Translations under genes and position numbers: made by a program
Shown here: piece after piece, positions 1-64,000 of the stretch
Layout: each line of letters begins with the position of its first letter
How positions within the stretch are numbered: the first letter of the stretch is position 1
NCBI GenBank assembly: GCA_963704165.1
Contig: CAVPHD010000005.1
Coordinates: forward strand, 244,905 to 308,904
DNA from: an uncultured delta proteobacterium
Lineage (GTDB): Bacteria > Myxococcota_A > UBA9160 > SZUA-336
Length of the DNA stretch: 64,000 nucleotides
Direction of reading: 5' to 3'
Notes under the pieces: model-generated
Told to the model about the DNA's origin: nothing
The model's input: the letters and a program-made list of their open reading frames with translations, nothing else
The model's database searches: none

Positions 1-2
1 CG

Positions 3-872
3 GCGCTCGGCTTCGAGCGCGCGGACACGAGCGAAGGCGAGGCTCGCAGGTCGGCCTCCCAGCCGATGGTGCCGGTCTCGCCGCGCGACGAGAACGCGTG
101 GTTGCCCTCGGTCGGCGCGATCTGGCAGGTGGCGCCGGGACTGCGCGCGAAGGCGAACTGGAAGCGCGTGCTTCGCCGTCCGACCTTCACGGATCTTTTC
201 CATCCCGACTGGGGGTTCATCCGCGGAAACCCCGAGCTGCTCTCGGAGCGCGGCTGGAACGCGGACGTCGGATTCGAGCTCGCGGGTCGCGGCTCCGGAC
301 CCCTCGGAGATCTGCGACTCGAGGCGGACGTGTTCCAGCGTGAGCTCGACGAGGGAATCGAGTGGGTGCTGAACGTGAACAACGCGTACATGCCCTTGAA
401 TACCGGCCCGTCGCGCGCGCGCGGCGTCGAGGTCGGGCTCGGCGCGACGCTCTTCGAACGCCTGCAGATCGGCGCGTCCTACACCTACACCGACGCACGC
501 TATCTCGGTGGTGGCAGCGACGCCGCCTACGAGAGCGGCGTCGAGCGGATCTTCCCGCACGTTCCCGAGCACGCGTACTCGCTGAATGCCGCAGTCGACC
601 TCGGCGCGCTCGAGCCTTGGACGGAGCTGCGCTACGAGAGCGAGGTCTCCTACCAGGTCGGGCGCGCGACACTCTCCGACGACGCGCTTCAGATCGATGC
701 CGGCGTGATCCTCCGGCCGGAGCGCATGCGCGGCCTCGCGTTCCTGCCGTCGGGCGTGACGCTCTCGGTCGAGGCTTCGAACCTGACGGGCGAGCAGCGC
801 AGTGACTCCCTCGGGCAGCCCCTACCGAATCAGACGCTCTGGCTGGTTCGTGTTCGCGGTGCGACGAGATGA
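3..872 (+). CDS. TonB-dependent outer-membrane receptor, C-terminal part (5' truncated by window edge)
   Basis: Frame is open from base 3. Typical barrel motifs RRPTFTDLF, GNPELLSERGWNADVG, ARGVEVG, ASYTYTDAR, VEASNLT. Confidence 0.85.
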   Translation, partial: ALGFERADTSEGEARRSASQPMVPVSPRDENAWLPSVGAIWQVAPGLRAKANWKRVLRRPTFTDLFHPDWGFIRGNPELLSERGWNADVGFELAGRGSGPLGDLRLEADVFQRELDEGIEWVLNVNNAYMPLNTGPSRARGVEVGLGATLFERLQIGASYTYTDARYLGGGSDAAYESGVERIFPHVPEHAYSLNAAVDLGALEPWTELRYESEVSYQVGRATLSDDALQIDAGVILRPERMRGLAFLPSGVTLSVEASNLTGEQRSDSLGQPLPNQTLWLVRVRGATR

Positions 873-2641
873 GTGCTGCAGCCGTCCTGCTCGCCGCGAC
901 GCTCAGCGTCGGCTCGGCCTCGACCGACACGCTGCTCGTCGATGCGTTCGCGCCCCCGGCACTGGAGTCACACCCGACCGACGCCGACCGCGCGTTCGTC
1001 GCCGCGTCGAGCAATGGCCCGGGCGTCTTCGAGCTGCGGATCGCGCCGGGGCAGTCGCTCGCCTACGTGGGCGCGTCGTATCTGCTCCCGGGGAACCTGA
1101 ACTGCACGGAGTCGGCGCCCTTCACGGTTCCGACGCTCGGAAACGTGACGCTCGAGCGCGGGACCGGCGCGAGCCGGGGCTGGATCACGACTTCGGGCTG
1201 CGAGCTCGCTTTGCCGTTCAACTGGGCGACCGGCGCCGGATGGCCGTTGCTCTACTCGTCGCAGAGCCGCACGTCGGTTCCGACCCGGCACACGATCGCA
1301 GGCGCCTTCACGCGCTATCAGAACGGCGGCGGCGGCGCCTCGATCAGCTCGTTCAAGACCAACTTCACGAGCGCGGCGCTTCGGATCGGGAGCCGGCTGG
1401 TGGTCGCGACCTCGAACATCCATCAGGCGGGGTCGAATCCGGTCTGGAACCCCGGCACGGTGCTCTTCTTCGCGATCGACGATTCCGGGCCGACGACGAC
1501 CGTCGCGCCGGCGAGCCCGTTCTTCGCGATCACCTCGGAGCCGAACCCGGTCGCGCTGACCGAGCTCCCCGGTGGGCGCGTTGCGGTGACCAACGCGGGG
1601 ATCTTCGATGCCGGCTTTCCTCCGCAGCTCACCGGCCGGGGCAGCATCGACGTGCTCGACGCGCAGACAGGACTCTTCGTCGGCTCGATTCCACTCGGAG
1701 CCGGCAATCCGGCGGGCCGTGGGCTCGCGCTCGATCCGACGAGTTCGGTCGCGGTCGCGGGTTCTGCGACGTTGCGCCAGCTGGTCGCGATCGACATTCG
1801 CGGCATCGCGGCGCTTTCGACGGTCGCGGTCGATGCGCGCCTGCAGCGACCGTCGTGCAATGACGGCACGCCCGCGACCGCCGGGGGCGTCCCGTGTCTG
1901 CGTGAACGGGTGATCCGCGACGGCGCGAATCCGATCGTACTCCCGCCGCCACCGGGATCGAGCGGTCTCTACTCGTACGTCTCGCAGGTGCGCTTCGGCG
2001 CCTCGGGGGACTTCCTCGCCGCCACGTCGTACAACGACGGAGGCCTCGCGCTGCTCGCCTTCGACCCCCGGAACCTCTCGACGCCGCACCCGCTGCTCGC
2101 GTCGCGTTTCGGTGTAGCCCAGACGCTCGCCGCCACGGGCCCCGCCGGCGTGATCGGCGAGGAGTGCTGTCCGGGTCCGATGATCCTGCACGCGAACAGC
2201 GGGGGAGGACTCGCTGGCGCGGATCTCCTGCTCGCGACCGCGAGCCCCAACGGCATCGTCGTTCGCGGGCACCTCGCCGGAGCCGTCACGTCCGCGACCG
2301 GTGATCACGATGGCGACGGCGTCGAGGACGCGCTCGACGACTGCCCGGTCACTTCGAACGCCGCACAGACCGACTCGGGTGGACTCGCGACCCCGGTCCC
2401 CGATGGAATCGGCGACGCGTGTCAGTGCGGCGACTCGAGCGGCAACGGCATCGTCGATCTCGCGGACGTGGGCGCGCTGCGCTCGTTCCTGGCCGGCTCT
2501 CTGGGCGCGCTTCCCGCGCCGGAGAAGTGCGACGTCGGAGGCAGCATCGGCTGCGATCTCGAGGACTTCGTCCGGCTGAGTCGGGCGCTCGGGGGACTCG
2601 CGCCCGGGATCGCGCATGTCTGCGGGCCGTTTCTCCCGTAA
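869..2641 (+). CDS. Secreted beta-propeller-like protein with C-terminal thrombospondin type-3 repeat and dockerin-like Ca-binding module
   Basis: Signal-like N-terminus, YncE-like blades (NPVALTELPGGRVAVTNAG, GSIDVLD), DHDGDGVEDALDDCP...DGIGDACQCGDSSGNGIVDLADV tail. ATGA overlap with the receptor gene. Confidence 0.65.
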   Translation: MSAAAVLLAATLSVGSASTDTLLVDAFAPPALESHPTDADRAFVAASSNGPGVFELRIAPGQSLAYVGASYLLPGNLNCTESAPFTVPTLGNVTLERGTGASRGWITTSGCELALPFNWATGAGWPLLYSSQSRTSVPTRHTIAGAFTRYQNGGGGASISSFKTNFTSAALRIGSRLVVATSNIHQAGSNPVWNPGTVLFFAIDDSGPTTTVAPASPFFAITSEPNPVALTELPGGRVAVTNAGIFDAGFPPQLTGRGSIDVLDAQTGLFVGSIPLGAGNPAGRGLALDPTSSVAVAGSATLRQLVAIDIRGIAALSTVAVDARLQRPSCNDGTPATAGGVPCLRERVIRDGANPIVLPPPPGSSGLYSYVSQVRFGASGDFLAATSYNDGGLALLAFDPRNLSTPHPLLASRFGVAQTLAATGPAGVIGEECCPGPMILHANSGGGLAGADLLLATASPNGIVVRGHLAGAVTSATGDHDGDGVEDALDDCPVTSNAAQTDSGGLATPVPDGIGDACQCGDSSGNGIVDLADVGALRSFLAGSLGALPAPEKCDVGGSIGCDLEDFVRLSRALGGLAPGIAHVCGPFLP

Positions 2642-2653
2642 GCTCCGCCGGCG

Positions 2654-3385
2654 ATGAAGAACGAAGAGGTGCGGCAGCTCGCCGGTCCCGTCGAGATCGA
2701 CGAAGCGCTGCGCGAAGGCCGGGACGTGCGACTTCTGCTCGTGCAGGAGGATGCGCGCCACGAGGACGTGGTGAAGCTCGTCGCGCGCGCGCAGGAACTC
2801 GGGATTCCCGTACGCACGGCGACGCGCAACGTCGTGTCACGGCTGTGCAGGGTGAGGCCGGCGGAGGAGGTCCTCGCGCTCGTCGGTCGCGATCCGGACG
2901 CGGACCTCGCCGCGTCATTGGCGCGTCGCGGCGCGTTCTGGCTGCTCGTCGGCGTCGTCTACCCCGGGAACATCGGCATGGTGATTCGGACCGCCGAAGT
3001 GTCCGGCGCCGACGCGATCGCCATCGACGGCGAGTTCGACCACGAAGCCAAGCGCGCCGCACTTCGCGCGGCGATGCGAGCCGACAAGTTCATGCCCGTG
3101 TTCTGGCGGCGCGCCGGGGAGGTCCTCGACGCTGCGCGCGCGACGGGGCACTCGGTGCTCGCGCTCGACGAGTCCGCCGATCGCGCGCCGTGGCAGATCG
3201 ATCTCCTGGGGCCGAAGGTCTTCGTCGTGGGTGGCGAAAACGGTGGGATCCCGCCCGAGATCCTCGCGCGCTGCGACTCCGCGATCCGCGTGCCGATGGG
3301 CGGCTTCATTCCCTGCTACAACCTGCAGGCGGCGGTGTCTGCGATCGCGACGGAACGGTTGCGGCAGCTCTCGAACGCGGACTGA
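2654..3385 (+). CDS. SpoU/TrmH family RNA 2'-O-methyltransferase
   Basis: SPOUT motifs YPGNIGMVIRTA, VVGGENGGI, IRVPMGG..CYNLQAA. Confidence 0.85.
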   Translation: MKNEEVRQLAGPVEIDEALREGRDVRLLLVQEDARHEDVVKLVARAQELGIPVRTATRNVVSRLCRVRPAEEVLALVGRDPDADLAASLARRGAFWLLVGVVYPGNIGMVIRTAEVSGADAIAIDGEFDHEAKRAALRAAMRADKFMPVFWRRAGEVLDAARATGHSVLALDESADRAPWQIDLLGPKVFVVGGENGGIPPEILARCDSAIRVPMGGFIPCYNLQAAVSAIATERLRQLSNAD

Positions 3386-3396
3386 TTCGCGCCCGC

Positions 3397-3642
3397 TCAG
3401 TCGTCGGTGTCGTCGTCTACGTCGGATTCCCGAGACGGGTCCATGGCGTCATCGACGTCCACCTCGCGGCTCTCGTCGTCGAGGTCGTCTACGTCGAACT
3501 CCCGCGAGGGATCCATCGCGTCGTCCACGTCCACCACTCGGCGCTCGTTCGGCTCCTCATCGGCGAGCGACGTTTGCGCCAGGAGCAGGCCCGACATCAG
3601 CCCGACGGCAATCAGCGTGCGTACGGTCGTCATGCCGGACAT
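3397..3642 (-). CDS. Small secreted acidic-repeat protein (about 81 aa)
   Basis: Signal peptide MSGMTTVRTLIAVGLMSGLLLAQTSLA followed by DVDDAMDPSRE twice plus a degenerate copy. Fills the gap between the trmH-like and rapA genes. Confidence 0.6.
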   Translation of the reverse strand: MSGMTTVRTLIAVGLMSGLLLAQTSLADEEPNERRVVDVDDAMDPSREFDVDDLDDESREVDVDDAMDPSRESDVDDDTDD

Positions 3643-3680
3643 GATCGGCAGGGAGCCGGCAGCTTTGTAGCGACGAATGA

Positions 3681-6041
3681 CTACGCCGCCGCCGGGTCTT
3701 CGGGTACGAACCGGAAGAAGCCGGCGCACTCGAGCACGGCCGTTTCGGCCACCTCTTGCTCGCACATCGAGCCGAGTTCGCGGATCCCGTCCGCCGCGCG
3801 GGCGTCGAGCTTCAGCTCCTCCGGCTTGGCGGGGCGGGCCCTCGGAAGCAGCTCGATGATCTTTCTGGCCCATTCGGGGCGATGCTCGCCCTTGGTGTCG
3901 AAGACGACTGGCTGCACGGACGCGCCGTCCTTGAAGATGCAGATCACGCCCGCGCCGCGGTGATCGGAAGACGGCACGGTGAACATCGCGGTACGGCCGC
4001 GCGTGCCGTCCTCGAGCTCGAGCAGCAGGCCCTCGACGAGCGGGTGGCCACTCGCGAAGAAATCGAACTCGTCCTTCTGCAGCGCCTCGACACGCTCGAA
4101 GGTGCCGAGCCAGCGGCTCTCGTCGGGCACACCCGGGATCGACTCGACGGTGAGCGAGGTGCCGAGCTCGAGGTAGTAGAGCGCCGTGCCTCCCTTGTCG
4201 ACGATCTTCAGGCCGAGGTCGTTCGCGGCGCCGAGCGTGTAACGCCGCGTCAGGGACTCGAGCTCGGGGGGCACGAGTGCGAGCAGCTTCTCGGCCTGTG
4301 ACTCGTCGTAGGCGTCCTGGTAGATCACGCGCGGGATGTCGGCGATCGTTCGCGCGCGCGCGGCGTCGATCGACGCGCAGAGCGCGTCCGCGTCGAGATC
4401 GCTCCCCTCTCGCTCCGACCGTTCGAGCGCTTCGCGCACGCCCGAGAGCGCGAGATCGAGGCCCGCCGACGGTCGGCCGAACAGATCGAGCCGCTCGTAG
4501 AGTCCGGCCGTATCCGGCTGCGATTTCTCGCAACGGAAGTAGACGATCTCGACGTCCTTCGTGCGGCCGATCCGATCGAGGCGGCCGATGCGCTGCTCGA
4601 GCGTGACCGGATCCAACGGGAGATCGAAGTGCACCATCCGGTCGCAGAACTGGAAATTGCGTCCCTCGGTCGCCGCCTCGGTGCAGAGAAGTACGGGCAG
4701 ATTCGTCTCGCGAAAGCGCGCGACCTCGAGGTCGCGCTGTGCGGGAGTGAGCGCCTCGTGAAACGTCGCCATGTGCGTGTGCGTCGTCGTCTCGAGGTGC
4801 TTGCGCAGCTTCTCGAGTCGCTCGAGGTCGTGCACGAAGACGAGCGCCTTCTCCTTCCGCTTGTGCCAGCCGCGGACGTTCTTCGCGAGCCACTCCGCGC
4901 GCGGATCCTTCTTCAAGTCCTTCGTCGTCGGGCCGAGATCGATCCGGATCGGTTTCCTCGGCGGGAGTCCGCCGAGATCGCTGCGGCGCACGGCGCTCGT
5001 GCACGGAAAGACCGCCCGACCTTCGGACACCGATGCGTCGAACGCATTGAACTCGCTGAACCGATCCGGGTGAAGGAGCTGCAAGAGGTGGAAGAAGCCG
5101 CGCCGATCCGCCTGCAGCGGCGTTGCCGAGAGCAGGATCGCGTGCTTCGACTCTCGGATGATCGGCGCCACCGCGGCATCGACGTCCTCGAGCGCGAGGC
5201 GATGGGCTTCGTCGACGACGACGAGGTCGAGATCGGCGTTCCGCGCCATCCGCGCCAGAGCCGGATCGGTGGCGAGATCCTCCATCGAGATCACCCCGAA
5301 GGGGTGCACGTCGAAGGGATTGTTTCCTTCACCGTAGTCGCGTTCGACGCTCTCGATGCGCGCCTCGTCGAGCAGCACGAAGACCTGATGGAATTTTCGG
5401 TAGAGCTCGCCCAGCCACTGCACCGTCAGCGTCGAAGGTGCGATCACCAGCGCGCGCTTCGCGCGTCCGGTGCGAACCAGAGCCGAGAGCACGAGACAGG
5501 CCATGATCGTCTTGCCGAGCCCGACCTCGTCCGCGAGCAACCAGCGGACGGAGTCCATCCGAACCGCCGCGAGTGCCGTGTGGAGCTGGTGCGGAAAGAG
5601 GGCGATGCGTCCGCCGAGGAAGCTGCCGAGTCCTCCGGCTTCGCGGATCGTTCGCAGCGAGAACCCATCCACGCGATTTCGGAACGATCCGAGGCGATCG
5701 AGCTTGAACAGCGCGAGTCGCTCGATCGGGCCCGGACTGCCCTCGACGGGCCACAGGTCGGCATCCTCGACGCGCCGTCCGTCCGCGAGCAGGTACGCGT
5801 CACCGTCCCAACGGTCGATGCGCACTTCGCGTTCGGCCGTGAGCTCGATCGCGATCGACCCCGGCGCCATGATCAGCGGCGTCAGGCCCGCGCCCTGCGC
5901 CGCGAGCGTGACCTCGCGTTCGACGGCCGGGAAGTACACCACGAGATACCGGCCGTCGACACGACGAACGAGACCCACCCCAAGCTCGGGATTGAAGGGG
6001 TGGACGAGCTTGCTGCCTTCCCGCCAGGCTGGGGTCGCCAT
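3681..6041 (-). CDS. rapA: SNF2-family helicase, RNA polymerase-associated RapA/HepA-like
   Basis: LLADEVGLGKT, VVVDEAH, LLSATP, EGRNFQF, EQRIGRLDRIG, and C-terminal GHPLV motif. Confidence 0.8.
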   Translation of the reverse strand: MATPAWREGSKLVHPFNPELGVGLVRRVDGRYLVVYFPAVEREVTLAAQGAGLTPLIMAPGSIAIELTAEREVRIDRWDGDAYLLADGRRVEDADLWPVEGSPGPIERLALFKLDRLGSFRNRVDGFSLRTIREAGGLGSFLGGRIALFPHQLHTALAAVRMDSVRWLLADEVGLGKTIMACLVLSALVRTGRAKRALVIAPSTLTVQWLGELYRKFHQVFVLLDEARIESVERDYGEGNNPFDVHPFGVISMEDLATDPALARMARNADLDLVVVDEAHRLALEDVDAAVAPIIRESKHAILLSATPLQADRRGFFHLLQLLHPDRFSEFNAFDASVSEGRAVFPCTSAVRRSDLGGLPPRKPIRIDLGPTTKDLKKDPRAEWLAKNVRGWHKRKEKALVFVHDLERLEKLRKHLETTTHTHMATFHEALTPAQRDLEVARFRETNLPVLLCTEAATEGRNFQFCDRMVHFDLPLDPVTLEQRIGRLDRIGRTKDVEIVYFRCEKSQPDTAGLYERLDLFGRPSAGLDLALSGVREALERSEREGSDLDADALCASIDAARARTIADIPRVIYQDAYDESQAEKLLALVPPELESLTRRYTLGAANDLGLKIVDKGGTALYYLELGTSLTVESIPGVPDESRWLGTFERVEALQKDEFDFFASGHPLVEGLLLELEDGTRGRTAMFTVPSSDHRGAGVICIFKDGASVQPVVFDTKGEHRPEWARKIIELLPRARPAKPEELKLDARAADGIRELGSMCEQEVAETAVLECAGFFRFVPEDPAAA

Positions 6042-6199
6042 GCGACGCGTTGGGTAGCCCAGCCCGCGTCGCTTGCAAAGCCCCGTGCGCGCAGGTCCCG
6101 CGCAGCTTCCCTGCCCGAGTGGCGGCAGGCGCAGGTCGATCGCTCGAAGGACCCGCCGATGCTACGGGATCGGACTCGGCTCGGCACCGAAGTTCGCGC

Positions 6200-6259
6200 T
6201 TGACCCGGCTCGGTACGGCCGCGTATTCATGCGGATCAGAACCGGAATTCTCATTCCGG
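6200..6259 (+). promoter_or_regulatory. Putative sigma70 promoter with palindromic TetR-type operator
   Basis: TTGACC-N18-TATTCA at 6200-6229, then a perfect inverted repeat CCGGAAT-tctc-ATTCCGG at 6242-6259, upstream of the TetR gene. Confidence 0.55.
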
Positions 6260-6283
6260 CAACTCGATGACGGGAGATTCGCA

Positions 6284-6958
6284 ATGGCCGCCCCCCAGCT
6301 ACAGCCCCAGGCGCTCGAATGGGTCCGCCCACCCCGCCAGGCGCGCAGCCATCTGACGCTCGGTCGGATTCTCGATGCCGCGGAGTCGCTGCTCCGAGAG
6401 AAGTGCTGGGAGGACGCCTCGGTGGCGGAGATCGCCCGCTGCGCCGGATCGTCCGTGGGAGCGTTCTACTCGCGATTCCGGGACAAGGATGCGCTGCTCA
6501 CGGCGCTCCACGAGCGCTTCGTCGAGGAGGCCATCGCGACGGCCGAGCACGCGATGAGCGAGCAGCGCTGGGCGGGCTCGTCGATCTGCGAGATCGTCCG
6601 CGAGCTCGTGGCGTTTCAGGTTCGCATCCAGGATCAGAACGCGGGGCTCGGGCGGGCGATCGTTCGACGCGCCTCGGTGAACCCGGATTACCAAGCGCGA
6701 AGTCTGCGGCTGGCCAGACACATCGAAGAGCTCTTCGCTCGCCTCGTCGTCGCGCGTCGTCACGAGATCCTGCACCCGGTCCCGGTCGTCGCGGCCGCAT
6801 TCGCGAGCCGTCTGATCTCGGGCGTGATGCTGCACCGGCTGGTCTTTCCCCTGACGGCCAGCATCGGCAGCCCCGGCGCCTCGCTCGTCGAAGAGCTGAC
6901 ACACGCTGCGCTTGCCTACCTCGGTGTCTTCCCCGAGGACGCGATCGACGCCTACTGA
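6284..6958 (+). CDS. TetR/AcrR family transcriptional regulator
   Basis: PRQARS..RILDAAESLL..ASVAEIARCAGSSVGAFYSRFRDKDAL helix-turn-helix. GGGAG Shine-Dalgarno before ATG 6284. Confidence 0.9.
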   Translation: MAAPQLQPQALEWVRPPRQARSHLTLGRILDAAESLLREKCWEDASVAEIARCAGSSVGAFYSRFRDKDALLTALHERFVEEAIATAEHAMSEQRWAGSSICEIVRELVAFQVRIQDQNAGLGRAIVRRASVNPDYQARSLRLARHIEELFARLVVARRHEILHPVPVVAAAFASRLISGVMLHRLVFPLTASIGSPGASLVEELTHAALAYLGVFPEDAIDAY

Positions 6959-6965
6959 GCCGACG

Positions 6966-7405
6966 ATGCGTGCGTCCTTGTGGGTCGCCTGCGTCGCGCT
7001 CGTGTTCGCCTGCGGGCGCGAGGAGCGGGTGTCGGTCCCCGAGGCCGCCCCGGTCGCGAGCGCGCCCGTGGACCCGCTCGGCCGCCTCGATCCGGCCCCG
7101 TACCGCCCGGAGATCGAGGCGGCGGAGAACTTCTCTACGCCGGGGAGGGACTCTCGGCCGACGGCTGGAAGGCGCTGTCGAAGGCACTGCTCGAGCTGCA
7201 CAACGAGATCGTCTTTCGCGACGAGTCCGCGAACGCCCGAGACACGAGCGCGAAGCTCTTCTTCCTCTCCGCCCGCGCGGAGGCCACGAACAGCCGGGAC
7301 GACGGCGATGCCGAGCTCGCCGAGCTACGCGAGCTCTGGAAGCAGCTCAGCGCGGAGGGATTCGCGCCAGCGGATTGGATGCGCGCAAAGGCGGCCGCCC
7401 CCTAG
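6966..7405 (+). CDS. Hypothetical lipoprotein (one frameshift at about 7128, probably a sequence error)
   Basis: Lipobox LVFAC. Frame switches from ...PEIEAAE to LLYAGEGLSADGWKALSKALLEL... Confidence 0.55.
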
Positions 7406-7438
7406 CCTCGACAGCGACGCGGACCTGCAGTCCGATTC

Positions 7439-8053
7439 TCAGCGCGCGAGCTCGCCGAGTCGCTTCTGGATCCAACGCCGATACAGCTCGGCGGGATGTG
7501 CGCCGGTGATCGCGGTATCCGTGCCGGCCATCTGCACGGCCGGAACTCCGCCCACGCCGAGCTCGACGGCCTGGTTGTGCTCCTCGCTCACCTGCTGGAG
7601 CAACGCGGGATCCGCCGCGCGCGCGAACTCCCGCTCCGGCAGGCCCGACTCGAGCCAGATCGCACGCAGCGTCGCCTCGTTCGAGATGTCGCGGTTGCGC
7701 GCGAAGTAGGCGTGAAGGAGGGCTCCGTGAACGCGCTCGAAGGATTCGCGGCCGAGCGAAGCCGCAGCCTTCGCGACGAGGTGCGGCGGAAGGCTGTGAG
7801 ACGGCGGCCCCTCGTCGCTCTGCCAGACCTGGAATACCGCTTCCGGCTCCTCCTCCGACGCGCGGCGCCACGATTCGGTGTAGCGACGGAACTTCTCGAG
7901 GCTGCGGCCCGGCTCGGGATGCGGGCGGAGCAGAAAGCTCTTCCACCGCAGCTCGATCGCGTCGCCGAACTCGCTCTCGATCTCTCGCAGCCGGACCGCC
8001 GCGACGTTGCACCATGGTCAGAGGTAGTCGGACCAGACGTTCAGAACGACCAT
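7439..8053 (-). CDS. DsbA/FrnE-family thioredoxin-fold selenoprotein (Sec at codon 12, UPWC)
   Basis: Manual translation gives MVVLNVWSDYL-[TGA]-PWCNVAAVRL...IELRWKSFLLRP...ALLHAYFARNRDIS...AVELGVGGVPAV, 204 aa. The TGA (8020-8018) occupies the first Cys position of the CPWC motif and a SECIS-like hairpin follows. Confidence 0.88.
7985..8004 (-). promoter_or_regulatory. Bacterial SECIS-like hairpin
   Basis: UCGCGGC-GGUCCG-GCUGCGA: 7-bp stem (one G-U pair) with a G-initiated loop starting 20 nt after the UGA. Confidence 0.75.
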
Positions 8054-8083
8054 GCTCGCGAGCCTAGCACGTGCCCGGCGGGT

Positions 8084-9148
8084 TCATTCCTTCGGCAACA
8101 GGGCTTCGAAGCGCGCCTTCTCGGTGGCCTTCAGGTAGGCGTCGTGCGGGGTGACGCGCTTGCTCTGCACGAGCTCGAAGAGCGCGTCGTCCATCAGCTG
8201 CATGCCGTCCTGTTTGCCCTGCTGGATGAACGAGCCGAGCATCGAGACGTTCGCCTCGCGGATGATGTTCGGCAGCGCCTTCGTCTTCAGCATGATCTCG
8301 TTCGCGGGGACGCGATCCTTGCCGTCGGCGGCGGGCAGCAGTAGCTGCGAGACGACGGCGGCCAGGGAGTCGGCGAGCGAGAGGCGCGCTTGCGCCTGCT
8401 CGTCGGCGGGAAACGTGTCGATGATGCGGTCGATCGTCTTGGGGGCGCTGTTCGTGTGCAGCGTTCCGAAGACGAGCAGGCCCATTTCGGCTGCGGTCAA
8501 CGCCAGTGAGATCGTCTCGTAGTCGCGCATCTCGCCGACGAGGACCACGTCGGCGTCCTGGCGGATCGCGGCGCGAAGACCCGGGCCGAAGCCCTTCGTG
8601 TGCGAGCCGATCTCGCGATGCGAGAAGATGCTCTTCTGGTTCTGGTGCACGAACTCGATCGGCTCCTCGAGCGTGAGGATGTGTCTCGAGCGGGTGCGGT
8701 TGATTCGATCGATGATGGCTGCCAGCGTCGTCGACTTCCCCGAGCCCGTCGGTCCGGTCACGACGACCAGGCCCTTGCGGAGCTCGGCGAGCGACTCGAT
8801 CGCCTTCGGCAGCTTAAGATCCTCGAGCGGGACGATCTTCTCGGGGATCATTCGGAGAACGGCCCCCGCGCCGCGCTCCTGCACGAAGAAGTTCGCGCGA
8901 AAGCGCGCCACGCTCTCGAGCCCATAGGCGAAGTCGAGGTCGTGGCATTCCGTGTAGCTGGCCCACTGCGCTTCGGTCGTGATCTCGCGCATCAGCTTGC
9001 GCAGGCCCGCGTCGTCGAGTGGCGTCGCCCCTGCGACCGGACGCAGCTCGCCGTTCACGCGCACGCGAGGATCGATCCCCGCGGCCAGATGCAGGTCGGA
9101 CCCGCCGTGCTGCTTCAAGTACCGAAGAAGGTCGTCGATCTGCGCCAA
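8084..9148 (-). CDS. pilT: Type IV pilus retraction ATPase PilT/PilU family
   Basis: GSDLHL, GPTGSGKSTTLAA, HILTLEEPIEF, VGEMRD, GTLHTNSA, RIID. Confidence 0.92.
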   Translation of the reverse strand: MAQIDDLLRYLKQHGGSDLHLAAGIDPRVRVNGELRPVAGATPLDDAGLRKLMREITTEAQWASYTECHDLDFAYGLESVARFRANFFVQERGAGAVLRMIPEKIVPLEDLKLPKAIESLAELRKGLVVVTGPTGSGKSTTLAAIIDRINRTRSRHILTLEEPIEFVHQNQKSIFSHREIGSHTKGFGPGLRAAIRQDADVVLVGEMRDYETISLALTAAEMGLLVFGTLHTNSAPKTIDRIIDTFPADEQAQARLSLADSLAAVVSQLLLPAADGKDRVPANEIMLKTKALPNIIREANVSMLGSFIQQGKQDGMQLMDDALFELVQSKRVTPHDAYLKATEKARFEALLPKE

Positions 9149-9164
9149 CCCGTTCCCCTCGTTC

Positions 9165-10661
9165 CTACGTGCTCGGGATCAGTTTCGGATCGTCGGCGTG
9201 CAGAAGGGCGTCTTCGCGCGTCACGTCTCCCGACTTCACGAGCTGCATCAGCGACGTGTCGAGCAGGTTCATTCCCTGAGCGCTGCCCGTCTGCATCATC
9301 GATCGGATCTGGATCGTTTCGTTCTTCCGGATCAGATTTCCGACGGCGCGGTTCATGGTCAGAACCTCGACCGCAGGGGTCATGCCCTTTCCATTGGCGC
9401 GCGGCAGCAGGCGCTGCGAGACGACCGCGCGCAGCGACTCCGAGAGCATCGCGCGGGCCTGTTCCTGTTGGTCGGGCGGGAACGATCCGATCATCCGATT
9501 CACGGTGCGCAGCGCGTTGTCGGTGTGCAGCGTCGCGAGCACGAGGTGCCCGGTCTCCGCGGCGGTCATGGCGAGCGAGATCGTCTCGCGGTCACGCAAC
9601 TCCCCGATCACGATCACGTCGGGATCTTCGCGGAGTGCAGCTCGAAGCGCGCGCGCGAAGGACTCGGTGTGCCGCTTCACGTGGCGCTGATTCACGATGC
9701 AGCGCTTCGAGGGGTGGAGGTACTCGATCGGGTCCTCGACCGTCAGGATGTGCTCGGCGCGCTCCTCGTTGATCAGATTCACGAGCGCGGCCATCGTCGA
9801 GGACTTCCCGCACGCCGAAGGACCGGTGATCAGCACCATGCCTTGGTGGAAGTTCACGAACTTCGCGAACGCCGACGGCAGCCGCAGATCCGCCAACGTC
9901 GGCGGTTGGAGGGAGATGCGCCGCAGGGTCGCATCGAGCCCGCGGAGCTGGCGATAGACGTTCAAGCGGAAACGCGCGAGACCCTTGACGGTGTAGCTGA
10001 GGTCGATCTCGCCGTCGGACTCGAGTACCGCGCGCTCGTCCGCCGACAGAATCGGAAGGATCAGTCGCTCCGCATCGGCCTGCGTGACCTTCGTGTCGGG
10101 CACCTCACACAACGCGCCTCGCACTCGCACGTGCATCGTCGCGCCGCTGTGCAGGTGAACGTCGCTCGCGCCCCGGCCGGCGGCTTCGATCAACAGCGTG
10201 TCGAGACCGCGATCGAGAGCAATCGCGCCCATCGCGCTCGTCGTCGGGTTCGGGCGCGCGGGAATCGGGCTCACCTCGCGTGCCGTCGCCGGGGCGGGGA
10301 CGGCCTTCCGCGCATGCTCGCGGGCGGCCTGACCGTCCGTTTCCGTCCCGATCTCGACGGCGGGGCGCGCGACCGGCGGGGTCTGCGCAGCGACTCGAGG
10401 CTTCACCGCCGATTCGCCCGCGGCGGCCTTCTTCTGCTCGGCTCGCTCCAGGACGGCCTTCTGCAGATCGAGCGCCCGCTGGAGCTGCGTCGGGGAGAGA
10501 AATCCGAGCTCGACGAGCACTTCGCCCAACCGTTTCTCGACTCCACTGCGGCCCTGCTCGCGTGTCGCCTGCGCGAGCTGATCGACCGTGATCAGCTTCG
10601 CCGACAGCGCCACGCGGCCGAGCAGCTGGTCGGACGCGTCGGTGGTCGGGGAGTTGGGCAT
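9165..10661 (-). CDS. pilT: PilT-family ATPase with N-terminal MshEN-like (c-di-GMP-binding) domain and Pro/Ala linker
   Basis: ASDVHL, GPSACGKS, TVEDPIEY, ALREDPDVIVIGELRD, ATLHT. N-terminal RLGEVLVELGFLSPTQLQRALDLQ. Start chosen at ATG 10661. Confidence 0.85.
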   Translation of the reverse strand: MPNSPTTDASDQLLGRVALSAKLITVDQLAQATREQGRSGVEKRLGEVLVELGFLSPTQLQRALDLQKAVLERAEQKKAAAGESAVKPRVAAQTPPVARPAVEIGTETDGQAAREHARKAVPAPATAREVSPIPARPNPTTSAMGAIALDRGLDTLLIEAAGRGASDVHLHSGATMHVRVRGALCEVPDTKVTQADAERLILPILSADERAVLESDGEIDLSYTVKGLARFRLNVYRQLRGLDATLRRISLQPPTLADLRLPSAFAKFVNFHQGMVLITGPSACGKSSTMAALVNLINEERAEHILTVEDPIEYLHPSKRCIVNQRHVKRHTESFARALRAALREDPDVIVIGELRDRETISLAMTAAETGHLVLATLHTDNALRTVNRMIGSFPPDQQEQARAMLSESLRAVVSQRLLPRANGKGMTPAVEVLTMNRAVGNLIRKNETIQIRSMMQTGSAQGMNLLDTSLMQLVKSGDVTREDALLHADDPKLIPST

Positions 10662-10976
10662 GGGCGGCTGAGGTATCGGCAGCCGTTCGGTGCGTTGTGA
10701 GGGACGGGGGGCCTGCGATTGGATGTGGCGAACACCCCACGATCCGACTCCAGGGTCGGGGCGAATGTGGCGAAAACCCTGCAGCGTGCAGCAGATCGGC
10801 AAGCCAGCGCATTTAGATCAGATATTTCAACTAGTTAGACGAGATCGGCGACACCGGGGAAGGCGTTTCCGGAGCGCGGGGATCGACACGAAGAGCCGCT
10901 GGCGCGTCACGCGACGCTGTAGTTTCCCACTCTCATGCGGTAGGCTGGTGAAATCGCCTCGGAGGGACCCCCCGTA

Positions 10977-11672
10977 ATGCTCATGCGGAAGTTGCTCGGA
11001 TTCTGTACCCGGGCGCCAGCAGCGTTCGTCGCCTTGGCGCTGGGATTGGTCGCCCAGCCAAGCTTCGCATTGCCCGTCGTGTGCGAGCCGCCGGCTTGCG
11101 TCACCTGGGACTCCGGTACGAACGCCACCGGCAACAAGTACAGCTTCATCGCGTTGACCTACACGACGACGTGGACCGAAGCGGATGCGCTCGCGAAGGC
11201 GTCGCGTCTCTCCGACGGAAGCATCGGCCAGCTGGCGACGATCGCTTCCCAGGAGGAGCAGGACTTCATCAAGAACGCGGTGCTTCCGCCTACGGGAATC
11301 GGCGTGAACAAGAATCAGGTCTGGCTCGGCGGCAAGCAGGACGAGAATCAGTCCCCCTCCGCCGGCTGGAAGTGGCTGGTGAATTCCGAAGTGGCGCCGG
11401 AGGGTTGGGACTACCAGAACTGGACCTCGCCGGACGAGCCGAACGACGAGGGCGGCATCAACGAACGATTCCTCACGATGTGGGTTCACTACTACAAGAA
11501 CGGTGGGGATTGGCGCGGCACCTGGAACGACGAGCGAGACGTCGCGAATCCCGCGTCGCGAATCATTGGAATGATCGTCGAGTGGTGCCAGCCGAGCGTT
11601 CCCGAACCTGGGACCGCGGCGCTCGTCATCGCCGGCCTGGGTCTGCTCTCGCTACGCCGCCGGATTCGCTGA
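10977..11672 (+). CDS. C-type lectin-like domain protein with PEP-CTERM sorting signal
   Basis: Signal peptide, TWTEA..LATIASQEEQDFI..WLGG..WKW..NW...EPN..WND motifs, C-terminal VPEPGTAALVIAGLGLLSLRRR. Confidence 0.88.
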   Translation: MLMRKLLGFCTRAPAAFVALALGLVAQPSFALPVVCEPPACVTWDSGTNATGNKYSFIALTYTTTWTEADALAKASRLSDGSIGQLATIASQEEQDFIKNAVLPPTGIGVNKNQVWLGGKQDENQSPSAGWKWLVNSEVAPEGWDYQNWTSPDEPNDEGGINERFLTMWVHYYKNGGDWRGTWNDERDVANPASRIIGMIVEWCQPSVPEPGTAALVIAGLGLLSLRRRIR

Positions 11673-11721
11673 AGACGCCTGCGCACTGCGCCCCGCTGTA
11701 GACTCGATTCGAGGAGCTTCG

Positions 11722-12573
11722 ATGTCGGAGGCCCCGATCGACCGGCGCGTGCGCGCCCATGGGCTAGAGCTGCACTATCTGGACTGGGCGGGAACGGCCG
11801 GCCCGCCCGCGATCGCTTTGCACGGCTTCGCGCTGAACTGTCACTCGTGGGACGAGGTGGCCCCTAGGCTGCGCTCGCGCCTCCATCTGCTCGCGTTCGA
11901 CCAACGCGGACACGGTCTGTCGGATCGCGCGCCGCACGTCGAGGACTACACGCGAGAGAACATGGTCGCGGATCTCGAGTGCGCGACGCGTGAGCTCGGC
12001 CTGGCACCTGCGGTCGTGATCGGTCACAGCATGGGCGGCATGAACGCAATGACGTTCGCGGCGCGCAATCCCGACCGCGTTCGCGCGCTCGTGCTCGTGG
12101 ACGTCGGGCCCGAGGTGAGCGTCGATGGCGCTCGTGAAGTCGGCCGCTTCGTCGCCGGACCCTATGAGCTCGACTCACTCGACGCTTGGGTCGAGCACAC
12201 CCACCGCTACTACCCGTGGCGCTCGAAGGAGCGCATTCGGTCGCGTCTTGCCGTCTCGCTCCGCGAGACACCGGACGGCCGACTGGCGAAGCAATACGAC
12301 GCGCGCTTTCGGGACGGATTCCGAGGCATCACCGAGTCGCGCACCGATCCATACGAGGTCGCGCGCGCCCTTCGCTGCCCGACCCTGCTCGTGCACGGCG
12401 CGTCGAGCCCGGTATTGACGCGCGAGATGGCGGAGCGTTTCGCTGCCGCCGTGGACTGCGTCGAACTCGTGAGCATTCCGGGTGCGAGCCACTCCGTCGC
12501 CGGCGATGAGCCCGAGGCGTTCGTAGCGGCCGTGGAAGCCTTCCTCGACTCGGCTCTTGGCACTTCCGCGTGA
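11722..12573 (+). CDS. Alpha/beta fold hydrolase
   Basis: LHGF, DQRGHGLS, GHSMGG nucleophile elbow, C-terminal His (ASHSV). Confidence 0.9.
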   Translation: MSEAPIDRRVRAHGLELHYLDWAGTAGPPAIALHGFALNCHSWDEVAPRLRSRLHLLAFDQRGHGLSDRAPHVEDYTRENMVADLECATRELGLAPAVVIGHSMGGMNAMTFAARNPDRVRALVLVDVGPEVSVDGAREVGRFVAGPYELDSLDAWVEHTHRYYPWRSKERIRSRLAVSLRETPDGRLAKQYDARFRDGFRGITESRTDPYEVARALRCPTLLVHGASSPVLTREMAERFAAAVDCVELVSIPGASHSVAGDEPEAFVAAVEAFLDSALGTSA

Positions 12574-12848
12574 GCGATCTGCACGCGCTCTTCGATCCGG
12601 TCTGGGTTCGGATCGAGGCGCACGCGGGTGGCTTCTTCAAGACCGACGGGGGCCGCTGGTTCACGTACAAGATCGATGGCTCATTCGTCCTGCCGAGCCA
12701 GACGGAGGTGCGCATTCCGCGCTCGGACTTCGAGTTGGCGTTCCCGCTTCTGCCCGTGCGCGCGGCGAAGCTGAACAAGTTCGTGAAGGGCCCCGCGTAC
12801 GTCTGGGCGATCCTGCACGACCCTCGGATCTCGAACGGGGAGTGGTGA
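12570..12848 (+). CDS. Small hypothetical protein
   Basis: GTGA overlap with the hydrolase gene, host-like codon usage, globular-looking sequence (GPAYVWAILHDPRI). Confidence 0.65.
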   Translation: MSDLHALFDPVWVRIEAHAGGFFKTDGGRWFTYKIDGSFVLPSQTEVRIPRSDFELAFPLLPVRAAKLNKFVKGPAYVWAILHDPRISNGEW

Positions 12849-12859
12849 GGACGAGCGGA

Positions 12860-13666
12860 TCAGCCGCCTCGCAGCCAGCCGCACCCGTGCAGCGTCCGTC
12901 GGATCTCGTCGCCGAACACCGCCGGCGGATCCATCTCCTGCGTCATCACCGCGACGCCGTCCGCGAGCCCCGACGCCCGTAGCGCGTCGAGGGTCGCTTC
13001 GAAGAGCGCAAAGCCGCTCGCCGTGCCGCCTCGCACGAGCTTCGCGACGAAGGCGTCGGGAAGCGGTACACGCAGGCGAAGCGCGAGCTTCTCCGCGGAC
13101 GCGGCCGAGACGACCGGAATCACCATCGGCACGATCGAGACGTCGGGCGCGCGTGCCCGGATCCGTTCTGCGACACGTTGAAGTGTCGAGACCTCGAAGA
13201 TCGGCTGGGTCTGTACGAACGTCGCACCCGCGTCCAGCTTCGGCCAGAGATTGGCGAGCGAACGCTCCGGATCGAGATACGGATTCAGCGTGACGCCGAC
13301 TCGGGCGAAGGGAAGCGCGGTGCGAATGCGCCCGGCGATCGTTCGGAGCGTGGGGGTGTCGGTCCCGTCCGGAGGACCGGCCTCGCCTCGAACGACGAGC
13401 GCGGCCTTCACGCCGGACTCGGCGGCGCGCGCGATCTCGGCATCGATCTCGGCGGATGCGCGGCCGCGATTGGTGACGTGCCAGACGGCGGAGACCCCCG
13501 CGTCTTCGAGCTCGATCGAGGCGTCGAGGCTCGTCTGCCGCCCGGGGCGCTGAATCACGTGCACGGTCGAAGCGGAGCTTCCGAGCAGGCGCGCCCGGCG
13601 CAGCAGGACTTCCGCCCGCTGCCGCGCGGGCGGCGTGATCTCCAGAGCGACACCGTACGGCGTCAC
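12860..13666 (-). CDS. Methylenetetrahydrofolate reductase (MetF)-like protein
   Basis: LEITPP, WHVTNR, LVVRGE, KLDAGATFVQTQPIF. GTG start overlaps the LysR stop. Confidence 0.72.
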   Translation of the reverse strand: MTPYGVALEITPPARQRAEVLLRRARLLGSSASTVHVIQRPGRQTSLDASIELEDAGVSAVWHVTNRGRASAEIDAEIARAAESGVKAALVVRGEAGPPDGTDTPTLRTIAGRIRTALPFARVGVTLNPYLDPERSLANLWPKLDAGATFVQTQPIFEVSTLQRVAERIRARAPDVSIVPMVIPVVSAASAEKLALRLRVPLPDAFVAKLVRGGTASGFALFEATLDALRASGLADGVAVMTQEMDPPAVFGDEIRRTLHGCGWLRGG

Positions 13667-14571
13667 TCGGAGTCCCCGAGCTCGGAGACCAGCGTCTCGC
13701 GGAAGGCCTCGAGCGTCGCGTTTCTCCAGGCGCCCGCCGATTCCTCGAGCCAGACCGCATCGTCGAGGTCGGTGCGCGGACCGCGGATCTCGTGCAGGTC
13801 GCCGGCACGGATGTGCGGTTCTGCGAGCGATCGAGGCAGGACGGCCGCGCCCGCACCGAGCAGCGCGAGTTCGAGGGCCATGTCCGTCGTCGCTGCCCAG
13901 ACCTTCACGTCGGCCGAGACGCGGCGACGCGGGAAGTGGTGCGCGAGCCAACGCCCGATCAGCGGGGTCGCGGGGTAGTAATCGACGACGGCGCGACCGC
14001 GGATCCACTCGGAATCGATCCGCCCGCGCGGTGGCCGCTCGTTCGAGACGAGAACGAGCTTCTGGCGAAAAAGGACGCTCGAGCGGATGCGCTTCGAGGC
14101 GAATCGGCCTCCCCGCAAACTCAACGCGAAGTCGAGGCGATTGCCGACGAGAAGCTCGCGAAGCTCCGCGTGCGATCCGAAACCGAGCTTCACGGTCGCC
14201 TCTGGATACCGCGACGTGAAGGCGGCGACGATTCGCGCGACTTGCGCCCGAGACGCGCCGAGGAAGAGGCCGAGCCGGGCGACGCCGCGCACCGCTCGCT
14301 CCTCGTTCACGACCTGTGCGAGCGCGTGGCGAAGCTCCTCGTTCACGGGGCCGAAGAGCCGCGCCAGCGTGCGGCCCTCGCCGGTCAGGACCAGCCGCCG
14401 GCCGACGCGGTCGAAGAGGCGAACTCCCAGCGATGCCTCGAGCGCAGCGAGGCTCTGGCTCACCGCGGAGCGCGTGAGCGAGAGCTGGCGCGCGGCGCTG
14501 CTGACGCCACCGCGCTCCGCGACCGCGGCGAACGTCCGCAGCTTGTTGAGGTCGATCCTGTCAAGATCCAC
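13663..14571 (-). CDS. LysR family transcriptional regulator
   Basis: DLNKLRTFAAVAERGGVSSAARQLSLTRSAVSQSLAALEASLGVRLFDR helix-turn-helix. Confidence 0.93.
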   Translation of the reverse strand: MDLDRIDLNKLRTFAAVAERGGVSSAARQLSLTRSAVSQSLAALEASLGVRLFDRVGRRLVLTGEGRTLARLFGPVNEELRHALAQVVNEERAVRGVARLGLFLGASRAQVARIVAAFTSRYPEATVKLGFGSHAELRELLVGNRLDFALSLRGGRFASKRIRSSVLFRQKLVLVSNERPPRGRIDSEWIRGRAVVDYYPATPLIGRWLAHHFPRRRVSADVKVWAATTDMALELALLGAGAAVLPRSLAEPHIRAGDLHEIRGPRTDLDDAVWLEESAGAWRNATLEAFRETLVSELGDSE

Positions 14572-14654
14572 TGGACGAACCTGGCTGACAATTCAGCTCG
14601 CCTAATCTACCAGAATCCCGCTACGATCCCCGGCGAGCACCGATCGGAGACGAG

Positions 14655-15029
14655 TTGGCCGTTCTCGAGTTCAGGGGAGCGCGATTGGAGGTGCAGCTCG
14701 GCTGCACGGATTCCGAGCGAGCGCGGCCGCAGGCGGTCGATCTCGATCTCGCGATCCGCTTTGCCGAGCTGCCGAGCGCCTGCACGAGCGACAAGCTCGC
14801 GGACACGGTCTGCTACGCCGAGCTGATCGAGGTCGCGCGGTCGCTCTGCGCGGGGCGCGAGTTCCATCTGGTGGAGCGCCTTGCCCACGAGCTCTTCGGC
14901 CGTCTGCGCGTCCTCGTTCCGCCCGGTGCCGATCTCTGGCTCCGGGTGACGAAGCTCCACCCGCCGGTCGACGGGCTCGCGGGCGGGGTGGCCTTCTCGC
15001 TCGGCGAATTCGACGGATCCACCCGCTAG
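14655..15029 (+). CDS. folB: Dihydroneopterin aldolase
   Basis: [43 protein letters not shown]. Confidence 0.85.
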
Positions 15030-15039
15030 AATCACGTCC

Positions 15040-16398
15040 GTGGCCCAGTACGACTTCGACCTGTTCACCATCGGCGCGGGCTCCGGCGGCGTGCGTGCGA
15101 GCCGGATGTCCGCTGGCTACGGCGCACGGGTCGCGGTGGCCGAGGAAAGCCATCTCGGCGGGACGTGCGTCAACGTCGGCTGCATCCCGAAAAAGCTCCT
15201 CGTCTACGCATCGGAGTACGCGGAGCACTTTGCGGACGCCGCAGGCTTCGGTTGGAGCGTGGGCGAGAGCACGTTCGATTGGGCCCGCCTGATCGAGAAC
15301 AAGGATCGGGAGATCGCTCGGCTGAATTCGGTGTACGCGCGCCTGCTCGACGAAGCGGGGGTGAAGCGGGTCGAAGGCCGCGCGCGCATCGTCGATCCCC
15401 ACACCGTAGAAGTCTCGGGACGCACCTACACCGCGGCAAACCTGCTGGTCGCGACGGGAGGCTGGCCCTCGCTTCCCGCGATTCCCGGAATCGAGCACGC
15501 GATCACCTCGAACGAGGCGTTCCACCTGAAGGAGCTTCCGCGGAGCGTCGTCGTGGTCGGCGGTGGCTACATCGCCGTCGAGTTCGCCGGTATCTTCAAT
15601 GGCCTCGGCTCTCTCACCACCGAGCTGTATCGCGGTGAGCTCTTCATGCGTGGATTCGACGAGGACCTTCGGCGCGCACTGGCGGAAGAGATGAGGAGGA
15701 AGGGCGTCGATCTTCGCTTCGGCGCCAACGTCGCTCGAATCGAGAAGCGAGGCGGAGCGCTTCGGGTTCGGCTCGAAGACGAGTCCGTGATCGAAGCCGA
15801 GCAGGTCCTCTACGCGACCGGACGCGTTCCCAAGGTCGCCGGGCTCGGCCTGGAGCAGGCCGGCGTGGCGCTCGACCGCGTCGGCGCCGTCATCGTCGAT
15901 GCCTTCATGCGCACGTCCGTGCCGAGCATCTGGGCGATCGGGGACGTCACCAACCGGTTGAACCTGACGCCGGTTGCGATTCACGAAGGCATGGCGGTCG
16001 CAGCCACGCTCTTCGCGGGCCGTCCCACGCCGCCCGATCACGACGACGTCCCCACGGCCGTGTTCAGCCAGCCGTCGATCGGAACCGTCGGATTGACCGA
16101 GTCCGCCGCACGCGAGACGTTGGGCGAGGTCGACATCTACCGCACGAGCTTTCGATCGCTGCGAAACACGCTGACCGGGAGCGAGGAGAAGACGCTGATG
16201 AAGCTCGTGGTCGATCGCGCGAGCCAGCGCGTCGTCGGCGCGCACATGCTCGGACCCGAGGCTGGCGAGATCATTCAGGGTGTCGCGATCGCGATGAAGT
16301 GCCGCGCGACCAAGGCCATCTTCGATTCCACGCTCGGAATCCATCCGACCGCGGCGGAGGAGTTCGTGACCATGCGAACCCCGGTCGCGAACGCGTGA
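15040..16398 (+). CDS. gor: Glutathione-disulfide reductase
   Basis: [32 protein letters not shown]-terminal [14 protein letters not shown]. Confidence 0.95.
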
Positions 16399-16449
16399 GA
16401 GCGGGCGCGCAGCGTTACACGGAACGGTGGAAGGATCTGCCGATGCACG

Positions 16450-16479
16450 TTGACACGCCGGAGTTGGTTCGGATAGCGT
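16450..16479 (+). promoter_or_regulatory. Putative sigma70 promoter of the leader ORF / metal uptake operon
   Basis: TTGACA (16450-16455)-N18-TAGCGT (16474-16479), 8 nt before GTG 16488. Confidence 0.55.
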
Positions 16480-16487
16480 CGCCGCAG

Positions 16488-16811
16488 GTGGTCGGGATCA
16501 TTCGGACGGACGGGCGACCGCGACGCGCAGCGCAGCTCCGCAGCATTGCGCTCGTCGCCCTGCTCGCCATCGCATCGACCGCGCTGCTACCCCTCGTGCA
16601 CGCTTCATTCGACCACGCAGGCGATTGCGGTGTCTGCAGCGTCTTCGCGCACGATGCGAGCAGCGTCGCCGACGTCGGTCCGAATCCCGGGCTTGCGCCG
16701 ACCTCCGTCGGCCCCGAGGTCGACGCATGCGAACCCGAGGCGGCTCTCCCGCGCCTCTCGGTCGACCGTCACGGCGCGCGCGCACCTCCCGCGATCTTCG
16801 TCGCCGTCTGA
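16488..16811 (+). CDS. DUF2946/CruR-like leader protein (TM segment, HxxxxHxxxCxxC, C-terminal RAPP)
   Basis: IALVALLAIASTALLPLVHASFDHAGDCGVC...HGARAPPAIFVAV. Start uncertain (GTG 16488 or ATG 16443). Confidence 0.72.
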   Translation: MVGIIRTDGRPRRAAQLRSIALVALLAIASTALLPLVHASFDHAGDCGVCSVFAHDASSVADVGPNPGLAPTSVGPEVDACEPEAALPRLSVDRHGARAPPAIFVAV

Positions 16812-16889
16812 GTCGAACTCCACGACCGTTGCCCAGCGCCCGCGCCGCGCGGACGGCTCTTCGGGCAAGCTCTACCCGACGGAGGATGC

Positions 16890-18146
16890 ATGACCCACGC
16901 CCGAACTCACGTATGCGTTGCCGCATTCGCACTCGCGATCTCACTCGCACCGGAAAACGCCTCGAGCGCGGAGAGCGAGGTCGACCTGCTCCGAAGCGAA
17001 CTCTCGACGACGAAGAGGGACCTCGCGGAGACGCGAGAAGTGCTCGCGCGCACGATCCAGCTCGTTGACGACCTCTCGCGCAAGGTCGACGACGTCGCCT
17101 CTCGCGCGAAGTCCGAGGACGAATCGCGCGTGCCGAAAGCCGACGAGACCGCGCGATTGCCGCCGGTGAATGCGAACAACCCGGCGATCAGCTTCGTGGT
17201 CGATGGCAAGGCGCGATCGGACACCTCGGGCGATGGGGGCGTCGGCTTCCTGCTCGGATCCGCGGAGCTCTTCATCTCCGCGCCGATCGATCCCTGGCTG
17301 CGCGGCTACATCAGCATCAACGCGACGAGCGACGATTCGTTCGACGTCGAGGAGGCCGCGCTCGTGACGACCGCGCTCCCGTGGAATCTCGAAGTGAAGG
17401 GTGGCCGGCTCTTCGCGGACGTCGGCCGATTTCCACACTGGCACGACGAGGCGCTGCCGTTCGCGGAGCGACCCCAATCGATCGATCGCATCTTCGGGGG
17501 CGAGACGGGCGCGGAGGGAGTCGAGATCTCGTGGCTCGCACCGATCGACCACTTCGTCGCGCTGAAGGCGGGCGTCTACAATTCGATCGGGGAGCTTCCG
17601 GAGGGGTTCGAGAGCTTCGTCGGGCAGCCGTCGTACAGCGAGCTCACGTATCTGCTCCGCCCCCACACCTACGTCGACCTCACCGACAGCCTCAACGCGG
17701 AATTCGGCGGCAGCTACGTCGCGGCTCCGAGCGAAACGCGAAGGCGGCTCTACGGCGTCGACGTCGTACTTCGGCACCAGCCCGGCTCGAGCTCGTTCTA
17801 CCAGGGAACCGCCGTCGGTTCGGAGTGGTACTGGAACGATCAGGAGTTCCTCGACGCGGGGGGCGGCTCGAGTCGCTTCCGACGCAACGGCGGCTACGCG
17901 TATTTCGAGAGCTTCTTCGGACGCTCGTTCTCGGCTGGTCTTCTCTTCGATCACGCCGAGGAGATCGCCGACGACACGCTCCGTGAGAACACCTACGCCG
18001 GATTCGTCACGTGGAAGCCCTCGGAGTTCCAGCGCCTGCGCTTCCAACTCGGCGAGATCGACCAACCCGGGCCCAACGATCTGCGCTTCTGGCTGCAGTG
18101 GACCGCCTTCATCGGGAGTCACACGCATGGCTTCGCCAATCGCTAG
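16890..18146 (+). CDS. Outer-membrane beta-barrel (porin-like) of a metal uptake operon, with N-terminal coiled coil
   Basis: Signal peptide, coiled coil, NPAIS, AELFISAPIDP, EEAAL, HWHDEALPF, C-terminal LQWTAFIGSHTHGF. GGAGG Shine-Dalgarno. Confidence 0.75.
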   Translation: MTHARTHVCVAAFALAISLAPENASSAESEVDLLRSELSTTKRDLAETREVLARTIQLVDDLSRKVDDVASRAKSEDESRVPKADETARLPPVNANNPAISFVVDGKARSDTSGDGGVGFLLGSAELFISAPIDPWLRGYISINATSDDSFDVEEAALVTTALPWNLEVKGGRLFADVGRFPHWHDEALPFAERPQSIDRIFGGETGAEGVEISWLAPIDHFVALKAGVYNSIGELPEGFESFVGQPSYSELTYLLRPHTYVDLTDSLNAEFGGSYVAAPSETRRRLYGVDVVLRHQPGSSSFYQGTAVGSEWYWNDQEFLDAGGGSSRFRRNGGYAYFESFFGRSFSAGLLFDHAEEIADDTLRENTYAGFVTWKPSEFQRLRFQLGEIDQPGPNDLRFWLQWTAFIGSHTHGFANR

Positions 18147-19044
18147 CACGCTCTTCGCTCTCGCGGTCACGCTGCGCGTGGTCGCCAGCACGCCGGACGT
18201 CGCCGACATGACGCGTCAGATCGGAGGCGATCGCGTCGAGGTCACGACGATCGCGGAAGGCAGGCAGGATCCTCACAAGGTCCCCGTGAAGCCGAGCTTC
18301 GTCACGAAGCTGAACCGCGCCGACATCCTGGTCGTGCACGGACTCGGACTCGAGGACGCGTTCCTCCCCGCACTGCTCGAGGCTTCGCGAAACCCGCGGA
18401 TCGCACCGGGAATGCCGGCGTACATCGACAGTTCGCTCTACGTCGAGGCACTCGAGGTTCCGAGCAGTACCGACCGCAGTCAGGGCGAGCTGCACCCGCT
18501 CGGCAATCCGCACTTCAACATGGATCCCGCACAGGGCAAGCGGATGGCCCGCGCGATCGCGGAGGGACTGGAGCGCGTGGATCCGGCCGGAGCCACCGTC
18601 TACCGCGAGGGCCTGGCCAGATTCACCGCGCAGATCGACGAGAAGATCCCTGTCTGGCTCGAGCTCGCGGAGCCGCTTCGGGGAACGAGGGCGGTCTCCT
18701 ACCATCGGGATCTGGTCTACTTCGCGCGGTTCTTCGGGCTCGTTCTCGCGGGAACGATCGAAACCCGACCCGGTGTGCCCGCGACACCTCGGCACGTCGC
18801 GCAGCTGATCGCGCGGATGAAGGCCGACGGGGTCCGGCTCGTGATCCGGGAGGTCGCGTACGAGATGCCGCTCGCCGAAGCCGTTGCCGCGAAGTCCGGC
18901 GCGCGGGTCGCGACCGTGGCCACGCTGACCGGCGGGCTTCCGGGCGCGGACACCTACATCGCCTTCGTCGAAGCGAACCTGCGCGCGGTGCTCGCGGCGG
19001 CCGCGCCCGCGGAGCCCCGCGAGCCGGTCGGCGGCGACGAATGA
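18127..19044 (+). CDS. Zn/Mn ABC transporter substrate-binding protein (cluster A-I)
   Basis: RVVAST, QDPH, HPLGNPHFNMDP, SYH metal-ligand motifs. Confidence 0.9.
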   Translation: MASPIASTLFALAVTLRVVASTPDVADMTRQIGGDRVEVTTIAEGRQDPHKVPVKPSFVTKLNRADILVVHGLGLEDAFLPALLEASRNPRIAPGMPAYIDSSLYVEALEVPSSTDRSQGELHPLGNPHFNMDPAQGKRMARAIAEGLERVDPAGATVYREGLARFTAQIDEKIPVWLELAEPLRGTRAVSYHRDLVYFARFFGLVLAGTIETRPGVPATPRHVAQLIARMKADGVRLVIREVAYEMPLAEAVAAKSGARVATVATLTGGLPGADTYIAFVEANLRAVLAAAAPAEPREPVGGDE

Positions 19045-19694
19045 GCGACACGCAGATCTCGGTCGAGCACGCCGATCTCGGCCATCGCGGACAGCCGGTG
19101 CTGCGGCAGGTCTCGCTCTCGATCCGAAAGGACGAGTTCGTCGCGGTGCTCGGACCGAACGGCTCCGGGAAGACCACGCTTCTTCGCAGCCTGCTCGGAT
19201 TTCTCCCACCGCTCTCGGGAAGGATCTCTCGCGAGCCGGCCCTGCGAGTCGGGTACGTGCCACAGCGCGAGACGCTCGACCCGAACTACCCGCTCTCGGG
19301 TGCGCAGGTCGCGCTCTTCGGCACCTACGGCGATCTGCCGTTCTGGCGCCCTTTGGGACGCTCCGCGCGGGAACGGGCGCGCTCGGCGCTCGAGGCTTGC
19401 GACGCGCTCGATTTCGCGAGCCGGCGCTACTCGGAGCTGTCGGGCGGACAGCGCCAGCGCATTCTGATCGCGCGGGCCCTTGCGACTTCGCCGACCCTGC
19501 TCCTGCTCGACGAGCCGACCGCCCTCGTGGATCGGGAATCCGAGATCGCGATCCTCGACGCGCTCGCCGAGCTGCGTCGCGAGCGGTCGCTCTCGATCTG
19601 GCTCGTCACGCACCACGAGGAAGCACTGCGCGATCGCGTCGATCGGATCGCGCGCGTCGAGGACGGCACGGTCACTGTGGAGGCGCCGTCGTGA
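19041..19694 (+). CDS. Zn/Mn ABC transporter ATP-binding protein (ZnuC-like)
   Basis: GPNGSGKTT, GYVPQ, LSGGQRQR, LLLLDEPT, VTH. Confidence 0.92.
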   Translation: MSDTQISVEHADLGHRGQPVLRQVSLSIRKDEFVAVLGPNGSGKTTLLRSLLGFLPPLSGRISREPALRVGYVPQRETLDPNYPLSGAQVALFGTYGDLPFWRPLGRSARERARSALEACDALDFASRRYSELSGGQRQRILIARALATSPTLLLLDEPTALVDRESEIAILDALAELRRERSLSIWLVTHHEEALRDRVDRIARVEDGTVTVEAPS

Positions 19695-20539
19695 TCGAGG
19701 TCTTCTCCCCCGATTTCCTGTTCCGCAACGCGATCGTCGGCGGCGCGATCGTCTGCGTGCTCTGCTCCGTACTCGGCGTCTACGTCGTCCTCCGGCGCAT
19801 GGTCCTGCTCGGCATGGCCCTGCCGCAAGCGGGCGCGGCCGGGATCGCCGCCGTCTTCTTCGCCACCGGCCACTCGCACGGCGATCCCGGACAGGCGCAC
19901 GCGCTCGCGCTCGTCGGATCACTCGCCGCCACCTTCAGTGCGCTCGGTGCGCTCGTGCTCTCGGGACGCAACGCGGCGCAGCCGGTCGAGTGGCGAATCG
20001 GCGCGGTGCTCGCGATCGCCACCGCGGCGACGCTCTTCTTCGTCGCCCTGTCGCCGACCGGAGATCTCGAGATGACGAGCCTGCTTCGCGGAGAGCTGCT
20101 GGCGATCTCCGATCGCGACCTCGGGGTGCTCGTGTCGGTCGCGTCGCTGATCGCACTGGTCTTCGCGATCTTCCGACGCGAGCTCCTGCTCGTCTCGTTC
20201 GACCCCGAGTTCGCACACACGATCGGGCTCGATCCGGTGCGCTACGACCTCGTGCTCCACCTGATGCTCGGCGCGACGATCTCGATCGGCGTGATGACGG
20301 CGGGGCCGATGGTGGTCTTCGCATTCCTCGTGCTGCCCGCGCTCGCGGCCCTTCGACTCGGACGCTCGATGCCGATGACGTTCGCCGTCGCTGCAGGAGT
20401 CGCTCTCGTCTCGTCGGTCGGAGGCTTTGCGGTTTCGTACCGTGCCGACCTTCCGACGGGCCCGGTCTACGTCCTGATCGCGGCGTCGATCTGGCTGCTC
20501 ACCGACCTGGGGATGCGCTTTCGCGGGCGCTCCACCTGA
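19691..20539 (+). CDS. Zn/Mn ABC transporter permease (ZnuB/ABC-3-like)
   Basis: LGVYVVLRRM, SFDPEFA, DLPTGP, multiple TM helices. GTGA overlap with the ATPase gene. Confidence 0.9.
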   Translation: MIEVFSPDFLFRNAIVGGAIVCVLCSVLGVYVVLRRMVLLGMALPQAGAAGIAAVFFATGHSHGDPGQAHALALVGSLAATFSALGALVLSGRNAAQPVEWRIGAVLAIATAATLFFVALSPTGDLEMTSLLRGELLAISDRDLGVLVSVASLIALVFAIFRRELLLVSFDPEFAHTIGLDPVRYDLVLHLMLGATISIGVMTAGPMVVFAFLVLPALAALRLGRSMPMTFAVAAGVALVSSVGGFAVSYRADLPTGPVYVLIAASIWLLTDLGMRFRGRST

Positions 20540-20579
20540 TCGTTGCCGCGCCCGGGTCGCTGTGACAGGCTCGAGCGCG

Positions 20580-21196
20580 ATGGATCCGCAGCATCCGAGT
20601 GCGGAGCTCCTGCTGCGCTCTATGCGCGCGGGATCTTTCCGATGGTCGATCCGCGCACCGGAGAGATCGAGTACTTCAGCCCGGATCCGCGCACCGTGAT
20701 TCCGCTCGATCGCTTCCACGTACCGCGGAGCCTCGCGCGCGTACGGGCGAAACAGCCGTTCGAGATCCGGACCGACACCGCGTTCGAGCGCGTGATTCGC
20801 GCCTGTGCGGAGCCGCGACCCGGACGGCGCGAGACGTGGATCGACGAGCGGCTGATCGGGGCGTACGTGGATCTGCACGCCCACGGACTCGCGCACAGCG
20901 TCGAGGCGTTCCTGGACGAGCGACTCGTCGGAGGCTTGTACGGCGTGCACATCGGGGCGGCGTTCTTCGGCGAGAGCATGTTCAGCCGACCGGAGCAGGG
21001 GGGCACCGATGCCTCGAAGATCTGCCTGGTCGAGCTGGTGGAAGGGCTGCGCGCCGGTGGATTCACGCTGCTCGACATCCAGTTCTCGACGCCGCACCTC
21101 GCGCGCTTCGGATGCGTCGAGATCCCGCGCGCCCGGTACCTCTCGATGCTCGAGGATGCAATCGAGCGCCGGGGGAACTGGCCGCGCGCCGGGTGA
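20580..21196 (+). CDS. aat: Leucyl/phenylalanyl-tRNA--protein transferase (frameshift at about 20615, probably an error)
   Basis: YARGIFPM, SPDPR, TWI, AHSVE, LVGGLYGV, FFGESMFS, DASKI. ATG 20580 (MDPQHPSAELLL) is one base out of frame. Confidence 0.9.
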
Positions 21197-21205
21197 GGGG
21201 TCCGC

Positions 21206-22419
21206 TCAGGCGCGTTCGGGGTCGAACGCGATGCGCATCTCCTTCACCCCGTTCACGAAGTTCGAGCGCAGGCGTCGCGGTTTCGTGACGAGGCGCGGGT
21301 TCCGGAGGCGCCCGAGCATCTCCTGGAAGATCACCGTGAGCTCGAGTCGCGCCAGGTTCGCGCCGAGGCAGTAGTGCTCTCCGATCCCGAACGCGAGGTG
21401 TTGATTGTCCGTCCGGCCGACGTCGAAGCGGTCCGGATCGACGAAGATCTCCTCGTCGCGATTCGCCGACGGGTACCACATGACGACCTTCTCGCCCTTC
21501 TTGATTCTCCGTCCCGCGGAGCTCCGTGTCGTCGGTCGCGGTGCGTCGGAAGTAGTGCACGGCCGGATCGAAGCGGACGAACTCCTCGACGGCTTGCGGC
21601 ACGAGCGCCGGATTCGCGACCAGCCGCCGGAGCTGTTCGGGATGGTCGAGCAGTGCCTTCATGCCGTTCGTCGTCACGGTGCGCGTCGTCTCGTTGCCGG
21701 CGACGAGCAACAACAGGAAGAACGAGCAGTACTCGAGCTCGTTCAGCTTCTCGCCGTCGATCTCGTGGAAGAGCAGTGCCGTGGTCAGGTTGTCGACCGG
21801 TTCCCGCCGGTACTTCTCGGCGAGCTTCATCGCGTAGCCGAACATCTGAATCGAGGCGTTTCGCGCGTCCTCCGGCGTGTTCTGGAACTCCGGGTCGTCG
21901 AAGCCGATCAGCTTGTTCGAGAGCTCGAAGATCAGCTTACGGTCGTCTTGCGGCACACCCATCAGCTCGCAGATGACCTGGAGCGGCAGCTCCGCGCGCG
22001 AGCTCCTCGACGAACTCGCACTCGCCCTTGGGAGCGACCGCGTCGACGATGCGCGTCGAGAGCGCGCGAAGATAGGGCTCCTGCTTCGCGACCATCTGCG
22101 GCGTGAAGCCGCGCTGCACGATCCGCCGGAACTTCACGTGCTGCGGTGGGTCCATGTTCAGCATGATCATCCGCAGGCCCGCGAGCCCGGTCTCGTCGCG
22201 GTCCTCGATGTTCGTTCCGCCGAGCCAGGACGAGAAGAGCAGCGGGTTGCGCGAGACCGTCTTCACGTCCTCGTACTTGGTCACGCACCAGAACCCGGGA
22301 CCGTTCTTCTCGCGGTGCCAGTGGACCGGATCCTCGCTGCGTAGCACCTTCAGCCAGTGGTGCGGAGTTCCCGGCACGAAGTTGTCGGGGTCTCCGAGGT
22401 CGATGTCGTCGAGGTTCAT
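21206..22419 (-). CDS. Cytochrome P450, CYP125/CYP142-like (steroid C26-monooxygenase family), two frameshifts at about 21995 and 21510
   Basis: Three overlapping ORFs join into one P450: LNMDPPQH..RGFTP, ELPLQVI, VAGNETTR, EEFVR, FRRTAT, SANRDE, AFGIGEHYCLGANLARLE. Confidence 0.85.
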
Positions 22420-22425
22420 CTCGCG

Positions 22426-22454
22426 ATTGGAACAGCTTCCATTCGGGGTCGCAA
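22426..22454 (-). promoter_or_regulatory. P450 promoter with KstR-like operator (22428-22441)
   Basis: Minus strand TTGCGA-N17-TCCAAT-N6-ATG. Box TGGAACAGCTTCCA has one mismatch to TnnAACnnGTTnnA. Confidence 0.65.
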
Positions 22455-22459
22455 GAAGG

Positions 22460-22488
22460 TTGAGGCGCCGATTGGAACGTGTTCCAAT
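22460..22488 (+). promoter_or_regulatory. Hydratase promoter with KstR-like operator (22473-22486)
   Basis: TTGAGG-N17-TCCAAT-N6-ATG. Box TGGAACGTGTTCCA matches TnnAACnnGTTnnA. Confidence 0.75.
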
Positions 22489-22494
22489 CGGCGA

Positions 22495-23291
22495 ATGAGT
22501 TCACCTCACGCGCTGGTCGAGAAGGAAGGTCACGTTCTGGTCGTGACGATGAATCGCCCCGAGGCGAAGAACGCCCTCTCGCCCGACATGCTCTGGCGCA
22601 TGTACGAGGCGTGGCGTCGGCTCGACGCGGACGCGGATCTTCGCTGCGCGATCCTCACCGGTGCGGGCGGGACGTTCTGCGCGGGCGCCGACCTGAAGAC
22701 GATGGGCCGCGAGAAGCCCGACGAAGAGATGCAGAGGCGCATGAAGGAGGTGCCGGACCTGCACTGGCAGGCGCTGCTCCGACACAACCGGCCGATGAAG
22801 CCGATCATCGCGGCCGTCGAGGGATACGCCGTGGCGGGTGGCACGGAGATCCTGCAGGGCACCGACATCCGCGTGGCCGGTGAGTCGGCGGTGTTCGGAG
22901 TCACGGAGGCGAAGCGCGGGCTCTTTCCGCTCGGCGGCTCGACGATCCGCCTGCGCCGGCAGATCCCGTACACGCTCGCCGCCGAGATCCTGCTGACCGC
23001 GCGCCACGTCAGCGCGAGCGAAGCCAAGCAGTTCGGTTGATCGGCCGTGTCGTGCCGACGGGAGCCGCGCTCGCGGAGGCGCGGACGATCGCCGAGACGA
23101 TCTGCGAGAACGGCCCGCTCTCGGTGCAGGCGATCCTCAAGGCGCTGCGTCTCTACGACGAGAGCATGCCCGAGTCCGAGGCGCTCGAGAAGGAGCTCGA
23201 GCTCGGCTGGCCGATCTTCGCCAGCGAGGACGCGAAGGAGGGCCCGCGCGCCTTCGCGGAGAAGCGCAAGCCGGTCTTCAAGGGACGCTAG
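22495..23291 (+). CDS. Enoyl-CoA hydratase/crotonase, EchA19-like (frameshift at about 23036)
   Basis: [50 protein letters not shown], then [29 protein letters not shown] in the next frame. Confidence 0.88.
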
Positions 23292-23294
23292 CGA

Positions 23295-24413
23295 TCAGGA
23301 TTCGGCGAGCGCGTCGCCGAGCCGCTCGAGGTGTCGGGACGCGGAGCCGAGCGTGAGTTCGATCTGTCGCGTCCAGAGATACGAGCGGTGCAGCGGATAG
23401 TCGTTGTCCATGCCGATGCCGCCGTGCAGGTGCTGCGCCGCGTAGGTCGCGTGGTTGCCGCCGTCGGCCGCCCAGATCTTGGCGACCGAGACCGCGAGCG
23501 TCGCAGGCCGGCGCTCCGCGAGCAGGAACGCCGCCTGGATCGTCGTGAGGCGCATCACTTCGAGGTGGATGAAGGCGTCGGCGGCGCGCTGGTGCACGGC
23601 CTGAAAGCTTCCGATCGGGCGATCGAACTGTTTGCGTTCGCTCGTGTAGCTCGCGGTCATGCGAAGCGCGCGCTCCGCGACGCCGACCTGCAGCGCACAG
23701 AGCCCCGTGATCGCGCGCTCGGTGATCCATGCGAGCATTTCCTTGCCGCGCGCGAGCGTGCCGAGTACGTCGTGTGCCCGGACCCGCGTGCGCTGGAGCC
23801 GGAGCGTCGCGACCGGCTCGCGGTTCGTCGCGTGCTGCATCTCGAGCTTCACACCCGGACCCTTCGGATCGACCAGGAACAGACCGACGCGTCCACCGCC
23901 GACGCTGGCCGGAACCAGGATCCGCGCAGCGAGGTGGGCCGCCGGAACGCAGACCTTGGTGCCGGAAAGCCTCCATGAGGTGCCATCGCGCGTAGCCTTC
24001 GTCGACGGCCGCGCCGGATCGTCCGAGTCGGCTTCCTCGAACGCGCCGCTGAGCACGGTCTGGCCCGCGACGACACCGGGAAGAAACTCGGCCTTCTGCG
24101 AAGCGGATCCGAATTCAGCGATCGGCAGCGCGCCGAGCACGAGCGTGCTCCAGAACGGAACCGGAGCGACGGCGCGGCCGATCTCCTCGAGCAGGCAGCA
24201 GAGCTCGATCATCCCGAGGCCGCTCCCGCCGAACTCCTCGGGTAGACACGCGCCGATCAGGTTCGCCTTCGCGAGCTCGCTCCAGAGCTCGCGGTCGTGC
24301 CCGCTCCCGGTCTTCTCGATCTCGCCGATGCGCTCGTGCGTCGCCTTGTCGCCGAGGATCTTGCGTGCGAGTTCGGAGAGCGCCTTCTGGTCGTCGCTGT
24401 AGGCGAAGTTCAT
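23295..24413 (-). CDS. Acyl-CoA dehydrogenase, short partner subunit (FadE27/ChsE5-like)
   Basis: MNFAYSDDQ, PEEFGGSGLG, RKQFDRPIGSFQAV, QHLHGGIG. Directly downstream of the FadE26-like gene. Confidence 0.85.
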   Translation of the reverse strand: MNFAYSDDQKALSELARKILGDKATHERIGEIEKTGSGHDRELWSELAKANLIGACLPEEFGGSGLGMIELCCLLEEIGRAVAPVPFWSTLVLGALPIAEFGSASQKAEFLPGVVAGQTVLSGAFEEADSDDPARPSTKATRDGTSWRLSGTKVCVPAAHLAARILVPASVGGGRVGLFLVDPKGPGVKLEMQHATNREPVATLRLQRTRVRAHDVLGTLARGKEMLAWITERAITGLCALQVGVAERALRMTASYTSERKQFDRPIGSFQAVHQRAADAFIHLEVMRLTTIQAAFLLAERRPATLAVSVAKIWAADGGNHATYAAQHLHGGIGMDNDYPLHRSYLWTRQIELTLGSASRHLERLGDALAES

Positions 24414-24420
24414 CTCGACA

Positions 24421-25599
24421 CTATGCCTTGTAGTTCGGCATCTGCAGGCCGGCCATCGCGATGATGTCGCGCTGGACTTCGTTGGTGCCGCCGCCGAAGG
24501 TGAGGATCAACGCCGTGCGGTACATGCGCTCGACGCGACCCGCGAGAATCGCGCCTGGTGAACGGGGGCCGAGCTTCCCGACCGACCCGAAGATCTCCAT
24601 GAACGCGCGGTAGGCGTCGATGAAGAACTCCGACGCATAGACCTTCACCGTCGACGCATCGGCCGGGTGCAGCCGCGAATGGGTGAGCGTCCAGGCCTGC
24701 TTCCAGAGCATCAGCTTCAGCGCTTCGCCGCCGGCGTAGCACTTCGCGAGGTTTCGGCGCACGAAGGGCTGGTCGATCACGCGCCGGCCGTCGGCGAGCT
24801 TGGTCTTCCGCGCCCAGCCGAGAACGTCGTTCTGCAGCTTTTCGAACGGTCCGATCGGAAAGAGCGAGACACGCTCGTGGTTCAGCTGACTCGTGATCAA
24901 TCCCCAGCCGTTGTTCTCGCCGCCGATCAGGTACCGAGCCGGTACGCGCACGTTGTCGAAGTAGGTCGCGTTCGTGCGCACGTCGGCCATGGTCCAGATC
25001 GGCGTCAGCTTGAAGCCCGGCGCGGTGGTGGGGACGATGAAGATCGAGATCCCGCGGTGCTTCTTGGCCTCGGGATCGGTGCGCGCGGCGAGCCAGATGT
25101 AGTCCGCGAAATCCGCGAGGCTCGTGAACGTCTTCTGGCCGTTGATCACCCACTCGTCGCCGTCGCGCACGGCGCTCGTCGTGAGCGAGGCGAGATCGGT
25201 GCCGGCCCCGGGTTCCGAGTAGCCGATCGCGAAGTGCAGGTCGCCGGTGAGGATTCGCGGCAGGATCTCCGCCTTCACCTCGTCACCGCCGTACGCCATC
25301 AGCGTCGGTCCGACCGTGCCCAGCGTGAGGAAAGGCAGCGGGAAGCCGGCGCGCTGAACCTCGTCTGCGAACAGGAACTGCTCGAGCGGCGTCCGGTCCT
25401 GTCCGCCGTATTCTTTCGGCCAGCCGATTCCGAGCCAGCCGTCGCGGCCCATCTTCTTCAACGCCTTGCGGTACTCGGGTCCACCGCCTTCACCGCCCGA
25501 CGCGAGCTCCGCCAGAAGCTCTTTCGTCATCAGCTTCGCGAAGTAGCCGCGCAGCTCATCGCGCAGCCGCTTCAGTTCGGGCGTCAGATCGATGTACAT
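24421..25599 (-). CDS. Acyl-CoA dehydrogenase, FAD-binding subunit (FadE26/ChsE4-like)
   Basis: MGRDGWLGIGWPKEYGGQ, GDLHFAIGYSEPGAGTDLASL, KKHRGIS, QLNHERV, LILTFGGGTNEVQRDII. Confidence 0.9.
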   Translation of the reverse strand: MYIDLTPELKRLRDELRGYFAKLMTKELLAELASGGEGGGPEYRKALKKMGRDGWLGIGWPKEYGGQDRTPLEQFLFADEVQRAGFPLPFLTLGTVGPTLMAYGGDEVKAEILPRILTGDLHFAIGYSEPGAGTDLASLTTSAVRDGDEWVINGQKTFTSLADFADYIWLAARTDPEAKKHRGISIFIVPTTAPGFKLTPIWTMADVRTNATYFDNVRVPARYLIGGENNGWGLITSQLNHERVSLFPIGPFEKLQNDVLGWARKTKLADGRRVIDQPFVRRNLAKCYAGGEALKLMLWKQAWTLTHSRLHPADASTVKVYASEFFIDAYRAFMEIFGSVGKLGPRSPGAILAGRVERMYRTALILTFGGGTNEVQRDIIAMAGLQMPNYKA

Positions 25600-25625
25600 C
25601 CGGGCTTCTCCTCGAGAAGACCCGC

Positions 25626-25655
25626 ATTAGAACGCGTTCCAATCCGGGCGGTCAA
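25626..25655 (-). promoter_or_regulatory. ACAD-pair promoter with KstR-like operator (25628-25641)
   Basis: Minus strand TTGACC-N18-TCTAAT. Box TAGAACGCGTTCCA matches TnnAACnnGTTnnA. Confidence 0.75.
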
Positions 25656-27109
25656 CCCGCCGAGATCGCACCGCCGCGGCGAGGATCGAAGGCGCGCAAG
25701 GCCAACGCCTCGAGGATCACGCCCTCGCGCAGACCCCAGTCGCAGATCATGAGCCCGGGCAGCGAGAGGCGCGTGAGCACGCTCGCGATCACCAGCGCAC
25801 CGGTGGGCAGGAGATCCGCGCGCTTCTCGTCCACGCCCGGCAGCGCCAGGCGTTGCGCGTGACTGGATCTCGAGAGGCGGCGCGCGAGCGAGTCGAAGTC
25901 GTCGGTGGAGACGAGCAGGCCGCGCAGCTCCGCGGTCGGCGTATCGTCGGCGATGCCGAGCAGAATCCGCGCGAGTGCGCGCACCGTCCCACCCGCCGCG
26001 ATGCAGCGTGCGGGACCGAGCGCGCGAACCCGGCCCGCGAACGGATCGAGTGCGTCCTCGACGCGCGCACGGATCGCCTTCACTTCGGCGGCCGACATGG
26101 GATCGGAGCGGACCAGTTCCCCGTGCAGACGCGTGACTCCCAGACGAAGGGTCGCCTCGAAGCGCAGTCCAGCGGCATTCCCGACGGCGAGCTCGAGGCT
26201 TCCGCCGCCGAGGTCGAGACCGAGCGCGTTCTCGTCTCCGAGTCCGACGCGCCGGCGGAACGCCGAGAAGATCAGACGAGCCTCGTCTTCGCCCGACAGG
26301 ATGCGAACTTCGCTGCCGAGCGCGCGTCCGAGCCGTTCGGCGAGCTTGCGGCCGTTCTTCGCATCGCGGATCGCGGACGTCGCGACCGCGACCAGCTCCT
26401 GCGCGCCCGTGCGGTCCGCGGCGCGTCCGAGCCTTCGCCCCGCCTCCACCGCCTTGTCGCAGATCTCGTCGGACAGCTTCGAGTCCAGCGCGACGGCCGC
26501 GCCGAGGCGCAGCATCTCGCGCTCGCGCGCGACTCGCACGATGTGACCATCGGCCGTGAAATCCGCGACGAGCAGCGTGAACGAGGTGCTGCCCAGATCG
26601 ACGACGCCGATACGCCGAACGGTGTCGAGGTCGGGTGTGGCGGCGCCGGCGCGCGCCGGCGGAAGATACGAGGCGCGCGCGGGTCCGCTCGCGCCGTTCT
26701 GCAGAAACCAGGTCGATCCCTTCGGACAGCCGGCGCCGCCTTCCATCGCGAGCGCTCCCGGAACCAGCTTCTCGACGAGCGCCGGGATCAGATCGCCGTG
26801 AGCCGCGAGCATCGCAGGCTCGGAGCCGAGCGAGCGCACGAGCGCAATGGCTCCCGTCAGGCTTGCACCTTCGCTGAGCCGGGCGTCGACCTCGACGGGA
26901 AGGCCGAAGCGCGCGGCCACGGGCTCTGCCGTCTGGCGGCAGCGCAGGGCCGGACTCGAGAGCACGCGCGCGAGGGAGACACCTTCGAACCGCTCGACCA
27001 GACCCATGGCCTGGTCGTGTCCGGCCGGCGAGAGGGGCCGCATGCCGTCGGACGACTCCCAGCCCGTGCGGCGCTGCGCCTTCGCGTGCCGAACCAGATA
27101 GATCTTCAC
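25652..27109 (-). CDS. ppx: SixA-like histidine phosphatase fused to Ppx/GppA exopolyphosphatase
   Basis: N-terminal KIYLVRHAKA..RPLS..SSPALRCRQTA..AHGD. C-terminal DLGSTSF, ATSAIRDAKNG, ILSGEDEA, DLGGGSLEL, GLREG. Confidence 0.85.
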   Translation of the reverse strand: MKIYLVRHAKAQRRTGWESSDGMRPLSPAGHDQAMGLVERFEGVSLARVLSSPALRCRQTAEPVAARFGLPVEVDARLSEGASLTGAIALVRSLGSEPAMLAAHGDLIPALVEKLVPGALAMEGGAGCPKGSTWFLQNGASGPARASYLPPARAGAATPDLDTVRRIGVVDLGSTSFTLLVADFTADGHIVRVAREREMLRLGAAVALDSKLSDEICDKAVEAGRRLGRAADRTGAQELVAVATSAIRDAKNGRKLAERLGRALGSEVRILSGEDEARLIFSAFRRRVGLGDENALGLDLGGGSLELAVGNAAGLRFEATLRLGVTRLHGELVRSDPMSAAEVKAIRARVEDALDPFAGRVRALGPARCIAAGGTVRALARILLGIADDTPTAELRGLLVSTDDFDSLARRLSRSSHAQRLALPGVDEKRADLLPTGALVIASVLTRLSLPGLMICDWGLREGVILEALALRAFDPRRGGAISAG

Positions 27110-27120
27110 TCCCGTCCCTT

Positions 27121-29202
27121 CTACGAAGCCGTACGCGGCAGGTTCTTGTCCTCGGGTAGAACTCGCTGGCGAGCGAGGTCTCGGAAGCGCGCGTGCGAAT
27201 CGGGAACGCCCGTCGCCGCTTCGCGCCGCCAGACCCCGTCGGGATCGAGCGACCAGGAAAGTGGATTCGGCTCGAGGTTCACCGTCACGATCTCCTCCAG
27301 ACGCGCCTGTAGCGCCGGGTCGTCGATCTGGGCCAGCGTCTCGACGCGCCGGTCGAGGTTGCGCGTCATCAGGTCGGCGGAGCCGACGAAATACCGCGGC
27401 GTTCGATCCGGGTGACCGAATCGGAAGATGCGGGAGTGCTCGAGGAAGCGTCCAAGCGTCGAGTGCACGCGAATCCGTCCCTCGACGCCCTCGGCGTCGG
27501 GCCGCAGGCAGCAGATGCTGCGGACGATCAGGTCGATCTCGGTTCCGGCGCGCGCTGCCGCATAGAGCGCGTCGATGATTCCTTCGTCGGAAAGGTTGTT
27601 CACCTTGATCACGATCCGACCCGCATCGGACTCCGTCTCGCGCCGGATCTCGTCGAGCAATCGCGAGCGCAGCGTCGCCGGAGCGACGAGCAGTCGCCGG
27701 TACCCGCCCGGCCGACCGCAGCCTGTCAGATAGTTGAAGACCTCGGAGATGTCGGCGCCGAGCTCGGGATTCGCGGAGAGCACGCCGACGTCCTCGTAGG
27801 TATCGGCGGTCGTCGCGTTGTAGTTCCCCGTGCCGATGTGGCAGTAGCGCCGGATCTCGTTGCCCTCGCGCCGCACCACCAGCGCGATCTTCGCGTGGGT
27901 CTTCAGGCCGACGATGCCGTAGACGACGTGCACGCCCGCCTGCTCGAGTCGCCGCGCCCATTCGATGTTCGAGCTCTCGTCGAAGCGCGCTTTGAGCTCG
28001 ATCAGCGCGACGACTTCCTTGCCCGTCTGCGCACCGCGCATCAGCGCACGCACGATCGGGTTGTCGCGACCCGATGTCCGGTACAAGGTGTGCTTGATCG
28101 CGAGCACGTCGGGATCCGTCGCGGCTTGCGTGAGGAAGGCCTCCACCGAGCTCCGGAACGAGTCATACGGGTGGTGAACGAGCACGTCGCCGTCGCGAAT
28201 CACGCGAAACAGGTCGGGTGGGCCATCGCTGGGCAGCAGGCGAGGAGGCGTCTGCGGCAACCACGGTTCGTCCTTCAAATCGGAGCGATCGAGCGCATAC
28301 AGCGACCAGAGACTCCGCAACCCGAGTGGCCCGTCGAGCACGTAGACCTCGTCGTGCTCGAGCTCGAGCTCGGCGATGAGCAGATCGCGAACGCGCGTGG
28401 ACATGCTTCGGTCGATCTCGAGCCGGACGGCGTCGTTCATGCGCAATCGACGTTGAAGCCCGGACTGGATGGCTTCGAGAAGGTCGTCGGCGTCGTCCTC
28501 GTCGAGCGAGAGCTCGGCGTCGAGCGTCAGGCGGAACGGGTGGTTCGAGACGATCTCCATGCCGCGGAAGAGCGCATCGAGATGAGCGGCGATCAGCTGC
28601 TCGATCGGGAGGAATCGTTCGCCGTCGGGAAGCGCGTAGAAGCGCGGCAGCAGGCCAGGCACCTTCACGCGCGCGAAGTGGCTCTCTCCGGAACCCGTTT
28701 CGCGCACGATCACGGCGAGGTTCAGCGACAGGTTCGACACGTACGGAAACGGGTGCGCCCGATCGACGGCCTGGGGCGTGAGAACCGGCAGGATCTGTTC
28801 CTCGAAGACACTTCGGAGTCGGTCGCGTTCGATCTGATCGAGCTCTGCCCATCCGACGAGACGAATTCGATTCTCGGCGAGCGCCGGCAGGATCTCCTTG
28901 TGAAGGACGCCTTCCTGCACACGAAGCTGATCGAGGACCTGCTTGCGGATCTCCGCGAGTTGCTCGCGCGGCGTTCGGCCATCCGAGGCGGGCCGGGTCA
29001 CGCCAGCATCGACTTGCGCGCGCAAGCCCGCCACGCGCACTTGGAAGAACTCGTCGAGGTTCGAGCCCACGATCGCGAGGTACTTCACGCGCTCGAGCAG
29101 CTTCTGCCCGGGATCCTCGGCCAGAGCCAGCACGCGGCGGTTCCAGTCGAGCCAGGAGAGCTCGCGGTTGAGGAATCGCGCCTGATCTGGAGCCGTCGGC
29201 AT
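27121..29202 (-). CDS. ppk1: Polyphosphate kinase 1
   Basis: FLNRELSWL, NLDEFFQVRVAGL, HPFPY, HHPYDSF, ELKARFDE, LKTHAK, GTGNYN, RFLEHSR, SADLMTRNLDRRVE. Confidence 0.96.
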   Translation of the reverse strand: MPTAPDQARFLNRELSWLDWNRRVLALAEDPGQKLLERVKYLAIVGSNLDEFFQVRVAGLRAQVDAGVTRPASDGRTPREQLAEIRKQVLDQLRVQEGVLHKEILPALAENRIRLVGWAELDQIERDRLRSVFEEQILPVLTPQAVDRAHPFPYVSNLSLNLAVIVRETGSGESHFARVKVPGLLPRFYALPDGERFLPIEQLIAAHLDALFRGMEIVSNHPFRLTLDAELSLDEDDADDLLEAIQSGLQRRLRMNDAVRLEIDRSMSTRVRDLLIAELELEHDEVYVLDGPLGLRSLWSLYALDRSDLKDEPWLPQTPPRLLPSDGPPDLFRVIRDGDVLVHHPYDSFRSSVEAFLTQAATDPDVLAIKHTLYRTSGRDNPIVRALMRGAQTGKEVVALIELKARFDESSNIEWARRLEQAGVHVVYGIVGLKTHAKIALVVRREGNEIRRYCHIGTGNYNATTADTYEDVGVLSANPELGADISEVFNYLTGCGRPGGYRRLLVAPATLRSRLLDEIRRETESDAGRIVIKVNNLSDEGIIDALYAAARAGTEIDLIVRSICCLRPDAEGVEGRIRVHSTLGRFLEHSRIFRFGHPDRTPRYFVGSADLMTRNLDRRVETLAQIDDPALQARLEEIVTVNLEPNPLSWSLDPDGVWRREAATGVPDSHARFRDLARQRVLPEDKNLPRTAS

Positions 29203-29404
29203 TCTGGTCACACCGGGGGGCAACGAGGTTCGGATGCGACGTGTCGCACGTCGCGGGAAACGCAGAATACGATATCTGCAGGAGATATCTCGGCAGCTTC
29301 GATCTCGGCTTGAAGTCGCGTGCGGATCACGACCGGATTTTCGGGCCCGCGAGGTCGATGCACGGGTTTCCGAAACGGCCCGGTCTGACGTACCGTCGGC
29401 GGTC

Positions 29405-30559
29405 GTGAGGCTTCGCCAGGGCGCGCAGAACTTCGAAGTCACGGAGCTGCCGATCTACGAGCCCGAGGGCGCGGGTGAGCACCTGTACGCGTGGATCGAG
29501 AAGGAAGGCGTGGATTCGGAGCAGGTGGTCGATGCGCTCCGCGCTGCAACGGGACGGCCGGCGCGCGACATCGGCTATGCGGGACGGAAGGACCGCTCGG
29601 CGATCACGCGTCAGTGGTTCAGCATCCGGCTCGCGACCGAAGGGGCGCTGCAGCGACTCGAAGCGCCCGCGGGTGGACGGATCTCGGTGCTCGAGGTCTC
29701 GCGTGACCGCAGCAAGCTCCGGCTCGGACAGCTGCGCGGGAACCGATTTCGGCTCGGAATCGACACGGAGGGCGACGAGGGAGCGCTGGCCACGTCGCGG
29801 GCCCGCCTCGCGCACATGACCGAGTTCGGTGTAGTCAACCGATTCGGCGCGCAGCGTTTTGGCATCGGCTCCGCGAACATCGAGATCGCGATCGCCTGGG
29901 GTCGGGGCGATGCCGCGCGCGCTGCATCGCTGTGCATCGACCCGACCGGAGCGTGGAAGCTCGGAGAGCCGCTGCCCTCGGGCTTCCGTCCGGGTCCCTC
30001 CGGACGCGTGCTCGGGGCGCTTCGACGCGCACCCGGGGACCCGAGTCTCGCACTCCGCGCCGCGGGGACGCGCTTCGCGAAGCTGATCGCATCTGCGGCG
30101 CAGAGCGCAGTCTTCAACGCGGTGCTCGAGGCGCGCCGCGGCGCCGGCTTGCTTCACACGCTGCGTGTCGGCGACGTCGCCCGCCGCCGCGAGGGCGGAC
30201 TGTTCCGCTGTCTTCCGGAAGACCTCGAGACCCTGAACGCGAGTGCGGCGCCGGGTACGCTCGCGATCGCCGCGACGGGTCCGCTTCCGGGGTCCGAGAT
30301 GTACGCGCCGGGTCCCGGAGTCGGCAACGAGGAGCGGGCCTGGAGCGAAGCGACCGGCGTGGATTGGAGCATCTTCGACTCCGGTTCCGTGCTCGCGAGC
30401 CCCGGCGATCGCCGCGCGTTGATCGTGCCCTTTCTCGAGCCTCCGAGGCTCGACGCCGATCGAGACGTCGTCTGGATCGACTTCGCGCTCCCCTCCGGCA
30501 GCTATGCGACCGAAGTGATGACTCAACTCGGTGTAGAGCTCCCCGAGCGTCGCGCCTAG
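29405..30559 (+). CDS. truD: tRNA pseudouridine(13) synthase TruD (start uncertain)
   Basis: FEVTE, GAGEH, YAGRKDRSAITRQWFS, GNRF, NRFGAQRFG, SAAQSAVFN, TGPL, FALPSGSYAT. Confidence 0.9.
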   Translation: MRLRQGAQNFEVTELPIYEPEGAGEHLYAWIEKEGVDSEQVVDALRAATGRPARDIGYAGRKDRSAITRQWFSIRLATEGALQRLEAPAGGRISVLEVSRDRSKLRLGQLRGNRFRLGIDTEGDEGALATSRARLAHMTEFGVVNRFGAQRFGIGSANIEIAIAWGRGDAARAASLCIDPTGAWKLGEPLPSGFRPGPSGRVLGALRRAPGDPSLALRAAGTRFAKLIASAAQSAVFNAVLEARRGAGLLHTLRVGDVARRREGGLFRCLPEDLETLNASAAPGTLAIAATGPLPGSEMYAPGPGVGNEERAWSEATGVDWSIFDSGSVLASPGDRRALIVPFLEPPRLDADRDVVWIDFALPSGSYATEVMTQLGVELPERRA

Positions 30560-30668
30560 GACCTCGCAGGCGATCCTGGTCATCAGCGTCGGATGCGTCC
30601 TGCGCCGAACGGACGCAAGGCCGGCACGCCTCGCTCCGATAGTCCGGAAGACGCCGGGCGATCAGGGA

Positions 30669-31562
30669 GTGCCCGACGAATTGCCGCATCTCCGCACTCG
30701 AACTCGAGTGAATCGGGAGCCGAGCGACCTGACGATGCCCGACGCGCTCACGATGTCGATCGCTCTCGCGCGAGGGCTCGCCACGGCGCACGAGGTGCTC
30801 CACGTCGAGGGAATGCGCGCGGCCGCGGCGCTCGAGGGAAACCCGTTCGAGGTCGAGGTCCGGCGCTTCGGCCGCGCGACCGCGACGCTCTCGGCGAAGC
30901 TGGGGCTCGTGGAATCGTACAACCGTGTCGTCGGCCTCGAGCTCCAGGACGCGCGCGCGATTCCCGAGATGCTCGCGTTCTTCCGCACTCGAGGCATCCG
31001 CGCGCGCTTCGAGATCGGCCCGGCGGAGCTGACCTCGGCGCTCGCACTCCAGCTCGCGATCGAGAGGGTCGGAGTCGAACGGATCGAGACGGTGGTTCAC
31101 GCACCGATCGCCGCCCTGGTGCCCCCGCGCGCGAGTCGCGTGCGGGTGAGACCGTCGCCGTTCGAGGAGCTCGATACGTTTCTCGAGATCTGGGCGCGCG
31201 GCTTCGCGCTGCCGGAGTTCCTCTGGGCGGACGTGAAGCGGATGCGCGCGGCCTGGTTCAGCATCCCGACGCTCGAGCGCTACGTGGCGATCATCGATGG
31301 TGAGCCGATCGCCTGCGCTGGCCTCTACGTCCACGGTGACGTCGGCTACCTGTGCGAATCGGCGACGCTCCCCGAGGCGCGTGGCCGTGGCGCGCAGGCC
31401 GCGTTGATCGCCCGACGCTGGCGCGACGCCGCTGCTTCGGGATGTCGACACGTGATGAGCACGACCTCGTTTGGCGGAACGAGCCAGAGCAACATGGAGC
31501 GCGCGGGAATGCGGACCGCACACTCCATGTGCATCTGGCTCGACTACGGCCTGGGATTCTGA
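30669..31562 (+). CDS. GNAT family N-acetyltransferase
   Basis: SATLPEARGRGAQAALIARR, SQSNMERAG acetyl-CoA-binding motifs. Confidence 0.8.
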   Translation: MPDELPHLRTRTRVNREPSDLTMPDALTMSIALARGLATAHEVLHVEGMRAAAALEGNPFEVEVRRFGRATATLSAKLGLVESYNRVVGLELQDARAIPEMLAFFRTRGIRARFEIGPAELTSALALQLAIERVGVERIETVVHAPIAALVPPRASRVRVRPSPFEELDTFLEIWARGFALPEFLWADVKRMRAAWFSIPTLERYVAIIDGEPIACAGLYVHGDVGYLCESATLPEARGRGAQAALIARRWRDAAASGCRHVMSTTSFGGTSQSNMERAGMRTAHSMCIWLDYGLGF

Positions 31563-31585
31563 CCCGACCGACGCTGCCAAACGGC

Positions 31586-31614
31586 TTGTCGCCCGAACTG
31601 GAACGTGTTCCAAT
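31586..31614 (+). promoter_or_regulatory. Promoter with KstR-like operator (31599-31612)
   Basis: TTGTCG-N17-TCCAAT. Box TGGAACGTGTTCCA is identical to the one at 22473. Confidence 0.72.
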
Positions 31615-31708
31615 TGCCTCGACGAAGGCGCAGGCACGGCACGGGAAGGGCGGAGTCGAGGAGGACGCCGAGTCGGTCGTCGGAGCTGCTCCGGGAGGGA
31701 GTTTCTCA

Positions 31709-32344
31709 TTGAGGCATCCTCTTCGGTTGCATCCCGCGATGACGGCTTCTGGAGTCGTGGCGATCGTCCTCGCTCTGGCGGTGCCCGCGTCTTCGTCATC
31801 GACCGCTCCCCAACCCGGGTGGGCGGGCGTACCGGCCGGCGGCGGCTTCGAGGCGGAACCGAGCTGCACTTCGTGCCACACGGGCTTTCCGCTGAACTCC
31901 GACGGGCGAGGAGCTCTGACGCTTTCTGGTGTTCCCACCCATTACGCTCCGGGAAAGCGCTATCCGCTCGTGCTCGAGCTGCGGCATCCCGACGAAGAGC
32001 TCCGCCGCTGGGGCTTTCAGCTCACCGCGGTTCGTGCCCAGACGCTCTCGGGCGCGGGATCGTTCATCGTGACCGACGCTCCGAACACGGAGCTCATCCG
32101 CGGAACCGTCGGAGATCGCGAATACATGAGCCACTCCTACTACGGCACCGGCGTCGGCGAGGCGGGCGGCTACCACTGGGGTTTCGACTGGATCGCTCCC
32201 GAGCGTGGAGCCGGTCGGGTCGAGTTCTACGGGGTCGGGAGCGCCGCGAATCTGGACGGCTCGCAGGAGGGCGACCGGATCTACGGTCCGGGGCCGAAGC
32301 CGCTCGCGATCACAGACCCCAAGCCGGACGCGGCGAAGGAGTAG
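31709..32344 (+). CDS. Secreted Reeler-like / choice-of-anchor V domain protein with CxxCH motif
   Basis: Signal peptide, AGVP..EPSCTSCH, GVPTHYAPG, WGFQLTA, FDWIAP, ANLDG..GDRIY. TTG 31709 follows a GGAGG Shine-Dalgarno; alternative ATG 31739. Confidence 0.7.
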   Translation: MRHPLRLHPAMTASGVVAIVLALAVPASSSSTAPQPGWAGVPAGGGFEAEPSCTSCHTGFPLNSDGRGALTLSGVPTHYAPGKRYPLVLELRHPDEELRRWGFQLTAVRAQTLSGAGSFIVTDAPNTELIRGTVGDREYMSHSYYGTGVGEAGGYHWGFDWIAPERGAGRVEFYGVGSAANLDGSQEGDRIYGPGPKPLAITDPKPDAAKE

Positions 32345-32348
32345 CGGC

Positions 32349-33221
32349 ATGAGATTCTGGCAGTCCGTATCGCTCACCGAACCCGACCAGGTCGTCGAGA
32401 TCGCGAAGATCTCCGAAGAGGTCGGGTTCGACGGGATCCTCGTGTCCGACCATCTGTTCTTTCCCGAGAAGCTCACGTCGAAGTATCCCTACTCGCCGGA
32501 TGGCGTTCCCGGTTTCACGGCGGAGACGGCGTGGCCCGAGCCGTTTGCGCTGATCGCCGCGATGAGCGCGGTCACGCGACGCGTGCGCTTCGCGACGATG
32601 GTCTACATCCTTCCGCTTCGAAATCCGCTCGAGGTCGCGAAGGCGACGGCCACGCTCGACGTGCTCTCGGGTGGGCGATTCGTTCTCGGCGTCGGCGCGG
32701 GCTGGATGAAAGAGGAGTTCGACCAGCTCGGAGTGGACTTCCACACGCGCGGCGCGCGCCTCGACGAGTCGATCGACGTCCTGCGAACGATCTGGTCCGG
32801 CGGCATGGTCGAGCACCACGGGCGCTTCTTCGATTTCCCGCGTCTGCAGATGAGCCCGAAGCCGACGCAGGACGTGCCGATCTACGTCGGCGGCGCGAGC
32901 CCTGCGGCCCTGCGTCGCACGGCGCTCCGCGGCGATGGCTGGCTCGGAAACGGGTCGGACCCGGAAGAGGCATCGCGCGTACTCGCCGAGTTGAAGCGTC
33001 TGCGCCACGAAGCGGGTCGCGAGAATTCGCCGTTCGAGGCCGTCGTTCCGCTCACGACGCCGGCCGACGCCGACGTGCTGCGCAGGCTCGAGGACCAGGG
33101 CGCGCACGGCACCGTCAGCTACCCGATCCTGTACGCGCTCGGGCCGACGTCGACGCTCTCCGAGAAGCGCCGCTACCTCGAGAACTACGCGGAAACGGTG
33201 ATCCGAAAAGTGCCGAGCTGA
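32349..33221 (+). CDS. LLM-class (probably F420-dependent) oxidoreductase
   Basis: GFDGILVSDH, YPYSPDG, ATLDVLSGGRFVLGVGAGWMKEEF, PIYVGG. Confidence 0.88.
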   Translation: MRFWQSVSLTEPDQVVEIAKISEEVGFDGILVSDHLFFPEKLTSKYPYSPDGVPGFTAETAWPEPFALIAAMSAVTRRVRFATMVYILPLRNPLEVAKATATLDVLSGGRFVLGVGAGWMKEEFDQLGVDFHTRGARLDESIDVLRTIWSGGMVEHHGRFFDFPRLQMSPKPTQDVPIYVGGASPAALRRTALRGDGWLGNGSDPEEASRVLAELKRLRHEAGRENSPFEAVVPLTTPADADVLRRLEDQGAHGTVSYPILYALGPTSTLSEKRRYLENYAETVIRKVPS

Positions 33222-34894
33222 TGGCCGACCTCGAGGCCATTGCCGCCAAGCTCACGGGTCCGGGCGGCCCGTTCGAGATCGTCGTCGAGGACGTGCTCGG
33301 CACGCGCATGCCGGTTTTCAAGAATCGACTGCGCTCGCTGCGGGCGCTTCTCGAGCAATCGGCCGCCCACGACGACAAGGAGTACCTCGTCTGCGAGGGC
33401 CGACGCATTTCCTATGCGGAGCACCTGCGCCGGGTCGCACACGTGGCGGTCGCGCTTCGCGAGCGCTTCGGCGTCGGCAAGGGGGATCGCGTCGCGATCC
33501 TCGCCGCGAACTGCCCGGAGTGGATCATCGCGTTCTGGGCGGCGCAGGCGCTCGGCGCGATCGCCGTGGGATTGAACGGCTGGTGGGCGGGCGACGAGAT
33601 CATCTTCGGGATTCGCGATTGCGACCCGAAGGTCCTGATCGCGGATCGCCGCCGACTCGAGCGCGTGCCGGGGTCCGCGCTCGGGATCCCGATCGTCGAG
33701 ATCGAGTCCGATTTCGAGAAGCTCGCCTCGGGCGATGGCGAAGCGGTGCTTCCCGACGCCGCGATCTCCGAGGACGATCCCGCCGCGATCCTCTACACGA
33801 GCGGCACGACCGGACGACCCAAGGGCGCGATCAACACGCAGCGCAACATCCTCGCACTGCTCGGGATCCAATTCTTCCACGGCGTGCGACTGATGATGGC
33901 TGCCGCCGCCGACGGGCGCGTGGCGTCCGGTCCGCCGCGACCGACCTGTGCTCTCGTCACGACACCGCTCTTCCACGTCTCGGGTCTGTACACCGGAGCG
34001 ATCGTGATGCTCGCCAGCGGTGCGAAGACGGTCTGGCGTACGGGTCGCTTCGACGCCGAAGACGTCATGCGCCTGATTGCGCGCGAGCAGATCACTTCGT
34101 GGGCGCCGATGGGCACGATGGCCCACCGCGTCGTCCACCACCCAAGCGTCGGCAAGTACGATCTATCGAGCATCGTCAGCATCGGCTCGGGCGGCGCTCC
34201 GACGAGTCCCGAGCTGCAGGCGAAGATCCGAGACGCATTTCCATCCGCGCGCGCGAGCTTCGGGCTCGGTTACGGCCTCACCGAGTGCACCGCGCTGGCG
34301 ACGATCTCGTTCGGCGAGGACCTCGCGCGCCATCCGCACTCCGTCGGACAGCCGCTACCGACCGTAGAGATCGAGATCCGCGACGGCGGCGGCCGCGCGC
34401 TGCCCGAGGGCGAGACCGGCGAGATCTGCATCCGGAGCCCGCTCGTGATGGCCGGGTACTGGCGCAACCCGCGCGCCAGCGCCGAGTCGATCGTCGCCGA
34501 TCGCTGGCTTCGCAGCGGCGACGTCGGACGGATCGAGGACGGCCGGCTGTACGTCGATTCGCGCGCGCGCGATCTGATCCTGCGCGGCTCCGAGAACATC
34601 TACCCGGTCGAGATCGAGCAGCGCCTCGAAGCGCATCCCGACGTGCTCGAGGCGGCGGTGGTCGGCGTCGATCACGACGAGCTGGGCCAGGAGGTGAAGG
34701 CGATCGTCGTCGTCCGCTCCGGAGCGCGCCCGACGCCATCTCTGCTCGCCGCGTGGGTGGCCGACACGCTCGCCGCCTTCAAGGTTCCCGCGCATTGGCA
34801 GCTCGGCGAAGAACCGCTGCCGCGAAACGCCACCGGCAAGATCCTGAAGGACGTCCTCACGGGAGCGAGTGCGAATCCGTTCGTCGCCGAGTAG
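33221..34894 (+). CDS. Long-chain acyl-CoA synthetase (AMP-binding, FadD-like)
   Basis: LYTSGTTGRPKG, GYGLTE, GDVG, ENIYPVEIE, LPRNATGKILK. Confidence 0.92.
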   Translation: MADLEAIAAKLTGPGGPFEIVVEDVLGTRMPVFKNRLRSLRALLEQSAAHDDKEYLVCEGRRISYAEHLRRVAHVAVALRERFGVGKGDRVAILAANCPEWIIAFWAAQALGAIAVGLNGWWAGDEIIFGIRDCDPKVLIADRRRLERVPGSALGIPIVEIESDFEKLASGDGEAVLPDAAISEDDPAAILYTSGTTGRPKGAINTQRNILALLGIQFFHGVRLMMAAAADGRVASGPPRPTCALVTTPLFHVSGLYTGAIVMLASGAKTVWRTGRFDAEDVMRLIAREQITSWAPMGTMAHRVVHHPSVGKYDLSSIVSIGSGGAPTSPELQAKIRDAFPSARASFGLGYGLTECTALATISFGEDLARHPHSVGQPLPTVEIEIRDGGGRALPEGETGEICIRSPLVMAGYWRNPRASAESIVADRWLRSGDVGRIEDGRLYVDSRARDLILRGSENIYPVEIEQRLEAHPDVLEAAVVGVDHDELGQEVKAIVVVRSGARPTPSLLAAWVADTLAAFKVPAHWQLGEEPLPRNATGKILKDVLTGASANPFVAE

Positions 34895-34898
34895 CCGG

Positions 34899-35702
34899 TT
34901 ACGCTGGACTCCCGGGCGGGCGAGGCAGACCGACGAGGAAGGTCGCGTGCACCGGTGGGCCGACGAGGCGAATGCGCCCGATCTCCCAGATGTACGCATC
35001 ACGGTGTCGCGGCTCGAGCGATTCGACGAGCGCGCGGAGCTCCGGTGGCGAGTAGACGCGGAAGCAGGACACGAGCCCGTCCCAGAGCACGAAGAGCGGC
35101 AGGATCGGCACCAGGTACGTGAACGGGATCCACGACCAACGGAACGGGCGCAGGAACGGCAAGGAGAGCGCGAAGAAGATCGGCGCGAAGAGGATGCCGA
35201 CGATCGAGAGCGGTTCGCGCCCGATCGCCTCGAAGATCGCGATCGGGCGACCGCGGTCCGCCGCGTCCGCGAGGATCCGCCGTGCGGCCTCCGGGCGGAA
35301 GTGGTGCAGCGCGTTGAAGATCGTGCGAACTCCAGCCAGCTCGGGTGGCACGCGTGTCGCGTCGACGGGCTCGCGGTGCCAGTCGATGCGTCCCGAAGAG
35401 CCCGCCGCGACGCGCGAGAGCGCAGCTTCGTTCGGGTAGAAGTCCGTGAGTAGGGCGCGGACCTCGATGCCCTCGCACGCAAGCCGATCGATGATCCCCG
35501 CGATCGGCCCCGCGCCTCCGGAACACAGATCGACGACGCGTTTCTCGCCGACCGCCGCGAGCGTCGCGCCGAGCTTGGGTGCGAGGGCTTCCGGATGTCC
35601 GGCAAGGCGCGACGCGAACTCCAGGTACGCGGTTCCGGCGTCGCGCAGGACCGACGGGAACCATGGCTGGTCCTCGAGTTCGAACAGGTGCAATCGGTTC
35701 AT
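34899..35702 (-). CDS. Class I SAM-dependent methyltransferase-like protein
   Basis: RLHLFELEDQPWFP, VVDLCSGGAGP, LTDFYPN, FNALHHF. Confidence 0.75.
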   Translation of the reverse strand: MNRLHLFELEDQPWFPSVLRDAGTAYLEFASRLAGHPEALAPKLGATLAAVGEKRVVDLCSGGAGPIAGIIDRLACEGIEVRALLTDFYPNEAALSRVAAGSSGRIDWHREPVDATRVPPELAGVRTIFNALHHFRPEAARRILADAADRGRPIAIFEAIGREPLSIVGILFAPIFFALSLPFLRPFRWSWIPFTYLVPILPLFVLWDGLVSCFRVYSPPELRALVESLEPRHRDAYIWEIGRIRLVGPPVHATFLVGLPRPPGSPA

Positions 35703-35731
35703 CGCGCGCGCTCTTGTACCATGAGCGGCGC

Positions 35732-36199
35732 ATGGCTCAGTGGATCCCGATCGGCCGCTTCGCGCAGCTCTCCGGCTTCACGGTTCGAGCGCTGCGGCAC
35801 TACGAGAGCCTCGGCCTGCTCGTGCCGGGGCGCGTCGATCCCGCCAGCGGCTACCGATTCTATCGTCCCGAGCAGCTGCCCGACGCGCTGCGCGTTCGAC
35901 TGCTGCGCGCGCTCGAGATGCCGCTGCCCGACGTCGAGGCGGTGATGCGCGATCCCGAGAGCCCGGGCGCGCTCGAACAGCTCCGCGCGCACCGCGTCCG
36001 AGTCGCCTCGCGACTCGGTGAGCTCGAGCAGCAGCTTGCTCGGCTCGACGAATGGATTCACGGAGCGCTGCAAGAGCTCGACGCCGAGCTGCCCGCTCTC
36101 GACGAGGGCTCCGCAGATCCGTCCGGCGAGGAAGACCGCCCGGCCGAACCGTTGGAGCGGGCGTTCCTCGAGCTTTTCGGTCCGCCCGAGAAGCCCTGA
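35732..36199 (+). CDS. MerR family transcriptional regulator
   Basis: IGRFAQLSGFTVRALRHYESLGLLVPGRVDPASGYRFY. Confidence 0.9.
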   Translation: MAQWIPIGRFAQLSGFTVRALRHYESLGLLVPGRVDPASGYRFYRPEQLPDALRVRLLRALEMPLPDVEAVMRDPESPGALEQLRAHRVRVASRLGELEQQLARLDEWIHGALQELDAELPALDEGSADPSGEEDRPAEPLERAFLELFGPPEKP

Positions 36200-36218
36200 C
36201 CGTCCACTCCGAGGCTCC

Positions 36219-36244
36219 TTCCCGATGGGCATTCCCGACGGGAA
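36219..36244. repeat. Two tandem 13-bp palindromic units, TTCCCGATGGGCA and TTCCCGACGGGAA
   Basis: Direct repeat at 36219-36231 and 36232-36244 in the intergenic region. Confidence 0.6.
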
Positions 36245-36349
36245 ATCGATGGTGAATGGCCACGATTGTGACCCAGCGTACGGTGCCGGATCTGGCCCTC
36301 TGCGATCGTCGCGCTCGCAAAGCAGTCCTGCACCGCGCTGGGGGGCCTC

Positions 36350-37330
36350 GTGTCGATCTCAATTCTGCGTCCGATCTGCTTTCTCCTCGTTTTCGCCGCG
36401 CTCGCCGGATCCGCGGCCGCGCAGGACGTCACGGTCCGCTGGATTCCGCAGCCCGCGCCCGGCATCGTCGGATACAACGTCTACATCGCGCGCATGAGTG
36501 CGGGGGCGCTCGTCGCCGTGCCGATCGACGTCGGGCGGCCGCAACCCGACTCCCAGGGAATTGCGAGCGTGCGCCTGATCGGCATCGATCGGACGGCGCC
36601 GCTGCTCTCGATCGAGATGACGTCCTACGATTCGCTCGGTCGGGAATCGCCGCGTTCCAATCGCGTGCTCCTCGTCGGGGACGGCGAGACGGTTGCAGAG
36701 CCCTCTTGGTCTGCCGACTTCGAGTTCGCGACCATTGGCAACCGGGCCCCCGGATTCATCGACTGGGGCGGGGCGTTCGCGGTCGGCCAGCTCGGCGACG
36801 GGAACCTGGTTTTCGGCTCGACGATTCAGAGCCAGGGTGGACTGAGTGTGTCGCGTCAGATCGGGTGGATGAGCGCGTCGTGGGCACCGTACGAGTTGGA
36901 GGGGCGCATGTCCGTGCTGCTCGGCTCGACGGCTGCGGGCGTGGGGGTGCGCGTCGGAGCCTGGGACCTGAGCTCGGCTTTCCTGCTCGGGGGCGACGCG
37001 TCGGGCGAGTTCGCGCTCGATCAGATCGGAAAGCCGAGCCTGCGCTGCGCGGTTTCGCCGTCGACGGGAGTTCGGATCTCGAGGGGACGCTGGTTCCGCT
37101 TCCGACTGCGCCACACGGCACCGGACGGCCGCGCGCGCCTGCGCGCGAAGATCTGGCGTCCGGGCGACATCGAGCCGAGCCTGTGGCAGGCGGACTGTTG
37201 GACCGACGTTCCTCCGACGAGCGACAACGGCACGTTCGCCCTCTACCAGGCGGGAAACGGAATCACGTACTGGGACGATCTCGTCGTTCGTCCGGTGACG
37301 GGCACGTTCAGTCGTCCGCCGTCCCCGTGA
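36350..37330 (+). CDS. Secreted protein: FN3-like N-terminal domain plus ConA/lectin-like beta-sandwich
   Basis: Signal peptide ending AAA-Q, VTVRW..IVGYNVY..MTSYDSLGRES..SN (FN3-like), WFRFR..RAKIW..EP..W..GTFAL..YWDDLVV. Confidence 0.6.
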   Translation: MSISILRPICFLLVFAALAGSAAAQDVTVRWIPQPAPGIVGYNVYIARMSAGALVAVPIDVGRPQPDSQGIASVRLIGIDRTAPLLSIEMTSYDSLGRESPRSNRVLLVGDGETVAEPSWSADFEFATIGNRAPGFIDWGGAFAVGQLGDGNLVFGSTIQSQGGLSVSRQIGWMSASWAPYELEGRMSVLLGSTAAGVGVRVGAWDLSSAFLLGGDASGEFALDQIGKPSLRCAVSPSTGVRISRGRWFRFRLRHTAPDGRARLRAKIWRPGDIEPSLWQADCWTDVPPTSDNGTFALYQAGNGITYWDDLVVRPVTGTFSRPPSP

Positions 37331-37356
37331 GCCACGCGGACGGGTAAGATCGGCGC

Positions 37357-38238
37357 ATGCCCGACGCCAGCCCGGACTTCGAGCCGCGGAGCTTCGTCTG
37401 CAGGGATGGGCTGCGCTTGTTCTACCGCGACCATCCCGGACCGACACGCCCGGGTGTCACCGCGCTCTGCCTCCACGGCCTGACCCGGAACTCGTGTGAC
37501 TTCGAGGAGCTCGCTCCGCATCTCTCGCGCTCGCGGAGGGTGCTCTGCCTCGATGTCCGCGGCCGCGGTCGCTCGGAGTCCGATGCGCAGCCGTCGCGCT
37601 ACCTGCCGACGACGTACGCGCAGGACGTGATCGAGCTACTCGATCACGCACGCGTCTCGCGCGTGGCCATCATCGGCACGTCGATGGGGGGGATCCTCGC
37701 GCTCTTGCTCGCGACCCTCCGGCCCGAGGCGGTGGCTGCGGTAGTGCTGAACGACATCGGTCCGGTCGTCGATCCGGTCGGCATTGCGCGCATTGCCGGC
37801 TACGTCGGCAAGGGCTCGGAGGCCTCGAGCTGGGAAGAAGCTGCCGGTGCGGTGCAAGCGCTGAACGCCGACTTCTTCCCCGAGTTCGGCCCGTCGGACT
37901 GGCTGCGATTCGCACGCCGCACCTTCCGCGAGGATCCCGATGGAAGACTGCGGCCCGCCTACGATCCCGAGATCGCCCAGGCGACTCGGACGGGCGGCGC
38001 GGTTCCGCCGGATCTCTGGGCACTGTGGTCGGGGCTCGCGTCGATTCCGGCGCTCTCGATCCGAGGTGAGCTCTCCGACATCCTCTCGAACGACACGCTC
38101 GCCGAGATGGCGAGACGCAAGCCGGACCTCGAGATCCTGCGAGTCGCGAATCGCGGCCACGCTCCGACGCTCGACGAGCCCGAGTGCGTCGCGTCGATCG
38201 AGAGCTTTCTCGAGCGAATTCCGGAAGGCGCGGCCTGA
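37357..38238 (+). CDS. Alpha/beta fold hydrolase
   Basis: CLHGLTRN, DVRGRGRS, IGTSMGG, GHAPTL. Confidence 0.9.
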   Translation: MPDASPDFEPRSFVCRDGLRLFYRDHPGPTRPGVTALCLHGLTRNSCDFEELAPHLSRSRRVLCLDVRGRGRSESDAQPSRYLPTTYAQDVIELLDHARVSRVAIIGTSMGGILALLLATLRPEAVAAVVLNDIGPVVDPVGIARIAGYVGKGSEASSWEEAAGAVQALNADFFPEFGPSDWLRFARRTFREDPDGRLRPAYDPEIAQATRTGGAVPPDLWALWSGLASIPALSIRGELSDILSNDTLAEMARRKPDLEILRVANRGHAPTLDEPECVASIESFLERIPEGAA

Positions 38239-38371
38239 GCTTCGAGAACAACGAGGTCGCGACTCAGCGTATGATCCCCCGGGCCATTCTCTACCGGGGC
38301 TCCATGCCGCGCCGAGAACCAGATCGGCGGGTCGCGCTCCTCTTCACCCAGATCACGTCGGAGTTCTGCTG

Positions 38372-39154
38372 ATGCCTTTCGCGAGCGTCAATCGTCACGA
38401 CCTGTACTTCGAGGATTCCGGCGGCAATCGCCCTGCGGTGATCTTCAGCCACGGCTTCCTGCTCGATCACTCGATGTGGAGCGCGCAGGTCGAGGCCCTG
38501 TCCGGGCAGTTCCGCTGCGTCACCTGGGACGAACGCGGCCATGGCATGAGCGACTGCCTGGGGCCGTTCGACTACTACGACTCGGCCTCCGACGCGATCG
38601 GCATCCTCGACCACCTCGGCATCGAGAAGGCGACCTTCGTCGGCATGTCGCAGGGAGGATTCCTGTCGATGCGCGCGGCCGTGAAGTTCGCACCGCGCGT
38701 GAAGTCGCTCGTGCTGATCGACACCGCCGCGGCGTTGTTCTCCGAGGAAGTCCTCGACGGCTACCGTACGATGGCGGACGCGTGGCTCTCGCAGGGGCCG
38801 GTCGGCGAGATCGCGACGAACATGGCGGCACTGATCTTCGGGCCCAAGTACAAGGCGGAGCCGTGGATCGGGAAGTGGCAGTCGAAGCCGCCCTGCGAGT
38901 CCGCGCACCCTTGGGAAACGATGCTGAGTCGCGACGACTTCGTGCCCTATCTGAAGGAAGTCCGCTGCCCGACCCTGGTGATCCACGGGAGCAAGGACGC
39001 CGTCTTCGATCCGGCGACGGCCAAGGGCCTTCGCGACGAGCTCCCCGACTGCAAGGGACTCGTCGTCGTGCGCGGCGCCGCGCACGCTCCGAATATCACC
39101 AACGCGAAGGCCGTGAACGCGGCGCTTCACGAGTTCCTGCGCAAGCACGGCTGA
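38372..39154 (+). CDS. Alpha/beta fold hydrolase (enol-lactone hydrolase-like)
   Basis: FSHGF, WDERGHG, GMSQGG, AAHAPN. Confidence 0.9.
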   Translation: MPFASVNRHDLYFEDSGGNRPAVIFSHGFLLDHSMWSAQVEALSGQFRCVTWDERGHGMSDCLGPFDYYDSASDAIGILDHLGIEKATFVGMSQGGFLSMRAAVKFAPRVKSLVLIDTAAALFSEEVLDGYRTMADAWLSQGPVGEIATNMAALIFGPKYKAEPWIGKWQSKPPCESAHPWETMLSRDDFVPYLKEVRCPTLVIHGSKDAVFDPATAKGLRDELPDCKGLVVVRGAAHAPNITNAKAVNAALHEFLRKHG

Positions 39155-39239
39155 TCGTCGCCGCAACTTCCGGGGGGCTCCCCGGTTCTTCCTCTCGAGC
39201 CGGAAGCCGTGCTTCCGAGCGTGATGAAGGAGATCCCCG

Positions 39240-39617
39240 ATGCGCCTTGGCAAATCCACCCTCGCACTCGCGACGATCGCGGGCCTGTTGCTCATCATTG
39301 GACCTGCGCTCGCGGAGGACGCGCCGCCCCCGAGCGAGGAGTCGCCTCGAAAGCGCGAGCGCGCCGAGTTCTGCAAGCAGAACCCGGACCGTTGCGAAGA
39401 GGCGCGGGCCAAGCGCAAGGCGTTCTGCGCCGAGAATCCCGCGAAGTGCGAGCAGCAACGCGAGCAGATGAAGCAGCGGCGGGCGGAATTCAAGGCGAAG
39501 TGCGAAGCCGATCCCGAGAAGTGCAAGCAGATGAAGCAGCAGCGCCGGGAGCGCTTCAAGAAGAGACAGGGCGCGGGGAATCCTCCTGGCGAAGGGGCGA
39601 AGCCACTTCCCGAATGA
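39240..39617 (+). CDS. Small secreted helical protein with three CxxxPxxC repeats
   Basis: AAGGAG Shine-Dalgarno, signal peptide ALA-E, CKQNPDRC / CAENPAKC / CEADPEKC. Confidence 0.75.
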   Translation: MRLGKSTLALATIAGLLLIIGPALAEDAPPPSEESPRKRERAEFCKQNPDRCEEARAKRKAFCAENPAKCEQQREQMKQRRAEFKAKCEADPEKCKQMKQQRRERFKKRQGAGNPPGEGAKPLPE

Positions 39618-40488
39618 ACCGATCGAGCGTCGCGAGCTTCTGCGCTCTCGGACCGAGCGTGAAGTCGGGAACGATCAGCTCGTCGACACCCGAGTCGCGA
39701 TAGGCGCGCACGGTCTCGCGTACCTCGTCGGCGTTTCCGATGATCGCCGGCCGGCCGATCGGTCGGCTCCGCATCTTCTCGACGAGCGCGCGATCGTCGG
39801 TCAGGAAGAGCAGGGCGACGGCCGATCGCTGGATCGCGCGCGGGGGCCGGCCGAGGTCGGCGCAGTAGCCGTCGAGGATCGCCATCTTGCGGCGCAGGGT
39901 CGCGACGTCACCCCAGACGTTCCACTCGTCGGCGAATCGCGCGGCGATCCGCAGCGTGACCTTCTCACCGCCGCCACCGATCAGGAGAGGGAGCGGACTC
40001 TGACGCGGCTTCGGTTCGAGCACCGCGTTCTCGAGCGCGTAGTGCTTGCCGCGAAACGTCGTCGTCTCGTTCGCGAACAGGCTCTTGATCAGCTCGCATG
40101 TCTCGGCCAGGCGTTCGAGCCGCTCCTTCACGGTGTAGAACGGAATCCCGTACTGGCGATGCTCGTTCTCCTGCCAGCCCGCGCCGAGTCCGAGCACGAG
40201 GCGTCCGCCGCAGAGGTGATCGACGGTCGAAGCCATCTTCGCGAGCACGGCGGGATGGCGATAGGTATTGCCGGTGACGAGCGGGCCAAGGCGGATCCGC
40301 GGCACCGATGCCGCGAGGGCGGCCAAGGTCGTCCACGCTTCGGGCCACGGGACGCGCGTGGCGTCGCCATCGGGCATGAAGTGGTCGGCGCACCAGAGTC
40401 CGTCCCAGCCGGTGGATTCCGCGTGGCGCGCGATCTCGAGCACATCGGGAAACGACTGTGCGGGGCTCGGCCAGACGCTGAATCGCAT
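39556..40488 (-). CDS. LLM-class F420-dependent oxidoreductase (Rv1855c-like)
   Basis: GWDGLWCADHF, LVTGNTYRHPAVLAKMASTVDH, GLGAGWQENEH, IGGGGEK. Confidence 0.88.
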   Translation of the reverse strand: MRFSVWPSPAQSFPDVLEIARHAESTGWDGLWCADHFMPDGDATRVPWPEAWTTLAALAASVPRIRLGPLVTGNTYRHPAVLAKMASTVDHLCGGRLVLGLGAGWQENEHRQYGIPFYTVKERLERLAETCELIKSLFANETTTFRGKHYALENAVLEPKPRQSPLPLLIGGGGEKVTLRIAARFADEWNVWGDVATLRRKMAILDGYCADLGRPPRAIQRSAVALLFLTDDRALVEKMRSRPIGRPAIIGNADEVRETVRAYRDSGVDELIVPDFTLGPRAQKLATLDRFIREVASPLRQEDSPRPVSS

Positions 40489-40502
40489 GAGGGCCTCCGT
40501 CT

Positions 40503-41048
40503 TCAGGTTCCAGGGAACTTGGCGTGATGGGCACCGACGATGAAGACCGCGATGCGTGCGGGTACGTGGCCGCGATTGTGCCAGGCGTGGCGTGTGCCGT
40601 TCTGCACGACCGTGTCGCCCGCGCGAAGATGTGCCACGACACCGTCGTCGAGCTCGAGCCAGACTTCTCCCTCGAGCACGACCTCGAAATCGATCGTCGC
40701 AGTCGTGTGCATGCCGGGCGCGTCGGCCTCCATGTGGCTCGAGAGTCCGGGAAGCGCCGACTCGAGCTCCTTCACCGCGGCGGGAAGATCCGCGACCGCT
40801 GGCCGGGACTGCGAATCGGGCGGGAGCGTGAACATTCCGAAGCGGAAGCCGCCGACCGGCGGAAAGTACGGGTTCTGCGCCGGGGGCGAGCCATCGTCGG
40901 GAAAGGACGGTTCGCGGTTCCCGCCCCAGAGTCGATGAAACTCGGAGCCCGGCAGGAGCTCCGGCGTGATCGGAGCGACCTGAGCATCCGAGGCGATGAT
41001 CGCCTTTCCGAAGCGGTCATGTCCGGTGACGACGCGGCGGACCTTCAT
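40503..41048 (-). CDS. Cupin domain protein
   Basis: RRVVTGHD, GMHTTATIDF, GDTVVQNGTRHAWHN. Confidence 0.88.
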   Translation of the reverse strand: MKVRRVVTGHDRFGKAIIASDAQVAPITPELLPGSEFHRLWGGNREPSFPDDGSPPAQNPYFPPVGGFRFGMFTLPPDSQSRPAVADLPAAVKELESALPGLSSHMEADAPGMHTTATIDFEVVLEGEVWLELDDGVVAHLRAGDTVVQNGTRHAWHNRGHVPARIAVFIVGAHHAKFPGT

Positions 41049-41126
41049 CTTCGCCCTCCTCTCCGGCTAGTATGGCGCGATTCCAGGCCGAGTGAGCCCT
41101 TCTGTTCGACTCTGCGAGGGGGTGCG

Positions 41127-42047
41127 ATGACGATCGGAAGCGAGCGATTCCGCGGCGCGCTTCTCGGATTGGCCTGCGGCGACGCCGTCGGTACGACGGT
41201 CGAGTTCCGCGAGCGCGGAAGCTTCGCGAGGCTCGAGGACATGACCGGGGGCGGGCCGTTTGCGCTCCGCCCCGGGGACTGGACCGACGACACCTCGATG
41301 GCGCTCTGCCTGGCACGAAGCCTGGTCGAGACCGGGCGCTTCGACGCGCTCGACCAGATGCAGCGCTACTTACGCTGGTGGCACGAGGGCTATCTCTCGA
41401 GCACGGGCCGGTGCTTCGACATCGGCGTCACCGTCCGCGACGCGCTCGGCCGCTTCCGCGCGACCGGCGATCCGTTCAGCGGTTCGACCGATCCGAGGTC
41501 GTCGGGGAACGGATCGCTGATGCGGCTCGCGCCCGTGCCGATGTTCTACGCGCCCGACGCCTCGCGGGCGATCCACTTCTCGGCCGAGAGTTCGCGGACG
41601 ACACACGGAAGTGACGAGGCGGTCGATGCCTGCCGGCTCTTCGCGGCGATGCTCGTTCGCGCGCTCTCCGGCTCCGATCGCGAGGCCGTGCTCGCCGCGG
41701 GCGAGGATCTCGGCGACGGGTCTCGCCCGCTCGCGCCGAAGATCGCTTCGATCGCGGGCGGCGCGTACCAGGCGAAGCGCGAGCGCGACGTCCGCGGCAC
41801 CGGCTACGTCGTCGCGTCGCTCGAGGCCGCCCTCTGGAGCTTCGCGACAACGACGAGCTATCGCGACGCGATCCTGCGCGCGGCGAATCTGGGCGACGAC
41901 GCCGACACGACCGCGGCGATCTGCGGCCAGATCGCGGGTGCCTTCTACGGCGAGTCGGGGATTCCCGAGGCCTGGCGTGAGAAGATCGCGATGCGCGAGC
42001 TGATCGGGGAAACCGCGGATGCCCTTCACCAAGCGAGACCTGCCTGA
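41127..42047 (+). CDS. ADP-ribosylglycohydrolase (ARH/DraG family)
   Basis: GLACGDAVG, WTDDTSM, GNGSLMR, TTH, NLGDDADTTAAICGQIAGA. Confidence 0.93.
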   Translation: MTIGSERFRGALLGLACGDAVGTTVEFRERGSFARLEDMTGGGPFALRPGDWTDDTSMALCLARSLVETGRFDALDQMQRYLRWWHEGYLSSTGRCFDIGVTVRDALGRFRATGDPFSGSTDPRSSGNGSLMRLAPVPMFYAPDASRAIHFSAESSRTTHGSDEAVDACRLFAAMLVRALSGSDREAVLAAGEDLGDGSRPLAPKIASIAGGAYQAKRERDVRGTGYVVASLEAALWSFATTTSYRDAILRAANLGDDADTTAAICGQIAGAFYGESGIPEAWREKIAMRELIGETADALHQARPA

Positions 42048-42569
42048 CCGGACCTGGTGGATCGAGCGCGGGCGCGTGCTCGGTGGCGCGTATCCCTTCG
42101 ACCTCGATCCCGAGAAGGCGCGCGCGCGCCTCGAGGCGATCCTCGACGTCGGCATCTCCACCTTCGTGAACTTGATGGAGGAGAACGAGACGAACTACGA
42201 CGGGAAACCGTTCGCGAGCTACGCCGCGGACGCGGAGTCGCTCGCGCGGCGCGCGGGATCGAGCTCGAGATCGCGCGCTTCCCGATCGTCGATCTCGACG
42301 TTCCGAGGCTCGCGCGAATGCGCGAGATCCAGGCCTTCATCGACGGGCACCGCGAGCGCGGACGGCTCTGCTACGTGCACTGTTGGGGCGGGCGCGGTCG
42401 CACCGGAACGGTCGCCGGCGTGTACATGATTCGTCGCGACCTCGCGAAGCTCGACGACTTCGTCGACGTGATCCGCGAGCGGCGGCGCTTCGACTCCGGC
42501 GGTGGACGCTCGCCCGAAACCGACGAGCAGAGGGACTTCGTGCGGCGGTATCCGTTCAGCGATCGCTGA
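42019..42569 (+). CDS. Dual-specificity/tyrosine phosphatase-like protein (frameshift at about 42255)
   Basis: GGAYP, FVNLMEENE, RFPIVDLDVP, YVHCWGGRGRTG (CX5R), SPETDEQ. Confidence 0.85.
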
Positions 42570-43618
42570 GCGCGCGCACCAGAGTCAGCGCCGAGCTCGC
42601 GAGCCCGTCGATCTGCGCACGGAACGCGTTCGTGTCGGCCTTCCCGCCCATCACGCCCTTCAGGTACCGCGCCATCACGCCCTCGACGATTGCGGCGAGG
42701 CGCCAGTACTGGAACGCGCGGTAGTAGTCGACGTTCGTGATCTGGCGTCCCGTCAGGTTCGAGTACATCGCGAGGACCTCGGATCGCGTCTGGAATCCGC
42801 CCGCCGCCGATGGTGACGCCGCGGCCGCAGCGCTGCCGCCGACCTCGCCCGGCTCGGCCCAGTTGTTCATCAGGTATCCGAGATCGGCGAGCACGTCGCC
42901 GAGCGTGCAGAAGCTCCCAGTCGAGCACCGCCGCGATGCGCGCGTTCTCGCCCGTGATGCAGTTCCCGAGCCGGTAGTCTCCGTGCACGATTCCCGTGTA
43001 CTTCTGCTCGGGCATCAGCGCGATCAGCGCCTCGTGCACCTCCTCCATCGCGGGAAGTTCGCGTGTCTTCGACTTCTCCCACTGCGTTCGCCAGCGCTTC
43101 AACTGGCGTGGGAGGTACGCTTCCTTTCGGCCGAGCTCGCCGAGGCCGATCGCATCCGGATCGACGCGGTGCAGGCGCGCGAGCACCGAAATCAGGGACT
43201 CGCCGATCTCGCGCCGCTTCTCGGCCGTGAACAGCCGCGAAACGGACGCGGAATCGGTGATCACGTGGCCCGCGACGAACTTCATCACGTAGAAGGGGGC
43301 GTCGTTCACCGAGACGTCGTCGCACATCCCCAATGCGGGTGGAACCGGCACCTCCGTCTTCGCGCCGATCGCGGCGATGATCCGGTGCTCGCGTCCCATG
43401 TCGTGCGCGGTCGCGAGCACCGCACCCAGCGGTGGCCGGCGCAGAACGAAGAGCTCGCCGTCGTCGGCCGTCACCCGGTAGGTCAGGTTCGAGTGGCCGC
43501 CGGCGATCAGCTCGAAGCGGAACGGCGCCTTCGCGCCCGCGATGTGCTTCGCGAGCCACCCGCTCACGCGCGCCTCGTGGATGCCGCGGACGTCGCTCGA
43601 ACCCGTGCTCTCGCTCAT
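42556..43618 (-). CDS. APH-type phosphotransferase family protein (ACAD10/11 N-terminal-like; frameshift at about 42910)
   Basis: GGHSNLTY, VLRRPP, AHDMGRE, HGDYRLGN, VLDWEL/CTLGD.LADLG. Confidence 0.85.
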
Positions 43619-44421
43619 TTCCGCATGGTATCCGATACGGGGAATTCGACGCGGACACGGCCGAGCGGGCCGAAGTCCGACTCGGCAGCGTCGCCGGGAT
43701 CGAGCGCGAGGATGTCCATGCAGCAGCCGGTGGTGACGATCTCGCCCGGCTCGAGCGCTCGCCCCATGCGCGCGAGTTCGTTCGCGAGCCAGCGCAGTGC
43801 CTCGAGGGGCGAACCGATCACGTTCGCGCCCCGCCCGCGAGAGGCTTCGCGCCCGTTCACCGACGTGATGACCTCGAGGGCGGCGAGGTCGAGCGCGCGC
43901 ACGTCTTCGAACGGCGCGCCGCCGACCCAGTGCGAGCCGAGCGCGTTGTCCGCGACGGCGTCGAGCGGGGCGACCTTCTGCCAGTCTGCGTAGCGCGTGT
44001 CGGCGATCTCGATCGACGGAATCACCGCCGCCACGGATTCGGTCACTCGCTCGAGGTCGAACGGCGCATCTCGCGCGGGAAGTGCGCGCGCCATGCGGAA
44101 CGCGAACTCGGTTTCGACGAGGCGGTTGAAGAAGCGTCCGGAATCGAGGCGCGCGGGACTCCGTGCGATCCGCCCCTCCAGCAGTCGGCCGAACATCGGT
44201 GAGGGAATGCCGAGGCGTTTCTGCACCTCCGGGTTGATGTACGCGATCTTGTAGCCCACCGGGCGGCCGAGAAGCGCCACGAAGCGGTCCTGAATCGCGT
44301 ACGCCTCGGCCGGGCTCGCGGGACGTGTCCGGTCGGGAAGTTCGACGAGCGCCTTGCGCGTCGTATCCGCGTCGAAGAGCGAAGCGGCCGCACGCTCGAT
44401 CCGGGTCGTCGCGTCCATCAT
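43615..44421 (-). CDS. 2-keto-4-pentenoate hydratase / FAH superfamily protein
   Basis: AYAIQ, VGYKI, VETEFAF, IEIADTRY, ADNA, GEIVTTG. Confidence 0.85.
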   Translation of the reverse strand: MMDATTRIERAAASLFDADTTRKALVELPDRTRPASPAEAYAIQDRFVALLGRPVGYKIAYINPEVQKRLGIPSPMFGRLLEGRIARSPARLDSGRFFNRLVETEFAFRMARALPARDAPFDLERVTESVAAVIPSIEIADTRYADWQKVAPLDAVADNALGSHWVGGAPFEDVRALDLAALEVITSVNGREASRGRGANVIGSPLEALRWLANELARMGRALEPGEIVTTGCCMDILALDPGDAAESDFGPLGRVRVEFPVSDTMRK

Positions 44422-44428
44422 TCGACCT

Positions 44429-45931
44429 TCATCGCGCGGCGTCCCAGAGGCGGCGGGTCACGGGATCGGGATCGAGCGCGAGCTCGCACTTCGCGCCGAG
44501 GATCATCGTCTCGCGACGCTCGGTGGTGTAGGCGAGCCATTCGGGGAGCGCGCGGGCGCTCGGCGCGCCGGTGTGCGCGAACCGCGCCCACGCGTCCACC
44601 ATTCGCGCTTCGAGAAGCTCGACATCGGGTCCGCTTCCGGCGAACGCGCGCCCCGCATCGCTTCGGACGTTGCCGAAGACGAACGGCAGCTCGGCCGCGT
44701 GACAGGCGCCGAGCGAGAAATCGAGCGGCGCTGCCGGCCGGGTGAAGTGGTACGTGTGTACGTCCGCGCCCGCTTTGCGCTGCGCGTCCGCGAGCTGCAG
44801 AGCCGGGATCCGGTAGACGCGGTCGGTTTCGATCGCACAGAAGAGGTCGAGGGGCGTCGTGCCGACACGGGATTCACCCGATCGCCGGTAGCCCTCGATC
44901 AGCGCGCGCGCTCGTTCGGGGTCGCGATCCGGCACGCGCTCGGTCATGCGAGCGAGCAGGCCGGCCTCGTCGAGGCGGCGCAGCCTGGGATCCATGGCGG
45001 CGAAGAGCTTCCACTCGTCGCGGTTGCTCCCGACCAGAAGCGGGACGTCGCGCGACAGCCCGGTTCGAATCGCGTCGAGCGGCGGTTCCTGGAGCACGAT
45101 CCCGTCGATCACCGGCTGGAACGGCAACCAGCCCGGGGTGCCGACGCGCCGCGCGACGACACGGCCCTGCGCCTCGAGCAGGGTCGCGATCGGGACTTCG
45201 CGCAGCGCCTGCATCGATCCTCGTGCGATGCCGATCTCGCGCAGGAACTCGTCCGCGACTGCGCGAGCGCTCGCCTCGTCGTGGAAGTGGCTGGCTGCGC
45301 CGCTCTGCGCGATCGCGCGTTGGAAAAGGCCGCGTGCCGCCGGCGTGCCGAGCAGCGCGGCGACGCTGCGTCCGCCCGAAGACTCGCCGAAGATCGTCAC
45401 GTTCTCGGGGTCGCCCCCGAGCGCGGCCGCGTTGTCCCGCACCCAGGCGAGTGCCTCGATCTGATCGAGCAGCCCGAGATTGGCCGGCGCACCGACGTGG
45501 AGAAAGCCGAGCGCGCCGAGTCTGTAGTTGATCGTCACGACGACCACGTTGCCGCGCGCGACGAGCCCGGTCGGGTCGTAGCGGCCCTGCGAACCCGAGC
45601 CGACGGTGAATCCTCCGCCGTGGATCCAGATCAGAACGGGCCGACGGCCGTCGTCTGAAGCCGGCGTCCAGGCATTCAGATACAGGCAGTCCTCGCTCTG
45701 CGGCCCGACACTCGCGCCGGGCAGTGCACCGACGTCGAACTCGACCTGCGGTGCGGAGCCACCGAACGCGTGGGCCTCGCGCACGCCGGTCCAGGTCTCC
45801 GGCGGCTCGGGCGGTCGGAATCGACGATCACCGACGGGCGCGCGCGCGTACGGGATGCCGAGAAAGCGCGCGACACCGTCGTGCACGCGGCCCGCGAGCT
45901 TGCCACTCGTCGTTTCGACCACCGGATTCAC
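44429..45931 (-). CDS. Type-B carboxylesterase (PnbA-like)
   Basis: FLGIPYA, SEDCLYLN, WIHGGG, NYRLG, FGESSGG, ACHAAELPFVFG. Confidence 0.93.
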   Translation of the reverse strand: MNPVVETTSGKLAGRVHDGVARFLGIPYARAPVGDRRFRPPEPPETWTGVREAHAFGGSAPQVEFDVGALPGASVGPQSEDCLYLNAWTPASDDGRRPVLIWIHGGGFTVGSGSQGRYDPTGLVARGNVVVVTINYRLGALGFLHVGAPANLGLLDQIEALAWVRDNAAALGGDPENVTIFGESSGGRSVAALLGTPAARGLFQRAIAQSGAASHFHDEASARAVADEFLREIGIARGSMQALREVPIATLLEAQGRVVARRVGTPGWLPFQPVIDGIVLQEPPLDAIRTGLSRDVPLLVGSNRDEWKLFAAMDPRLRRLDEAGLLARMTERVPDRDPERARALIEGYRRSGESRVGTTPLDLFCAIETDRVYRIPALQLADAQRKAGADVHTYHFTRPAAPLDFSLGACHAAELPFVFGNVRSDAGRAFAGSGPDVELLEARMVDAWARFAHTGAPSARALPEWLAYTTERRETMILGAKCELALDPDPVTRRLWDAAR

Positions 45932-45971
45932 GCGTGCGCGAGGCTATCACGCGAAGTTTGCGAAGAGTGAC

Positions 45972-47018
45972 TCAGGCGCTCGGGTCGAGCATGACCTTCA
46001 TCACGCCGTCCCGCCGCGAGTCGAAGAGATCGTAGGCCTCGGGTCCCTTCGAGAGCGGGAGCCGGTGCGTGAAGAGCTTCTGCGGACGCAGGCGGCCGGA
46101 TTGCAGGAGCGGGACCAGATCGCTCCACAGTCCGGGAACCGGGCAGATGCCGATCCGGAAGGTCAGGTTCTTCATCAGCGCAAGCAGCATCGGGAACTGA
46201 AACGCCAGGTTCGCGTTGACGCCGATCACCGAGAGCACCCCGGCCGCGCGTACGAGTTGCAACCCGAGCAGGATCGTCTCGTCCGCGCCGACGGCCTCGA
46301 TCACCGCGTCGGGACCCTGGCCCGACGTCGCCTCGAGAATCGCGCCGATCGGATCCGCGGCCGCGTCGATCGGGATGGCCCCGAGCGCCTGCGCGGCCGC
46401 GAGTCGCTCGGGCACCCGATCGATCGCGAAGATGCGCGCGGGGCCGAAGAGCTGTGCGCATTCGAGAGCGCACTGGCCGACGGGGCCAAGCCCGATCACC
46501 GCGACGCTCTGGCCGGGGCGGATGTCCGCGTTCTTCGCGCCGAAGTAGCCGGTCGGCAGGATGTCGGTGAGCAAGACCGCCTGCTCGACACTGATGCCGT
46601 CGGGAACACGCAGGAGCGAGCTGTCCGCCGCCGGCACCGCGACCGCCTCGGCCTGGCTGCCGGGCAGCTCGCGCGAGTTCCCGAAGACTCGCATCTGGTG
46701 CTGCTCGCAGCGGACCGGGTGACCGGCGGTGCAGGGGCCGCAGAGTCCGCATCCGATCGCGCCCGAGACGATCACGCGGTCGCCGGTGCGGAAGCGGCGC
46801 ACGTCGCTTCCCGTCTCGACGATCTCGCCGATCGATTCGTGCCCGAGCGTGAAACCGGGTGGAACCGGCAGCGTTCCGTGGTAGAGGTGCAGATCCGACC
46901 CGCAAATCGCGGTTCGCTCGACGCGCACGACGACGCTTCGCGAGTCGCGCGGGGTGGGATCGGGAAGTGACTCGAGCCGGACGTCCGCCTTGCCGTGATA
47001 GACGAGCGCGCGAATCAA
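45972..47018 (-). CDS. Zn-dependent medium-chain alcohol dehydrogenase
   Basis: ICGSDLH, GHE, CGLCGPC..C, LTDILPTGY, GLGPVG. Confidence 0.92.
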   Translation of the reverse strand: MIRALVYHGKADVRLESLPDPTPRDSRSVVVRVERTAICGSDLHLYHGTLPVPPGFTLGHESIGEIVETGSDVRRFRTGDRVIVSGAIGCGLCGPCTAGHPVRCEQHQMRVFGNSRELPGSQAEAVAVPAADSSLLRVPDGISVEQAVLLTDILPTGYFGAKNADIRPGQSVAVIGLGPVGQCALECAQLFGPARIFAIDRVPERLAAAQALGAIPIDAAADPIGAILEATSGQGPDAVIEAVGADETILLGLQLVRAAGVLSVIGVNANLAFQFPMLLALMKNLTFRIGICPVPGLWSDLVPLLQSGRLRPQKLFTHRLPLSKGPEAYDLFDSRRDGVMKVMLDPSA

Positions 47019-47245
47019 GAGGCCGAACCCGAGACCAGATCTCCGTTCACGCCACCGAAGTGCTCGAGCGGCTCCGCTTCGGTGCCCTTCACCGAGGCTT
47101 CGATCCGCGGCTGGAGTCGCTCGAAAGCCGCGACCGCCTCGTCGACGTCTTCGGGCAGCTTCGACAGGATCGTCGCCGCCGCGTCGTCCTGCCGGGTGAA
47201 CCGGCTGTCCCGAGCCAGTTCGTGGTGCTCGATGAAGCGCTTCAT
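47015..47245 (-). CDS. Small hypothetical protein (76 aa)
   Basis: GGAGG Shine-Dalgarno before ATG 47245 (MKRFIEHHELARDS...). Stop overlaps the ADH start (TTGA). Confidence 0.5.
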   Translation of the reverse strand: MKRFIEHHELARDSRFTRQDDAAATILSKLPEDVDEAVAAFERLQPRIEASVKGTEAEPLEHFGGVNGDLVSGSAS

Positions 47246-47387
47246 GGCGGGATCCTCCGAGTGGTCCGGCGGATCTTGGCCAATCGCGTCTCGAAACGTC
47301 AACGAATCGTTCGGCGCTCGAAACGAAGAAGGGCGGCGTACGCTCGCGCGCCCGCCGCCCTTCGGAGTCGATGACTCCGGTCGTCGG

Positions 47388-47798
47388 TCAGTATCTCCAC
47401 TTCGCGCCGTCGAAGCGGAAGATCTCCATGATCTCGACCTTCTCGACGACCTGCGGGGAGCTGGTCTTCGCGCCCTCGACCGTCGTTCCCGCCTTTTTGT
47501 AACGGACCTCGTTGTAGACGAGCGTGCCGACTCCGGGCGCGCCGGGCTTGGCGCGCGTCTGACACCGGATGGGCACCTTCTCGTAGCCGGTGTAGGCACC
47601 GACCATCTCCCCGCCGCTCGCTGCGTACTGGATTTTCTGCAGGTTCTGCTGCTCGCGGGCGGCGAGCTTGCTCATCCACTCCGCGCAGAAGCTGTCGAAG
47701 CTCTCCGCCGTGCTGATCGCCGGTGCAGCCAGGCAGATCGCACCCGCCACCCCGAGCACGTACAGCGCTCGCATACCGTTCTTGATCGATCGACGCAT
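47388..47798 (-). CDS. Secreted hypothetical protein
   Basis: GAAGG Shine-Dalgarno, signal peptide, two Cys in the mature part, ends MEIFRFDGAKWRY. Confidence 0.7.
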   Translation of the reverse strand: MRRSIKNGMRALYVLGVAGAICLAAPAISTAESFDSFCAEWMSKLAAREQQNLQKIQYAASGGEMVGAYTGYEKVPIRCQTRAKPGAPGVGTLVYNEVRYKKAGTTVEGAKTSSPQVVEKVEIMEIFRFDGAKWRY

Positions 47799-48040
47799 AT
47801 GCCTTCCATCGCCTCCCGGGTTCGAGGCCGCCCTCCGAGGCCAATGACTTCGATCGGAAACGGACGTCGCGGAGTGTAGCCCGGTGCACACGAAGCGAAT
47901 CGCCCGGAATTCTGCCCCTCGGCTTGCAAATCGCGCAAATCCGTTCATCATGCGGGAGAGTTGGCGCCAAGTGCACCAAAGTTGCGCGCGCGTGCGCGCG
48001 CGGGTCACGAAGAGGCAGCCATTCGGGAGGGTTCTGAATC

Positions 48041-48910
48041 ATGAAGCGAGTCGTCTCTCTGGCACTGGCCTGCGTCTTCGCGCTCGGCACGAGCGGATGC
48101 GCGACGATGAACGAGACCTTCGGAGATGCTGCACCGATCGCGTGCGGGATCGCGGGAGGTGCCGTGGGGGCCGTGGTCGGCGCGGTCGCGTCCAACTGGC
48201 GACATGATGAAGACCACCGCAGAGATCAGACCTCGGGCTATGCGATCGGCGCCGGCGCGGGAGCGGTGACGGGCGCATTGCTCTGCGCCCTGACGGCGGA
48301 AGAGGCGGTTCGGAATCCTCCGACGGTCCGGACGACCTGCACGCCGGGTTCGGGCGCGCCTCCGCTATCGGTGGAGTGCCGTTGCGTGGCGACGGCGGAG
48401 ATGGGGACGATCAAGGGCTTCGCGTGGGACTTCGGCGACGGCGGGACGTCGACGGAGCAGAACGCGAAGCACACGTACACGGCAGCGGGGAACTACACGG
48501 CGAAGTGCACCGCGACCGACAGCTACGACGTATCGGGTTCGGGAAGCTCGGCGGTGTCGGTGGCGTCGGTGAAGCGGACGATCGTGCTTCGCGGCATCAA
48601 CTTCGACTTCGACCGGGCGACGATCAAGCCGGAGTTCGAGGGTGTGCTGGACGCGGGCGTGGAAGCGTTGACGGAGAACTCGGGGGTCCGGGTGCAGGTC
48701 GCGGGGTACACGGACAGCGTGGGCACGGACGCGTACAACCAGGGGCTGTCGGAGCGCCGCGCGAACGCGGTGCGGGACTACCTGGCTTCGCACGGTATCG
48801 ACGCGTCGCGGTTGAGCGTGGTCGGGTTCGGCGAGGCCAGCCCGGTCGCGGACAACGCGACCGACGATGGCCGCGCCCAGAACCGCCGCGTCGAGCTCAA
48901 CATCCAGTGA
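48041..48910 (+). CDS. OmpA-family lipoprotein with glycine zipper and PKD domain
   Basis: Lipobox TSGC, GAVGAVVGA zipper, WDFGDG..HTY..GNY (PKD), INFDFD, GYTDSVG..YNQGLSERRA, NRRVE. Confidence 0.92.
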   Translation: MKRVVSLALACVFALGTSGCATMNETFGDAAPIACGIAGGAVGAVVGAVASNWRHDEDHRRDQTSGYAIGAGAGAVTGALLCALTAEEAVRNPPTVRTTCTPGSGAPPLSVECRCVATAEMGTIKGFAWDFGDGGTSTEQNAKHTYTAAGNYTAKCTATDSYDVSGSGSSAVSVASVKRTIVLRGINFDFDRATIKPEFEGVLDAGVEALTENSGVRVQVAGYTDSVGTDAYNQGLSERRANAVRDYLASHGIDASRLSVVGFGEASPVADNATDDGRAQNRRVELNIQ

Positions 48911-48921
48911 CGTGAACAACT

Positions 48922-48966
48922 CCTCGGACGCCCCTGCTCCTGCGACGGTAGGAGGGGCGTTCGAGG
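48922..48966. terminator. GC-rich stem-loop downstream of the OmpA-family gene
   Basis: CCTCGGACGCCCC..CTCCTGC pairs with GTAGGAGGGGCGTTCGAGG, with a bulge. No U-tract follows. Confidence 0.45.
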
Positions 48967-49021
48967 GCGTCGCGCCCGATCTCGGTGTAGTCGACCCCGG
49001 CCATCACCCGATAGGAACGGG

Positions 49022-50077
49022 GTGCTGATCCGCGGAACGCTCGAACGACTCGCGCTCGGGGTTGCGGCACTGGCGCTCGCCGCGTGTGCCGCGTTGCCCT
49101 GGCCGAGCGGGGAGATGCGCGCGACTCACCTCGTCGGCGACGACGGCTGGATCGACCTGCGCGGCGTCGTGCACGTGCACACGCGAGTCTCGCACGACAG
49201 TCACGGCTCGATCGGCGACGTCGTCGATGCAGCTCACGGGGCGGGTGTCGCCTGGGTCGCGTTCTCCGAGCACACGCGGAACTCCACCTACTCTCCCGCG
49301 CGCGGCGTGGTCGAGGGCGTGATCCTGATCCCCGGCTGGGAGGTCGGCGTGCTCGGTGGATCGATGCTCGCGCTCGGGATCTCGGACCCGGCCCGCCTGC
49401 CGCGCACTCCGCGCGCACTCGTTCAGGCGATCCACGCACGCGGTGGCGCCGCGTTCGTCGGGCACATCGAGCGCTCGTCTCTCATGGACCCGGCGCGATT
49501 CCGCGCGGCGGCCCCGGACGGGGTCGAGATCGCGAACCTGCACGCGCGGGCCGGCGAGGTTCGGCTGCGGCTCGCGCTCGGTCATCTTCTGCTTCCCGCG
49601 CGGCTCGCGCTGCGCCCGCTTCTGGCACCGACGAACGGAAATCTCGAGCGCTGGTCGCGTCTGCCGGGGGCGCGCGCGATCGTCGGCAGCGTCGATGCGC
49701 ACGCGAAGTTCCGGGCGCTCGGCCCGCTCGGCGGAACCTTCGATCGCTACCGGGACACGTTCCGTCTGCTGACGACCCACGTTCTCGTGCGCGAGCGCAG
49801 CGCGGAGGCGATCCTCGCGGCGCTGCGCGAAGGACGGAGCTACGTCGCCTTCGAGGGACTCGCGAAAGTCGATCGCTTCGAGGTCTCGCGCGAGGGGTCC
49901 GACGTCCGGGTGCGAGCCCCTCGGGCGGCCCGCATCGCGCTCGTCTGCGACGGCGAGGTCGCGAGCGAGGCCGAAGGGATCGAGGCTCGGCTCCCCGCGG
50001 GCGAGAACACGAATCGGTGTCACGTCGAGGCGTGGCTCGGCGATCGGCTGTGGATCGTGACGAGCCGTCTAGGCTGA
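49022..50077 (+). CDS. PHP-domain metallohydrolase, probable lipoprotein
   Basis: LAAC lipobox, GVVHVHTRVSHDS, SEH, GWE, VGH, GVEIAN, GSVDAH. Confidence 0.75.
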   Translation: MLIRGTLERLALGVAALALAACAALPWPSGEMRATHLVGDDGWIDLRGVVHVHTRVSHDSHGSIGDVVDAAHGAGVAWVAFSEHTRNSTYSPARGVVEGVILIPGWEVGVLGGSMLALGISDPARLPRTPRALVQAIHARGGAAFVGHIERSSLMDPARFRAAAPDGVEIANLHARAGEVRLRLALGHLLLPARLALRPLLAPTNGNLERWSRLPGARAIVGSVDAHAKFRALGPLGGTFDRYRDTFRLLTTHVLVRERSAEAILAALREGRSYVAFEGLAKVDRFEVSREGSDVRVRAPRAARIALVCDGEVASEAEGIEARLPAGENTNRCHVEAWLGDRLWIVTSRLG

Positions 50078-50410
50078 GTGATCGTGCCCGGCAGGCCGGG
50101 ACGCGAGCACCTGCTCGCGCTCCTCGAGTTCCGCCGCACCAAGCCATCCCTTCTGCTCGAGCAGCTTCTCGAGAGCTGCCCGAAAGCGCTCGTAGTAGTT
50201 CCAGGTCGCCGCGGGCGCTCCGCTCTGCTCCCACTCCGCGATCTCGGCGATCAATCGGACGCGGAACTCGTCCCAGTCGAAGAGCTCGCGCTCTCGCAGG
50301 GCTGCAGCCAGGCCGAAGACGCGGCTCTCCCAGGGCGAGGCGAAGACGAATTCGCCGTTCAGCCGCGGAGGCCCGAGCGGATCGTCGGCTTTGAAGAAGG
50401 GCTCGGTCAT
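50069..50410 (-). CDS. Nitrile hydratase accessory protein (P14K/NhlE-like)
   Basis: [36 protein letters not shown], His-containing tail. Confidence 0.88.
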
Positions 50411-51036
50411 CGTTCCGGCTCCCGCGCCTTCGCGACGCCGATCATCGCGTCGCGCGTCACGACACCGGCGAGCTCGGCCTCGTCGAGGCCCGCAGCCCCG
50501 GGCGGACGTTCCGGCAGCACCATGTACCGCACCTCGGAGCTCGAGTCCCAGACGCGGATCTCCACGCTCTCGGGAAGGTCGAGTCCCATCTCGGACAGCA
50601 CCACCCGAGGTTCGCGCACGATGCGCGAGCGATACGCGGGGCTCTTGTACCAGGCGGGTGGTAGCCCGAGGACCGGCCACGGGTAGCAGGAGCAGAGCGT
50701 ACACACGACGACGTTGTGCACGTGCGCGGAGTTCTCGACGACGACCAGGTGCTCACCCTGGGCCCCGCCGAAGCCGAGCTCGGCGACGGCCGCGGTCGCG
50801 TTCTCGAGCAGCCGGCGCTTGTACCCGGGATCGGTCCACGCGCGCGCGACCACGCGCGCGCCGTTCATCGGCCCGACGTCCTCCGCGTAGTGCCGGATGA
50901 TCGCATCGACGGCCGCGGGTTCGAGAAGCCCTTTCTCGGTCAGGATCGTTTCGAGCGCCTCGACACGAAGCGCGTTCCGCCGCGTCGGATCCTCGTGATC
51001 GTGATCGTGATCGTGATCGTGATCGTGATCAGACAT
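50407..51036 (-). CDS. nthA: Nitrile hydratase alpha subunit, cobalt type
   Basis: [45 protein letters not shown]. Confidence 0.96.
50995..51030 (-). repeat. (GATCAC)6 tandem repeat encoding (Asp-His)6
   Basis: Six exact GTGATC copies on the + strand. Confidence 0.95.
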
Positions 51037-51625
51037 CGCGTGGCTCCGGCTCGAGATAGCTCTCGAAGAGATCGACGTGCACGGCCGTGTTCCGCTCGGC
51101 CGCTTCTCCGAAGAGCGTGACGGCATCGAAGCGGACCGCATAGACCCACTGCGGGTTCTCGCCGCGTCCATCGGCGTTCGTGTCGGGAAACACGAAGGAC
51201 GGGTGCACGCGCGCGATCGTTCCGGACTTCCCGCGCGCGTAGCCGGGCAGGCGCGTGTGTCCGCGCGGCTGCAGGTTCCGCGTCCTCACGGCGGCGCCGA
51301 CCGCGAAGCGCGGAGCCGACGCGATCGGCCGAAGCGTGCCGCGCGTCGTGTCTTCGAGGCGATCGCCGCGCTGCTCCAGCTCCTTGACCAGGAGTTCGAG
51401 TGCGCCGAGCCAGCGTCCGTAGTATCCGGCGGTCAGATACTCGACCGGATCGAGCCGTTCGATCGCGTGCCGGAAGCGGTCGGTGTTCGCGATTCCCGCA
51501 CCGAGCGCGAGCGACGCAACCCCGAAGACGCGCCCCTCCCACGCGGCATGGAATACCGGCTCGTCGGACTCGACTTCGATCTCGCCGAATCCGTGCATTC
51601 CACCCAGGTCGTGAATCCCATTCAC
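51029..51625 (-). CDS. nthB: Nitrile hydratase beta subunit
   Basis: [51 protein letters not shown]. Confidence 0.93.
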
Positions 51626-51686
51626 GCCGCGAGTATAGGCCGAGCCGGTGGGGGCGAGCGCATTAGGTTTTTGCTCTAATCCGCGC

Positions 51687-52517
51687 ATGACCGAGACCGA
51701 GCCCGCGTTGCGCTTCGACGATCTCGAGCAGTACCTGCTGCTGAAGAACGGGAACTACCTGTACAAGGTGCCCTACAAGGGCGGCCTTGCCGTCTTGAAG
51801 GTGTATTACGGAAGTCTTCCGATGTGGCGGTACCGCTGGAAGAGCGCGGGAAATCTCCTGGTCGCCAATCAGACGGCCGTCATGCCCTGGTCGCGGAAAG
51901 CCACCGAGCTCGACTGCATTCGGCTCTGGCGCGAGGCGGGATTTCGCGTCTTCGACGTGTACTACGACCGCGTCGAGGGGCTTCCTCCGGACGGCTATGC
52001 GCTCTTCGAGTTCGTCGATGCTCCGCGTTTCGTGAACTACTTCGCCGATCGGACGATCCCGCTCGCGACGCGACTCGAGACCTGGCGCCGGTTCCTGCCC
52101 GTCTGGCACCGGCGCCATCGACTCGCGGTGGATCGCCGCGAGCCTCGCTTCGTGCACGAGAACGGCGATCTGAAGCACGTGATGATCGTCGGAGACGAGT
52201 TCCTGTTCTTCGACTTCGAGACCTGCTTCCGCTCGCGCGACCGGGTCAAGGAGATCGTGGCGCGCGAGATCCTCTGTTACCTGAAGTCGATGGCGCGCAC
52301 CGTGAAGGACGAGTTCGACACCTTTCTCGAGGAGACCGTCGCCCACTATCCCGGGCGCGATCTGCTTGCGTACACGCACGAGTTCGCGTTCGCCGATCCG
52401 AATCCGCTGGTGCGCTTCGGCCGCAAGCTCGATCTCGTCTTTCGCGAGCGCGCACAGAAGTCCTCGTCGAAGTACCGGATCGCCGCGCGCCTGGACGGGA
52501 TGCTCGGCCGCGGATGA
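51687..52517 (+). CDS. Atypical kinase-fold protein (Kdo/WaaP/RIO-like), paralog 1
   Basis: AVLKVY, ELDCIRLW, FEFVD, FVHENGDLKHVMI, FFDFE. Confidence 0.6.
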   Translation: MTETEPALRFDDLEQYLLLKNGNYLYKVPYKGGLAVLKVYYGSLPMWRYRWKSAGNLLVANQTAVMPWSRKATELDCIRLWREAGFRVFDVYYDRVEGLPPDGYALFEFVDAPRFVNYFADRTIPLATRLETWRRFLPVWHRRHRLAVDRREPRFVHENGDLKHVMIVGDEFLFFDFETCFRSRDRVKEIVAREILCYLKSMARTVKDEFDTFLEETVAHYPGRDLLAYTHEFAFADPNPLVRFGRKLDLVFRERAQKSSSKYRIAARLDGMLGRG

Positions 52518-53377
52518 GCGCGAGCGTCGGCGCGCCGATCCGCGTCGCCGGCCTCGACGGGCGCCTGCTCGCGATTTCGGATCGGGGCGACGGCCGACAC
52601 CAGGTGGTTTCGGCACGGATTGGCGGCCGGCCGGTCGTCGTGAAGCTCTACGGGCGAAAACGCCCGCGCCTGCCGACGGCGGCGCGTGCGTTCGGCCACC
52701 GATTTCTCGTCGCGAAGACCGGGCTTTCCGCACGAACTCGGCGCGACACCGAAGCACGGCTTCTCCGGCTGTGGCGCGAGCACGGGTTTGCCGCGCCGGC
52801 GGTGCTCGACGTTCCACTCCCGGAGCCGGACGAGCGGCCGTACCTCGTGCTCGAGCAGATCGACGGGCCGACGGTGCACGCCGAGCTCCGCGACGCGTCG
52901 ATCCCGATCGAGCGGCTCGAATCGGGAATGACGCGGTTCGGCGCCGAGTGGTGCCGCCGGCACGCGCTCGCCGAGCGCCTCCGGGAGCCGGGACTCGTCC
53001 ACGCACATCCCGGGTTCGCGCACCTGCTCGACCGCGCCGGTGAATGGGTCGCATTCGACTTCGAGTACGCCTACACCGATCCGCGACGCGTCGGGGCGAT
53101 CGTCTCGGTCGAGATCGCGGGCTTCGTGGCGTCGCTACTGCGCTCCGCCGGCCCCCGCGCGCAGCGGCTGCTGCGCGCGCTGGTCGCCGCCTATCCCGAC
53201 CACGACCGCCTCTCGCGAGTCGGAAGCTCCGCGATGGTCGGCCGCTTTCCGGCGATCGACGCGCTCAGCTCCGTGATTCCCGGCCTCCGCACGCGCGGTC
53301 CGGGAAAGCTGCGCGCGAGCGTGCGCGCGCTCGCGGATGCGCTCGCAGAGGTCTCGCGCGACGCGCGCCCGAGCTAG
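52514..53377 (+). CDS. Atypical kinase-fold protein, paralog 2
   Basis: VVVKLY, EARLLRLW, LEQIDG, LVHAHPGFAHLL, AFDFE. ATGA overlap with paralog 1. Confidence 0.6.
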   Translation: MSASVGAPIRVAGLDGRLLAISDRGDGRHQVVSARIGGRPVVVKLYGRKRPRLPTAARAFGHRFLVAKTGLSARTRRDTEARLLRLWREHGFAAPAVLDVPLPEPDERPYLVLEQIDGPTVHAELRDASIPIERLESGMTRFGAEWCRRHALAERLREPGLVHAHPGFAHLLDRAGEWVAFDFEYAYTDPRRVGAIVSVEIAGFVASLLRSAGPRAQRLLRALVAAYPDHDRLSRVGSSAMVGRFPAIDALSSVIPGLRTRGPGKLRASVRALADALAEVSRDARPS

Positions 53378-53393
53378 GAGGACGGCGGAGATC

Positions 53394-54404
53394 TCAGCGT
53401 CCCTGCCAGCCGTGAGCCGCGCTTCGCGCGAGTCTGAACCCCGTGGGACCTGCGAACGCGGTGCCGTGGCGACGGTCGCAGCGGGTCAGATCCCCGTCGA
53501 GAGTCCAGGCTCCACCGCGTGTCATCCGGTAGCTCCCGTAGTCCGGGTCCCGGAACTCGGAACCCGGGTAGGGCCGGTACAGATCGGCGACGAACTCCTC
53601 GACGTTGCCCGCGAAGTCGAGTGCACCGCATGCAGCGGCGCCGTCGGGATAAACACCGACCGGTGTCGTTCCGCCGATGCCGCCTTCGCGCGTGTTGCAG
53701 CGCGTTGCGGAGAACACGTCGCCCCACGGATGAGCTCGGGTCTCGGTCCCGCGCGCCGCTCGTTCCCACTCGGGCTCGGTCGGCACGCGGAGGTTCGTCC
53801 CCGTTCGCTCCGAGATCCACTCCGTGTACAGGAGGATGGCCTGCCACGAGATGCCGTGTACGGGGTGATTCTCCCGACCACGGGCAGGCCCGCGACTCGA
53901 CCAGTGGTCGGGCACTTCGTCGACGCCCGTCTCCGCGAGAAAGCGCGCCCATTCGGACTGAGTCACGGGGAGAGCGGCGATCTCGAACGCGTCGAGCTCG
54001 ACCTGGTGCCGCGGCGTCGATTTCGCAAACCAGGCTTCGGGAATGCCCCAGCGCATCGCGAGCGCGGCGACTTCGGATTCCTCCGTTCCCATCCAGAACG
54101 TGCCTGCGGGTATCCGGCACATTCGCGGCGAGAGATCCCCGATGCGCGGATCGCCGATCAGGCCGAGCACGGTTCCCGCGGAGATGCGCTCCTGAAGCGG
54201 TCGCGCGGCATCGGCGATGTGCGCGATCAGCGGCTCGCGCAGACGTTCGCAGGCGGCGGAACCCAGGCCGGCGATCCCGGCCTCGATCGAGGGGAGATGA
54301 TTCGAGAGCAGGTTCGGGTCGAGCTCGTCCACCGCGCGCAAAGTCCGGCATCGGAACGCACGGCGCAAGCGCGTTGGCTTGACGCGCGTCACTCTCGATG
54401 GCAT
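53394..54404 (-). CDS. Formylglycine-generating enzyme (SUMF1/FGE-sulfatase) domain protein
   Basis: IPAGTFWMG, PVT, HPVHGISW, RVPTEPEWERAARG, HPWG, DFAGNVEE, RGGAW, GFRLA. Start uncertain. Confidence 0.85.
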   Translation of the reverse strand: MPSRVTRVKPTRLRRAFRCRTLRAVDELDPNLLSNHLPSIEAGIAGLGSAACERLREPLIAHIADAARPLQERISAGTVLGLIGDPRIGDLSPRMCRIPAGTFWMGTEESEVAALAMRWGIPEAWFAKSTPRHQVELDAFEIAALPVTQSEWARFLAETGVDEVPDHWSSRGPARGRENHPVHGISWQAILLYTEWISERTGTNLRVPTEPEWERAARGTETRAHPWGDVFSATRCNTREGGIGGTTPVGVYPDGAAACGALDFAGNVEEFVADLYRPYPGSEFRDPDYGSYRMTRGGAWTLDGDLTRCDRRHGTAFAGPTGFRLARSAAHGWQGR

Positions 54405-55034
54405 CGCACAGCGAAGGGGGAGATGTGCGCGTAGCCGGGTTCAGATCCGACGGATTCCGCCGCGTCGCCCTCGCGGCCGCTGCCTCGTTGTTCTGCGCGT
54501 ACGGCTACGGTCAGGAGCAGGATCCGTTCATCGGGGCCTGGAAGCTCGTGGCGTCGGAGGCGAATCAGGGACGCTGGGACCAGGCGACCGCGGCGGCTCC
54601 GGACCTCGACGCCGGACTCGCGGAGGTCGAGGACAGCTTCGGTTGGCCGCTTCGCGCCGAGATCCGATCCGCGCTCGTCTCCCACGACGCGCGCACGCTC
54701 GCCCGCGCGCTGACGGTCGCCGCCTGTGGTGCCGTTCTCCGGAAGCTCGACGCGTCCGCGCGCGAGGGATTGACCGACTACTACCGGGCGAAGTACCGGA
54801 TCGAGGCGGCGCGCACGACCTACTCCGAGCTGCTCGCGCCACCTTTGCGACACCAGGACGCGACACGTCACGGGCATTCGCACGACGCCGTCTGGGACGG
54901 GCTCGCGCGAGCGCAGACGGCCCTCGGTCGCCCCGGCTTTCTCGGCCGCGGGCAGGTCGCGCCCGATCGAGCCGCCTACTCGGCTGCAGAACGCGAGATC
55001 GAATCCGCACTGCGAGCCGCCTTTCCGTTCGTAC
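54398..55034 (+). CDS. Secreted alpha-helical hypothetical protein, 3' end lost at the junction
   Basis: Signal-like RRVALAAAASLFCAYGYG, helical body ending EIESALRAAFPFV. The sequence beyond about 55034 belongs to rplJ in another frame. Confidence 0.55.
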
Positions 55035-55463
55035 AACGATGTCAACGTCCTTCGCTCGGAAGTCCGAAACACCGAGGCTACCTACAGGGTGGTCAAGAAC
55101 TCGGTGGCCAGGTTGGCGATCGCGGGGACCGACAAGGAGGCGATCGCGCCGTATCTGGTCGGGCCCAAGGTGCTCGCCTACACAACCGGTGACGGCGTTG
55201 CGCTCGCCAAGGTGCTCAAGACCTTCATCAAGAAGCACCCCGAGCTGAGTTTTGAAAAAGCCTTTCTCGAGGGCCAGGTCCTCGAGGGAGTGGAAGCCGA
55301 AAAGATCGCCGATCTGCCGTCGCGCGAAGAACTGGTGGCCAAGCTGCTGATGCTGCTGCAGTCGCCGATCCGTCGCCTGGCCGTAGCTTTGAACGCGCCG
55401 CTGCAGCATCTCGCGAGCGTGCTGGCGCAAATTGCCGAACAAAAAGAAGATCAAGAATCCTAA
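55035..55463 (+). CDS. rplJ: 50S ribosomal protein L10, 5'-truncated
   Basis: NDVNVLRSEVRNTEATYRVVKNSVARLA..LVGP..IADLPSREELVAKLL. The conserved N-terminal third is absent. Confidence 0.92.
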   Translation, partial: NDVNVLRSEVRNTEATYRVVKNSVARLAIAGTDKEAIAPYLVGPKVLAYTTGDGVALAKVLKTFIKKHPELSFEKAFLEGQVLEGVEAEKIADLPSREELVAKLLMLLQSPIRRLAVALNAPLQHLASVLAQIAEQKEDQES

Positions 55464-55478
55464 GGAGGATCAGAGACG

Positions 55479-55857
55479 ATGGCTCAGACAGAGAAATTGA
55501 TGGAGCAGATCAAAGAGATGACCGTGCTTGAGCTCAACGAGCTCGTCAAGGCTCTCGAAGACGAATTCGGTGTCTCCGCGGCGGCCGCCAGGCCCCCATG
55601 ACGACGGCGGCAGCCCCCGGCGCAGCTGCCGAGGCGGTCGAAGAGCAGACCGAGTTCGACGTCATCTTGAACTCAATTGGTGACAAGAAGATCAATGTCA
55701 TCAAGGTGGTTCGAGAGGTGACGTCGCTTGGCCTGAAAGAGGCGAAGGACCTCGTCGAAGCGCCCCGACCAAGGTCAAAGAAGGCATCAACAAAGCCGAG
55801 GCCGAAGAGGTCAAGAAGAAGTTCGAAGAGGCCGGCGCTCAGATGGAGATCAAGTAA
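55479..55857 (+). CDS. rplL: 50S ribosomal protein L7/L12 (frameshifts at about 55590 and 55760)
   Basis: TAAGGAGG Shine-Dalgarno, [63 protein letters not shown]. Confidence 0.95.
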
Positions 55858-55959
55858 CGCAGAACGCGACTTTCGGTTTCCGGCTGCTAGAAGCCATAAC
55901 TTGAAGATACGGGGAGGGGTGCGTCTCCCCGTGTCGCCATTTGTCGAAAGGGTACGTTC

Positions 55960-60230
<4,271 letters not shown>

Positions 60231-60245
60231 AGAGGGGGTTGGATC

Positions 60246-63910
<3,665 letters not shown>

Positions 63911-64000
63911 ATATGGGGCCAAGAGCGATGTCTTCCGGTCGCCGAGAAGTAGAGCCTTTTCAATGGCTTCGAATCCGGCCGCCCGTATGGGCGGTTGCCT

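Follow-up and report, generated by a model that had tools for sequence, protein, structure and literature searches.

A porin and ZnuABC-type importer operon in the 64,000-nucleotide stretch analysed here (the window) is headed by a short leader ORF, and this leader system is a variant of the CruR/CutF kind. We consider it somewhat probable that the leader stalls its own ribosome when metal, probably zinc, is scarce, and that this uncovers the ribosome-binding site of the porin and turns the operon on. Both translation arrest and metal sensing by the leader are what we infer. The features discussed below are:

16416..16431, no strand assigned: inverted repeat (T)ACAC-N6-GTG, conserved, a possible transcription-factor site
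16450..16479, + strand: predicted sigma70-type promoter, TTGACA-18 nt-TAGCGT, from positional conservation
16488..16811, + strand: leader ORF, DUF2946/CruR-like, GTG start, 107 codons, TGA at 16809-16811
16779-16790, + strand: RAPP codons CGC GCA CCT CCC, leader residues 98-101
16812..16889, + strand: spacer of 78 nt with stacked hairpins (consensus fold) and the GGAGG Shine-Dalgarno (SD) at 16881-16885
16890..18146, + strand: outer-membrane porin, 418 aa, with signal, coiled coil, plug-less beta-barrel and C-terminal SHxHGF
18136..19044, + strand: cluster A-I substrate-binding protein (SBP), ZnuA family, PF01297 E 1.5e-47
19041..19694, + strand: ABC ATPase, ZnuC/AztA-like, PF00005; AztA E 5.5e-52 in NCBIfam, below cut-off
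19691..20539, + strand: ABC-3 permease, ZnuB/AztB-like, with an internal HSH loop, PF00950 E 5.1e-44

The leader contains a hydrophobic segment (aa 20-36, Kyte-Doolittle 2.46) behind an Arg-rich n-region, and by these two properties its N-terminus is a predicted export signal. Its candidate metal-binding residues are H38 (16599), which may lie within a cleaved signal, H43 (16614), C47 (16626) and C50 (16635). The CxxC is C47-G-V-C50, with 47 residues from C50 to RAPP and six codons from RAPP to the stop. A short ORF with a hydrophobic segment, H-x4-H-x3-CGVC and RAPP six codons from the stop had been claimed in a preliminary description of this DNA, and all of these are present. The linker, described there as Pro-rich, does contain Pro but is only mildly enriched (6 of 47 residues). 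A six-frame search of the 3.87-Mb genome for CxxC-(40-52 aa)-R[AG]PP-short tail-stop gives four matches. Three of them are Arg-rich off-frame sequences and the fourth is the leader; no other RAPP ORF of this genome has a hydrophobic segment. The database gene call is a 122-aa form starting at ATG 16443. This start and GTG 16299 were both rejected, as they lie 5' of the conserved -35, and GTG 16488 is preferred because of the promoter position.

The -35 (16450-16455) and -10 (16474-16479) elements are positionally conserved. Every one of the 15 aligned loci of the close clade has TAnnnT 13-14 nt 5' of the leader start, and 14 of them have a TTGAC-like -35 at 35-38 nt 5' of it. The TTGACA promoter proposed earlier is thus present and conserved in position, but a consensus promoter scan called 0 sites because the -10 matches only 3/6. 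From these positions, the leader mRNA is predicted to be nearly leaderless. Further upstream, 10 of the 29 scanned loci have the inverted repeat, 68-79 nt 5' of the leader start, although their upstream genes differ. The motif is low in information; it has 97 matches in the genome, this one alone before a TTGAC promoter, and as no regulon emerged from the scan it was rejected as the mark of one. No conserved palindrome overlies the promoter in the alignment of relatives, inspected by eye.

CxxC, RAPP, their spacing and the family matches support a DUF2946/CruR-like leader at the sequence level. The preliminary description had pointed to DUF2946, and the HMM search agrees to a degree: the window leader scores 15.7 bits (E 0.026) against PF11162, below the Pfam gathering cut-off of 23.7 bits, while two of 28 orthologous leaders exceed it (24.0 and 25.2 bits). 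DUF2946 is the top family for 19 of 29 leaders when matches at E<=5 are considered. A second DUF2946-like match in the genome (L100) has no RAPP and is spurious.

The leader is kept before the orthologous operons. After removal of seven duplicate loci and exclusion of L009, which has no upstream DNA, an R[AG]PP ORF is found upstream of the porin in 32/32 other distinct loci, and in 30 of these CxxC lies 43-47 residues before R[AG]PP. Loss of RAPP or CxxC in orthologues had been named as a refuting observation; both are conserved. Among 29 aligned leaders R[AG]PP is present in all, with R, P and P invariant, C47 is invariant and C50 is found in 28, the L019 orthologue having no second Cys. The Cys spacing is invariant and one His is near-invariant, while the mature part is otherwise barely conserved except for its spacing to RAPP. 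The dN/dS is 0.32-0.83 in 12 pairs and 0.38 between the window and its closest relative. Long off-frame ORFs are frequent in this GC-rich DNA and the Pfam score is weak, so a chance ORF has to be considered; however, conservation across the 32 loci, dN/dS below 1 and the conserved promoter and start exclude this reading for practical purposes.

Downstream, the porin starts at ATG 16890, and the SBP, ATPase and permease genes overlap by 11, 4 and 4 nt, as described before. That the ABC system belongs to cluster A-I is also borne out by the PF01297, PF00005 and PF00950 matches, and by its sequence the system is a predicted ZnuABC-type importer with three His ligands. AztB is the best NCBIfam match of the permease, below cut-off. 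The top Foldseek matches of the porin AlphaFold model (pLDDT 67) are chitoporin, PorB, Omp32 and OprP (E ~1e-8), and the porin shares 25% identity with a protein called 'carbohydrate porin'. A TonB-dependent receptor (22-stranded, with plug) was rejected, given the length of 418 aa, the porin-like model and the lack of any plug or TonB Pfam match. The barrel described earlier is therefore there, but its supposedly His-rich C-terminus comes down to SHxHGF, a motif with two His that all 49 aligned homologues keep unchanged.

The SBP is the sole ZnuA-family gene found in the genome, and its best PDB match, 2ov1, is annotated as a zinc-uptake SBP. Candidate ligands are H47, H120, H126 and H190, with the His conserved. 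The third ligand is His, not Glu, and there is no Asp at the fourth position; the ligand rule for Mn-type SBPs is HHED. Zinc group II SBPs are defined by three His plus Glu or water, and the long His-rich loop of this group is here shrunk to one extra His (H120). A leader-profile search found new copies before ZnuD-like receptors in two genomes, and before HflK/HflC and a P1B ATPase; the Zur regulon as listed for P. aeruginosa includes hflKC homologues. For the profile matches L077, L079 and L082 no metal gene was identified downstream; a secretin neighbours L077 and pilus-like ORFs are near L079 and L082. The earlier suggestion of a metal other than copper is strengthened by the His-only SBP site and by these leader contexts, and zinc is favoured from the His3-type SBP sequence and the sister leaders. 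The three Fur-family genes in the genome match Fur or PerR best. A Zur HMM exceeded its cut-off in 0/41 genomes, but it is uninformative because only 1/14 controls pass.

The genome has lost rho. The gene was found neither here (84% complete) nor in three further genomes that carry the leader, which are 93-97% complete. At the syntenic site, spanned within one contig, rho is cleanly deleted, with a 60-nt gap vs a 1455-nt rho segment in a same-genus genome. Rho is present in 3/11 same-genus genomes and most of the class. Because rho is deleted, CruR-like Rho-dependent termination is unlikely in this genome.

The preliminary description had noted a stem in the spacer ahead of the SD. The 78-nt length, the stem arms (TTGCCC 16829-16834, GGGCAA 16863-16868) and GGAGG are all present, but the two closest relatives do not conserve the stem, which excludes the SD and has a probability of 0-0.24 in free RNA, reaching 0.69 only with the leader masked through its stop codon. 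It was thus rejected as the switch. The RAPP and tail codons are predicted to be the better SD-masking candidate. CCTCC (16785-16789), within the RAPP codons, is complementary to the porin SD; this pairing occurs in the MFE fold, and the ensemble computed for a near-identical stretch, 16770-16900, gives it P 0.33. A consensus fold with the two closest relatives has three hairpins closed by leader-tail:SD pairing, with two-sided changes at 3/31 pairs among just three sequences. The first RAPP Pro is CCT, giving CCTCC, in 14/31 loci, compared with 11% of first-Pro-of-PP codons in the genome and 13/207 other leader Pro codons.

Masking a stall footprint reduces the predicted opening energy of the ribosome-binding site by a median of 5.9 kcal/mol in 16 close loci, against 1.0 kcal/mol in synonymously recoded controls (20 recodings per locus), and the real value is higher in 13/16, the other three having no excess. 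In 12 distant loci the effect is 2.2 vs 0.6 kcal/mol. The test omitted L010 and L037, whose porin start is uncertain, L033, which has no SD, and the later additions L032 and L034. These codon and folding statistics overstate the case because the kin are not independent. In most relatives, the last leader codons are accordingly predicted by the models to mask the porin SD. For the window itself the modelled effect is weak and not above controls (2.7 vs 3.0 kcal/mol, 15/20 recodings as high), with the SD still ~75% paired locally when the ribosome is modelled.

We suggest the following mechanism. Translation of a near-leaderless mRNA would begin at GTG 16488, and with its hydrophobic segment the nascent peptide would probably engage Sec. 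By analogy with the CruR toeprint, the ribosome would arrest with Pro100 in the P site. It would then cover the RAPP and tail codons, otherwise paired with GGAGG across the hairpin-compacted spacer, so that the porin and the overlapping ABC genes would be translated. C47 and C50, 47 residues from RAPP, would have just left the exit tunnel or reached the mouth of the translocon. Metal in ample supply could be bound by them together with H38 and H43; the ribosome would then be freed by folding or pulling, and the SD would be re-masked. In polarity the switch would resemble CruR, with metal turning uptake off, and in output CutF, through SD unmasking, the latter being assumed because the genome lost rho.

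Alternatively, the same switch could have Cu, Co, Ni or Mn as its signal, or zinc may not be the main substrate of the importer. Copper is what CxxC senses in both tested prototypes, and the motif is a classic Cu(I) site; CutF-like ORFs have been proposed as Ni or Co sensors elsewhere, and the best NCBIfam matches of the SBP are AztC and Deinococcus MntC, all below cut-off. The ligand pattern, with His rather than Glu at the third position and no Asp at the fourth, speaks for zinc group II however, and no copper gene follows any of the leaders examined, so we find another metal unlikely. It is also improbable, to a very similar degree, that metal-sensing arrest acts by Rho-independent attenuation, mRNA protection, re-initiation or, in Rho-keeping relatives such as those of the same genus and class, Rho termination. 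The SD effect is weak in the window and in 3/16 close loci, and in 31/31 loci the leader has more C than G over its final 120 nt, rut-bubble-like, a bias that Pro/Ala codons partly explain. Against this stand the rho deletion here, the failure to find rho in three other genomes with the leader, the anti-SD codon bias of the leaders and the spacer, where a scan found no terminator-like site.

That the leader is a SecM/Apd-like secretion or redox monitor, in which Sec pulling or a CxxC disulfide frees the stall and couples outer-membrane protein synthesis to export capacity, not metal, is in our view quite unlikely. Signal-bearing RAPP peptides are established Sec/YidC monitors, RAPP ORFs also occur 5' of Dsb/thioredoxin genes, and behind some sister leaders no metal gene was identified; but the Cys spacing is invariant and one His nearly so, the identified targets are metal transporters and the CruR metal response needs CxxC. 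A reading in which the ORF encodes an exported small protein that binds metal and works in trans (ZrgD- or CzcI-like), with the operon controlled by transcription only, for instance through the upstream inverted repeat, would account for the signal-like N-terminus with His and Cys, the conserved palindrome and the Fur-family genes. It is very unlikely given the barely conserved mature part, the invariable first position of the leader in the operon, the avoidance of RAPP by ordinary proteins and the palindrome-free promoter.

Returning to arrest and SD unmasking, a wider reading can be proposed tentatively, and we would not call it probable. A zinc-sensing, leaderless His/CxxC/RAPP arrest peptide could be the main zinc regulator of a Rho-less host without recognisable Zur, gating the sole ZnuABC-type importer through anti-SD stall codons, while copies run a zinc-starvation regulon (porin-ZnuABC, ZnuD-like, HflKC/P1B ATPase). 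This may also explain zrgD-like genes. Bacterial zinc uptake is usually attributed to the DNA-binding repressor Zur, and metal-sensing arrest peptides have so far been demonstrated for copper alone (CruR, CutF). If true, nascent-chain sensing would extend to zinc, possibly sensed outside the cytoplasm. With rho lost, only one of the two known outputs is left, so that a 400-nt reporter should allow a simple test of the mechanism.

No zinc-sensing arrest peptide was found in the literature searched, which included part of the supplementary tables. The supplements of PMC9426467 and PMC9973294, in the portions available, contain no ZnuA or zinc rows, and the available text of PMC6103462 and bioRxiv 10.64898/2026.01.16.699870 holds nothing bearing on the leader system. 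The Fig. 4B source data of PMC12992588 catalogue RAPP/RGPP small ORFs, among them ORFs before related porin classes and ZrgA, and its porin rows are likely of the same family as the window porin. In the accessible main text the word 'zinc' is absent and these classes are neither tested nor commented on. We therefore see an extension rather than a surprise, because systems of this kind have precedents and those published source tables already show the gene pairing.

Two known genes share the position of the leader. Vibrio zrgD (DUF2607) is also a small gene heading zinc-type uptake genes, directly 5' of zrgA in the Zur-regulated zrgDABCE operon (PMC9817125, whose accessible text does not describe it as an arrest peptide). 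In the available PMC12992588 rows, DUF2607 ORFs before DUF2796 contain His clusters and have RAPP at the C-terminal end. Unlike the leader, zrgD is of another Pfam family, often has a single Cys and is Zur-controlled. Caulobacter CC2720 is likewise a DUF2946-type gene, heading the zinc-linked operon czrCBA-zntA (PMC4176598), but that operon is for efflux and is activated by Zur.

The closest system is CruR (Bp2923, Bordetella pertussis, DUF2946/PF11162; PMC9426467), for which the accessible part of PMC12992588 demonstrates RAPP-dependent arrest in vitro by toeprint, with Pro in the P site. CruR needs CxxC for its metal response, which is small for Zn, and acts by Rho-dependent termination in the spacer. 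Like CruR, the leader is the first gene of a metal-uptake operon, has a predicted export signal, CxxC and RAPP near the stop, and its spacing of 47 is within two residues of the 45 of CruR, where it is conserved within 1-2 residues; the predicted logic, in which metal relieves the stall and turns uptake off, is also shared. However, the target here is a plug-less porin and a cluster A-I ABC importer and not a TonB copper receptor, the spacer is 78 nt vs 162 nt, the window leader is under the Pfam cut-off, and the system has a near-leaderless mRNA, extra His and a Rho-less host of Myxococcota type. CutF of Rhodobacter capsulatus (PMC9973294; bioRxiv 10.1101/2025.02.05.636593) is similar as an exported, Cys-containing nascent sensor with a short spacer and predicted unmasking of the downstream SD. 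It differs in that CxxxC and a Cu-induced Pro-rich stall drive a detoxifying oxidase, instead of CxxC and RAPP before an importer, which implies the opposite polarity. If our proposal is true, the leader would join the polarity of CruR to the output of CutF.

The anatomy proposed for the leader and its operon in the preliminary description is borne out by the sequence and its translation:

Ending at 16398: glutathione-reductase-like gene, upstream neighbour of the leader promoter
16450 and 16474: predicted -35 (TTGACA) and -10 (TAGCGT) elements, before the GTG at 16488
16488-16811: leader, 107 codons from GTG to TGA, with a hydrophobic segment at residues 20-36, H38, H43 and C47-G-V-C50
16779-16790: RAPP of the leader, separated from C50 by 47 residues and followed by six codons and the TGA
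After the leader: spacer of 78 nt with GGAGG at 16881, ahead of the gene for a 418-residue protein
After that gene: three overlapping genes matching PF01297, PF00005 and PF00950

A link to DUF2946 had been proposed as well. All motifs expected of that family are found in the leader, but its weak HMM score (15.7 bits) is under the Pfam cut-off of 23.7, which two of 28 orthologues exceed. In the ESM Atlas, the leader matches a cluster made up to 48% of DUF2946, at a score of 0.94. The CxxC-RAPP-stop pattern occurs four times in six frames of the whole genome and is gene-like only in the leader.

Porin searches gave 12 loci, from records mostly titled Myxococcota, and 61 related genomes gave 29 more. 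After removal of seven duplicates, one locus without upstream DNA and the window itself, 32 of the 41 were left, and all of them have an ORF with R[AG]PP that ends shortly before the porin, even where the porins are only about 25% identical. The CxxC lies 43-47 residues upstream of R[AG]PP in 30 loci; the exceptions are L040, truncated by a contig end, and L019, where the second Cys is lost. In L019 an Arg replaces this Cys while RAPP, promoter and spacing are retained, a natural variant of the metal site. Invariance across the 29 aligned leaders is limited to C47, R98, P100 and P101, and at least 90% of them keep H38 and C50. The length varies ahead of the CxxC and is nearly constant after it, thus the Cys pair is fixed relative to the active site of the ribosome and not to the membrane anchor. 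The leader is under purifying selection (dN/dS 0.32-0.83, 12 pairs).

Among 15 aligned close-clade loci, a TAnnnT -10-like element ends 7-8 nt ahead of the start codon in all, and a TTGAC-like -35 is present in 14. From this conserved position the mRNA is predicted to be nearly leaderless, with GTG 16488 as the likely start. An inverted repeat, (T)ACAC-N6-GTG (16416-16431 in the window), lies 68-79 nt upstream of the start of the leader in ten loci with differing upstream genes, and could be a candidate activator site of some factor.

The operon encodes a porin and a zinc-type ABC importer. In the AlphaFold model of the 418-residue protein (49 sequences, pLDDT 67), a signal and a coiled coil accompany a barrel without a plug. 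The model's top Foldseek matches are porins, so the protein is a porin rather than a TonB receptor. Three of its histidines (H185, H411, H413) are invariant among 49 homologues, and it shares 25% identity with a protein bearing the name "carbohydrate porin". The top NCBIfam models for the solute-binding protein (SBP), ATPase and permease are AztC, AztA and AztB (zinc), all below cut-off, and the best PDB match of the SBP is a zinc-uptake SBP (2ov1). All 35 loci retain SBP residues H47, H120 and H126; H190, which the alignment reaches in 34 loci, is kept in 33. Mn-type SBPs use His-His-Glu-Asp, and no Asp is found near the fourth-ligand position in the aligned loci. Three His plus Glu or water are reported as a zinc-type site (PMC8900738). 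Apart from the gene for this SBP, no ZnuA-family gene was found in the genome (84% complete), where a ZIP-family gene is also present.

Two other regions of the window appear to contain frame disruptions:

21063-21962 and 21937-22419, both on the minus strand: cytochrome P450-like gene, seemingly split across several frames, with a longer open frame in the related loci L002 and L006; frameshifts or assembly errors
56779-63949, plus strand: RNA-polymerase-like genes, which we take to be rpoB and rpoC, in several overlapping frames, suggesting indel errors in the assembly

CruR is described to act through Rho (PMC9426467). No Rho was found in the window's genome, and 8 of 11 same-genus genomes, several of them 93-97% complete, likewise gave none. 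In a genome with rho (locus L097), the gene lies between a pseudouridine-synthase-like gene plus a second ORF and an L31-like gene, names that come from reading translations. The same flanks in the window's genome (G000:C1:474280-474340, outside the window) are joined by a gap of 60 nt, versus 1455 nt in L097, inside one contig and without any N. Here, rho is cleanly deleted, which makes a Rho-dependent output of the CruR type very unlikely. For a Gram-negative lineage of high GC content, the loss of Rho seems unusual.

Masking of the porin Shine-Dalgarno (SD) by the last codons of the leader is predicted. The first Pro codon of RAPP is CCT, creating CCTCC, in 14 of 31 loci, compared with 11% of the codons for the first Pro of a PP pair across 1350 crudely called genes of the genome and 13/207 of the other leader Pro codons; in several loci without CCTCC at RAPP, the leader tail has a word like C(C/T)TCC. 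When the stall footprint was forced single-stranded, the predicted opening energy of the ribosome-binding site fell by a median of 5.9 kcal/mol in 16 close loci, versus 1.0 in synonymously recoded controls (larger in 13/16), and by 2.2 versus 0.6 in 12 distant ones (larger in 9/12), kin among these loci not being independent. The window itself counts against the model, as its gain is 2.7 versus 3.0 in recoded controls and its SD is largely paired locally; a larger effect is predicted for the orthologues L014 and L011. The TTGCCC/GGGCAA stem described earlier is missing from both closest relatives; the consensus fold of the window and these two, only three sequences, has three spacer hairpins closed by pairing of leader tail and SD.

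Which metal would be sensed was approached through sister leaders. A leader profile matched 36 of 301 genomes of the phylum at E<=0.01, strongly only within the class, and 11 regions around matches were fetched. Leaders newly found in this way stand before further porin loci (L078, L081, L084) and, in L080 and L083, before a receptor with ZnuD as its top NCBIfam model (E 9e-88 and 6e-92, in both cases below cut-off). A same-genus genome, G006 (L076:2769-19998), has an island flanked, like the operon of the window, by a reductase and a leucyl/phenylalanyl transferase gene; three operons lie there in tandem, each headed by a CxxC/RAPP leader, with a CDF exporter adjoining:

L076, first operon: leader, TonB receptor and ExbB
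L076, second operon: leader, HflK/HflC and a cadmium/zinc-family P1B ATPase
L076, third operon: leader and porin-ABC, the only one retained in the window

Homologues of hflKC in P. aeruginosa are listed in the Zur regulon (PMC9431628). Three points count against zinc as the signal: the CxxC senses copper in CruR and CutF, no metal gene was identified downstream of the leaders in L077, L079 and L082, and no leader was seen in L085, a weak match. The three Fur-family proteins of the genome match Fur or PerR best, and a test for Zur does not discriminate. Downstream of the L077 leader lies a secretin, and L077 also has a divergent PEP-CTERM gene; ORFs like those of Flp/Tad pili lie near the leaders of L079 and L082, a reading taken from their translations, as none matched a family at the threshold applied. 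In another class, a small His-rich ORF (L086:6135-6503, minus strand) stands at the head of genes for a porin, an SBP, an ATPase and a TonB receptor; it ends in HSPP, possibly a variant of RAPP.

We suggest that the ORF is a cis-acting arrest leader, a reading we hold with high confidence. By analogy with CruR, whose arrest at RAPP is reported from toeprinting (PMC12992588), the ribosome would stall at RAPP under metal scarcity and uncover the porin SD, while binding of metal, probably zinc, by the leader His and Cys would release it. Towards this complete scheme of arrest, zinc-type sensing and SD unmasking we lean only slightly.

A zinc-sensing arrest peptide was neither proposed nor tested in the literature searched, although supplementary tables could still contain the operon type. 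In the main text of three CruR/CutF papers (PMC9426467, PMC9973294, bioRxiv 10.1101/2025.02.05.636593) the word "zinc" is absent, Zn being described for CruR as a control only (PMC9426467), while some CutF-like ORFs are said to possibly bind Ni or Co (PMC9973294). Sensing is cytoplasmic in CruR and periplasmic in CutF. A Caulobacter DUF2946 gene is reported at the head of a Zur-activated efflux operon (PMC4176598). DUF2796 and DUF2607 are described as ZrgA and ZrgD, encoded in a zinc operon under Zur control (PMC9817125). In the rows listed (PMC12992588 source data; PMC9817125), DUF2607, which neighbours zrgA in zinc-uptake operons of Vibrio, has a terminal RAPP, and this suggests that ZrgD is a putative arrest leader too. 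The present analysis adds the rho deletion, the predicted near-leaderless start and the island of three leaders. The window leader would resemble CruR in polarity and CutF, as described in PMC9973294 and bioRxiv 10.1101/2025.02.05.636593, in output.

Follow-up and report, generated by a model that had tools for sequence, protein, structure and literature searches.

Four near-identical palindromes in a stretch of an uncultured bacterial genome (the window, that is, the whole 64,000-nucleotide stretch analyzed) raise the question of whether they belong to a regulon of KstR, which is described as an actinobacterial regulator. Our answer, with a probability of roughly 0.85, is that they are operators of a KstR-family TetR protein predicted from the gene at G000:C4:30429-31106 (G000 denotes this genome), acting on sterol side-chain genes and on its own promoter. 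The original prediction of a KstR-run sterol or lipid regulon in a diderm, non-actinobacterial host is thereby supported: the host belongs to the Myxococcota and is diderm, and three attempts at refutation all failed. The repressor, the operator and the target set are known ones, and what is new is the host phylum. A literature search for a KstR circuit in Myxococcota found no paper.

The four 14-mer palindromes lie at the predicted coordinates, and the layout TTGnnn-N17/18-TC(C/T)AAT can be read directly at each of them. Operator 1 (22426..22443, core 22428-22441, reverse strand) precedes the P450 gene and is the weakest site; its promoter-like parts are TTGCGA (22449-22454), N17 and TCCAAT (22426-22431, the gene-proximal arm), followed after 6 nt by the P450 ATG. 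On the forward strand, operator 2 (22471..22488, core 22473-22486) precedes the hydratase gene with TTGAGG (22460-22465), N17 and TCCAAT (22483-22488), again 6 nt from the ATG at 22495. Operator 3 (25626..25643, core 25628-25641, reverse strand) stands before the acyl-CoA dehydrogenase pair and combines TTGACC (25650-25655), N18 and TCTAAT (25626-25631); the 26 nt to the ATG contain GAGGAG, resembling a ribosome-binding site. Operator 4 (31597..31614, core 31599-31612, forward strand) heads the fourth operon with TTGTCG (31586-31591), N17 and TCCAAT (31609-31614), approximately 95 to 125 nt ahead of the next start. The published 14-bp consensus, TnnAACnnGTTnnA, is matched exactly at three of these sites and with one mismatch at the P450 site.

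By similarity, the genes downstream of the sites are relatives of cyp125, echA19, chsE4-chsE5 (fadE26/27) and casG. The CYP125-like cytochrome P450 (21206..22419, reverse strand; Pfam p450), a predicted steroid C26 monooxygenase, is spread over three frames by single-base indels near 21515 and 21997, and the closest matches of its intact orthologue in a relative (G027) are CYP125MRCA (E 2e-145) and CYP125 (E 2e-94). The EchA19-like enoyl-CoA hydratase (22495..23291, forward strand; top NCBIfam matches PRK07799 and EchA19) is split in two by an indel near 23034; an intact orthologue matches EchA19 structures at E 8e-93. These two genes are unlikely to be pseudogenes, because the indels are single-base changes in short runs and because many other genes, rpoB and a BamA-like one among them, are likewise split in this assembly. 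On the reverse strand, a ChsE4 (FadE26)-like acyl-CoA dehydrogenase subunit (24421..25599) has as its best PDB match 4x28_A (E 5e-139), which we take to be ChsE4, and the top PDB entries for its ChsE5 (FadE27)-like partner (23295..24413) are 6wy8_A (E 6e-90) and 4x28_D (E 1e-59), presumably ChsE5 (FadE27)-type proteins. The fourth operon encodes, on the forward strand, a choice-of-anchor V protein (31739..32344, alternative start TTG at 31709; NF041895, 73.7 bits, cutoff 42) with a hydrophobic N terminus and a CxxCH motif, an F420-dependent LLM-class oxidoreductase (32349..33221; TIGR03619, 242.5 bits, cutoff 166.9) and a CasG-like acyl-CoA ligase (33221..34894), a predicted steroid-24-oyl-CoA synthetase that scores 726 bits with NF052580, just below the cutoff of 750, the next family reaching 367 bits. 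For the "Reeler" protein of the initial proposal, Pfam gives no family and NCBIfam gives choice-of-anchor V.

With at most one mismatch, the published 14-bp consensus, which is a loose one, has 16 matches in the window, compared to a mean of 4.53 and a maximum of 9 in 100 shuffles, and by itself it is unspecific, with 25 exact matches in the genome, four of which are operator-type sites. The fourth exact match in the window (10826-10839) scored below 9 bits with the weight matrix described below and was dropped. A tighter 18-bp consensus, derived from one window site and thus circular for the window itself, finds five sites in 3.87 Mb at up to two mismatches, all of them intergenic, and none in four simulated genomes. 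Besides the window four, the genome has just one more strong site; it lies upstream of the TetR gene on contig C4, 6 nt from its start, and matches the 14-bp consensus exactly. When the genome was ranked with a weight matrix built from 31 sites of relatives, chosen with a window-derived pattern and excluding this genome's own loci, the top ranks (29.7 to 33.7 bits) went to the kstR site and three of those in the window, followed by two in-gene sites (19.6 and 18.3 bits) and then the P450 site (16.8 bits). The in-gene matches C1:319979 and C4:111350 were dropped as operators. The strong sites are thus few and intergenic, not randomly distributed.

The repressor was predicted to be encoded elsewhere in the genome, and the TetR gene on contig C4 (clade A), with its own operator upstream, fits this expectation. 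The window's own TetR gene (6284-6958), considered as the repressor, matches no KstR and lacks a site. The C4 protein carries TetR_N and TetR_C_20 domains (PF17925, 38.3 bits against a threshold of 26.5), and KstR leads its PDB matches (E 8e-23), whereas the best entry of non-KstR type after 3bjb reaches E 4e-08. In a structural model (pLDDT 92.9), the top ten fold matches are all KstR chains, with an rmsd of 1.7 to DNA-bound KstR; a single-sequence fold (pLDDT 44) was set aside. Of the called proteins, just this one and a paralogue strongly match two actinobacterial KstRs (E 1e-21 to 1e-24 versus 2e-07). A search of the genome with the Pfam profile PF21351, which had been mistaken for the KstR domain, gave no match. 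In addition, the C4 protein groups with actinobacterial KstRs against six other TetRs of this genome with a support of 97; support for the actinobacterial side is 67, in a tree where an organism group was assigned to only 4 of 20 rows. Identity to known KstR is approximately 30%, and the score of 110.3 bits with the NCBIfam KstR equivalog NF033703 does not reach the cutoff of 280, which is also the case for all 95 matches in the phylum (0 of 301 phylum genomes above it).

Conservation of the sites upstream of orthologues in relatives, an expectation of the original prediction, was found and is patchy only for the fourth operon. Across 12 genomes of the genus, the operator precedes cyp125 and chsE4 in every case and is complete before echA19 in 10, the promoter-like half being kept in the other two. 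The fourth operon has the operator in 4 of the 11 genus genomes with upstream DNA and lacks it in 7; its choice-of-anchor V gene is present in 12/12. At the level of the class, KstR-like genes occur in 156 and IpdA in 158 of 191 genomes. Of the 156 class genomes that have a KstR-like gene, 108 contain a strict form of the pattern, versus 7 of the 35 that lack the gene, figures to be read against matches of the reversed motif in 28/191 class genomes and the nonindependence of kin. The strict form is missing from 48 KstR-positive genomes, among them 10 of 11 in family f8, but their kstR loci carry variant sites.

The identity of the main binder is where the strongest competing explanation arises. 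The genome encodes a second KstR paralogue (clade B; G000:C8:50258-50839), which might be the main or an equal binder of genuine KstR-type operators, leaving the autoregulated C4 gene dispensable. We consider this rather unlikely. The two proteins have 30 of 43 DNA-binding-domain residues in common. One relative (G021, 97% complete) has lost the C4-type gene and retains all five sites together with an intact clade-B gene, so the sites can persist without that kstR gene. In four others (G002, G007, G017 and G018), the sole KstR-like match is of clade B and belongs to an operon with such a site at its head. However, the C8 gene has no upstream site in this genome, a site within 300 nt occurs at just 1 of 16 clade-B loci, and the "AVRLRD" stretch of the C8 protein reads "ADRLRD", a change found in 1 of 49 rows. 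The C4-type gene, in contrast, carries a site of at least 22.7 bits 5 to 11 nt before its start in all 31 loci with upstream DNA (33 were examined). We therefore retain the C4 protein as the candidate repressor, with the paralogue as a protein that may bind the same sites.

The closest known system is KstR of mycobacteria, Rhodococcus and Nocardia (Rv3574/MSMEG_6042; Kendall 2007, PMC1995591). In mycobacteria, KstR sites lie at Rv3503c/3504, Rv3515c/3516, Rv3520c/3521, Rv3545c/3546 and kstR (PMC1995591, Table 3). The operator sequence is the same in both settings, the site before kstR here being one base off the 18-mer before mycobacterial kstR (PMC1995591, Table 3). Both systems have an autoregulation site overlapping the promoter (predicted here) and a TetR_N plus TetR_C_20 fold, and common targets are cyp125, echA19, fadE26/27, ltp3/ltp4, Rv3520c-like and Rv3521-like genes, with kshA-like genes added in relatives. 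The placement of a site between an Rv3520c-like gene and an OB-fold/thiolase operon is also alike. In a Nocardia record, sites precede a ferredoxin/chsE4 locus, an Rv3520c-like gene, cyp125, kshA and kstR; only this gene context is informative, since the loose pattern has 15 matches there versus 11 for a reversed control. However, the Myxococcota repressor forms a separate branch, comes as two paralogues and resides in a diderm host. This 84% complete genome has five strong sites compared to 16 to 31 in mycobacteria, its kstR sits in the Rv3520c/Rv3521-like cluster, and the proximal arm is fixed as TGnT(C/T)(T/C)AAT, 5 to 11 nt before the start. The choice-of-anchor V protein and the CasG-like ligase are extra members.

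Even with the repressor and sites accepted, the signal and substrates might be non-sterol, such as long-chain, branched or other isoprenoid acyl-CoAs, which we regard as improbable. Mycobacterial KstR was originally reported as a general lipid regulator (PMC1995591). In the C4 protein, the ligand domain is poorly conserved (29 of 135 residues identical to Nocardia KstR). The Arg of the KstR IARV stretch, which we take to be a ligand contact, is not conserved. Moreover, searches of this 84% complete genome and of G021 gave no KshA (KshA_C) or HsaC, and NCBIfam cutoffs are missed by the CasG-like ligase, as noted, and by the intact EchA19 orthologue (364 bits, cutoff 400). Against this, both C-terminal-helix tryptophans of KstR, presumably ligand-contact residues, are kept (49/49 and 48/49 rows), and the closest solved relative of each target is a sterol enzyme. 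The identified targets comprise CYP125, EchA19, ChsE4/E5, CasG, Ltp3/Ltp4-type and Rv3520c family proteins. The genome also encodes FadD3 and a steroid 3-ketoacyl-CoA thiolase above cutoffs and carries KstD-like and IpdA-like genes, and the same site stands before KshA-like genes in other genus members. A sterol-derived signal thus remains the preferred reading.

The gene-proximal arm appears to behave like a promoter element lacking the usual A at -11, because it persists after decay of the palindrome: two genomes have lost the distal arm before echA19 and retain TTGAGA-N17-TCCAAT. In this genome, the preferred distance of an upstream TANNNT from the ATG is exactly 6 nt (46 of 988 unit heads, compared to 0 to 1 at spacers 0 to 5), and TC(C/T)AAT occupies the same slot. 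The arm reads TCTAAT, TCCAAT or TTCAAT in 41 of 44 oriented sites and is preceded by TG in 42, whereas AAT closes the distal arm in just 18. Position, asymmetry and persistence lend indirect support to the reading of the right arm as the -10 box, but the hexamer is noncanonical, with an A at its position 2 (-11) in 0/44 oriented sites. A sigma-70 promoter scan of 21000-35000 found no promoters because the scanner requires that A; region 2 of the primary sigma factor is canonical. That the motif is a mere promoter consensus of an alternative sigma factor, with no repressor role, is highly improbable: GGAAC and TCTAA do resemble ECF boxes, the hexamer lacks the -11 A that ordinary promoters of this genome have, TGnTC(C/T)AAT lies 6 nt before the ATG of two non-operator genes and the proximal arm outlives the palindrome in two genomes, but the distal T, A, A and C are invariant in 44/44 oriented sites (an invariance that site selection favors), the 18-mer matches a proven KstR operator and the distribution of the motif over the class follows that of the KstR-like gene.

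Under the KstR reading, each operator would overlap a promoter in which TGnTC(C/T)AAT serves as an extended -10 element, 17 to 18 nt after a TTG-type -35 element, and the cyp125, echA19 and kstR messages would be leaderless. A dimer of the C4 protein is predicted to exclude RNA polymerase, blocking sterol side-chain oxidation promoters and its own, and a steroid acyl-CoA is predicted to release it. By analogy with mycobacteria, CYP125 would oxidize the end of the sterol side chain and a ligase would make the CoA ester, which would derepress ChsE4-E5, EchA19, the Ltp3/Ltp4-type thiolases and the remaining members.

The mechanism itself is familiar; judged from the genomes, a KstR-type switch likely works outside Actinobacteria. 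In surveys, Actinobacteria and Proteobacteria are the groups to which aerobic steroid degradation was assigned (PMC5790920). With a KstR circuit conserved across this Myxococcota class and patchily present in others, another phylum would join those involved in environmental sterol turnover. The motif could be used to map sterol genes in uncultured genomes, including members without a mycobacterial counterpart, and the system offers a natural test of a TetR DNA code retained while the ligand pocket drifts. More speculatively, and with considerable doubt, this whole uncultured class may be an overlooked sterol-degrading lineage whose KstR operator code has not changed since it anciently diverged from Actinobacteria or exchanged the system with them, with operators doubling as noncanonical extended -10 promoters for leaderless messages and a pathway split between sub-lineages of the genus (two genomes having the C/D-ring genes and the others those for the A/B rings). 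If true, this genus-level division would force cross-feeding on steroid intermediates.

Two further systems are comparable. FadR (Bacillus/Thermus) and PsrA have a similar TetR fold, acyl-CoA ligand class and palindrome over a beta-oxidation promoter, but they match much more weakly (E 4e-08 by sequence, rmsd of at least 5 by fold), and the targets here are sterol-type enzymes. The genes of the KstR2 regulon (steroid C/D-ring) are also represented, with ipdAB-like, echA20-like, fadA6-like and fadD3 genes on contig C11, but this cluster has no site of the present motif, and a KstR2-type pattern has three matches in the genome, none at an obvious promoter of the cluster. No specific family match and no supporting paper were found for an anaerobic ring-opening route, for which two gene sets on the same contig were considered: xanthine-dehydrogenase-like genes (209998-213799) and carboxylase-like pieces (151075-154323).

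The original prediction placed four KstR-type operators, defining a sterol/lipid regulon, in this non-actinobacterial host. All four palindromes were located, before a P450 gene (22428-22441), a hydratase gene (22473-22486), an acyl-CoA dehydrogenase pair (25628-25641) and a fourth operon (31599-31612). The predicted promoter layout could also be read at each of them: in the gene-ward direction, a TTG hexamer is followed after 17 or 18 nt by TCCAAT or TCTAAT, which comprises the palindrome end and two more bases. Mycobacterial KstR sites are given in Table 3 of Kendall 2007 (PMC1995591). The published loose consensus, allowing one mismatch, has 16 matches in the window against 4.53 expected, but because it occurs 25 times without mismatch across the host genome, it is not specific by itself. 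An 18-bp consensus derived from one window site (at most two mismatches) identified five sites in the genome, each intergenic, and none in four simulated genomes. When scored with a weight matrix built on 31 sites from relatives, four of the five reach 29.7 to 33.7 bits; the P450 site, at 16.8 bits, ranks under two in-gene matches.

The first site precedes the P450 gene, for which the best match of the intact orthologue is CYP125. This orthologue (L094:12130-13341, from a related genome) matches CYP125MRCA, a reconstructed ancestor, far better (E value of 2e-145) than modern CYP125 (2e-94), hinting that the P450 may be early branching. The second site precedes an EchA19-like hydratase gene, and the third a gene pair matching PDB entries 4x28 and 6wy8, which we take to be ChsE4/ChsE5. 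The operon behind the fourth site encodes a choice-of-anchor V protein, an F420 enzyme of the TIGR03619 family and a CasG-like ligase. The choice-of-anchor V protein (31739-32344) is probably exported, carries a CxxCH motif and is encoded by the first gene of this operon in 12/12 genus genomes; we know of no counterpart in the mycobacterial KstR regulon. Elsewhere in the window, a set of nitrile hydratase genes (beta, alpha and accessory; 50069-51688) is missing at the corresponding place in G021, the closest relative examined.

The host genome (3.87 Mb, 68% G+C, 84% complete) contains an Omp85 gene and PilT-like, PEP-CTERM and OmpA genes, which fits a diderm host. The P450 and hydratase genes show single-base indels relative to G021. 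These frameshifts are likely assembly errors, since many other genes are split as well, including rpoB, rpoC and the thiolase and ligase genes of the kstR operon. Many genes are broken by single-base indels at 21206-23291, 55960-63952 and elsewhere, a typical pattern in long-read assemblies that have not been polished.

The fifth site lies 6 nt upstream of a TetR gene on contig C4 (30429-31106), one of 27 TetR_N matches in the genome. This gene likely corresponds to the KstR-like repressor predicted to be encoded elsewhere. The protein carries a TetR_C_20 domain and reaches 110 bits against the NCBIfam model for KstR, whose cut-off is 280. KstR was the best hit in a PDB sequence search (E value of 8e-23) and accounted for all top ten matches of the predicted fold. 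Compared to Nocardia KstR, 23/43 residues are identical in the DNA-binding domain and 29/135 in the ligand domain. Among titled genome records, the four closest relatives of the protein (69 to 80% identity) come from same-genus genomes labeled Myxococcota, Myxococcales or Deltaproteobacteria. In the operon, kstR is followed by two OB-fold genes, two thiolase genes (one each of families PRK07937 and PRK08313) and a gene for a ligase. The divergent operon (L001:9217-16904) encodes an Rv3520c-family F420 enzyme, EthD, DUF3047 and GNAT proteins, an MMPL/RND transporter, which could take part in sterol traffic within the diderm envelope, and an SDR. We estimate a probability of about 0.85 that the sites belong to a KstR-family sterol regulon. 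The sites are genuine, and the original interpretation stands. The system probably works like the known KstR regulon: it shares the intergenic operator, the C-terminal domain and fold of the repressor, an operator in the repressor's own promoter and, by similarity, sterol side-chain targets, whereas the TetR protein falls below the NCBIfam cut-off.

A KstR paralogue (C8:50258-50839) has no operator site upstream. In G021, the autoregulated kstR is lost and the operator-promoter is fused directly to the OB-fold gene (L090:9037-9063). As this genome nevertheless retains all five sites and the paralogue, either of the two KstR proteins may bind the sites.

Conservation upstream of orthologues was likewise borne out. 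All 12 genus genomes retain the site before chsE4 and cyp125, and 10 retain it before echA19; before the fourth operon, it is present in 4/11 with upstream DNA. The C4-type kstR (clade A) has a site in 31/31 loci with upstream DNA, which two of the 33 loci lack, versus 1/16 loci of the C8-type paralogue (clade B). KstR-like genes occur in 23/32 order genomes and 156/191 genomes of the class, which is presumably UBA9160. The strict exact pattern is found in 108 of these 156 compared to 7 of the 35 without the gene, although relatives are not independent, and a reversed-pattern control matches 28/191 class genomes. In a phylum sample, the KstR model has matches in 51/59 in-class genomes and 44/242 others, all below the NCBIfam cut-off. 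Thirteen of the 44 out-of-class loci were examined; five have no sites nearby, and eight have them before kstR, echA19, kshA-like or OB-fold genes. A Nocardia record carries sites ahead of the same gene types. Tandem or overlapping operator pairs occur in other Myxococcota (L149:10398-10430, L146:6419-6459 and 8690-8728, L137:15969-16008).

In a KstR tree of 149 rows (127 of 150 domain-covering representatives and 22 loci), a branch with a support of 99 separates the three named actinobacterial KstRs from all Myxococcota loci. A group was found for 4/20 further rows, with Acidimicrobiia and Actinomycetota on one side and Polyangiales and Myxococcota on the other. An outgroup tree of 45 chosen rows and six other TetRs, with sides preset from the first tree and long outgroup branches, supports the KstR family at 97, the Myxococcota side at 95 and the actinobacterial side at 67. 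These trees do not indicate a recent transfer from mycobacteria.

For the searched terms, the passages retrieved from PMC5348764, PMC6678751, PMC5790920, PMC12100521 and bioRxiv 10.64898/2026.09.18.752586 do not mention Myxococcota. Literature searches, in which subscription journals are mostly uncovered, returned no paper on KstR with Myxococcota, only wastewater papers on KstR with Deltaproteobacteria, only unrelated literature on UBA9160 with steroid, and no survey of this lineage for steroid degradation with Myxococc* and kshA.

The genome also encodes FadD3 and a steroid 3-ketoacyl-CoA thiolase, both scoring above their cut-offs. In addition, it has a KstD-like gene with a frameshift and an IpdA-like gene (6co6/6con, presumably IpdA); the matrix scan found no operator sites at any of these genes. 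KshA_C and HsaC have no match in the host or G021 (97% complete), but both were found in all 10 remaining genus genomes. For IpdA the distribution in the genus is reversed (2/10 genus genomes; 158/191 class genomes). Pathway halves are complementary within the genus (host and G021-G031): the host (C11:167340-168958, the stretch L086:15341-16959) and G021 have IpdA and no KshA_C or HsaC match, and the other eight genomes at least 80% complete have four to five KshA_C and one to three HsaC-like matches and none to the IpdA query. HsaA-like matches occur in 5/5 genomes tested, all under cut-off and stronger in the three with HsaC. The host C/D-ring cluster is flanked by fragments that we read as carboxylase-like and a xanthine-dehydrogenase-family trio (C11:151075-154323, C11:209998-213799), genes that could possibly serve oxygen-independent steroid steps.

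Among 44 distinct oriented sites from the examined loci, the gene-side arm is TCTAAT, TCCAAT or TTCAAT in 41 and is preceded by TG in 42, with a TNGACA-like hexamer 17 to 18 nt upstream and greater variability in the far arm. Before echA19 in two relatives (G024 and G025), the far arm has decayed and TTGAGA-N17-TCCAAT is retained. Against a promoter role, A is missing at -11 in all 44, the primary sigma appears canonical, and a promoter scanner found no promoter in 21000-35000. We infer that the gene-side arms act as weak extended -10 promoters. In the host as a whole, TANNNT is most frequent 6 nt before ATG (46, 30, 24 and 33 of 988 unit heads at 6, 7, 8 and 9 nt), suggesting that leaderless transcripts are common in the lineage; at three operators, TC(C/T)AAT occupies this 6-nt slot. 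Two genes without an operator carry TGnTC(C/T)AAT, with the same non-canonical hexamer, 6 nt before ATG (51675-51689 and C9:240088-240105). The G021 orthologue of the former has a TAACTC-like stretch in its place.
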